From Nemertoderma westbladi (Eukaryota > Animalia > Xenacoelomorpha), in assembly GCA_032718475.1 (NCBI GenBank), contig JAUCBJ010002839.1:1-55124 (forward strand): DNA of 55,124 nucleotides, read 5' to 3'. The stretch's first letter is position 1; the number at the start of each line of letters is the position of its first letter. Both the position numbers and the translations under genes were made by a program. This document shows, in pieces, positions 1-55,124 of this stretch. The notes under the pieces are model-generated. The model worked only from the letters and a program-made list of their open reading frames with translations, ran no database searches and was not told the DNA's origin.

Positions 1-3000
1 AGTTCCAGTTATCTGGTAACATATTTAAATAGAGTGGAACTGGTTCCAGTTATCTGGTAACATATTTATATAGAGTGGAACTAGTTCCAGTTATCTGGTA
101 ACATATTTAAATAGAGTGGAACTAGTTCCAGTTATCTGGTAACATATTTAAATAGAGTGGAACTAGTTCCAGTTATCTGGTAACATATTTAAATAGAGTG
201 GAACTGGTTCCAGTTATCTGGTAACATATTTAAATAGAGTGGAACTGGTTCCAGTTATCTGGTAACATATTTAAATAGAGTGGAACTGGTTCCAGTTATC
301 TGGTAACATATTTAAATAGAGTGGAACTAGTTCCAGTTATCTGGTAACATATTTAAATAGAGTGGAACTGGTTCCAGTTATCTTGTAACATATTTAAATA
401 GAGTGGAACTAGTTCCAGTTATCTGGTAACATATTTAAATAGAGTGGAACTGGTTCCAGTTATCTGGTAACATATTTAAATAGAGTGGAACTAGTTCCAG
501 TTATCTGGTAACATATTTAAATAGAGTGGAACTAGTTCCAGTTATCTGGTAACATATTTAAATAGAGTGGAACTAGTTCCAGTTATCTGGTAACATATTT
601 AAATAGAGTGGAACTAGTTCCAGTTATCTGGTAACATATTTAAATAGAGTGGAACTGGTTCCAGTTATCTGGTAACATATTTATATAGAGTGGAACTGGT
701 TCCAGTTATCTGGTAACATATTTAAATAGAGTGGAACTAGTTCCAGTTATCTGGTAACATATTTAAATAGAGTGGAACTAGTTCCAGTTATCTGGTAACA
801 TATTTAAATAGAGTGGAACTAGTTCCAGTTATCTGGTAACATATTTAAATAGAGTGGAACTAGTTCCAGTTATCTGGTAACATATTTAAATAGAGTGGAA
901 CTAGTTCCAGTTATCTGGTAACATATTTAAATAGAGTGGAACTAGTTCCAGTTATCTGGTAACATATTTAAATAGAGTGGAACTAGTTCCAGTTATCTGG
1001 TAACATATTTAAATAGAGTGGAACTAGTTCCAGTTATCTGGTAACATATTTAAATAGAGTGGAACTAGTTCCAGTTATCTGGTAACATATTTAAATAGAG
1101 TGGAACTAGTTCCAGTTATCTGGTAACATATTTAAATAGAGTGGAACTAGTTCCAGTTATCTGGTAACATATTTAAATAGAGTGGAACTAGTTCCAGTTA
1201 TCTGGTAACATATTTAAATAGAGTGGAACTAGTTCCAGTTATCTGGTAACATATTTAAATAGAGTGGAACTAGTTCCAGTTATCTGGTAACATATTTAAA
1301 TAGAGTGGAACTGGTTCCAGTTATCTGGTAACATATTTAAATAGAGTGGAACTAGTTCCAGTTATCTGGTAACATATTTAAATAGAGTGGAACTAGTTCC
1401 AGTTATCTGGTAACATATTTAAATAGAGTGGAACTAGTTCCAGTTATCTGGTAACATATTTAAATAGAGTGGAACTAGTTCCAGTTATCTGGTAACATAT
1501 TTAAATAGAGTGGAACTGGTTCCAGTTATCTGGTAACATATTTAAATAGAGTGGAACTAGTTCCAGTTATCTGGTAACATATTTAAATAGAGTGGAACTA
1601 GTTCCAGTTATCTGGTAACATATTTAAATAGAGTGGAACTAGTTCCAGTTATCTGGTAACATATTTATATAGAGTGGAACTAGTTCCAGTTATCTGGTAA
1701 CATATTTATATAGAGTGGAACTAGTTCCAGTTATCTGGTAACATATTTAAATAGAGTGGAACTAGTTCCAGTTATCTGGTAACATATTTAAATAGAGTGG
1801 AACTAGTTCCAGTTATCTGGTAACATATTTAAATAGAGTGGAACTAGTTCCAGTTATCTGGTAACATATTTAAATAGAGTGGAACTAGTTCCAGTTATCT
1901 GGTAACATATTTAAATAGAGTGGAACTAGTTCCAGTTATCTGGTAACATATTTATATAGAGTGGAACTAGTTCCAGTTATCTGGTAACATATTTATATAG
2001 AGTGGAACTAGTTCCAGTTATCTGGTAACATATTTATATAGAGTGGAACTAGTTCCAGTTATCTGGTAACATATTTAAATAGAGTGGAACTAGTTCCAGT
2101 TATCTGGTAACATATTTATATAGAGTGGAACTAGTTCCAGTTATCTGGTAACATATTTAAATAGAGTGGAACTAGTTCCAGTTATCTGGTAACATATTTA
2201 AATAGAGTGGAACTAGTTCCAGTTATCTGGTAACATATTTATATAGAGTGGAACTAGTTCCAGTTATCTGGTAACATATTTAAATAGAGTGGAACTAGTT
2301 CCAGTTATCTGGTAACATATTTAAATAGAGTGGAACTAGTTCCAGTTATCTGGTAACATATTTAAATAGAGTGGAACTAGTTCCAGTTATCTGGTAACAT
2401 ATTTAAATAGAGTGGAACTAGTTCCAGTTATCTGGTAACATATTTAAATAGAGTGGAACTAGTTCCAGTTATCTGGTAACATATTTAAATAGAGTGGAAC
2501 TAGTTCCAGTTATCTGGTAACATATTTAAATAGAGTGGAACTAGTTCCAGTTATCTGGTAACATATTTATATAGAGTGGAACTAGTTCCAGTTATCTGGT
2601 AACATATTTATATAGAGTGGAACTAGTTCCAGTTATCTGGTAACATATTTATATAGAGTGGAACTAGTTCCAGTTATCTGGTAACATATTTAAATAGAGT
2701 GGAACTAGTTCCAGTTATCTGGTAACATATTTATATAGAGTGGAACTAGTTCCAGTTATCTGGTAACATATTTATATAGAGTGGAACTAGTTCCAGTTAT
2801 CTGGTAACATATTTAAATAGAGTGGAACTAGTTCCAGTTATCTGGTAACATATTTAAATAGAGTGGAACTAGTTCCAGATATCTGGTAACATATTTAAAT
2901 AGAGTGGAACTAGTTCCAGTTATCTGGTAACATATTTAAATAGAGTGGAACTAGTTCCAGTTATCTGGTAACATATTTAAATAGAGTGGAACTAGTTCCA

Positions 3001-6000
3001 GTTATCTTGTAACATATTTAAATAGAGTGGAACTAGTTCCAGTTATCTGGTAACATATTTAAATAGAGTGGAACTAGTTCCAGTTATCTGGTAACATATT
3101 TAAATAGAGTGGAACTAGTTCCAGATATCTGGTAACATATTTAAATAGAGTGGAACTAGTTCCAGTTATCTGGTAACATATTTAAATAGAGTGGAACTAG
3201 TTCCAGATATCTGGTAACATATTTAAATAGAGTGGAACTAGTTCCAGTTATTGGTAACATATTTATATAGAGTTGAACTAGTTCCAGTTATCTGGTAACA
3301 TATTTAAATAGAGTGGAACTGGTTCCAGTTATCTTGTAACATATTTAAATAGAGTGGAACTGTTCCAGTTATCTTGTAACATATTTAAATAGAGTGGAAC
3401 TGGTTCCGGTTATCTGGTAACATATTTAAATAGAGTGGAACTAGTTCCAGTTATCTGGTAACATATTTAAATAGAGTGGAACTAGTTCCAGTTATCTGGT
3501 AACATATTTAAATAGAGTGGAACTAGTTCCAGTTATCTGGTAACATATTTAAATAGAGTGGAACTAGTTCCAGTTATCTGGTAACATATTTAAATAGAGT
3601 GGAACTAGTTCCAGTTATCTGGTAACATATTTAAATAGAGTGGAACTAGTTCCAGTTATCTGGTAACATATTTAAATAGAGTGGAACTAGTTCCAGTTAT
3701 CTGGTAACATATTTATATAGAGTGGAACTAGTTCCAGTTATCTGGTAACATATTTAAATAGAGTGGAACTAGTTCCAGTTATCTGGTAACATATTTATAT
3801 AGAGTGGAACTAGTTCCAGTTATCTGGTAACATATTTATATAGAGTGGAACTAGTTCCAGATATCTGGTAACATAGTTAAATAGAGTGGAACTAGTTCCA
3901 GTTATCTGGTAACATATTTAAATAGAGTGGAACTAGTTCCAGTTATCTGGTAACATATTTAAATAGAGTGGAACTAGTTCCAGTTATCTGGTAACATATT
4001 TAAATAGAGTGGAACTAGTTCCAGTTATCTGGTAACATATTTAAATAGAGTGGAACTAGTTCCAGTTATCTGGTAACATATTTAAATAGAGTGGAACTAG
4101 TTCCAGTTATCTGGTAACATATTTAAATAGAGTGGAACTAGTTCCAGTTATCTGGTAACATATTTATATAGAGTGGAACTAGTTCCAGTTATCTGGTAAC
4201 ATATTTATATAGAGTGGAACTAGTTCCAGTTATCTGGTAACATATTTATATAGAGTGGAACTAGTTCCAGTTATCTGGTAACATATTTAAATAGAGTGGA
4301 ACTAGTTCCAGTTATCTGGTAACATATTTATATAGAGTGGAACTAGTTCCAGTTATCTGGTAACATATTTATATAGAGTGGAACTAGTTCCAGTTATCTG
4401 GTAACATATTTAAATAGAGTGGAACTAGTTCCAGTTATCTGGTAACATATTTAAATAGAGTGGAACTAGTTCCAGATATCTGGTAACATATTTAAATAGA
4501 GTGGAACTAGTTCCAGTTATCTGGTAACATATTTAAATAGAGTGGAACTAGTTCCAGTTATCTGGTAACATATTTAAATAGAGTGGAACTAGTTCCAGTT
4601 ATCTGGTAACATATTTAAATAGAGTGGAACTAGTTCCAGTTATCTGGTAACATATTTAAATAGAGTGGAACTAGTTCCAGTTATCTGGTAACATATTTAA
4701 ATAGAGTGGAACTGGTTCCAGTTATCTGGTAACATATTTAAATAGAGTGGAACTAGTTCCAGTTATCTGGTAACATATTTAAATAGAGTGGAACTAGTTC
4801 CAGTTATCTGGTAACATATTTAAATAGAGTGGAACTAGTTCCAGTTATCTGGTAACATATTTAAATAGAGTGGAACTGGTTCCAGTTATCTGGTAACATA
4901 TTTAAATAGAGTGGAACTAGTTCCAGTTATCTGGTAACATATTTAAATAGAGTGGAACTAGTTCCAGTTATCTGGTAACATATTTAAATAGAGTGGAACT
5001 AGTTCCAGTTATCTGGTAACATATTTAAATAGAGTGGAACTAGTTCCAGTTATCTGGTAACATATTTAAATAGAGTGGAACTAGTTCCAGTTATCTGGTA
5101 ACATATTTAAATAGAGTGGAACTAGTTCCAGTTATCTGGTAACATATTTAAATAGAGTGGAACTAGTTCCAGTTATCTGGTAACATATTTATATAGAGTG
5201 GAACTAGTTCCAGTTATCTGGTAACATATTTAAATAGAGTGGAACTGGTTCCAGTTATCTGGTAACATATTTAAATAGAGTGGAACTAGTTCCAGTTATC
5301 TTGTAACATATTTAAATAGAGTGGAACTAGTTCCAGTTATCTGGTAACATATTTAAATAGAGTGGAACTAGTTCCAGTTATCTGGTAACATATTTAAATA
5401 GAGTGGAACTAGTTCCAGTTATCTGGTAACATATTTAAATAGAGTGGAACTAGTTCCAGTTATCTGGTAACATATTTAAATAGAGTGGAACTAGTTCCAG
5501 TTATCTGGTAACATATTTAAATAGAGTGGAACTAGTTCCAGTTATCTGGTAACATATTTAAATAGAGTGGAACTAGTTCCAGTTATCTGGTAACATATTT
5601 AAATAGAGTGGAACTAGTTCCAGTTATCTGGTAACATATTTAAATAGAGTGGAACTAGTTCCAGTTATCTGGTAACATATTTAAATAGAGTGGAACTAGT
5701 TCCAGTTATCTGGTAACATATTTAAATAGAGTGGAACTAGTTCCAGTTATCTGGTAACATATTTAAATAGAGTGGAACTAGTTCCAGTTATCTGGTAACA
5801 TATTTAAATAGAGTGGAACTAGTTCCAGTTATCTGGTAACATATTTAAATAGAGTGGAACTAGTTCCAGTTATCTGGTAACATATTTAAATAGAGTGGAA
5901 CTAGTTCCAGTTATCTGGTAACATATTTAAATAGAGTGGAACTAGTTCCAGTTATCTGGTAACATATTTAAATAGAGTGGAACTAGTTCCAGTTATCTGG

Positions 6001-9000
6001 TAACATATTTAAATAGAGTGGAACTAGTTCCAGTTATCTGGTAACATATTTAAATAGAGTGGAACTAGTTCCAGTTATCTGGTAACATATTTAAATAGAG
6101 TGGAACTAGTTCCAGTTATCTGGTAACATATTTAAATAGAGTGGAACTAGTTCCAGTTATCTGGTAACATATTTAAATAGAGTGGAACTAGTTCCAGTTA
6201 TCTGGTAACATATTTAAATAGAGTGGAACTAGTTCCAGTTATCTGGTAACATATTTAAATAGAGTGGAACTAGTTCCAGTTATCTGGTAACATATTTAAA
6301 TAGAGTGGAACTAGTTCCAGTTATCTGGTAACATATTTAAATAGAGTGGAACTAGTTCCAGTTATCTGGTAACATATTTAAATAGAGTGGAACTAGTTCC
6401 AGTTATCTGGTAACATATTTAAATAGAGTGGAACTAGTTCCAGTTATCTGGTAACATATTTAAATAGAGTGGAACTAGTTCCAGTTATCTGGTAACATAT
6501 TTAAATAGAGTGGAACTAGTTCCAGTTATCTGGTAACATATTTAAATAGAGTGGAACTAGTTCCAGTTATCTGGTAACATATTTAAATAGAGTGGAACTA
6601 GTTCCAGTTATCTGGTAACATATTTAAATAGAGTGGAACTAGTTCCAGTTATCTGGTAACATATTTAAATAGAGTGGAACTAGTTCCAGTTATCTGGTAA
6701 CATATTTAAATAGAGTGGAACTAGTTCCAGTTATCTGGTAACATATTTAAATAGAGTGGAACTAGTTCCAGTTATCTGGTAACATATTTAAATAGAGTGG
6801 AACTAGTTCCAGTTATCTGGTAACATATTTAAATAGAGTGGAACTAGTTCCAGTTATCTGGTAACATATTTAAATAGAGTGGAACTAGTTCCAGTTATCT
6901 GGTAACATATTTAAATAGAGTGGAACTAGTTCCAGTTATCTGGTAACATATTTAAATAGAGTGGAACTAGTTCCAGTTATCTGGTAACATATTTAAATAG
7001 AGTGGAACTAGTTCCAGTTATCTGGTAACATATTTAAATAGAGTGGAACTAGTTCCAGTTATCTGGTAACATATTTAAATAGAGTGGAACTAGTTCCAGT
7101 TATCTGGTAACATATTTAAATAGAGTGGAACTAGTTCCAGTTATCTGGTAACATATTTAAATAGAGTGGAACTAGTTCCAGTTATCTGGTAACATATTTA
7201 AATAGAGTGGAACTAGTTCCAGTTATCTGGTAACATATTTAAATAGAGTGGAACTAGTTCCAGTTATCTGGTAACATATTTAAATAGAGTGGAACTAGTT
7301 CCAGTTATCTGGTAACATATTTAAATAGAGTGGAACTAGTTCCAGTTATCTGGTAACATATTTAAATAGAGTGGAACTAGTTCCAGTTATCTGGTAACAT
7401 ATTTAAATAGAGTGGAACTAGTTCCAGTTATCTGGTAACATATTTAAATAGAGTGGAACTAGTTCCAGTTATCTGGTAACATATTTAAATAGAGTGGAAC
7501 TAGTTCCAGTTATCTGGTAACATATTTAAATAGAGTGGAACTAGTTCCAGTTATCTGGTAACATATTTAAATAGAGTGGAACTAGTTCCAGTTATCTGGT
7601 AACATATTTAAATAGAGTGGAACTAGTTCCAGTTATCTGGTAACATATTTAAATAGAGTGGAACTAGTTCCAGTTATCTGGTAACATATTTAAATAGAGT
7701 GGAACTAGTTCCAGTTATCTGGTAACATATTTAAATAGAGTGGAACTAGTTCCAGTTATCTGGTAACATATTTAAATAGAGTGGAACTAGTTCCAGTTAT
7801 CTGGTAACATATTTAAATAGAGTGGAACTAGTTCCAGTTATCTGGTAACATATTTAAATAGAGTGGAACTAGTTCCAGTTATCTGGTAACATATTTAAAT
7901 AGAGTGGAACTAGTTCCAGTTATCTGGTAACATATTTAAATAGAGTGGAACTAGTTCCAGTTATCTGGTAACATATTTAAATAGAGTGGAACTAGTTCCA
8001 GTTATCTGGTAACATATTTAAATAGAGTGGAACTAGTTCCAGTTATCTGGTAACATATTTAAATAGAGTGGAACTAGTTCCAGTTATCTGGTAACATATT
8101 TAAATAGAGTGGAACTAGTTCCAGTTATCTGGTAACATATTTAAATAGAGTGGAACTAGTTCCAGTTATCTGGTAACATATTTATATAGAGTGGAACTAG
8201 TTCCAGTTATCTGGTAACATATTTATATAGAGTGGAACTAGTTCCAGTTATCTGGTAACATATTTAAATAGAGTGGAACTAGTTCCAGTTATCTGGTAAC
8301 ATATTTATATAGAGTGGAACTAGTTCCAGTTATCTGGTAACATATTTAAATAGAGTGGAACTAGTTCCAGTTATCTGGTAACATATTTAAATAGAGTTGA
8401 ACTAGTTCCAGTTATCTGGTAACATATTTAAATAGAGTGGAACTAGTTCCAGTTATCTGGTAACATATTTAAATAGAGTGGAACTAGTTCCAGTTATCAG
8501 GTAACATATTTAAATAGAGTAGAACTAGTTCCAGTTATCTGGTAACATATTTAAATAGAGTGGAACTAGTTCCAGTTATCAGGTAACATATTTAAATAGA
8601 GTGGAACTAGTTCCAGTTATCTGGTAACATATTTAAATAGAGTGGAACTAGTTCCAGTTATCTGGTAACATATTTAAATAGAGTGGAACTAGTTCCAGTT
8701 ATCTGGTAACATATTTAAATAGAGTGGAACTAGTTCCACTTATCTGGTAACATATTTAAATAGAGTGGAACTAGTTCCAGTTATCTGGTAACATATTTAA
8801 ATAGAGTGGAACTAGTTCCAGTTATCTGGTAACATATTTAAATAGAGTGGAACTAGTTCCAGTTATCTGGTAACATATTTAAATAGAGTGGAACTAGTTC
8901 CAGTTATCTGGTAACATATTTAAATAGAGTGGAACTAGTTCCAGTTATCTGGTAACATATTTAAATAGAGTGGAACTAGTTCCAGTTATCTGGTAACATA

Positions 9001-10970
9001 TTTAAATAGAGTGGAACTAGTTCCAGTTATCTGGTAACATATTTATATAGAGTGGAACTAGTTCCAGTTATCTGGTAACATAATTAAATAGAGTGGAACT
9101 AGTTCCAGTTATCTGGTAACATATTTAAATAGAGTGGAACTAGTTCCAGTTATCTGGTAACATATTTAAATAGAGTGGAACTAGTTCCAGTTATCTGGTA
9201 ACATATTTAAATAGAGTGGAACTAGTTCCAGTTATCTGGTAACATATTTAAATAGAGTGGAACTAGTTCCAGTTATCTGGCAACATATTTAAATAGAGTG
9301 GAACTAGTTCCAGTTATCTGGTAACATATTTAAATAGAGTGGAACTAGTTCCAGTTATCTGGTAACATATTTAAATAGAGTGGAACTAGTTCCAGTTATC
9401 TGGTAACATATTTAAATAGAGTGGAACTAGTTCCAGTTATCTGGTAACATATTTAAATAGAGTGGAACTAGTTCCAGTTATCTGGTAACATATTTAAATA
9501 GAGTGGAACTAGTTCCAGTTATCTAGTAACATATTTATATAGAGTGGAACTAGTTCCAGTTATCTGGTAACATATTTATATAGAGTGGAACTAGTTCCAG
9601 TTATCTGGTAACATATTTATATAGAGTGGAACTAGTTCCAGTTATCTGGTAACATATTTAAATAGAGTGGAACTAGTTCCAGTTATCTGGTAACATATTT
9701 AAATAGAGTTGAACTAGTTCCAGTTATCTGGTAACATATTTAAATATAGTGGAACTAGTTCCAGTTATCTGGTAACATATTTAAATAGAGTTGAACTAGT
9801 TCCAGTTATCTGGTAACATATTTAAATAGAGTGGAACTAGTTCCAAATATCTGGTAACATATTTAAATAGAGTGGAACTAGTTCCAGTTATTGGTAACAT
9901 ATTTATATAGAGTTGAACTAGTTCCAGTTATCTGGTAACATATTTAAATAGAGTGGAACTGGTTCCGGTTATCTGGTAACATATTTAAATAGAGTGGAAC
10001 TAGTTCCAGTTATCTGGTAACATATTTAAATAGAGTGGAACTAGTTCCAGTTATCTGGTAACATATTTATATAGAGTGGAACTAGTTCCAGTTATCTGGT
10101 AACATATTTATATAGAGTGGAACTAGTTCCAGATATCTGGTAACATATTTATATAGAGTGGAACTAGTTCCAGTTATCTGGTAACATATTTATATAGAGT
10201 GGAACTAGTTCCAGATATCTGGTAACATATTTATATAGAGTGGAACTAGTTTCAGTTATCTGGTAACATATTTATATAGAGTGGAACTAGTTCCAGTTAT
10301 CTGGTAACATATTTATATAGAGTGGAACTAGTTCCAGTTATCTGGTAACATATTTAAATAGAGTGGAACTAGTTCCAGTTATCTAGTAACATATTTAAAT
10401 ATAGTGGAACTAGTTCCAGTTATCTTGTAACATATTTAAATAGAGTGGAACTAGTTCCAGTTATCTGGTAACATATTTAAATAGAGTGGAACTAGTTCCA
10501 GTTATCTGGTAACATATTTATATAGAGTGGAACTAGTTCCAGTTATCTGGTAACATATTTATATAGAGTGGAACTAGTTCCAGTTATCTGGTAACATATT
10601 TATATAGAGTGGAACTAGTTCCAGTTATCTGGTAACATATTTAAATAGAGTGGAACTAGTTCCAGTTATCTGGTAACATATTTAAATAGAGTGGAACTAG
10701 TTCCAGTTATCTGGTAACATATTTAAATAGAGTGGAACTAGTTCCAGTTATCTGGTAACATATTTAAATAGAGTGGAACTAGTTCCAGTTATCTGGTAAC
10801 ATATTTAAATAGAGTTGAACTAGTTCCAGTTATCTGGTAACATATTTAAATAGAGTGGAACTAGTTCCAGATATCTGGTAACATATTTAAATAGAGTGGA
10901 ACTAGTTCCAGTTATCTGGTAACATATTTAAATAGAGTGGAACTAGTTCCAGTTATCTGGTAACATATTT
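1..10970. repeat. 41-bp satellite array (~267 monomers, continues past window start)
   Basis: Tandem monomer AGTTCCAGTTATCTGGTAACATATTTAAATAGAGTGGAACT with sparse SNP variants (tttata/tttaaa, actgg/actag). It ends at ...taacatattt (10970). Confidence 0.99.
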
Positions 10971-11046
10971 GCACTTCTGGTAGGATTTACTCCCTCAATG
11001 TCTGTATATTGTTCTAAATTGAATTAATTCATAATTATTAATTTAG

Positions 11047-11119
11047 AGAAACTTGCGGAAGCCTCTAATATCGATGTCGCTGTGGTCCCGCCTAAGGGGG
11101 AAATATCCGGAAACACCAG
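11047..11119 (+). CDS. Candidate common (constant) internal coding exon of a BED-finger gene
   Basis: GC-richer island between two satellites. It is preceded by AT-rich ...attaatttag and ends in CACCAG|GTGAGT (consensus donor, GT at 11120-11121). Open frame: ag-KLAEASNIDVAVVPPKGEISGNT-ag. It ends in phase 2, matching all four downstream BED cassettes. Confidence 0.72.
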
Positions 11120-14100
11120 GTGAGTTTATTGTGTAGCCCGGAATCCGGGTGAGTTTATTGTGTCACCCGGAATCCGAGTGAGTTTATTGTGTAACCCGGA
11201 ATCCGAGTGAGTTTATTGTGTAACCCGGAATCCGAGTGAGTTTATTGAGTAACCCGGAATCCGAGTGAGTTTATTGTGTAACCCGGAATCCAGTGAGTTT
11301 ATTGTGTAACCCGGAATCCGGGTGAGTTTATTGTGTAACCCGGAATCCGGGTGAGTTTATTGTGTAACCCGGAATCCGAGTGAGTTTATTGAGTAACCCG
11401 GAATCCGAGTGAGTTTATTGTGTAACCCGGAATCCAGTGAGTTTATTGTGTAACCCGGAATCCGGGTGAGTTTATTGTGTAACCCGGAATCCGGGTGAGT
11501 TTATTGTGTAACCCGGAATCCGGGTGAGTTTATTCTGTAACCCGGAATCCGAGTGAGTTTATTGTGTAACCCGGAATCCAGTGAGTTTATTGTGTAACCC
11601 GGAATCCGGGTGAGTTTATTGTGTAACCCGGAATCCGGGTGAGTTTATTGTGTAACCCGGAATCCGAGTGAGTTTATTGTGTAACCCGGAATCCGAGTGA
11701 GTTTATTGAGTAACCCGGAATCCGAGTGAGTTTATTGTGTAACCCGGAATCCGAGTGAGTTTATTGTGTAACCCGGAATCCGAGTGAGTTTATTGAGTAA
11801 CCCGGAATCCGAGTGAGTTTATTGTGTAACCCGGAATCCAGTGAGTTTATTGTGTAACCCGGAATCCGGGTGAGTTTATTGTGTAACCCGGAATCCGGGT
11901 GAGTTTATTGTGTAACCCGGAATCCGGGTGAGTTTATTGTGTAACCCGGAATCCGGGTGAGTTTATTGTGTAACCCGGAATCCGGGTGAGTTTATTGTGT
12001 AACCCGGAATCCGGGTGAGTTTATTCTGTAACCCGGAATCCGAGTGAGTTTATTGTGTAACCCGGAATCCAGTGAGTTTATTGTGTAACCCGGAATCCGG
12101 GTGAGTTTATTGTGTAACCCGGAATCCGGGTGAGTTTATTGTGTAACCCGGAATCCGAGTGAGTTTATTGTGTAACCCGGAATCCGAGTGAGTTTATTGA
12201 GTAACCCGGAATCCGAGTGAGTTTATTGTGTAACCCGGAATCCGAGTGAGTTTATTGTGTAACCCGGAATCCGAGTGAGTTTATTGAGTAACCCGGAATC
12301 CGAGTGAGTTTATTGTGTAACCCGGAATCCAGTGAGTTTATTGTGTAACCCGGAATCCGGGTGAGTTTATTGTGTAACCCGGAATCCGAGTGAGTTTATT
12401 GTGTAACCCGGAATCCGAGTGAGTTTATTGTGTAACCCGGAATCCGAGTGAGTTTATTGAGTAACCCGGAATCCGAGTGAGTTTATTGTGTAACCCGGAA
12501 TCCAGTGAGTTTATTGTGTAACCCGGAATCCGGGTGAGTTTATTGTGTAACCCGGAATCCGGGTGAGTTTATTGTGTAACCCGGAATCCGGGTGAGTTTA
12601 TTGTGTAACCCGGAATCCGGGTGAGTTTATTGTGTAACCCGGAATCCGGGTGAGTTTATTGAGTAACCCGGAATCCGAGTGAGTTTATTGTGTAACCCGG
12701 AATCCAGTGAGTTTATTGTGTAACCCGGAATCCGGGTGAGTTTATTGTGTAACCCGGAATCCGGGTGAGTTTATTGTGTAACCCGGAATCCGAGTGAGTT
12801 TATTGAGTAACCCGGAATCCGAGTGAGTTTATTGTGTAACCCGGAATCCAGTGAGTTTATTGTGTAACCCGGAATCCGGGTGAGTTTATTGTGTAACCCG
12901 GAATCCGGGTGAGTTTATTGTGTAACCCGGAATCCGAGTGAGTTTATTGAGTAACCCGGAATCCGAGTGAGTTTATTGTGTAACCCGGAATCCAGTGAGT
13001 TTATTGTGTAACCCGGAATCCGGGTGAGTTTATTGTGTAACCCGGAATCCGGGTGAGTTTATTGTGTAACCCGGAATCCGGGTGAGTTTATTCTGTAACC
13101 CGGAATCCGAGTGAGTTTATTGTGTAACCCGGAATCCAGTGAGTTTATTGTGTAACCCGGAATCCGGGTGAGTTTATTGTGTAACCCGGAATCCGGGTGA
13201 GTTTATTGTGTAACCCGGAATCCGAATGAGTTTATTGTGTAACCCGGAATCCGAGTGAGTTTATTGAGTAACCCGGAATCCGAGTGAGTTTATTGTGTAA
13301 CCCGGAATCCGAGTGAGTTTATTGTGTAACCCGGAATCCGAGTGAGTTTATTGAGTAACCCGGAATCCGAGTGAGTTTATTGTGTAACCCGGAATCCAGT
13401 GAGTTTATTGTGTAACCCGGAATCCGGGTGAGTTTATTGTGTAACCCTGAATCCGAGTGAGTTTATTGAGTAACCCGGAATCCGAGTGAGTTTATTGTGT
13501 AACCCGGAATCCGAGTGAGTTTATTGTGTAACCCGGAATCCGAGTGAGTTTATTGAGTAACCCGGAATCCGAGTGAGTTTATTGTGTAACCCGGAATCCA
13601 GTGAGTTTATTGTGTAACCCGGAATCCGGGTGAGTTTATTGTGTAACCCGGAATCCGGGTGAGTTTATTGTGTAACCCGGAATCCGAGTGAGTTTATTGA
13701 GTAACCCGGAATCCGAGTGAGTTTATTGTGTAACCCGGAATCCAGTGAGTTTATTGTGTAACCCGGAATCCGGGTGAGTTTATTGTGTAACCCGGAATCC
13801 GGGTGAGTTTATTGTGTAACCCGGAATCCGGGTGAGTTTATTCTGTAACCCGGAATCCGAGTGAGTTTATTGTGTAACCCGGAATCCAGTGAGTTTATTG
13901 TGTAACCCGGAATCCGGGTGAGTTTATTGTGTAACCCGGAATCCGAGTGAGTTTATTGAGTAACCCGGAATCCGAGTGAGTTTATTGTGTAACCCGGAAT
14001 CCAGTGAGTTTATTGTGTAACCCGGAATCCGGGTGAGTTTATTGTGTAACCCGGAATCCGGGTGAGTTTATTGTGTAACCCGGAATCCGGGTGAGTTTAT

Positions 14101-14223
14101 TGTGTAACCCGGAATCCGGGTGAGTTTATTGTGTAACCCGGAATCCGAGTGATTTTATTGTGTAACCCGGAATCCGAGTGAGTTTATTGTGTAACCCGGA
14201 ATCCGGGTGAGTTAATTGTGTAA
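11120..14223 (+). repeat. 29-bp satellite array (~107 monomers), each carrying the GTGAGT donor hexamer
   Basis: Monomer GTGAGTTTATTGTGTAACCCGGAATCCG(G/A), with recurring 28-bp (..atccagtgagt) and ttgagt/ttctgt variants. It begins exactly at the donor GT of the 11047-11119 exon. Confidence 0.98.
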
Positions 14224-15390
14224 CGTGTATTTCGTCCTGTCCTTGTGTCTTCGAGCTCCTCTGTGTCGTGTTTATCTTGTTCCTCCGTGTGACGAATCGA
14301 ACATACTAAAACAAGTAGATAACCAAGAAACAGCTGTTTAAGTTTTCTTTTTTGTGTAAATTTTCTAAGAATAACTTAAGTGGGAAAGTAATTATATTTC
14401 CACATTGAACGGTAACCAAACCTCCATATACGAACATTTCTAATACAAGCAACATAAATTTATATTTTCTCTATAATTTGATATGGATTATTTAATCCTC
14501 TTGGGCTCCACACATGCGCACAAGCATTGCGTATGTGTGGATTTTCAGATGGGTTGAATTGACAGAAGGGGGAGAGAAGAGAGGCTAGTAACAGCTAACA
14601 GGTCTGGACTTGTCCCATTCCATCACACATTTGTAACAGACATGGGACATTAGGTTACAGTGGCAACATTGCTAAATAGCGCGTTTTGTTCCCTGAATTG
14701 ACATCCCCCAACCCTCCCCCCCTAATTTTTCATTTTTTCAATTGATGTTTTTGGTTTTCGCTTTGCTTTAATATTTAACTCCAATTGCTAATAGTTAATA
14801 TGTTTTTTAAGTATTTGTTTACTGTGTGTAATTATTTCGAGAGAATTTAATTTAATTTTTGGAAATGATATGTATTTATTTTGGTTAAATATTTTAATTT
14901 TTTGTAGGCATTAATTGTTTTTGCGTTGCTTTTTGTGTTTGAATAATAATATTTGGGAAGACTTCATTTTCTTTGGTGCTGCCAAATAATATTTTATTAT
15001 TTAAATTGGTTTTATATATATAATTTATGTTAATTTATTTTAATTTAATTTTGATATTTTTGCCTTTTGACGTCTTACTGTGAGTGAACGCATCCTATCC
15101 TTTATTTACACGTTGAACACGTTCTGGACCTACTAACTATTTGGAATGGAATGTTCTGATATTTCGGAATTCATCTTTATAAAATGAGAAACTCATTGAG
15201 TCTTACATGCAGTCCCTCCAGACTGATATTTATAGTTTAATAAACCAAATCATTTGATATCGCCAATGTTCCTTTTGATTGGCCGTTTGTATAATTTGGA
15301 GAGACCTTTGTAACATATTCCCTCGCAATCCCACCCCACCAATGTTGCAAGTCTAGCCCAACTCACTCGCTCCATTTATGTTTGTTTCAG

Positions 15391-15685
15391 TTCTGCGTCC
15401 AACCAATCTCCCATTACTCGTTCCCGTCGACGCACTTCCGGTTCCGTCGACCGCGCCGGCCACTTTATTCCCTCCCGGGCGTCCAGCTTCGCGTGGCGGT
15501 ACTTCACGCTGCTCCCAGAACTGCCGCAGTTCGCTGGTTGTCTAATCTGCGACAAACGCGTTCGTATCACGTCCACCACCACCAGTCCCTTTCTCAGACA
15601 CCTCCGCCAAGCCCACGGTTTAGTAGGGGTGAAACCTGATAGGGTGTCTCCCGAGAAACAGTCTGACGTAAATCCCGCATCGTAA
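15391..15685 (+). CDS. BED zinc-finger alternative terminal exon 1 (this frame is absent from the ORF track)
   Basis: Acceptor tttgtttcag|T. Hand translation: (S)SASNQSPITRSRRRTSGSVDRAGHFIPSRASSFAWRYFTLLPELPQFAGCLICDKRVRITSTTTSPFLRHLRQAHGLVGVKPDRVSPEKQSDVNPAS*. W-x-Y-F, Cx2C-x16-Hx4H is the BED signature. TAA at 15683-15685. Confidence 0.85.
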
Positions 15686-16426
15686 TAATTACTGGAATTT
15701 ATTTTATCGTCTATAGATCAGTCAAACATTCAACCGAAACATTAATTAATTAATTAATTAATTAATTATGTACATCACGGATTGGTTTATCAACAAGATT
15801 ATCAGAACCATTACAATACCGAAATATTCAACCAAATCTACTTTATCATGTATCAACCACAGGATGCCTCTAATTATTTTGTAATACGTCACTTGGAATC
15901 TATTCCTATCAGTTTATCGATATTATCTCGAGACCAACTGGTCTGAGATTGACAATCTATTCCTAAAAACGGAGGAGGTTTACAAACTAGGGGCTTTATT
16001 ACTGGGAGTAGGTGCGACCTTGCGATCTCAGACTGACTGCCTACTGTAATTAAATACAATTATTTATTTATATGTACAAATTTGTAACTTTTCATTTAGT
16101 TGCTTTTTATTCGGTATTGTAAGATTAATATTATTATTAATATATTAATTATTGGTATAAATATTATATACGATTCAGATTGACATTTGATTTAATTTAA
16201 TTGTTTGATTTCTTTAATGGGTAATCAGTTATTTCGTAAGTTATATCTATACCGACTATACAGACACTCACAAACAGTAGGCTGCAACCGGGACTGGTGT
16301 TCTAGTTACTATTGACTCCCCCAGGAGTCATTCTAAACGGGCATTATTTTACACCGGTAGGCAACACGTTGTTATAAAAGCCCAACCAATACAATACTGC
16401 AGTCGGTTTAATTTTATCGTTTTTAG

Positions 16427-16685
16427 TTCGAATGTTACTTTAGTGGAACGGATCGGTGGACAGCCAAGTGGTGCGTCGATGCGTCTGGTCCCCACCCACG
16501 CGAAGAGTTTTGCCTGGAACTATTTCACTCTGCTTTCAGACAACCCTAACCAATCGTTGTGTACGCTATGTGGTCGTTTATTTAAATACAATCACTCTAC
16601 TTGCACCACTTCACGGCTTCTTCAACACCTAAAAAACTCACATCGGCTTGTCGGGGCGAAGAAGAACATATTATCGCGAATTTAG
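16427..16685 (+). CDS. BED zinc-finger alternative terminal exon 2
   Basis: Acceptor tcgtttttag|T, phase 2. (S)SNVTLVERIGGQPSGASMRLVPTHAKSFAWNYFTLLSDNPNQSLCTLCGRLFKYNHSTCTTSRLLQHLKNSHRLVGAKKNILSRI*. Cx2C-x18-Hx4H. Confidence 0.85.
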
Positions 16686-17426
16686 TTTATTGTAATAGCC
16701 GCTAGATGGAGTAACTAATTGTACTTGCTGCTAAGTGACGTTACTTAATATGACTAACAGTGCTAAACAACTATATTTTGCAAATATTCAATCCGATTTC
16801 GCAGATATGGGGGGATATTCGACACATTCAATATTCATCCCTCTCCAGGGGAAAATCGTCGCAAATAACAGCTGATTACTCTCAAAAATATAACTGTATC
16901 CTGTTCTATTGACTTTCGTTTATTGTTTTGGTTAGAATACATTTTGGTCATCTGCTCTTCTCCCTGAATTGATATTTTAACATTGAGGCCAAATATTAAT
17001 TAGCTGAGGTGGGATTTGCGTCTACATTCTCCAACTCAGTGTTTTAAATATAAAAAACATTTTTCAGAACTATATTCCTTTGAAACCTGTAGTATAATAT
17101 TTGCCAAATATTTTTGATATTACATTCCTGTTTATAAAAGCTTTGGCCTACATTTCTATTTGCAATTGTATTTAATTTTAAACAATTTTATTTTACAAAC
17201 TTTTTTTTGTTTTGAAACTTTATTTATCCTTAACTTCACGGATTTTTTCGTTTGTTTGGGCCGTCTCCATGGTGACGGATTAGGGACTTCGCCTCATTGT
17301 TCAGGAGTGACTTCAATGCTGCATGACTGGGTGTCAAAATATAAAACTACACCAATTGGGTGCAAATATAACAACAAATATATTTAATATCAATTACGTT
17401 TGCAATGTGTGTTTGCTTTCTTTCAG

Positions 17427-17715
17427 TTTTGGACACGAACTGGCCACCCATTTGCAGCACTTAGTACCGTCACGCGCGCAGAGTTTTGTCTGGAACTATT
17501 TCACCATGCTGCCTAACTCTACCGGGTCGCTGCCTAACTCTACCGGGTTCGTATCCTGTATGATTTGCGGTCAGAATATGGTCTATCTAACCTCCAAAGC
17601 CACCTGTAGTACAACGTCCCTAATACGGCATCTAAAGACGGCCCATAACTCGAAACAAAGTCTAAAGCTTCATCCCAATCTAGGAGGAAGAACTAAAGTT
17701 AACTCCATAACTTAG
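17427..17715 (+). CDS. BED zinc-finger alternative terminal exon 3
   Basis: Acceptor ctttctttcag|T, phase 2. (S)FGHELATHLQHLVPSRAQSFVWNYFTMLPNSTGSLPNSTGFVSCMICGQNMVYLTSKATCSTTSLIRHLKTAHNSKQ...SIT*. Cx2C-x20-Hx4H. AATAAA at 17922-17927 downstream. Confidence 0.85.
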
Positions 17716-17991
17716 AAGCATTTAATGTACCTGAATTTATATCGAAACGAAACAATATTCATAGATTTTTTGTTAAATTCAACCTACTCGTACGTAATGT
17801 CACATATTTCCATGAACCTACTACTGAGTGTTACTCTTAGCCTTACGACGTCGCCTCTTCCAGTTTACTAGGACGGATATGACGGTATGGACGGTATGAG
17901 GCGCCGTTACCGCGAAGCCAGAATAAAAAAAAACACTACGTCGGAATAGGTGATTGGAAGTCAGAAAAGTATGGTCTAATTAGACGTCAAG

Positions 17992-19341
17992 TTTTCTTGA
18001 GTTCCATTTATTTTTCGTTACTACCATTTCTTTTTCCTCACTACCATAAAAATTTATTTTCCTGACTTCCATTTATTATTCCTGACTTCCATTTATTATT
18101 CCTGACTTCCATTTATTTTTCCTGACTTCCATTTATTATTCCTGACTTCCATTTCTTTTTCCTGACTTCCATTTCTTTTTCCTGACTTCCATTTATTTTT
18201 CCTGACTTCCATTTATTATTCCTGACTTCCATTTCTTTTTCCTGACTTCCATTTATTTTTCCTGACTTCCATTTATTTTTCCTGACTTCCATTTATTTTT
18301 CCTGACTTCCATTTATTTTTCCTGACTGCCATTTATTTTTCCTGACTTCCATCTATTTTTCTTGGAGTTCCATCTATTTTTCGTTACTACCATTTCTTTT
18401 TCCTCACTACCATAAAAAAATTTATTTTTCCTGACTTCCATTTATTTTTCTTGACTACCATTTATTTTTCCTGACTTCCATTTATTATTCCTGACTTCCA
18501 TTTCTTTTTCCTGACTTCCATTTCTTTTTCCTGACTTCCATTTATTTTTCCTGACTTTTATTTATTTTTCTTGACCTCAATTTATTTTTCTTGACTTCCA
18601 TTTATTTTTCTTGACTTCCATTTATTTTTACCGACTTCCATTTATTTTTCCTAACTTCCATTTATTTTTCCTGACTTCCATTTATTTTTACCGACTTCCA
18701 TTTATTTTTCCTAACTTCCATTTATTTTTCCGGACTTCCATTTATTTTTCCTGACTTCCATTTATTATTCCTAACTTCCATTTATTTTCCTGACTTCCAT
18801 TTATTTTTCCTAACTTCCATTTATTTTTACCGACTTCCATTTATTTTTCCTAACTTCCATTTATTTTTCCTGACTTCCATTTATTTTTCCTGACTTCCAT
18901 TTATTATTCCTAACTTCCATTTATTTTTCCTGACTTCCATTTATTTTTCCTGACTTCCATTTATTTTTCCTAACTTCCATTTATGCTTCCTTCCTGACTT
19001 CCATTTATTTTTCCTGACTTCCATTTATCTTTCCGACTTCCATTTATTTTTTACCGACTTCCATTTATTTTTCCTGACTTCCATTTCTTTTTCCTGACTT
19101 CCATTTCTTTTTCCTAACTTCCATTTCTTTTTCCTGACTTTCATTTATTTTTCCTGACTTTTATTTATTTTTCTTGACCTCAATTTATTTTTCTTGACTT
19201 TCATTTATTTTTCTTGACTTCCATTTATTTTTTACCGACTTCCATTTATTTTTCCTAACTTCCATTTATTTTTCCTGACTTCCATTTATCTTTCCGACTT
19301 CCATTAATTTTTTCTGACTTAATTTATTTTTCCTGACTTCC
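17992..19341. repeat. 20-bp minisatellite (~65 monomers)
   Basis: Monomer CCTGACTTCCATTTATTTTT with variants. The degenerate leading block (cgttactacc..cctcactaccataaaa) occurs at ~18015 and again at ~18380. Confidence 0.95.
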
Positions 19342-20902
19342 AGTTTATCATTTACATTTCGCTGTTGTTACTTCCAAAGTTTCGCTATTTTGGCTTCTTA
19401 TTGCCGGTAACAGAAAATTGGTCATAGGCGAGATTTATATTGTACTCGTGCAATACCGGTACTCATGGTGATGAATGTATAAATGTTCATTTTGGAAATT
19501 TTTGTTCAATAAATACTGTATAAATTTTACTGTAGTAGGCCTACAGTATATACCTAAATATTGTCGATAATATTTAATACAGTAAGTAATATATTCAAGC
19601 ATTATTATTATGTTATGATATTATTTGTTATTATATTTTTGTTATTATATTATGTTAGATATCTAACACTAAATATCTAACAGAAATTCAATAAGAAATA
19701 GTATTTTGTCTCCGGTTGAACGTGTGTGTTGGTTGAATGGCGGTTGTTGAACTATGTGTTTCACATTTCATGCGATATGTTATGGTAGGGTCCTTGTCGT
19801 CAGAAAATAATTACGTTAATAATTTAATATATTACGTTTTATTGTGTAATTATTTGATTAAATTATTAATTGATTATAATTTCACGTATCTAACATAAAT
19901 TGAGAGAATGACTTAAGATTTTAAACAAAACTTATTCATATTTAAAGACTTTATAGTCAAAATCTAACGAATTATTCCGATATTAATTTGTTTAATCATT
20001 GTAATATTATGAAGAATGTTTATTACCAGGTTCTTATATAAATTTCAATATGTAAATATAATAATAATTTTATAATATAATCTAAGGAAACGAACCTGCT
20101 CAGTACGTCTCCATTGCAACACTCGTTGCGCTCATGCCAAACCAGGTGGTTTATAGGCGTATAGTCAACGTAGTACTCGTCTTCATTATTAGCCTCGTTG
20201 CGCTCGATTTGTTTTGTTTGAGAATATTTTTACTCAACGCATACTGCCGTACTTTGTAACTATGCAAAGTCTCAAAACTGTGCGGGTTACAGATAATCTA
20301 TAGGTCCTTACCATACCTAGAATACATTATATAGATAAAGCAGATAGTGGCGCACTTTGACGAGTTTGACCGCAAGTGAAAAAAAGTTTTGTATATTGTT
20401 TTGGTTAGAAAACACCGCAACTGTATCCGGCTCTTTTCACTTAATGTTTTAAATTATATAAATTAAATAAATTTTTTAAACCGTTTAATGACCGCTTTTT
20501 GTGGTAATTTTGCGCCATCGACTCAGATAGTAGACAGGTACCGGTACCAAAGGTTTCGACAAAATACTCACCCCGCCAATAATACAGGCAGCGGGCAGCA
20601 TTGGTGGATTTTCAATTCATTCTCATAAATAAACCAGCAGAATTTTGAAAGTCCTTATCAAACCAATAAAAATCAAAAGATGCGAAAATATGAAGAGCGC
20701 GTCACTCTCATTGGCATGGAAAGTTTGTGCTGTTCATGCTGGAAGGGCTTAAAGAGACCTATTGACCCACGGTTGATGCCTGTTTGATCGGAGAATACTA
20801 TATAGCTGACAGCTTTTTATGTAGCCATAGACCTATCCGTTGCCAGGGCTAACCTTTTCTGCTTGTGATTATTATTGTCAAGTTGTTATTAAATATTTGC
20901 AG

Positions 20903-21209
20903 TGTGGATATGTCGAAAGATGTCACGAAAACGCCTAACAACGCGGACCGCATGGTTGATACGTCATCATTGAGTCATATCGTGCCGAAAAATTCGTCTA
21001 GCTTTGTCTGGCGGTACTTCACGTTAATCCAGGACGACCGCCATTGGGTTGTCTGTCTCGTCTGCGGGAAGCTCATTCGTTACTACGCAACCGCGCCTAC
21101 AAGTAACTTTCTTTCCCACCTAAAAGCCTTCCACAATATCGTGGTACCACATCGGAACAAAGTGAAACCTATTAATATGTGGACAGCGCCCCTTAGCGGA
21201 ACAAAGTGA
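20903..21209 (+). CDS. BED zinc-finger alternative terminal exon 4
   Basis: Acceptor atatttgcag|T, phase 2. (S)VDMSKDVTKTPNNADRMVDTSSLSHIVPKNSSSFVWRYFTLIQDDRHWVVCLVCGKLIRYYATAPTSNFLSHLKAFHNIVVPHRNK...SGTK*. Cx2C-x17-Hx4H. Confidence 0.85.
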
Positions 21210-21297
21210 AACCTATTAATAGGTCGATAGCGCCCCTTAGCGGAACAAAGTGAAACCTATTAATAGGTGGACAGCGCCACTTAACGGAACAAAGTGA
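21153..21297. repeat. 44-bp tandem repeat, ~3.3 copies, overlapping the stop of BED exon 4
   Basis: CGGAACAAAGTGAAACCTATTAATA.GT.GA.AGCGCC.CTTA. starts at 21153, 21197, 21241 and 21285 (partial). Confidence 0.95.
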
Positions 21298-22024
21298 TAT
21301 CTATTATAATAGATGGACATGATTAGAGCAACACGTAGCAAGACAAACTGAAACCGAACTGTACAACTCTTCCCCCAATATCCGCATGATACGCAGTTTT
21401 ATGTTTATATTTAAAGCAATCATAATATAAAACGCAACAATAGTTATTTTATATAATGGAAATGACTCAATGGTAGCAGGGAGAGTTTTCATGATCCGAA
21501 TGTTTATTACATCAAACCTGCCTGTTTTTGCCGGTGAAATTTACTACAAAAATATATATTTGTGAAGTAGCTGATGCCAGCCACCCCCCCCCCCCCCCCC
21601 CCCCCCCGGGGAAATGTTGGGGGAAATCAACTTAACTAACGTAAGTTCATTTACCGATATACACCATGTCATGGAATATAGTGTCGTTATAAAGGAACAC
21701 CCCCCCCCCCTCCTATTTTTTCTACAAATCTTAATTTGTAGAAATTCAATTTGAAACAGAGATAGAAGTGGAGGTATATTGAAACATTCAGTACCTTCCA
21801 CTGGGTGAGGCAGAATTTATATTTTCCCGTTATTCTTTAGCCACAAGCGTTTGACAAGGTGTCTCTGTCGACATTGCACCAATCGTACTGCAGTTATTCT
21901 TCAACCCTACAGTATAGTACTGTAATTTGTCGGTAGGTATTGCAGAAAGCTGGCTGTGCAAGGATTCCAAAAAATCCTCAATATTTCCATGGTTGGCATT
22001 GAGCCTTGCTTGTCGGTCGGTGGC

Positions 22025-25000
22025 AGTATATGGCCCGGGTGGTACCAGGGTCAACAGGACAGTTTGGGGACTTGGAGGAGTCAGTATATAGCCCGGGTGG
22101 TAGGTACCAGGGTCAACAGGACAGTTTGGGGACTTGGAGGAGTCAGTATATAGCCCGGGTGGTAGGTACCAGGGTCAACAGGGCAGTTTGGGGACTTGGA
22201 GGAGTCAGTATATAGCCCGGGTGGTAGGTACCAGGGTCAACAGGACAGTTTGGGGACTTGGAGGAGTCAGTATATAGCCCGGGTGGTAGGTACCAGGGTC
22301 AACAGGACAGTTTGGGGACTTGGAGGAGTCAGTATATAGCCCGGGTGGTAGGTACCAGGGTCAACAGGACAGTTTGGGGACTTGGAGGAGTCAGTATATA
22401 GCCCGGGTGGTAGGTACCAGGGTCAACAGGATAGTTTGGGGACTTGGAGGAGTCAGTATATAGCCCGGGTGGTAGGTACCAGGGTCAACAGGGCAGTTTG
22501 GGGACTAGGAGAAGTCAGTATATAGCCCGGGAGGTAGGTACCAGGGTCAACAGGGCAGTTTGGGGACTATGAGGAGTCAGTATATAGCCCGGGTGGTAGG
22601 TACCAGGGTCAACAGGGCAGTTTGGGGACTATGAGAGTCAGTATATAGCCCGGGTGGTAGGTACCAGGGTCAACAGGACAGTTTGGGGACTTGGAGGAGT
22701 CAGTATATAGCCCGGGTGGTAGGTACCAGGGTCAACGGGACAGTTTGGGGACTTGGAGGAGTCAGTATATAGCCCGGGTGGTAGGTACCAGGGTCAACAG
22801 GGCAGTTTGGGGACTAGGAGGAGTCAGTATATAGCCCGGGTGGTAGGTACCAGGGTCAACAGGACAGTTTGGGGACTTGGAGGAGTCAGTATATAGCCCG
22901 GGTGGTAGGTACCAGGGTCAACAGGACAGTTTGGGGACTTGGAGGAGTCAGTATATAGCCCGGGTGGTAGGTACCAGGGTCAACAGGATAGTTTGGGGAC
23001 TTGGAGGAGTCAGTATATAGCCCGGGTGGTAGGTACCAGGGTCAACAGTGACAGTTTGGGGACTTGGAGGAGTCAGTATATAGCCCGGGTGGTAGGTACC
23101 AGGGTCAACAGGGCAGTTTGGGGACTATGGAGAAGTCAGTATATAGCCCGGGTGGTAGGTACCAGGGTCAACAGGACAGTTTGGGGACTAGGAGGAGTCA
23201 GTATATAGCCCGGGTGGTAGGTACCAGGGTCAACAGGGCAGTTTGGGGACTTGGAGGAGTCAGTATATAGCCCGGGTGGTAGGTACCAGGGTCAACAGGG
23301 CAGTTTGGGGACTAGGAGGAGTCAGTATATAGCCCGGGTGGTAGGTACCAGGGTCAACAGGTCAGTTTGGGGACTAGGAGGAGTCAGTATATAGCCCGGG
23401 TGGTAGGTACCAGGGTCAACAGGGCAGTTTGGGGACTATGATGAGTCAGTATATAGCCCGGGTGGTAGGTACCAGGGTCAACAGGGCAGTTTGGGGACTT
23501 GGAGGAGTCAGTATATAGCCCGGGTGGTAGGTACCAGGGTCAACAGGGCAGTTTGGGGACTAGGAGGAGTCAGTATATAGCCCGGGTGGTAGGTACCAGG
23601 GTCAACAGGTCAGTTTGGGGACTATGGAGGAGTCAGTATATAGCCCGGGTGGTAGGTACCAGGGTCAACAGGACAGTTTGGGGACTTGGAGGAGTCAGTA
23701 TATAGCCCGGGTGGTAGGTACCAGGGTCAACAGGACAGTTTGGGGACTAGGAGAAGTCAGTATATAGCCCGGGTGGTAGGTACCAGGGTCAACAGGGCAG
23801 TTTGGGGACTAGGAGGAGTCAGTATATAGCCCGGGTGGTAGGTACCAGGGTCAACAGGACAGTTTGGGGACTTGGAGGAGTCAGTATATAGCCCGGGTGG
23901 TAGGTACCAGGGTCAACAGGACAGTTTGGGGACTTGGAGGAGTCAGTATATAGCCCGGGTGGTAGGTACCAGGGTCAACAGGATAGTTTGGGGACTAGGA
24001 GGAGTCAGTATATAGCCCGGGTGGTAGGTACCAGGGTCAACAGGACAGTTTGGGGACTTGGAGGAGTCAGTATATAGCCCGGGTGGTAGGTACCAGGGTC
24101 AACAGGACAGTTTGGGGACTTGGACGAGTCAGTATATAGCCCGGGTGGTAGGTACCAGGGTCAACAGGACAGTTTGGGGACTTGGAGGAGTCAGTATATA
24201 GCCCGGGTGGTAGGTACCAGGGTCAACAGGACAGTTTGGGGACTTGGAGGAGTCAGTATATAGCCCGGGTGGTAGGTACCAGGGTCAACAGGACAGTTTG
24301 GGGACTTGGAGGAGTCAGTATATAGCCCGGGTGGTAGGTACCAGGGTCAACAGGGCAGTTTGGGGACTTGGACGAGTCAGTATATAGCCCGGGTGGTAGG
24401 TACCAGGGTCAACAGGGCAGTTTGGGGACTATGAGAAGTCAGTATATAGCCCGGGAGGTAGGTACCAGGGTCAACAGGGCAGTTTGGGGACTAGGAGGAG
24501 TCAGTATATAGCCCGGGTGGTAGGTACCAGGGTCAACATGACAGTTTGGGGACTTGGAGGAGTCAGTATATAGCCCGGGAGGTAGGTACCAGGGTCAACA
24601 GGATAGTTTGGGGACTTGGAGGAGTCAGTATATAGCCCGGGAGGTAGGTACCAGGGTCAACAGGATAGTTTGGGGACTTGGAGGAGTCAGTATATAGCCC
24701 GGGTGGTAGGTACCAGGGTCAACAGGACAGTTTGGGGACTTGGAGGAGTCAGTATATAGCCCGGGTGGTAGGTACCAGGGTCAACAGGATAGTTTGGGGA
24801 CTAGGAGGAGTCAGTATATAGCCCGGGTGGTAGGTACCAGGGTCAACAGGACAGTTTGGGGACTTGGAGGAGTCAGTATATAGCCCGGGTGGTAGGTACC
24901 AGGGTCAACAGGACAGTTTGGGGACTTGGAGGAGTCAGTATATAGCCCGGGTGGTAGGTACCAGGGTCAACAGGACAGTTTGGGGACTTGGAGGAGTCAG

Positions 25001-28000
25001 TATATAGCCCGGGTGGTAGGTACCAGGGTCAACAGGACAGTTTGGGGACTTGGAGGAGTCAGTATATAGCCCGGGTGGTAGGTACCAGGGTCAACAGGAC
25101 AGTTTGGGGACTTGGAGGAGTCAGTATATAGCCCGGGTGGTAGGTACCAGGGTCAACAGGGCAGTTTGGGGACTTGGACGAGTCAGTATATAGCCCGGGT
25201 GGTAGGTACCAGGGTCAACAGGACAGTTTGGGGACTTGGAGGAGTCAGTATATAGCCCGGGTGGTAGGTACCAGGGTCAAGAGGGCAGTTTGGGGACTAT
25301 GGAGGAGTCAGTATATAGCCCGGTGGTAGGTACCAGGGTCAACAGGACAGTTTGGGGACTTGGAGGAGTCAGTATATAGCCCGGGAGGTAGGTACCAGGG
25401 TCAACAGGATAGTTTGGGGACTTGGAGGAGTCAGTATATAGCCCGGGAGGTAGGTACCAGGGTCAACAGGATAGTTTGGGGACTTGGAGGAGTCAGTATA
25501 TAGCCCGGGTGGTAGGTACCAGGGTCAACAGGACAGTTTGGGGACTTGGAGGAGTCAGTATATAGCCCGGGTGGTAGGTACCAGGGTCAACAGGACAGTT
25601 TGGGGACTAGGAGAAGTCAGTATATAGCCCGGGAGGTAGGTACCAGGGTCAACAGGGCAGTTTGGGGACTTGGAGGAGTCAGTATATAGCCCGGGTGGTA
25701 GGTACCAGGGTCAACAGGATAGTTTGGGGACTAGGAGAAGTCAGTATATAGCCCGGGAGGTAGGTACCAGGGTCAACAGGGCAGTTTGGGGACTTGGAGG
25801 AGTCAGTATATAGCCCGGGTGGTAGGTACCAGGGTCAACAGGATAGTTTGGGGACTTGGAGGAGTCAGTATATAGCCCGGGTGGTAGGTACCAGGGTCAA
25901 CAGGATAGTTTGGGGACTAGGAGAAGTCAGTATATAGCCCGGGAGGTAGGTACCAGGGTCAACAGGACAGTTTGGGGACTATGAGAAGTCAGTATATAGC
26001 CCGGGTGGTAGGTACCAGGGTCAACAGGACAGTTTGGGGACTTAGGAGGAGTCAGTATATAGCCCGGGTGGTAGGTACCAGGGTCAACAGTCAGTTTGGG
26101 GACTTGGAGGAGTCAGTATATAGCCCGGGTGGTAGGTACCAGGGTCAACAGGACAGTTTGGGGACTTGGAGGAGTCAGTATATAGCCCGGGTGGTAGGTA
26201 CCAGGGTCAACAGGACAGTTTGGGGACTTAGGGGAGTCAGTATATAGCCCGGGTTGTAGGTACCAGGGTCAACAGTCAGTTTGGGGACTATGAGAAGTCA
26301 GTACATAGCCCGGGTGGTAGGTACCAGGGTCAACAGTCAGTTTGGGGACTATGAGAAGTCAGTACATAGCCCGGGTGGTAGGTACCAGGGTCAACAGGGC
26401 AGTTTGGGGACTAGGAGAAGTCAGTATATAGCCCGGGAGGTAGGTACCAGGGTCAACAGGGCAGTTTGGGGACTTGGAGGAGTCAGTATATAGCCCGAGT
26501 GGTAGGTACCAGGGTCAACAGGGCAGTTTGGGGACTTAGGGGAGACAGTATATAGCCCGGGTTGTAGGTACCAGGGTCAACAGTCAGTTTGGGGACTATG
26601 AGAAGTCAGTACATAGCCCGGGTGTTAGGTACCAGGGTCAACAGTCAGTTTGGGGACTATGAGAAGTCAGTACATAGCCCGGGTGGTAGGTACCAGGGTC
26701 AACAGGACAGTTTGGGGACTTAGGAGGAGTCAGTATATAGCCCGGGTGGTAGGTACCAGGGTCAACAGGATCAGTTTGGGGACTATGGAGAAGTCAGTAC
26801 ATAGCCCGGGTGGTAGGTACCAGGGTCAACAGTCAGTTTGGGGACTATGAGGAGTCAGTACATAGCCCGGGTGGTAGGTACCAGGGTCAACAGGGCAGTT
26901 TGGGGACTAGGAGAAGTCAGTATATAGCCCGGGAGGTAGGTACCAGGGTCAACAGGATAGTTTGGGGACTTGGACGAGTCAGTATATAGCCCGGGTGGTA
27001 GGTACCAGGGTCAACAGGACAGTTTGGGGACTTGGAGGAGTCAGTATATAGCCCGGGTGGTAGGTACCAGGGTCAACTGGACAGTTTGGGGACTTTGAGG
27101 AGTCAGTATATAGCCCGGGTGGTAGGTACCAGGGTCAACAGGATAGTTTGGGGACTTGGAGGAGTCAGTATATAGCCCGGGAGGTAGGTACCAGGGTCAA
27201 CAGGATAGTTTGGGGACTATGAGAAGTCAGTATATAGCCCGGGAGGTAGGTACCAGGGTCAACAGGGCAGTTTGGGGACTAGGAGAAGTCAGTATATAGC
27301 CCGGGAGGTAGGTACCAGGGTCAACAGGATAGTTTGGGGACTTGGACGAGTCAGTATATAGCCCGGGTGGTAGGTACCAGGGTCAACAGGACAGTTTGGG
27401 GACTCGGAGGAGTCAGTATATAGCCCGGGTGGTAGGTACCAGGGTCAACAGGATAGTTTGGGGACTTGGAGGAGTCAGTATATAGCCCGGGAGGTAGGTA
27501 CCAGGGTCAACAGGATAGTTTGGGGACTTGGAGGAGTCAGTATATAGCCCGGGTGGTAGGTACCAGGGTCAACAGCATAGTTTGGGGACTAGGAGAAGTC
27601 AGTATATAGCCCGGGAGGTAGGTACCAGGGTCAACAGGATAGTTTGGGGACTTGGACGAGTCAGTATATAGCCCGGGTGGTAGGTACCAGGGTCAACAGG
27701 ACAGTTTGGGGACTTGGAGGAGTCAGTATATAGCCCGGGTGGTAGGTACCAGGGTCAAGGGCAGTTTGGGGACTTGGACGAGTCAGTATATAGCCCGGGT
27801 GGTAGGTACCAGGGTCAACATGACAGTTTGGGGACTTGGAGGAGTCAGTATATAGCCCGGGTGGTAGGTACCAGGGTCAACATGACAGTTTGGGGACTTG
27901 GTGGAGTCAGTATATAGCCCGGGTGGTAGGTACCAGGGTCAACATGACAGTTTGGGGACTTGGACGAGTCAGTATATAGCCCGGGTGGTAGGTACCACCC

Positions 28001-31000
28001 AGTGAAAAGTGCGCAAGCGTATCGCAAGCGTGCAACGCAGGCGTATCTCATGTGATTCCCAAGAGTTATGGCCCGACCTTTACGCAAGCGATCTACTTGA
28101 GTTATGTCACATAAATATCGCAACAACTTGCGTTCAGTCGCATAAAACTCACATGCGATTCACTTGCGACTTTCAAGCGTCATGGCGCATAAATATCGCA
28201 AAAATCTACTGGTTGTGAGTTTTGTGTAATATATTGAGACCTTTGTGACAGAAAATATGATACTGTAGTTGATTATTCCACTACTGTTTGATACTATGGG
28301 CTTCCGTATCATCTGCCTACTGTACTTACAGTACCTTACATTACAGTACATTACACTCTCTACACTCTCTAGAACATTAGACATGCTGTATGAATCAATA
28401 CTAGAAATGGTTGGTTATATAGAGGATAATACAAATAGATTAGAATAACCATGATACACTTTTAACTATTCCCTATAATTTTCAATTCTATAAAATATAT
28501 TAATATAATCTCTGAATTCGACAGCCCTATTAGATAATTCGTATTCATCAATTTTATATTTTAAAACTATTTATTTCTTGATAGGCAACTTTATTTTAAT
28601 TAATAATCTTTAGTGTAATTAAAAACATGCGATTCACATGGGAATTAACGCATGAGATTCTCATGGTGTAAGACATGCGTAAAATAAGCGTTAAATGAGG
28701 TGTGATTCGCATGCGATTTTCATGCACGGAATCACATGCGTAAAATTAAGTTGTGAATCGCATGCGTGGAATCGCTTCCCTATTTTACATGTGAATCACA
28801 TGCGAATCACAAGAGTTTTATCGCTATTTATTGAGCCGCAATAAAAACGCATGACGCTTTAAAATCACTTGCGATACGCATGCGCATTTTTCACTGGGCA
28901 GGGTCAACAGGGCAGTTTGGGGACTTGGACGAGTCAGTATATAGCCCGGGTGGTAGGTACCAGGGTCAACAGGGCAGTTTGGGGACTATGAGAAGTCAGT
29001 ATATAGCCCGGGAGGTAGGTACCAGGGTCAAGAGGGCAGTTTGGGGACTAGGAGGAGTCAGTATATAGCCCGGGTGGTAGGTACCAGGGTCAACATGACA
29101 GTTTGGGGACTTGGAGGAGTCAGTATATAGCCCGGGAGGTAGGTACCAGGGTCAACAGGATAGTTTGGGGACTTGGAGGAGTCAGTATATAGCCCGGGAG
29201 GTAGGTACCAGGATCAACAGGATAGTTTGGGGACTTGGAGGAGTCAGTATATAGCCCGGGTGGTAGGTACCAGGGTCAACAGGATAGTTTGGGGACTTGG
29301 AGGAGTCAGTATATAGCCCGGGAGGTAGGTACCAGGGTCAACAGGGCAGTTTGGGGACTAGGAGAAGTCAGTATATAGCCCGGGAGGTAGGTACCAGGGT
29401 CAACAGGATAGTTTGGGGACTATGAGAAGTCAGTATATAGCCCGGGAGGTAGGTACCAGGGTCAATAGGACAGTTTGGGGACTATGAGAAGTCAGTATAT
29501 AGCCCGGGTGGTAGGTACCAGGGTCAACAGGATAGTTTGGGGACTTGGAGGAGTCAGTATATAGCCCGGGTGGTAGGTACCAGGGTCAACAGGATAGTTT
29601 GGGGTTTGGGGACTTGGACGAGTCAGTATATAGCCCGGGTGGTAGGTACCAGGGTCAACAGGACAGTTTGGGGACTTGGAGGAGTCAGTATATAGCCCGG
29701 GTGGTAGGTACCAGGGTCAACAGGATAGTTTGGGGACTATGAGAAGTCAGTATATAGCCCGGGAGGTAGGTACCAGGGTCAATAGGGCAGTTTGGGGACT
29801 TGGAGGAGTCAGTATATAGCCCGGGTGGTAGGTACCAGGGTCAATAGGGCAGTTTGGGGACTTGGAGGAGTCAGTATATAGCCCGAGTGGTAGGTACCAA
29901 GGTCAACAGGACAGTTTGGGGACTATGAGAAGTCAGTATATAGCCCGGGTGGTAGGTACCAGGGTCAACAGGACAGTTTGGGGACTTAGGGGAGTCAGTA
30001 TATAGCCCGGGTTGTAGGTACCAGGGTCAATAGGGCAGTTTGGGGACTTGGAGGAGTCAGTATATAGCCCGGGTGGTAGGTACCAGGGTCAATAGGGCAG
30101 TTTGGGGACTTGGAGGAGTCAGTATATAGCCCGAGTGGTAGGTACCAAGGTCAACAGGACAGTTTGGGGACTATGAGAAGTCAGTATATAGCCCGGGTGG
30201 TAGGTACCAGGGTCAACAGGACAGTTTGGGGACTTAGGAGGAGTCAGTATATAGCCCGGGTGGTAGGTACCAGGGTCAACAGGTCAGTTTGGGGACTATG
30301 AGAAGTCAGTACATAGCCCGGGTGGTAGGTACCAGGGTCAACAGGGCAGTTTGGGGACTAGGAGGAGTCAGTATATAGCCCGAGTGGTAGGTACCAGGGT
30401 CAACAGGGCAGTTTGGGGACTTAGGGGAGTCAGTATATAGCCCGGGTTGTAGGTACCAGGGTCAACAGTCAGTTTGGGGACTATGAGAAGTCAGTACATA
30501 GCCCGGGTGGTAGGTACCAGGGTCAACAGTCAGTTTGGGGACTATGAGAAGTCAGTACATAGCCCGGGTGGTAGGTACCAGGGTCAACAGGACAGTTTGG
30601 GGACTTAGGGGAGTCAGTATATAGCCCGGGTTGTAGGTACCAGGGTCAACAGTCAGTTTGGGGACTATGAGAAGTCAGTACATAGCCCGGGTGGTAGGTA
30701 CCAGGGTCAACAGGACAGTTTGGGGACTTAGGGGAGTCAGTATATAGCCCGGGTTGTAGGTACCAGGGTCAACAGTCAGTTTGGGGACTATGAGAAGTCA
30801 GTACATAGCCCGGGTGGTAGGTACCAGGGTCAACAGTCAGTTTGGGGACTATGAGAAGTCAGTACATAGCCCGGGTGGTAGGTACCAGGGTCAACAGTCA
30901 GTTTGGGGACTATGAGAAGTCAGTACATAGCCCGGGTGGTAGGTACCAGGGTCAACAGGACAGTTTGGGGACTTGGAGGAGTCAGTATATAGCCCGGGTG

Positions 31001-34000
31001 GTAGGTACCAGGGTCAACAGGACAGTTTGGGGACTTAGGAGGAGTCAGTATATAGCCCGGGTGGTAGGTACCAGGGTCAACAGTCAGTTTGGGGACTATG
31101 AGAAGTCAGTACATAGCCCGGGTGGTAGGTACCAGGGTCAACAGTCAGTTTGGGGACTATGAGAAGTCAGTACATAGCCCGGGTGGTAGGTACCAGGGTC
31201 AACAGGGCAGTTTGGGGACTAGGAGAAGTCAGTATATAGCCCGGGAGGTAGGTACCAGGGTCAACAGGATAGTTTGGGGACTTGGACGAGTCAGTATATA
31301 GCCCGGGTGGTAGGTACCAGGGTCAACAGGACAGTTTGGGGACTTGGAGGAGTCAGTATATAGCCCGGGTGGTAGGTACCAGGGTCAACAGGACAGTTTG
31401 GGGACTTGGAGGAGTCAGTATATAGCCCGGGTGGTAGGTACCAGGGTCAACAGGATAGTTTGGGGACTTGGAGGAGTCAGTATATAGCCCGGGAGGTAGG
31501 TACCAGGGTCAACAGGATAGTTTGGGGACTTGGACGAGTCAGTATATAGCCCGGGTGGTAGGTACCAGGGTCAACAGGACAGTTTGGGGACTCGGAGGAG
31601 TCAGTATATAGCCCGGGTGGTAGGTACCAGGGTCAACAGGATAGTTTGGGGACTTGGAGGAGTCAGTATATAGCCCGGGAGGTAGGTACCAGGGTCAACA
31701 GGATAGTTTGGGGACTTGGAGGAGTCAGTATATAGCCCGGGTGGTAGGTACCAGGGTCAACAGCATAGTTTGGGGACTAGGAGAAGTCAGTATATAGCCC
31801 GGGAGGTAGGTACCAGGGTCAACAGGATAGTTTGGGGACTTGGACGAGTCAGTATATAGCCCGGGTGGTAGGTACCAGGGTCAACAGGACAGTTTGGGGA
31901 CTTGGAGGAGTCAGTATATAGCCCGGGTGGTAGGTACCAGGGTCAAGGGCAGTTTGGGGACTTGGACGAGTCAGTATATAGCCCGGGTGGTAGGTACCAG
32001 GGTCAACATGACAGTTTGGGGACTTGGAGGAGTCAGTATATAGCCCGGGTGGTAGGTACCAGGGTCAACATGACAGTTTGGGGACTTGGTGGAGTCAGTA
32101 TATAGCCCGGGTGGTAGGTACCAGGGTCAACATGACAGTTTGGGGACTTGGACGAGTCAGTATATAGCCCGGGTGGTAGGTACCAGGGTCAACAGGGCAG
32201 TTTGGGGACTTGGACGAGTCAGTATATAGCCCGGGTGGTAGGTACCAGGGTCAACAGGGCAGTTTGGGGACTATGAGAAGTCAGTATATAGCCCGGGAGG
32301 TAGGTACCAGGGTCAAGAGGGCAGTTTGGGGACTAGGAGGAGTCAGTATATAGCCCGGGTGGTAGGTACCAGGGTCAACATGACAGTTTGGGGACTTGGA
32401 GGAGTCAGTATATAGCCCGGGAGGTAGGTACCAGGGTCAACAGGATAGTTTGGGGACTTGGAGGAGTCAGTATATAGCCCGGGAGGTAGGTACCAGGATC
32501 AACAGGATAGTTTGGGGACTTGGAGGAGTCAGTATATAGCCCGGGTGGTAGGTACCAGGGTCAACAGGATAGTTTGGGGACTTGGAGGAGTCAGTATATA
32601 GCCCGGGAGGTAGGTACCAGGGTCAACAGGGCAGTTTGGGGACTAGGAGAAGTCAGTATATAGCCCGGGAGGTAGGTACCAGGGTCAACAGGATAGTTTG
32701 GGGACTATGAGAAGTCAGTATATAGCCCGGGAGGTAGGTACCAGGGTCAATAGGACAGTTTGGGGACTATGAGAAGTCAGTATATAGCCCGGGTGGTAGG
32801 TACCAGGGTCAACAGGATAGTTTGGGGACTTGGAGGAGTCAGTATATAGCCCGGGTGGTAGGTACCAGGGTCAACAGGATAGTTTGGGGTTTGGGGACTT
32901 GGACGAGTCAGTATATAGCCCGGGTGGTAGGTACCAGGGTCAACAGGACAGTTTGGGGACTTGGAGGAGTCAGTATATAGCCCGGGTGGTAGGTACCAGG
33001 GTCAACAGGATAGTTTGGGGACTATGAGAAGTCAGTATATAGCCCGGGAGGTAGGTACCAGGGTCAATAGGGCAGTTTGGGGACTTGGAGGAGTCAGTAT
33101 ATAGCCCGGGTGGTAGGTACCAGGGTCAATAGGGCAGTTTGGGGACTTGGAGGAGTCAGTATATAGCCCGAGTGGTAGGTACCAAGGTCAACAGGACAGT
33201 TTGGGGACTATGAGAAGTCAGTATATAGCCCGGGTGGTAGGTACCAGGGTCAACAGGACAGTTTGGGGACTTAGGGGAGTCAGTATATAGCCCGGGTTGT
33301 AGGTACCAGGGTCAATAGGGCAGTTTGGGGACTTGGAGGAGTCAGTATATAGCCCGGGTGGTAGGTACCAGGGTCAATAGGGCAGTTTGGGGACTTGGAG
33401 GAGTCAGTATATAGCCCGAGTGGTAGGTACCAAGGTCAACAGGACAGTTTGGGGACTATGAGAAGTCAGTACATAGCCCGGGTGGTAGGTACCAGGGTCA
33501 ACAGGGCAGTTTGGGGACTAGGAGGAGTCAGTATATAGCCCGAGTGGTAGGTACCAGGGTCAACAGGGCAGTTTGGGGACTTAGGGGAGTCAGTATATAG
33601 CCCGGGTTGTAGGTACCAGGGTCAACAGTCAGTTTGGGGACTATGAGAAGTCAGTACATAGCCCGGGTGGTAGGTACCAGGGTCAACAGTCAGTTTGGGG
33701 ACTATGAGAAGTCAGTACATAGCCCGGGTGGTAGGTACCAGGGTCAACAGGACAGTTTGGGGACTTAGGGGAGTCAGTATATAGCCCGGGTTGTAGGTAC
33801 CAGGGTCAACAGTCAGTTTGGGGACTATGAGAAGTCAGTACATAGCCCGGGTGGTAGGTACCAGGGTCAACAGGGCAGTTTGGGGACTAGGAGGAGTCAG
33901 TATATAGCCCGAGTGGTAGGTACCAGGGTCAACAGGGCAGTTTGGGGACTTAGGGGAGTCAGTATATAGCCCGGGTTGTAGGTACCAGGGTCAACAGTCA

Positions 34001-37000
34001 GTTTGGGGACTATGAGAAGTCAGTACATAGCCCGGGTGGTAGGTACCAGGGTCAACAGTCAGTTTGGGGACTATGAGAAGTCAGTACATAGCCCGGGTGG
34101 TAGGTACCAGGGTCAACAGGACAGTTTGGGGACTTAGGGGAGTCAGTATATAGCCCGGGTTGTAGGTACCAGGGTCAACAGTCAGTTTGGGGACTATGAG
34201 AAGTCAGTACATAGCTCGGGTGGTAGGTACCAGGGTCAACAGGACAGTTTGGGGACTTAGGGGAGTCAGTATATAGCCCGGGTTGTAGGTACCAGGGTCA
34301 ACAGTCAGTTTGGGGACTATGAGAAGTCAGTACATAGCCCGGGTGGTAGGTACCAGGGTCAACAGTCAGTTTGGGGACTATGAGAAGTCAGTACATAGCC
34401 CGGGTGGTAGGTACCAGGGTCAACAGTCAGTTTGGGGACTATGAGAAGTCAGTACATAGCCCGGGTGGTAGGTACCAGGGTCAACAGGACAGTTTGGGGA
34501 CTTAGGGGAGTCAGTATATAGCCCGGGTTGTAGGTACCAGGGTCAACAGTCAGTTTGGGGACTATGAGAAGTCAGTACATAGCCCGGGTGGTAGGTACCA
34601 GGGTCAACAGTCAGTTTGGGGACTATGAGAAGTCAGTACATAGCCCGGGTGGTTGGTACCAGGGTCAACAGGGCAGTTTGGGGACTAGGAGAAGTCAGTA
34701 TATAACCCGGGAGGTAGGTACCAGGGTCAACAGGATAGTTTGGGGACTTGGACGAGTCAGTATATAGCCCGGGTGGTAGGTACCAGGGTCAACAGGACAG
34801 TTTGGGGACTTGGAGGAGTCAGTATATAGCCCGGGTGGTAGGTACCAGGGTCAACAGGACAGTTTGGGGACTTGGAGGAGTCAGTATATAGCCCGGGTGG
34901 TAGGTACCAGGGTCAACAGGATAGTTTGGGGACTTGGAGGAGTCAGTATATAGCCCGGGAGGTAGGTACCAGGGTCAACAGGATAGTTTGGGGACTTGGA
35001 CGAGTCAGTATATAGCCCGGGTGGTAGGTACCAGGGTCAACAGGAAAGTTTGGGGACTTGGACGAGTCAGTATATAGCCCGGGTGGTAGGTACCAGGGTC
35101 AACAGGACAGTTTGGGGACTTGGAGGAGTCAGTATATATAGCCCGGGTGGTAGGTACCAGGGTCAACAGGATAGTTTGGGGACTTGGAGGAGTCAGTATA
35201 TAGCCCGGGAGGTAGGTACCAGGGTCAACAGGGCAGTTTGGGGACTAGGAGAAGTCAGTATATAGCCCGGGAGGTAGGTACCAGGGTCAACAGGATAGTT
35301 TGGGGACTTGGACGAGTCAGTATATAGCCCGGGTGGTAGGTACCAGGGTCAACAGGACAGTTTGGGGACTTGGAGGAGTCAGTATATAGCCCGGGTGGTA
35401 GGTACCAGGGTCAACAGGATAGTTTGGGGACTTGGAGGAGTCAGTATATAGCCCGGGAGGTAGGTACCAGGGTCAACAGGATAGTTTGGGGACTTGGAGG
35501 AGTCAGTATATAGCCCGGGTGGTAGGTACCAGGGTCAACAGGATAGTTTGGGACTTGGAGGAGTCAGTATATAGCCCGGGAGGTAGGTACCAGGGTCAAC
35601 AGGATAGTTTGGGGACTTGGACGAGTCAGTATATAGCCCGGGTGGTAGGTACCAGGGTCAACAGGACAGTTTGGGGACTTGGAGGAGTCAGTATATAGCC
35701 CGGGTGGTAGGTACCAGGGTCAAGGGCAGTTTGGGGACTTGGATGAGTCAGTATATAGCCCGGGGGGTAGGTACCAGGGTCAAGAGGGCAGTTTGGGGAC
35801 TTGGACGAGTCAGTATATAGCCCGGGTGGTAGGTACCAGGGTCAACAGGATAGTTTGGGGACTTGGAGGAGTCAGTATATAGCCCAGCTGGTAGGTACCA
35901 GGGTCAACAGGATAGTTTGGGGACTTGGAGGAGTCAGTATATAGCCCGGGTGGTAGGTACCAGGGTCAACAGGGCAGTTTGGGGACTATGAGAAGTCAGT
36001 ATATAGCCCGGGAGGTAGGTACCAGGGTCAACAGGACAGTTTGGAGACTTGGAGGAGTCAGTATATAGCCCGGGTGGTAGGTACCAGGGTCAACAGGACA
36101 GTTTGGGGACTTGGAGGAGTCAGTATATAGCCCGGGTGGTAGGTACCAGGGTCAACAGGAGAGTTTGGGGACTTGGAGGAGTCAGTATATAGCCCGGGTG
36201 GTAGGTACCAGGGTCAACAGGATAGTTTGGGGACTTGGAGGAGTCAGTATATAGCCCGGGAGGTAGGTACCAGGGTCAACAGGACAGTTTGGGGACTTGG
36301 AGGAGTCAGTATATAGCCCGGGTGGTAGGTACCAGGGTCAACAGGGCAGTTTGGGGACTATGAGAAGTCAGTATATAGCCCGGGAGGTAGGTCCAGGGTC
36401 AAGAGGGCAGTTTGGGGACTATGAGAAGTCAGTATATAGCCCGGGTGGTAGGTACCAGGGTCAACAGGATAGTTTGGGGACTTGGAGGAGTCAGTATATA
36501 GCCCGGGTGGTAGGTACCAGGGTCAACAGGGCAGTTTGCGGACTATGAGAAGTCAGTATATAGCCCGGGAGGTAGGTCCAGGGTCAACAGGATAGTTTGG
36601 GGACTTGGAGGAGTCAGTATATAGCCCGGGTGGTAGGTACCAGGGTCAAGAGGGCAGTTTGGGGACTATGAGAAGTCAGTATATAGCCCGGGTGGTAGGT
36701 ACCAGGGTCAACAGGATAGTTTGGGGACTTGGAGGAGTCAGTATATAGCCCGGGTGGTAGGTACCAGGGTCAACAGGACAGTTTGGGGACTTGGAGGAGT
36801 CAGTATATAGCCCAGCTGGTAGGTACCAGGGTCAAGAGGGCAGTTTGGGGACTTGGAGGAGTCAGTATATAGCCCGGGAGGTAGGTACCAGGGTCAACAG
36901 GATAGTTTGGGGACTTGGAGGAGTCAGTATATAGCCCGGGTGGTAGGTACCAGGGTCAACAGGGCAGTTTGGGGACTAGGAGAAGTCAGTATTTAGCCCG

Positions 37001-40000
37001 GGAGGTAGGTCCAGGGTCAAGAGGGCAGTTTGGGGACTAGGAGAAGTCAGTATATAGCCCGGGTGGTAGGTACCAGGGTCAACAGGATAGTTTGGGGACT
37101 TGGAGAAGTCAGTATATAGCCCGGGTGGTAGGTACCAGGGTCAACAGGATAGTTTGGGGACTTGGATGAGTCAGTATATAGCCGGGGTGGTAGGTACCAG
37201 GGTCAACAGTCAGTTTGGGGACTAGGAGGAGTCAGTATATAGCCCGGGTGGTAGGTACCAGGGTCAACAGGGCAGTTTGGGGACTATGAGAAGTCAGTAT
37301 ATAGCCCGGGAGGTAGGTCCAGGGTCAAGAGGGCAGTTTGGGGACTAGGAGAAGTCAGTATATAGCCCGGGTGGTAGGTACCAGGGTCAACAGGATAGTT
37401 TGGGGACTTGGAGAAGTCAGTATATAGCCCGGGTGGTAGGTACCAGGGTCAACAGGATAGTTTGGGGACTTGGAGGAGTCAGTATATAGCCCGGGTGGTA
37501 AGGTACCAGGGTCAACAGGACAGTTTGGGGACTAGGAGGAGTCAGTATATAGCCCGGGTGGTAGGTACCAGGGTCAACAGGGCAGTTTGGGGACTATGAG
37601 AAGTCAGTATATAGCCCGAGTGGTAGGTACCAGGGTCAACAGGATAGTTTGGGGACTATGAGAAGTCAGTATATAGCCCGGGAGGTAGGTACCAGGGTCA
37701 ACAGGATAGTTTGGGGACTTGGAGGAGTCAGTATATAGCCCGGGTGGTAGGTACCAGGGTCAACAGGATAGTTTGGGGACTTGGAGGAGTCAGTATATAG
37801 CCCGGGTGGTAGGTACCAGGGTCAACAGGGCAGTTTGGGGACTATGAGAAGTCAGTATATAGCCCGGGAGGTAGGTACCAGGGTCAACAGGATAGTTTGG
37901 GGACTTGGAGGAGTCAGTATATAGCCCGCGTGGTAGGTACCAGGGTCAACAGGACATTTTGGGGACTTGCAGGAGTCAGTATATAGCCCGGGAGGTAGGT
38001 ACCAGGGTCAACAGGATAGTTTGGGGACTTGGAGGAGTCAGTATATAGCCCGGGTGGTAGGTACCAGGGTCAACAGGACAGTTTGGGAACATAGAGGAGT
38101 CAGTATATAGCCCGGGAGGTAGGTACCAGGGTCAAGAGGGCAGTTTGGGGACTTGGAGGAGTCAGTATATAGCCCGGGTGGTAGGTACCAGGGTCAACAG
38201 GACAGTTTGGGGACTTGGAGGAGTCAGTATATAGCCCGGGAGGTAGGTACCAGGGTCAACAGGATAGTTTGGGGACTAGGAGGAGTCAGTATATAGCCCG
38301 GGTGGTAGGTACCAGGGTCAAGAGGGCAGTTTGGGGACTTGGAGGAGTCAGTATATAGCCCGGGTGGTAGGTACCAGGGTCAACAGGACAGTTTGGGGAC
38401 TTGGAGGAGTCAGTATATAGCCCGGGAGGTAGGTACCAGGGTCAACAGGATAGTTTGGGGACTAGGAGAAGTCAGTATATAGCCCGGGTGGTAGGTACCA
38501 GGGTCAACAGGACAGTTTGGGGACTTGGAGGAGTCAGTATATAGCCCGGGAGGTAGGTACCAGGGTCAACAGGATAGTTTGGGGACTATGATGAGTCAGT
38601 ATATAGCCCGGGTGGTAGGTACCAGGGTCAACAGGACAGTTTGGGGACTTGGAGGAGTCAGTATATAGCCCGGGTGGTAGGTACCAGGGTCAACAGGGCA
38701 GTTTGGGGACTATGAGAAGTCAGTATATAGCCCGGGAGGTAGGTCCAGGGTCAAGAGGGCAGTTTGGGGACTATGAGAAGTCAGTATATAGCCCGGGTGG
38801 TAGGTACCAGGGTCAACAGGACAGTTTGGGGACTTGGAGGAGTCAGTATATAGCCCGGGTGGTAGGTACCATAGGGTCAACAGGATAGTTTGGGGACTAG
38901 GAGAAGTCAGTATATAGCCCGGGAGGTAGTTACCAGGGTCAACAGGACAGTTTGGGGACTTGGAGGAGTCAGTATATAGCCCGGGTGGTAGGTACCAGGG
39001 TCAACAGGACAGTTTGGGGACTTGGAGGAGTCAGTATATAGCCCGGGTGGTAGGTACCAGGGTCAACAGGGCAGTTTGGGGACTATGAGAAGTCAGTATA
39101 TAGCCCGGGAGGTAGGTCCAGGGTCAAGAGGGCAGTTTGGGGACTATGAGAAGTCAGTATATAGCCCGGGTGGTAGGTACCAGGGTCAACAGGATAGTTT
39201 GGGGACTTGGAGGAGTCAGTATATAGCCCGGGTGGTAGGTACCAGGGTCAACAGGGCAGTTTGCGGACTATGAGAAGTCAGTATATAGCCCGGGAGGTAG
39301 GTCCAGGGTCAACAGGATAGTTTGGGGACTTGGAGGAGTCAGTATATAGCCCGGGTGGTAGGTACCAGGGTCAAGAGGGCAGTTTGGGGACTATGAGAAG
39401 TCAGTATATAGCCCGGGTGGTAGGTACCAGGGTCAACAGGATAGTTTGGGGACTTGGAGGAGTCAGTATATAGCCCGGGTGGTAGGTACCAGGGTCAACA
39501 GGACAGTTTGGGGACTTGGAGGAGTCAGTATATAGCCCAGCTGGTAGGTACCAGGGTCAAGAGGGCAGTTTGGGGACTTGGAGGAGTCAGTATATAGCCC
39601 GGGAGGTAGGTACCAGGGTCAACAGGATAGTTTGGGGACTTGGAGGAGTCAGTATATAGCCCGGGTGGTAGGTACCAGGGTCAACAGGGCAGTTTGGGGA
39701 CTAGGAGAAGTCAGTATATAGCCCGGGAGGTAGGTCCAGGGTCAAGAGGGCAGTTTGGGGACTAGGAGAAGTCAGTATATAGCCCGGGTGGTAGGTACCA
39801 GGGTCAACAGGATAGTTTGGGGACTTGGAGAAGTCAGTATATAGCCCGGGTGGTAGGTACCAGGGTCAACAGGATAGTTTGGGGACTTGGATGAGTCAGT
39901 ATATAGCCGGGGTGGTAGGTACCAGGGTCAACAGTCAGTTTGGGGACTAGGAGGAGTCAGTATATAGCCCGGGTGGTAGGTACCAGGGTCAACAGGGCAG

Positions 40001-43000
40001 TTTGGGGACTATGAGAAGTCAGTATATAGCCCGGGAGGTAGGTCCAGGGTCAAGAGGGCAGTTTGGGGACTAGGAGAAGTCAGTATATAGCCCGGGTGGT
40101 AGGTACCAGGGTCAACAGGATAGTTTGGGGACTTGGAGAAGTCAGTATATAGCCCGGGTGGTAGGTACCAGGGTCAACAGGATAGTTTGGGGACTTGGAG
40201 GAGTCAGTATATAGCCCGGGTGGTAAGGTACCAGGGTCAACAGGACAGTTTGGGGACTAGGAGGAGTCAGTATATAGCCCGGGTGGTAGGTACCAGGGTC
40301 AACAGGGCAGTTTGGGGACTATGAGAAGTCAGTATATAGCCCGAGTGGTAGGTACCAGGGTCAACAGGATAGTTTGGGGACTATGAGAAGTCAGTATATA
40401 GCCCGGGAGGTAGGTACCAGGGTCAACAGGATAGTTTGGGGACTTGGAGGAGTCAGTATATAGCCCGGGTGGTAGGTACCAGGGTCAACAGGATAGTTTG
40501 GGGACTTGGAGGAGTCAGTATATAGCCCGGGTGGTAGGTACCAGGGTCAACAGGGCAGTTTGGGGACTATGAGAAGTCAGTATATAGCCCGGGAGGTAGG
40601 TACCAGGGTCAACAGGATAGTTTGGGGACTTGGAGGAGTCAGTATATAGCCCGGGTGGTAGGTACCAGGGTCAACAGGACAGTTTGGGGACTTGCAGGAG
40701 TCAGTATATAGCCCGGGAGGTAGGTACCAGGGTCAACAGGATAGTTTGGGGACTTGGAGGAGTCAGTATATAGCCCGGGTGGTAGGTACCAGGGTCAACA
40801 GGACAGTTTGGGAACATAGAGGAGTCAGTATATAGCCCGGGAGGTAGGTACCAGGGTCAAGAGGGCAGTTTGGGGACTTGGAGGAGTCAGTATATAGCCC
40901 GGGTGGTAGGTACCAGGGTCAACAGGACAGTTTGGGGACTTGGAGGAGTCAGTATATAGCCCGGGAGGTAGGTACCAGGGTCAACAGGATAGTTTGGGGA
41001 CTAGGAGGAGTCAGTATATAGCCCGGGTGGTAGGTACCAGGGTCAAGAGGGCAGTTTGGGGACTTGGAGGAGTCAGTATATAGCCCGGGTGGTAGGTACC
41101 AGGGTCAACAGGACAGTTTGGGGACTTGGAGGAGTCAGTATATAGCCCGGGAGGTAGGTACCAGGGTCAACAGGATAGTTTGGGGACTAGGAGAAGTCAG
41201 TATATAGCCCGGGTGGTAGGTACCAGGGTCAACAGGACAGTTTGGGGACTTGGAGGAGTCAGTATATAGCCCGGGAGGTAGGTACCAGGGTCAACAGGAT
41301 AGTTTGGGGACTATGATGAGTCAGTATATAGCCCGGGTGGTAGGTACCAGGGTCAAGAGGGCAGTTTGGGGACTTGGAGGAGTCAGTATATAGCCCGGGT
41401 GGTAGGTACCAGGGTCAACAGGACAGTTTGGGGACTTGGAGGAGTCAGTATATAGCCCGGGAGGTAGGTACCAGGGTCAACAGGATAGTTTGGGGACTTG
41501 GAGGAGTCAGTATATAGCCCAGCTGGTAGGTACCAGGGTCAAGAGGATAGTTTGGGGACTAGGAGGAGTCAGTATATAGCCCGGGAGGTAGGTACCAGGG
41601 TCAACAGGACAGTTTGGGGACTTGGAGGAGTCAGTATATAGCCCGGGTGGTAGGTACCAGGGTCAAGAGGGCAGTTTGGGGACTTGGAGGAGTCAGTATA
41701 TAGCCCGGGTGGTAGGTACCAGGGTCAACAGGACAGTTTGGGGACTTGGAGGAGTCAGTATATAGCCCGGGAGGTAGGTACCAGGGTCAACAGGATAGTT
41801 TGGGGACTTGGAGGAGTCAGTATATAGCCCGGGTGGTAGGTACCAGGGTCAAGAGGGCAGTTTGGGGACTTGGAGGAGTCAGTATATAGCCCGGGTGGTA
41901 GGTACCAGGGTCAAAAGGACAGTTTGGGGACTTGGAGGAGTCAGTATATAGCCCGGGAGGTAGGTACCAGGGTCAACAGGATAGTTTGGGGACTTGGAGG
42001 AGTCAGTATATAGCCCGGGTGGTACCAGGGTCAACAGGAAAGTTTGGGGACTTGGAGGAGTCAGTATATAGCCCGGGAGGTAGGTACCAGGGTCAACAGG
42101 ACAGTTTGGGGACTTGGAGGAGTCAGTATATAGCCCGGGAGGTAGGTACCAGGGTCAACAGGATAGTTTGGGGACTTGGAGGAGTCAGTATATAGCCCGG
42201 GTGGTAGGTACCAGGGTCAACAGGATAGTTTGGGGACTTGGAGGAGTCAGTATATAGCCCGGGAGGTAGGTACCAGGGTCAACAGGATAGTTTGGGGACT
42301 TGGACGAGTCAGTATATAGCCCGGGTGGTAGGTACCAGGGTCAACAGGACAGTTTGGGGACTTGGAGGAGTCAGTATATAGCCCAGCTGGTAGGTACCAG
42401 GGTCAAGAGGGCAGTTTGGGGACTTGGAGGAGTCAGTATATAGCCCGGGAGGTAGGTACCAGGGTCAACAGGATAGTTTGGGGACTTGGACGAGTCAGTA
42501 TATAGCCCGGGTGGTAGGTACCAGGGTCAATAGGACAGTTTGGGGACTTAGGGGAGTCAGTATATAGCCCAGCTGGTAGGTACCAGGGTCAAGAGGGCAG
42601 TTTGGGGACTTGGACGAGTCAGTATATAGCCCGGGTGGTAGGTACCAGGGTCAAGAGGACAGTTTGGGGACTTGGAGGAGTCAGTATATAGCCCGGGAGG
42701 TAGGTACCAGGGTCAAGAGGGCAGTTTGGGGACTTGGAGGAGTCAGTATATAGCCCGGGTGGTAGGTACCAGGGTCAACAGGGCAGTTTGGGGACTTGGA
42801 GGAGTCAGTATATAGCCCGGGAGGTAGGTACCAGGGTCAAGAGGGCAGTTTGGGGACTTGGAGGAGTCAGTATATAGCCCGGGTGGTAGGTACCAGGGTC
42901 AAGAGGGCAGTTTGGGGACTTGGAGGAGTCAGTATATAGCCCGGGTGGTAGGTACCAGGGTCAAGAGGGCAGTTTGGGGACTTGGAGGAGTCAGTATATA

Positions 43001-46000
43001 GCCCGGGTGGTAGGTACCAGGGTCAAGAGGGCAGTTTGGGGACTTGGAGGAGTCAGTATATAGCCCGGGAGGTAGGTACCAGGGTCAAGAGGGCAGTTTG
43101 GGGACTTGGAGGAGTCAGTATATAGCCCGGGAGGTAGGTACCAGGGTCAACAGGACAGTTTGGGGACTTGGAGGAGTCAGTATATAGCCCGGGAGGTAGG
43201 TACCAGGGTCAAGAGGATAGTTTGGGGACTTGGAGGAGTCAGTATATAGCCCGGGAGGTAGGTACCAGGGTCAACAGGATAGTTTGGGGACTTGGAGGAG
43301 TCAGTATATAGCCCGGGAGGTAGGTACCAGGGTCAACAGGATAGTTTGGGGACTTGGAGGAGTCAGTATATAGCCCGGGAGGTAGGTACCAGGGTCAAGA
43401 GGATAGTTTGGGGACTTGGAGGAGTCAGTATATAGCCCGGGAGGTAGGTACCAGGGTCAACAGGATAGTTTGGGGACTTGGAGGAGTCAGTATATAGCCC
43501 GGGAGGTAGGTACCAGGGTCAAGAGGGCAGTTTGGGGACTTGGAGGAGTCAGTATATAGCCCGGGAGGTAGGTACCAGGGTCAACAGGATAGTTTGGGGA
43601 CTTGGAGGAGTCAGTATATAGCCCGGGAGGTAGGTACCAGGGTCAAGAGGGCAGTTTGGGGACTTGGAGGAGTCAGTATATAGCCCGGGTGGTAGGTACC
43701 AGGGTCAACAGGATAGTTTGGGGACTTGGAGGAGTCAGTATATAGCCCGGGTGGTAGGTACCAGGGTCAACAGGACAGTTTGGGGACTATGAGAAGTCAG
43801 TATATAGCCCGGGTGGTAGGTACCAGGGTCAACAGGATAGTTTGGGGACTAGGAGGAGTCAGTATATAGCCCGGGTGGTAGGTACCAGGGTCAACAGGGC
43901 AGTTTGGGGACTATGAGAAGTCAGTATATAGCCCGGGTGGTAGGTACCAGGGTCAACAGGATAGTTTGGGGACTAGGAGGAGTCAGTATATAGCCCGGGT
44001 GGTAGGTACCAGGGTCAACAGGACAGTTTGGGGACTTGGATGAGTCAGTATATAGCCCGGGTGGTAGGTACCAGGGTCAAGAGGGCAGTTTGGGGACTTG
44101 GATGAGTCAGTATATAGCCCGGGTGGTAGGTACTAGGGTCAACAGGATAGTTTGGGGACTAGGAGGAGTCAGTATATAGCCCGGGTGGTAGGTACCAGGG
44201 TCAACAGGACAGTTTGGGGACTTGGAGGAGTCAGTATATAGCCCGGGTGGTAGGTACCAGGGTCAACAGGACAGTTTGGGGACTTGGATGAGTCAGTATA
44301 TAGCCCGGGTGGTAGGTACCAGGGTCAAGAGGGCAGTTTGGGGACTTGGATGAGTCAGTATATAGCCCGGGTGGTAGGTACCAGGGTCAACAGGATAGTT
44401 TGGGGACTATGAGGAGTCAGTATATAGCCCGGGTGGTAGGTACCAGGGTCAACAGGACAGTTTGGGGACTTGGAGGAGTCAGTATATAGCCCGGGTGGTG
44501 GGTACCAGGGTCAACAGGACAGTTTGGGGACTTGGATGAGTCAGTATATAGCCCGGGTGGTAGGTACCAAGGTCAACAGGACAGTTTGGGGACTTGGAGG
44601 AGTCAGTATATATAGCCCGGGTGGTAAGGTACCAGGTTCAACAGGACAGTTTGGGGACTTGGATGAGTCAGTATATAGCCCGGGTGGTAGGTACCAAGGT
44701 CAACAGGACAGTTTGGGGACTTGGAGGAGTCAGTATATAGCCCGGGTGGTAGGTACCAAGGTCAACAGGACAGTTTGGGGACTTGGAGGAGTCAGTATAT
44801 ATAGCCCGGGTGGTAAGGTACCAGGGTCAACAGGATAGTTTGGGGACTAGGAGGAGTCAGTATATAGCCCGGGTGGTAGGTACCAGGGTCAACAGGACAG
44901 TTTGGGGACTTGGATGAGTCAGTATATAGCCCGGGTGGTAGGTACCAAGGTCAACAGGACAGTTTGGGGACTTGGAGGAGTCAGTATATATAGCCCGGGT
45001 GGTAAGGTACCAGGTTCAACAGGACAGTTTGGGGACTTGGATGAGTCAGTATATAGCCCGGGTGGTAGGTACCAGGGTCAACATGACAGTTTGGGGACTT
45101 GGAGGAGTCAGTATATAGCCCGGGTGGTACCAGGGTCAACAGGACAGTTTGGGGACTTGGATGAGTCAGTATATAGCCCGGGTGGTAAGGTACCAGGGTC
45201 AACAGGACAGTTTGGGGACTTGGAGGAGTCAGTATATAGCCCGGGTGGTAAGGTACCAGGGTCAACAGGACAGTTTGGGGACTTGGATGAGTTAGTATAT
45301 AGCCCGGGTGGTAGGTACCAGGGTCAACAGGACAGTTTGGGGACTTGGAGGAGTCAGTATATAGCCCAGCTGGTAGGTACCAGGGTCAACAGGGTAGTTT
45401 GGGGACTTGGAGGAGTCAGTATATAGCCCGGGTGGTAGGTACCAGGGTCAACAGGATAGTTTGGGGACTTGGAGGAGTCAGTATATAGCCGGGGTGGTAG
45501 GTACCAGGGTCAACAGGACAGTTTGGGGACTTGGAGGAGTCAGTATATAGCCCGGGTGGTAGGTACCAGGGCCAACAGGATAGTTTGGGGACTTGGAGGA
45601 GTCAGTATATAGCCCAGCTGGTAGGTACCAGGGTCAACAGGACAGTTTGGGAACATAGAGGAGTCAGTATATAGCCCGGGTGGTACCAGGGTCAACAGGA
45701 CAGTTTGGGGACTTGGAGGAATCAGTATATAGCCCGGGTGGTAGGTACCAGGGTCAACAGGACAGTTTGGGGACTTGGAGGAGTCAGTATATAGCCCGGG
45801 TGGTACCAGCGTCAACAGGATAGTTTGGGGACTTGGAGGAGTCAGTATATAGCCCAGCTGGTAGGTACCAGGGTCAACAGGATAGTTTGGGGACTTGGAG
45901 GAGTCAGTATATAGCCCGGGTGGTAGGTACCAGGGTCAAGAGGGCAGTTTGGGGACTTGGATGAGTCAGTATATAGCCCGGGTGGTAGGTACCAGGGTCA

Positions 46001-47857
46001 ACAGGATAGTTTGGGGACTAGGAGGAGTCAGTATATAGCCCGGGTGGTAGGTACCAGGGTCAACAGGACAGTTTGGGGACTTGGAGGAGTCAGTATATAG
46101 CCCGGGTGGTGGGTACCAGGGTCAACAGGACAGTTTGGGGACTTGGATGAGTCAGTATATAGCCCGGGTGGTAGGTACCAAGGTCAACAGGACAGTTTGG
46201 GGACTTGGAGGAGTCAGTATATATAGCCCGGGTGGTAAGGTACCAGGTTCAACAGGACAGTTTGGGGACTTGGATGAGTCAGTATATAGCCCGGGTGGTA
46301 GGTACCAAGGTCAACAGGACAGTTTGGGGACTTGGAGGAGTCAGTATATAGCCCGGGTGGTAGGTACCAAGGTCAACAGGACAGTTTGGGGACTTGGAGG
46401 AGTCAGTATATATAGCCCGGGTGGTAAGGTACCAGGGTCAACAGGATAGTTTGGGGACTAGGAGGAGTCAGTATATAGCCCGGGTGGTAGGTACCAGGGT
46501 CAACAGGACAGTTTGGGGACTTGGATGAGTCAGTATATAGCCCGGGTGGTAGGTACCAAGGTCAACAGGACAGTTTGGGGACTTGGAGGAGTCCGTATAT
46601 ATAGCCCGGGTGGTAAGGTACCAGGTTCAACAGGACAGTTTGGGGACTTGGATGAGTCAGTATATAGCCCGGGTGGTAGGTACCAGGGTCAACATGACAG
46701 TTTGGGGACTTGGAGGAGTCAGTATATAGCCCGGGTGGTACCAGGGTCAACATGACAGTTTGGGGACTTGGATGAGTCAGTATATAGCCCGGGTGGTAAG
46801 GTACCAGGGTCAACAGGACAGTTTGGGGACTTGGAGGAGTCAGTATATAGCCCGGGTGGTAAGGTACCAGGGTCAACAGGACAGTTTGGGGACTTGGATG
46901 AGTTAGTATATAGCCCGGGTGGTAGGTACCAGGGTCAACAGGACAGTTTGGGGACTTGGAGGAGTCAGTATATAGCCCAGCTGGTAGGTACCAGGGTCAA
47001 CAGGGTAGTTTGGGGACTTGGAGGAGTCAGTATATAGCCCGGGTGGTAGGTACCAGGGTCAACAGGATAGTTTGGGGACTTGGAGGAGTCAGTATATAGC
47101 CGGGGTGGTAGGTACCAGGGTCAACAGGACAGTTTGGGGACTTGGAGGAGTCAGTATATAGCCCGGGTGGTAGGTACCAGGGCCAACAGGATAGTTTGGG
47201 GACTTGGAGGAGTCAGTATATAGCCCAGCTGGTAGGTACCAGGGTCAACAGGACAGTTTGGGAACATAGAGGAGTCAGTATATAGCCCGGGTGGTACCAG
47301 GGTCAACAGGACAGTTTGGGGACTTGGAGGAGTCAGTATATAGCCCGGGTGGTAGGTACCAGGGTCAACAGGACAGTTTGGGGACTTGGAGGAGTCAGTA
47401 TATAGCCCGGGTGGTACCAGCGTCAACAGGATAGTTTGGGGACTTGGAGGAGTCAGTATATAGCCCAGCTGGTAGGTACCAGGGTCAACAGGACAGTTTG
47501 GGGACTTGGAGGAGTCAGTATATAGCCCAGCTGGTAGGTACCAGGGTCAACAGGATAGTTTGGGGACTTGGAGGAGTCAGTATATAGCCCAGCTGGTAGG
47601 TACCAGGGTCAACAGGACAGTTTGGGGACTTGGAGGAGTCAGTATATAGCCCAGCTGGTAGGTACCAGGGTCAACAGGACAGTTTGGTGACTTGGAGGAG
47701 TCAGTATATAGCCCGGGTGGTAAGGTACCAGGGTCAACAGGACAGTTTGGGGACTTGGAGGAGTCAGTATATAGCCCAGCTGGTAGGTACCAGGTTCAAC
47801 AGGACAGTTTGGGGACTAGGAGGAGTCAGTATATAGCCCGGGTGGTACCAGGGTCAA
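22025..47857. repeat. 62-bp G-rich satellite array (~400 monomers) with higher-order duplications
   Basis: Monomer GCCCGGGTGGTAGGTACCAGGGTCAACAGGACAGTTTGGGGACTTGGAGGAGTCAGTATATA. It is interrupted only at 27998-28898. Variant patterns recur at offsets 3285 (4188 across the insert), 2725 and 1611. Confidence 0.99.
27998..28898. mobile_element. 901-bp non-autonomous TIR DNA transposon (MITE), probably CMC/EnSpm superfamily
   Basis: Left end CCCAGTGAAAAGTGCGCAAGCGTATCGCAAG; reverse complement of right end CCCAGTGAAAAATGCGCATGCGTATCGCAAG. 2-bp TSD CA at 27996-97 and 28899-900. Subterminal tcgca/tgcga/cacatg repeats, AT-rich core and no transposase. The superfamily is inferred from CCC termini plus 2-bp TSD. 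Confidence 0.93.
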
Positions 47858-48131
47858 TCCCATCGTAAATTTTAATTTTGTTCTTATATATTGACCGAAT
47901 GAGTTTAAATAATAATTTTCCTCTTATTCAAAATTGAGTATACATCTTTTGCAGCAATATATTTCTGTCGGCCATGTCGATGTCGAACGCCTTTTTAAAA
48001 TTAATAAATGCGGCGTAAACTGGTTTAGATTTGGTCCCATGCACATTGACATGTACAAAGTCTATAAATTTCTTGAGAACTTGCCTTGTGGAACGGCTGG
48101 AAATAAACCCATATTGCCCCGGAGGAAACAA
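47858..48131 (-). pseudogene. Decayed non-LTR retrotransposon reverse-transcriptase fragment
   Basis: QYGF..RST...VYAAFINFKKAFD..DRNILLQKMYTQF*IRGKLLFKLIRSIYKN matches the RT QxGF and DFxKAFD regions. The catalytic-motif D is changed to N and there is an in-frame stop. It is cut at the satellite edge. Confidence 0.85.
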
Positions 48132-48139
48132 GTGTGTAA

Positions 48140-48193
48140 TACAATAAAACCTATTATCATAATGATAATATTATGATAATAGGTTTTATTGTA
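48140..48193. mobile_element. Perfect 24-bp-arm palindrome; probable minimal Tc1/mariner-pogo-like MITE
   Basis: TA-CAATAAAACCTATTATCATAAT-gataat-ATTATGATAATAGGTTTTATTG-TA. The palindrome is directly visible; the transposon call is inferred from the TA flanks and CA..TG ends. Confidence 0.55.
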
Positions 48194-49388
48194 ATGTATG
48201 TGTATTTCCATCAATATTGATATAATTGGACTTTGGCATAATTACATTAATTATCATTTTTAAGATATATTACTAGAGTATCTGTTGATACATAGTACTA
48301 GAGTATAATAGTTTTGTCTAATAGTATAATATCTGATTTTTTCTCTACTACAAAATGATAAATTAATGTGTTTTTATTTTTTATTTTATATATTTTTTAT
48401 GTGATTTATTGGCATTGAGATGCCATTGGATTGGAACAATTATAATTATCTCGCTTTTAAAGGCGGATTTAAAACATAACCCATTGATTAGAGTTTTACA
48501 TAACCTAGAGCAACTAATCAATTAATAGATTAAGAATGGATCAGTTCTTATGAGTAACTGTGTCAGTATAAATCAGGTTTACTGTGCAGTGTTACTTCTA
48601 TCCCCCACATCATAACGATAGTGTACATCGAAATTCAGTCCGTCTTCAGTTTCTGGAAATGGATTGTTTTCGGCTGGGACCCAGTTCAAAATGCCATTGA
48701 ATGATACAGAACCAAGTGGTCACACGCCCCAGATATAATATAAATATTAAGTGCAAAGTGACTTCGTCACTTCTCCAGCGATGACACTGTCTTATTGTGG
48801 TGAAGTAAAGGTTAGACTTAATCTACGCGGTAGCAGAACTAACGACATGGTAGGTCTTGTTTGTTGTAACAGGCCATTGTGAGATCCAGCTTCACACTAC
48901 AGCTGAGCAACAGGCATGAGTTTCTTGCAGCTTAGGCAGCTGATCATTGCGAGGGCTATACTGCGTTCACATATTCACAGTTAATTTAGCAGCAGAATTT
49001 AACATGCCTAACGCTGGATAAATTATATTTTTTTTAAATTGTGATTTAATTACAAATATTGAAAAGTAAGTTAAAGAATTCCCTATAAAATTTTTATACT
49101 TTTGTATTGGACCCTAAATTTTTGCATGCAAGCTCAGAATTAAATTCTCTTTCGAATGGTATCTGACAGTTTTGGCTGGCCAGGGGGGGGGGGGGGGGGG
49201 TGGGGGTTTAGTTTCACCCGGTAGTTTCAGTTTGTAACTTGTAGCAGTTGTTCGGTGGAGTCACACTGATGTAGGCCTGTGCCATCTAAGGATATTTATT
49301 TACCTATAATATAGAAATAGAAAAAGATTTATCACATTTCTGCCAACCTAATACTATTATATCCTAGCAACATAGCAAGGAGAAGAAC

Positions 49389-50372
49389 ATGGATTATGAT
49401 GATACATATATTATTATATTTATCAGCTTGACCGCCCCGATAATATTTGCTTCAGTAATCGTTGGCAACACATTGTTGTTATTAGTCGTAGCTACTAATA
49501 AAGAAATGCGAAACACATCCAGCATATTAATGTCTAATTTGTGTGTCTCTGATATATTGGTAGGAACCATTTGTGGCATTCCTACAATTTTAACATTCAC
49601 AATTCGCTACCCTGAATGGTTTCTTGGCGATTTCATGTGCAGATTCAGCTGGTACGCTATTCCTACAAGTTATTCTGCATCTGTTTTATTTATGCTAGCT
49701 ATTTGCATTGAGCGATATATTGTTATCGTTAAACCGTTCCTAATCACAAAGCTAATGATGTGGCCTCATATAGTTGAAGGAGTGGCATTAATAGTATGGT
49801 TGATTTCTTTATCAGTGAATGCCACGTATATTGTATTTACCCATTTAGATGTACAATATTATTATGGTAGTAACATGACGATATGTTTATTAGATGCAAA
49901 CGCTGAGAAAGTATTAGATATATACGGGAGTGTATTTTTGTTTTTAATTCCTATTATTGTTATGGGTATTCTATATACCATAACTATCCTCACTCTGATA
50001 AGATCGATAGAAAACTTAACAACGAAATCCACTGCAGATTCGGTTTCTATTAAACTACAACAAGAAACATCCAGCCATGTTCGAGAACGTAAACGAATAA
50101 TGATTATGTTTATTGTTATTCTGGTTTGTTTCGTGCTGTGCTGGCTGCCTTACCATATCCGAAACTATCTCAAGTTCTACCACTGGATCAATCAAACTGA
50201 TTACCAAACTAGTATATGGACTTCTATTTGCAGCCAATTCTCTATATTTTTATCATGTGGATTAAATCCAATTATATTCTTGTGTTGCTCTTCCCGGTTT
50301 CGTTCTGGGTTAACAAAGCTACTTACATGTCAATGGAGAAGAAAACCTAACAGAAAAGAACAAGTTCCATAA
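49389..50372 (+). CDS. Class A (rhodopsin-like) peptide GPCR, trissin-receptor-like; uninterrupted ORF
   Basis: Seven hydrophobic segments. TM1 GN, TM2 NLxxxD, ECL1 WFLGDFMC, TM3 SYSAS...ICIERY, TM5 IP...Y, TM6 CWLPYH, TM7 NPIIF, helix 8 FRxxL. SYxAS...ICxERY and LPYHxR recall protostome trissin receptors. The subfamily call is from recalled motifs and is less certain than the GPCR call. Confidence 0.93.
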   Translation: MDYDDTYIIIFISLTAPIIFASVIVGNTLLLLVVATNKEMRNTSSILMSNLCVSDILVGTICGIPTILTFTIRYPEWFLGDFMCRFSWYAIPTSYSASVLFMLAICIERYIVIVKPFLITKLMMWPHIVEGVALIVWLISLSVNATYIVFTHLDVQYYYGSNMTICLLDANAEKVLDIYGSVFLFLIPIIVMGILYTITILTLIRSIENLTTKSTADSVSIKLQQETSSHVRERKRIMIMFIVILVCFVLCWLPYHIRNYLKFYHWINQTDYQTSIWTSICSQFSIFLSCGLNPIIFLCCSSRFRSGLTKLLTCQWRRKPNRKEQVP

Positions 50373-51588
50373 TTAGAAAATATTGGTGGAAGCGGTGTAT
50401 CTACTGCTAATCTAACTCAAGTTGAATTCATAAATATTAGAACTGCAAGTGAATAATAGATACGATTCTGTATCTCACCTTTTATTTCATACTCTGATGA
50501 TGTTGGCCTGCCATAAGATCACCAAAACAGCCAAAAAAATACACCAAACAGATGCCATAAGAACAGGAATAAGTGGTAAACACCAACCAGCCTGTGAAGT
50601 TTCACTTTAAGTTTTACTGTTCACTTTCTAGGGCTCGAACTCACAACCTTCTTGTTGGCCACCTGACGTCCTTCCGTACCTGGACAATCTGATCTGTTAT
50701 TTATAAGATATGATGGATTTGGCATCGCGATACTAAACACCATGCCATTTCTTCGAGGCTGTGTTCTACATTACCGGTATGTTGTAATTATCCTGAAGAA
50801 GTTTCAACAATACAAACAAACTCACGAAATGTTAAGTCCCGTAGCTCAGCTCGACATTAATTGATTATTGATACAAAGAACAACATTCAACTTCAACAGT
50901 TATCGATTATGCGATATTGTTGAGTTTCACTTCCGACACAACATTATTAATAACAAAGAATTAATATTAGTAATTTCAATAGCAATTACTTAGTTAGTGG
51001 GACCACCCCGCTGGGCTAATAATCGTAGTAACTGAACTTAGAAATTAGGAGAGAACTGATATATTATATTATAATTACTGGACTAATTTACAGACGTCAA
51101 CATGTAAGAGAATAAATAAAACCGGAGGTAGATATTGTACAACTCAATATGTTGGGTGTGTTTACAGCTAGTGATCCATAGGACACAACATAGCAGTCTA
51201 TAGCCAGGATATTGATTGCTTCAGGATATTTCTCATTATATACTCAGGATAATTCAGGATATGATATGGCTGTTCATTTTTACAAAAAGGGCCGCCATTT
51301 TTTAAAAGAAATTTGTTCAAATAAGACCAAAAAGTAAGGTGGGGTGGGTTTTGAGCAGAAGCATCATCTGAAGCAAGATGCGAGATGTCGGGGTATTATT
51401 CACTACATTTGCACAGGTGGTACTATTGATTATGTATTAATTATATGCACTAATTATTATCCACTATTTAGTGTATAATTGCAATAAATTTCCAGCAGTA
51501 AACCAGAAAAGATTACCTTGTCTTGATTCTATGGAAACGTATATCAACACCAATATTACTACTAATATTGCTAGACATATTGTTTAAG

Positions 51589-52577
51589 ACAAGTATTACA
51601 CGAAGTGGGGCCTTCGCGCAGCACGTGACTTAAATTTAATTTAAGTACTAATTCGAAAGTATTACTGTATTAGCAAATTTTAAGCAGATTTCGCCTAATC
51701 ACTTTTTACCTCTTTCATTTCTATTCAGACATTTCTGACTCTAGCGGTATAGTGAGAACTGAAGATGGATTAGGGTCTCCAGCCCCACAAAGACACAGCC
51801 TATGGATGAATAGTACATACGTACATCGGCCAAGTTTCATCTTGAATAACGGATAACGTAATGAGAGACGGATCTCACTTTCAGAAATTTCGTCGTATAG
51901 CGGCAGACCGATTAAATCTCCCCCCCCCCCCCCCCCCCCCCACAAAGACGCAGCATGTGGTCCAGAATATATGGCAAGATTCAGCTTAAACTGATTAAAA
52001 TCAATGAGACGGGAGAATCTATTCACTTTCAGGCATAAAGTAGTCCTATAGCGGGTGACTGTTGAACTGATTTTCAACAAAACAAATTTTCAACTTGGCA
52101 GCTTTAAATTCGACAAAGTTATAAGCATGTCAATATCATAACGACGACAACGATTTCACTTTCAGACATTTGGCCCTCTAGCGGCAGACTGGAGAACTGC
52201 AGATGGATTCGCCTCCTTTGAAAGTCACAGCTAATGGTCTAATACATATCTGCCAAGTTTCAGCTTAAACGGATTAAAAGCAAAGAAATGGGAGGGCATT
52301 TAATGTTTAGACATGTGGCCCTCTAGCGGGAGACCATTGCACTGATGGTGTCTGAAAGTCTCTCAAAAATCTCAACTTTTGCTCATATTGATACCTACAA
52401 ATTTTCAACTTGGCAGCTTTAAATCCGACAAAGTTATTAGCATGTCAAAATCGTAACGACGACGACAACGACGACGACGACGACAACGACGACGACGACA
52501 ACTATTTGCATAAATTGACCCACCCCCTAACAGTGTCAATTCGCTAAGGCTCCGCCAACTTCGTGGCTCGCCCCAAA
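51589..52577. mobile_element. Probable non-autonomous interspersed element (Helentron/DINE-1-like architecture)
   Basis: Starts ACAAG. Short inverted pair CACGAAGT (51599) / ACTTCGTG (52558). About five diverged ~150-bp core subunits (ttcagacattt..tctagcgg at ~51724, 51878, 52028, 52161, 52308), a ~65-bp direct repeat at 52087 and 52402, an (ACG)n microsatellite and a GC-rich 3' end. Boundaries are approximate. Confidence 0.45.
52456..52500. repeat. (ACG)n/(ACA) microsatellite
   Basis: acgacgacgacaacgacgacgacgacgacaacgacgacgacgaca. Confidence 0.95.
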
Positions 52578-53024
52578 TCTTTAGGGGTAATATTATGTTA
52601 TGTCGGACAATACCTATACTGTATAATGACATTGTTTTGTGTATTTGTTATTGTTTTTACATAATGTACTAGATGGAGATGGGGGTGCTTACTCACCGCG
52701 AAAGAAGCTCTCTAGCTTCAGACAACTGTTCAACTGTCCACGTCTTCGTTCAAGTTACACTCAAAATAATGTATATAAATCAAATAATGTATATATATCA
52801 AATAATGTATATTAATGACAATAATACATTCAAATCTAACATTTTACATTACATATTACAATTATTACTTCCCACCACCGCACTGTCCTATCAGCTGATA
52901 AGGTTGCTTGGCCACCAGCCAAAACATAAACAAATAACTGTTTAACTGCAGGGCCATATCATTTCAATCATGAAACTGTTCTTTTTTCCTGGGCCTGGAC
53001 TGTATACTACCAAATGCCTGCCTG

Positions 53025-53126
53025 CTATGGTAGCCCAGCACCGTCCTCCAGACCGAGGCCGCTCCTCCATTTGGCCCTCGACCCACCAACGCAATGGGAA
53101 GCACCATGCTAGAGTGCTAACTGCAC
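53025..53126 (-). pseudogene. CRE-like retrotransposon C-terminal tail (distal half of the split element)
   Basis: The minus strand reads VQLAL*HGASHCVGGSRAKWRSGLGLEDGAGLP*, matching the C(L/V)RGSRxKWRS...DGA terminus of animal CRE-type ORFs. It continues in frame from the 54772+ fragment. Confidence 0.8.
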
Positions 53127-54644
53127 AGCGTTGCTAATATATTTAACGCTGCAATAAAACTTGGCAGGGTTCCGACTTCTTTTGGAGAAACAATCATCAC
53201 ACATATCTACAAAGGAAAGAACAAAAATCCTCTCCATGATACTTCATATAGACCAATAGCTACTGTGAACCTACTTGCGAAGGTATTTGAGGCCTTGATA
53301 CTAACGCTATATTTTCCTTCCAGTGCGGCTGCACATACGAACGTCAATCAATTCGGGTATAAAAAGAAACTTAGTGCCGATATGATTATATCCCTTGCAC
53401 TTGAATGTGTGGAGTATTATAAGCAGCGTGACTCGTCGATATTCATGTGTCAGCTGGACATAAAATCTGCGTTTGATGATGTTAATTACTATAAGCTTTT
53501 TCGTCGGCTGACTGAGTTTCTAAATCCACATATCGTGCTTGTACTCTGTGATTATTACAGATGCACCAAAATCTTTCTAAAATTTGGGGATTCGATAAAT
53601 TACACATATTACACATTGGGAAAAGGAGTAAAACAAGGATCCGTTCTATCACCTATCTTGTTCAACATATTCACTGCCTCTATTTTGAATGAGTTGCAAT
53701 CAAAAGGAGTTGGCTGTAATATTGATAGCACGTGGCTAGGTGCATTAAGCTATGCCGATGACTTTCTGTTACTTGCCTCCACTGGTTTAGAGATGCAATA
53801 TATGGTGAGAATCATATCCGAGGAAACTAAGAAAATTGGATTGGATATTGAAAAATCCAAGACGAAGTGGATATACAGCTCAACATCACAGCATCCAGCA
53901 TTTCTGGTGTTAAATAATACTCTCATACCTGAAGCGAAAGAGTTGGTATTCCTCGGATTCAACCTTGCCGTAAAGAAACAGGATGCTCTACAATACTGCA
54001 TAAGGACCATGTCGGTGGTCCATGCAATTTTCCGCAGGAAATCATGGACCGTTAAGTGGTTGGACTGCAAGACAGTGGTTAGATTGTGGAAGGCTGTGGG
54101 CGTGCCCTCGATTTTATATAGACTTAAATTCCTTCTTGGTGCCCTATCACAATCGCAGATTGAAATCCTGGAAATTCATTATAGGAGGCTCCTAAGGGGT
54201 TTGTTATGTATTGGGCGATATGCCAGTAACTCCACCTTATATTTGCTATTTAATGGTAGTATATTTGCCAATGATGTGTTCAGGTCCTCTATTCGGACAA
54301 TCATGAGTTTGCGGAGCTGCCCAAATACAAGCTTGAACTCTGGGCTCGGCATCACCCTCATACGCAATGTTACCAGTAGTGGCAGCAATTACATTGGTCT
54401 TGGCAGCATATACGCTAAAGCATCTGCGAGATTCTCACTTCCCTACTTGAGTTCACTGGCAACGATGAAATACTCAGTCAAAAGTATATTGTCGAGGGTG
54501 GCTCCCGGAGAACCATCCATCAAGGATAGAATGGACGCCTCTTTTATTGATCAGTGCCACAAACTGTCTCTCCCACTTGCAAGGAGACGCCATTATATAC
54601 TCAACTACTTTGGTGTATCAAATCAATGTGATTTAAGTTATTGA
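53127..54644 (+). CDS. LINE reverse transcriptase ORF (N-terminally truncated)
   Basis: SVANIFN..GRVP....IYKGK.....SYRPIATVNLLAKVFE (upstream of the track's GTG start at 53265), QFGY, LDIKSAFD, GVKQGSVLSPILFN, YADD, KTK, FLG. No internal stops. Confidence 0.9.
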   Translation, partial: SVANIFNAAIKLGRVPTSFGETIITHIYKGKNKNPLHDTSYRPIATVNLLAKVFEALILTLYFPSSAAAHTNVNQFGYKKKLSADMIISLALECVEYYKQRDSSIFMCQLDIKSAFDDVNYYKLFRRLTEFLNPHIVLVLCDYYRCTKIFLKFGDSINYTYYTLGKGVKQGSVLSPILFNIFTASILNELQSKGVGCNIDSTWLGALSYADDFLLLASTGLEMQYMVRIISEETKKIGLDIEKSKTKWIYSSTSQHPAFLVLNNTLIPEAKELVFLGFNLAVKKQDALQYCIRTMSVVHAIFRRKSWTVKWLDCKTVVRLWKAVGVPSILYRLKFLLGALSQSQIEILEIHYRRLLRGLLCIGRYASNSTLYLLFNGSIFANDVFRSSIRTIMSLRSCPNTSLNSGLGITLIRNVTSSGSNYIGLGSIYAKASARFSLPYLSSLATMKYSVKSILSRVAPGEPSIKDRMDASFIDQCHKLSLPLARRRHYILNYFGVSNQCDLSY

Positions 54645-54771
54645 TCAATAGATCTAAATTGATGTGTGATTTAGTAGCTAATTAGCCTACCTACTGAGGA
54701 TTTTAACCTGTAAATTGTGTGTTTGTTTGACGTATTTTAAACTGTCGGCCTGTCCGATTTTTATGAAATAA
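53127..54771 (+). mobile_element. 5'-truncated non-LTR retrotransposon (LINE; RTE-X/L2-like RT)
   Basis: The RT frame is open from the left junction to the stop at 54644, followed by an AT-rich 3' UTR ending at GAAATAA(A) (~54765-54772). No endonuclease domain is present. The boundaries are defined by the split CRE sequence. Confidence 0.88.
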
Positions 54772-55085
54772 ATGTATCCTCACCCAACCCATAAATAACC
54801 ACGCTGTATGAACGTCCCCACGAATGACTAAGTTTCGCCGCGATCACTCGGAGCAGGTTGTTGGCCTGTGGGGCAACTCCATCACATAACGCAATGAACG
54901 GGGAGAAGTCCGCCCGTCGCGCTGTAACGGCCTCGGCATACAGGCGATTCTTGTCGTCCTCCGCTGACTCGAGGATGGATTTCGGGGGGCGGTTGGCGTA
55001 GGACCCGGCGTCAAGGTTTATTACCTTCATATCAAACAACGCCTGGGTCTGCCTGTTGAAGGCCCCCCGAACCCCCAAGTCGCAG
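54772..55085 (-). pseudogene. CRE-like retrotransposon restriction-like endonuclease (PD-D/ExK) domain fragment
   Basis: DLGVRG.F.RQTQALFDMKVINLDAGSY...AEDDKNRLY...FSPF...DG...LAAKL-like...WGRSYSVV, then after a frameshift MGWVRIH. This is the typical RLE C-terminal domain of animal CRE-clade elements. Confidence 0.8.
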
Positions 55086-55124
55086 CAGTACATACTACAT
55101 CAATAATGTATATCACATAAATGA

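What the first reader, a model, noticed from the sequence alone, without database searches (positions are those of the whole stretch)
11047..21209. Cassette array of four interchangeable BED zinc-finger terminal exons behind one shared exon: a lola/mod(mdg4)-like modular DNA-binding system
Seen: four diverged stand-alone BED fingers (15391, 16427, 17427, 20903), all on +, each 85-101 codons with its own stop and no transposase core. Each has a YAG acceptor ~20-40 codons before the W-x-Y-F motif. In all four the exon begins with a single T before the first full codon (phase 2). The upstream 73-bp exon ends ...ACC AG|GTGAGT, also phase 2, so every junction makes AGT (Ser) and reads in frame. Known: Drosophila lola, broad, fruitless and mod(mdg4) join a constant N-terminus to mutually exclusive terminal zinc-finger exons (C2H2/CCHC, mostly FLYWCH in mod(mdg4)), and lola and mod(mdg4) also use trans-splicing. 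Inference: this is the 3' end of an analogous multi-isoform transcription or chromatin factor built from BED modules. I do not recognise the gene, and the constant N-terminal domain lies upstream of the window.
Basis: partly seen in the sequence, partly recalled or inferred. Interest (0 to 1): 0.93.

Follow-up and report, generated by a model that had tools for sequence, protein, structure and literature searches.

The report
Gene with four swappable BED fingers
An animal gene carries four end exons that each code a different BED-type zinc finger, and at least two of them are likely spliced onto the same front part, so one gene would make several regulators predicted to read different DNA sites, a design known from the fly genes lola and mod(mdg4) but here built only from BED fingers.

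Summary
Observation confirmed. Four + strand exons (acceptors 15391, 16427, 17427, 20903) each encode one zf-BED above the Pfam cut-off, stop 13-24 residues after the finger, and read in frame from the donor at 11119. New evidence: contigs of run X4 begin at the acceptors of cassettes 1-3, while DNA run X2 runs straight through them. The contigs of cassettes 1 and 2 both carry exactly 27 foreign letters upstream, the length an assembly graph gives if both are joined to one common exon. All three listed coding substitutions between individuals are synonymous. So this is very likely one gene with alternative BED last exons, not transposon debris or separate genes. Open: the partner's letters were not seen, cassette 4 was not tested against reads, and the front domain and the taxon are unknown. 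The design is known (lola, mod(mdg4); BEAF-32 swaps BED fingers at the other end); an all-BED set of last exons was not found in nine paper searches. A side observation: the intron behind the shared exon opens with 105 repeated pseudo-donors, recalling the U1-binding element that promotes mod(mdg4) trans-splicing. New variant of a known kind; interest 0.47.

The parts
1..10970 (+). 41-bp satellite, 267.6 copies; inferred to fill the intron upstream of the shared exon. The rest of the gene lies 5' of the window
11047..11119 (+). Candidate last common exon, 73 bp, GC 0.52, open frame ending in phase 2, no ATG in that frame
   Evidence: its use as the partner is inferred from the 27-letter overhangs and the CAG end
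11120..14224 (+). 29-bp satellite (107.6 copies) that starts at the true donor and repeats the exon-intron boundary; 105 further GTGAGT pseudo-donors; reading on into it hits a stop at once
15391..15685 (+). Cassette 1: acceptor, 97 codons, zf-BED (33.2 bits), stop; no Met; 3' flank covered by X4 contigs to 16121
16427..16685 (+). Cassette 2: acceptor, 85 codons, zf-BED (24.3 bits), stop; X4 contig runs to 16802
17427..17715 (+). Cassette 3: acceptor, 95 codons in the window (90 in the allele of X2/X4/X5), zf-BED (36.2 bits) with a 21-bp internal duplication
17922..17949 (+). AATAAA and, 22 bases on, the point where the X4 contig leaves the genome with 29 unseen letters: likely poly(A) site of cassette 3; a 3'-UTR donor at 17950 is the alternative
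20903..21209 (+). Cassette 4: acceptor, 101 codons, zf-BED (34.0 bits), stop inside a 44-bp repeat; has its own ATG at codon 3; not tested against reads

Best explanation
This is likely the 3' end of one transcription- or chromatin-factor gene whose last common exon (likely 11047-11119) is cis-spliced to one of four alternative last exons, each coding a short linker, one BED zinc finger and a stop, so that each isoform is predicted to carry the same front part and a different DNA-reading tip. Shown: four intact BED exons in one phase; transcript-like contigs that start at three of the acceptors; one common upstream partner for cassettes 1 and 2 by overhang length. Inferred: choice is made by competition between each acceptor and the 3'-end signal of the cassette before it; the four arose by local duplication of one BED exon, itself ultimately of hAT-transposase origin (family knowledge); the unseen front part supplies the start codon and probably a multimerising domain (BTB about even odds), since cassette 1 has no Met and single BED fingers in BEAF act in oligomers.
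For: Pfam 4 of 4. In-frame phase-2 joins 4 of 4. X4 contigs start at 15388, 16425 and 17424, that is at the acceptors plus the 3, 2 and 3 letters that the exon's end shares with each intron end, exactly as simulated; X2 contigs pass through the same sites co-linearly. Contigs of cassettes 1 and 2 carry 24+3 and 25+2 = 27 upstream letters; a k=31 graph gives 27/27 only when these two cassettes share one upstream exon (28 or 29 with other pairs, the whole exon if alone), predicted lengths 334 and 403 = observed. The same k=31 logic predicts the far end of an X2 DNA contig at 14184, 30 bases before a unique variant at 14214. Contigs run through each stop into separate 3' flanks. Of 40 listed substitutions in X2 (11 more not shown), 3 fall in 843 coding bases against 37 in 2756 other bases (Fisher p 0.014), and 3 of 3 are synonymous. 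The four fingers form one side of a branch against 60 other BED rows, support 83/84, not starred. Spacing between the Cys and His pairs differs (16, 18, 20, 17 residues) and local identity is 38-55%; BEAF-32A and B, two BED fingers from one gene, bind different sequences (PMC5021357, passages).
Against: The 24 and 25 overhanging letters were not displayed, so the partner is identified by length, CAG end, phase and position only. X4 has no library record and is labelled 'DNA?'; reading it as RNA is my inference, from one run of one study. The cassette-3 contig starts at the acceptor's CAG with no overhang, which implies a second incoming path that I cannot name (unspliced or separately initiated RNA, a second donor, or a dropped record); no CAG|GT lies between 14602 and 20028 to serve as that donor. 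Cassette 4 is untested and has its own ATG. Cassette 3's tail tolerates a 4-base indel and insertions near its stop. No orthologue was found (best single-domain matches 31-46% over about 50-90 residues), so there is no cross-species conservation of the arrangement.
Confidence: 0.75

Rival explanations
1. Same products, but made at least partly by trans-splicing as in mod(mdg4) and lola: cassettes have their own promoters, and the pseudo-donor satellite behind the common exon recruits U1 snRNP.
For: [quoted passage not shown] The unexplained second path into cassette 3 would fit a separately initiated precursor.
Against: All cassettes are co-linear, same strand and within 10 kb, so cis-splicing suffices; no opposite-strand BED in the window. 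73% of the window is satellite and repeats also overlap cassettes 3 and 4, so the array may be a by-product. The pseudo-donors are weaker than the true donor (9 of 11), whereas TSA is the strongest pseudo-site of its intron.
Confidence: 0.1
2. The cassettes are alternative last exons, but the common partner is another exon upstream of the window and the 73-bp island is skipped or not an exon.
For: The partner's letters were not seen; many exons end in CAG; the island's own acceptor ranks only 76 of 271 in my crude score.
Against: The island is the only unique sequence in the first 14.2 kb, is GC-rich (0.52 against 0.28 beside it), has AG/GT ends, the right phase, and predicts the 3/2/3 shared letters seen.
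Confidence: 0.07
3. Four small separate genes, each with its own start or joined to a genome-wide spliced leader.
For: Cassettes 2 and 4 have an in-frame Met before the finger; spliced leaders occur in many invertebrates (recalled).
Against: Cassette 1 has no Met and cassette 3 none before W-x-Y-F. Separate upstream exons would not cut both contigs at 27 letters; a leader with 500 or more partners would leave both four-letter starts unique with probability 0.02 or less (rough model).
Confidence: 0.03
4. Remnants of hAT transposons that were exonised by chance and evolve neutrally.
For: BED fingers are hAT transposase domains; Hermes BED is among the best solved-structure matches (E 1.8e-5).
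Against: No transposase core: each frame stops 13-24 residues after the last His, and none of the 10 ORFs scanned (of 43 listed) hit a hAT family; only short AT-rich inverted pairs around the cassettes; all zinc ligands kept at 38-55% identity; substitutions synonymous 3 of 3; X2 cover over the cassettes comes from one contig each, unlike the true interspersed repeat at about 16,820-17,000.
Confidence: 0.03
5. The cassettes are chained in series into one poly-BED protein, like the many tandem-BED proteins in public sets.
For: The top representatives hit are poly-BED proteins with up to 34 fingers; the cassette-3 contig leaves the genome at a donor-like site (17949/17950).
Against: X4 contigs run through the stops of cassettes 1-3; none of the 15 joints shown (2 not shown) links two cassettes; the site at 17949 lies 234 bases after the stop and 22 after AATAAA.
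Confidence: 0.02

Closest known systems
Drosophila mod(mdg4)
   Same: Common 5' exons joined to many alternative 3' exons, each with one transposon-related zinc finger, expanded by tandem exon duplication (PMC4667647, PMC1702500; passages)
   Different: Its fingers are mostly FLYWCH (26 of 31 isoforms in D. melanogaster), its head is a Tramtrack-type BTB, and it is trans-spliced with cassettes on both strands. Here 4 of 4 are BED, all on one strand, head unseen. I recall that a few mod(mdg4) isoforms carry BED fingers; no call confirmed this.
Drosophila lola (also fruitless, broad)
   Same: Constant head with mutually exclusive last exons; 17 of 20 lola isoforms have different C-terminal fingers (PMC11426971, passages). 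PMC1702500 mentions a POZ-plus-BED combination for fruitless (passage).
   Different: Fingers are C2H2-type; head is BTB; mixed cis/trans-splicing. Neither head nor trans-splicing is shown here.
Drosophila BEAF-32A/32B
   Same: One gene, two interchangeable BED fingers from different exons, different DNA targets (PMC5021357, passages)
   Different: The BED exons are N-terminal, chosen presumably by alternative promoters, with a shared C-terminal BESS domain; two isoforms. Here the geometry is reversed and there are four.
BTB-plus-BED proteins of crustaceans and unnamed assemblies (P0084 from krill; P0139, P0149, P0155, P0099)
   Same: Show that a BTB domain and BED fingers occur together in one protein (5 of 68 scanned with PF00651)
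   Different: Several BED fingers in one chain; nothing in the records shows alternative ends; not orthologous by sequence.
ZBED-type domesticated hAT transposases (ZBED1/DREF, ZBED2, ZBED3; Hermes BED)
   Same: Same finger; best solved-structure matches
   Different: No transposase core or hAT dimerisation domain follows; fingers sit singly in alternative exons.

Membership tests
zf-BED (PF02892) | Aromatic W-x-Y/F-F motif, C-x2-C, H-x3-5-H; score above the family cut-off | tested here: met
   4 of 4
lola/mod(mdg4)-type architecture | Several last exons, each with its own finger, stop and 3' flank, in one phase | tested here: met
lola/mod(mdg4)-type architecture | Two or more cassettes spliced to one common upstream exon | tested here: met
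   Indirect, for cassettes 1 and 2: equal 27-letter overhangs as simulated; one run
lola/mod(mdg4)-type architecture | The common exon is 11047-11119 and all four cassettes are used | tested here: inconclusive
mod(mdg4) / lola gene families (Tramtrack group) | N-terminal TTK-type BTB domain | not testable with these tools
   Head lies 5' of the window behind 11 kb of satellite; no genome held; no orthologue found
mod(mdg4) / lola gene families (Tramtrack group) | FLYWCH or C2H2 fingers in most variable exons | tested here: not met
   4 of 4 are BED; no FLYWCH or classical C2H2 pattern in six frames of the window
mod(mdg4) / lola gene families (Tramtrack group) | Trans-splicing, cassettes on the opposite strand or with own promoters | tested here: inconclusive
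   No opposite-strand BED in the window; allele phasing and promoters not testable; pseudo-donor array present
BEAF-32 | Alternative N-terminal BED exons with a common C-terminal BESS region | tested here: not met
   Each BED exon ends in a stop 13-24 residues after the finger
hAT transposon / ZBED transposase genes | BED followed by transposase core and hAT dimerisation domain | tested here: not met
hAT transposon / ZBED transposase genes | Terminal inverted repeats around the unit | tested here: not met
   Only short, mostly AT-rich inverted pairs, none framing a cassette as a family

The most novel reading that the evidence does not exclude
An independently evolved lola-like switchboard built purely from captured hAT BED fingers on a non-BTB head (about 0.3 on its own), in which a satellite amplified from the exon-intron boundary supplies about a hundred U1-binding pseudo-donors that steer the common exon to its cassettes by trans-splicing: a tandem repeat serving as the splicing element that mod(mdg4) carries as one conserved motif.
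Probability: 0.06. Interest if true: 0.85.

Novelty: new variant of a known kind. Interest (0 to 1): 0.47.

Why it matters
It would show that the 'one head, many DNA-binding tips' design of lola and mod(mdg4) can be built from a third finger type, the transposon-derived BED domain, as last exons. Four diverged fingers on one scaffold are a ready natural series for asking how BED fingers change sequence specificity. If the head is not BTB or the animal is not an arthropod, it is a clean case of convergent evolution of the design. As it stands it extends a known scheme rather than opening a new one.

Tried and rejected
No genome is held, so the upstream exons could not be walked. The run search listed no RNA holder. 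In one search, X4 gave no cover in 14230-15363, 16246-16371 and 17128-17379 and X6 none at all; lack of cover in contigs proves nothing and is not counted as evidence. X5 (same sample as X2) gave two short pieces in cassette 1 and 3 regions, too thin to use. No reads were laid on the shared exon or on cassette 4, which leaves the partner's letters and the use of cassette 4 open. Homologue searches with cassette 1 (longer proteins) and the four-way alignment were blank; the representative search gave only generic BED proteins ranked by finger number; the metagenome scan confirmed 0 of 81 pattern hits; the Atlas gave only zf-BED-type clusters. The GPCR at 49389 matched only at 22-26% and does not place the organism. 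Rfam: 0 hits in 10900-22100. Earlier findings by place, sequence and relatives: nothing. I first read the end of an X4 contig at 16121 (227 further letters) as a splice, then rejected it because X2's DNA contigs also break there with extra letters, so it is an insertion allele. Structure and complex prediction were not run: the fold is settled by Pfam and the head is unknown.
Full report
Setting. The window is from an animal-type genome and 73% of it is tandem repeat: a 41-bp array at 1-10970, a 29-bp array at 11120-14224, a 20-bp array at 17992-19348 and a 62-bp array at 22041-47847. No whole genome is held, and the intronless GPCR further downstream matches known receptors at only 22-26%, so the taxon was not placed.

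Observation. The 73-bp exon 11047-11119 sits in the only unique island of the first 14.2 kb, with AG before and GTGAGT after, and one open frame ends in phase 2. The four cassettes give 97, 85, 95 and 101 codons after a junction serine, and 4 of 4 pass the zf-BED cut-off. All keep W-x-Y-F, C-x2-C and H-x4-H; the spacer between the ligand pairs is 16, 18, 20 and 17 residues, and the frames stop 22, 13, 22 and 24 residues after the last His. Local identity between cassettes is 38-55%. The acceptors rank 3, 5, 1 and 18 among 271 AG sites in a crude score of my own. No fifth BED exists on either strand among 2541 six-frame segments. Cassette 1 has no Met and cassette 3 none before the W, so these need an upstream coding exon; cassettes 2 and 4 do have a Met before the finger.

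Read evidence. Six runs were listed, none on record as RNA. Four were laid on 14230-17990. X2 behaves as DNA: its contigs pass co-linearly through all three acceptors. X4, though labelled 'DNA?' with no library record, behaves as RNA, which is my inference: its contigs begin at 15388, 16425 and 17424. These are the acceptors extended by 3, 2 and 3 letters, exactly the letters that the end of the 73-bp exon shares with each intron end. The contigs of cassettes 1 and 2 carry 24 and 25 unmatched letters upstream, so 27 letters before each acceptor. A simulated k=31 assembly graph gives 27 and 27 when these two cassettes, which share their first three bases, hang on one common exon; other pairings give 28 or 29, and a cassette with a private upstream exon would not be cut; predicted contig lengths 334 and 403 equal those observed (the 3' ends in that simulation were taken, so only the 5' ends are a test). 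The strand convention and the k=31 logic were checked on an X2 DNA contig, whose far end falls at 14184, 30 bases before a unique variant at 14214. Depth in the three acceptor bins is fully accounted for by these single contigs. The contigs run through each stop into separate 3' flanks, and none of the 15 joints shown (2 not shown) links two cassettes. The cassette-3 contig leaves the genome at 17949, 22 bases after AATAAA, with 29 unseen letters, most simply a poly(A) tail, though a donor-like site lies there too.

Limits of that evidence. The overhanging letters were not displayed, and no reads were laid on the 73-bp exon or on cassette 4. So 'cassettes 1 and 2 share one partner' rests on overhang length in one run; 'the partner is 11047-11119' rests on its CAG end, phase, GC content and position; cassette 4 rests on sequence alone. 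The cassette-3 contig has no overhang, which implies a second incoming path; adding an unspliced precursor to the simulation reproduces it, but I did not see such a contig, and no CAG|GT lies between 14602 and 20028. This stays unexplained.

Constraint and origin. Of the 40 substitutions listed for X2 (11 more not shown), 3 fall in 843 coding bases and 37 in 2756 other covered bases (Fisher p 0.014); all 3 are synonymous. Against full constraint, the tail of cassette 3 differs by a 4-base indel between the window and X2, X4 and X5, and by insertions near its stop; the finger is untouched. In a tree with the 60 best-scoring long BED domains of 708 found in the fetched proteins (picked with a profile of the four, 45 distinct rows), the four cassettes form one side of a branch, 83/84, not starred: local duplication is consistent, not shown. 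There is no transposase core and no framing inverted repeat. No orthologue was found: searches were blank, and the 150 listed representatives (of 171) are generic BED proteins at 24-40% identity, ranked by finger number. Of these I scanned 30 + 68 with Pfam; 5 of the 68 carry a PF00651 BTB together with BED fingers, one from krill, so BTB and BED do occur together, but with several fingers in one chain.

Mechanism. Most likely (0.75): cis-splicing of a common exon to one of four last exons, chosen by competition between acceptors and 3'-end signals (inferred), giving four proteins with one head and different BED tips. Different targets are inferred from the divergent spacers and from BEAF-32A/B, where two BED fingers of one gene bind different sequences (PMC5021357, passages). 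The head is unseen; a multimerising domain is expected by analogy, BTB at about even odds. A rival (0.10) is trans-splicing. The intron behind the common exon begins with a satellite made from the exon-intron boundary, holding 105 further GTGAGT sites with 7-8 of 11 exact matches to the donor consensus (consensus recalled) against 9 for the true donor; reading on into it meets a stop at once. In mod(mdg4) and lola a pseudo-5' splice site in this same intron binds U1 and promotes trans-splicing (PMC4387717, abstract and passages). But this genome makes satellites everywhere, the cassettes are co-linear, and the pseudo-donors are weaker than the real one, so I treat it as a lead only.

Comparison and novelty. 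The architecture is that of mod(mdg4) (BTB head; FLYWCH in 26 of 31 isoforms; PMC4667647, passages) and lola (17 of 20 isoforms with different C2H2 ends; PMC11426971, passages). PMC1702500 (passages) describes the mod(mdg4) locus and mentions a POZ-plus-BED pairing for fruitless. BEAF-32 swaps BED fingers at the N-terminus. It therefore works like these genes but cannot be filed in their families: the finger type fails and the head is untested. Nine paper searches showed no report of an all-BED array of last exons; ('BED zinc finger' with 'alternative last exon') returned 0 papers. [quoted passage not shown] PMC4208683, PMC8228293, PMC10027918 and PMC13490949 were seen as passages; no supplements were read, and isoform tables there could bear on novelty. 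Earlier notes of this scan list a similar five-cassette BED gene in another genome without RNA support and several lola-like arrays, some without BTB (unchecked), which suggests the design recurs and lowers surprise.

Verdict. A real feature with read support for three of four cassettes; new variant of a known kind; interest 0.47, rising to about 0.65 if the head proves not to be BTB.

Noticed in passing
window 11120-14224: The 29-bp satellite starts exactly at the donor and repeats the exon-intron boundary, giving 105 extra GTGAGT pseudo-donors on the + strand and none on the - strand.
   Followed up: partly
window 17647-17696: Runs X2, X4 and X5 have four more bases after 17647 than the window, shortening cassette 3 to 90 codons; X4 and X5 have further insertions near the stop. 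The window carries a rarer allele or an assembly slip.
   Followed up: yes
window 16820-17000: High-copy interspersed repeat in the 3' flank of cassette 2 (very deep cover in X2, many partial contigs); no Rfam hit.
   Followed up: partly
window 27998-28898: About 900-bp non-coding element with 33-bp terminal inverted repeats (30 of 33 identical, starting CCCAGTG) inserted in the 62-bp satellite: MITE-like.
   Followed up: partly
window 16121/16122: X2 and X4 contigs both carry extra sequence here that the window lacks: an insertion polymorphism in the 3' flank of cassette 1.
   Followed up: partly
window 49389-50372 (+): Single-frame rhodopsin-family GPCR ORF of about 327 codons (7tm_1, 147.7 bits), only 22-26% identical to neuropeptide-type receptors found.
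   Followed up: partly
window 53121-54644 (+) and 54761-55099 (-): A 507-codon reverse-transcriptase ORF (RVT_1, 103.6 bits) and, opposite, a frame without Pfam hit that looks like a retroelement tail (recalled resemblance).
   Followed up: no
window 17508-17548 and 21153-21319: Tandem duplications overlap coding sequence: an in-frame 21-bp duplication inside the finger of cassette 3 and a 44-bp array that supplies the end and stop of cassette 4.
   Followed up: no
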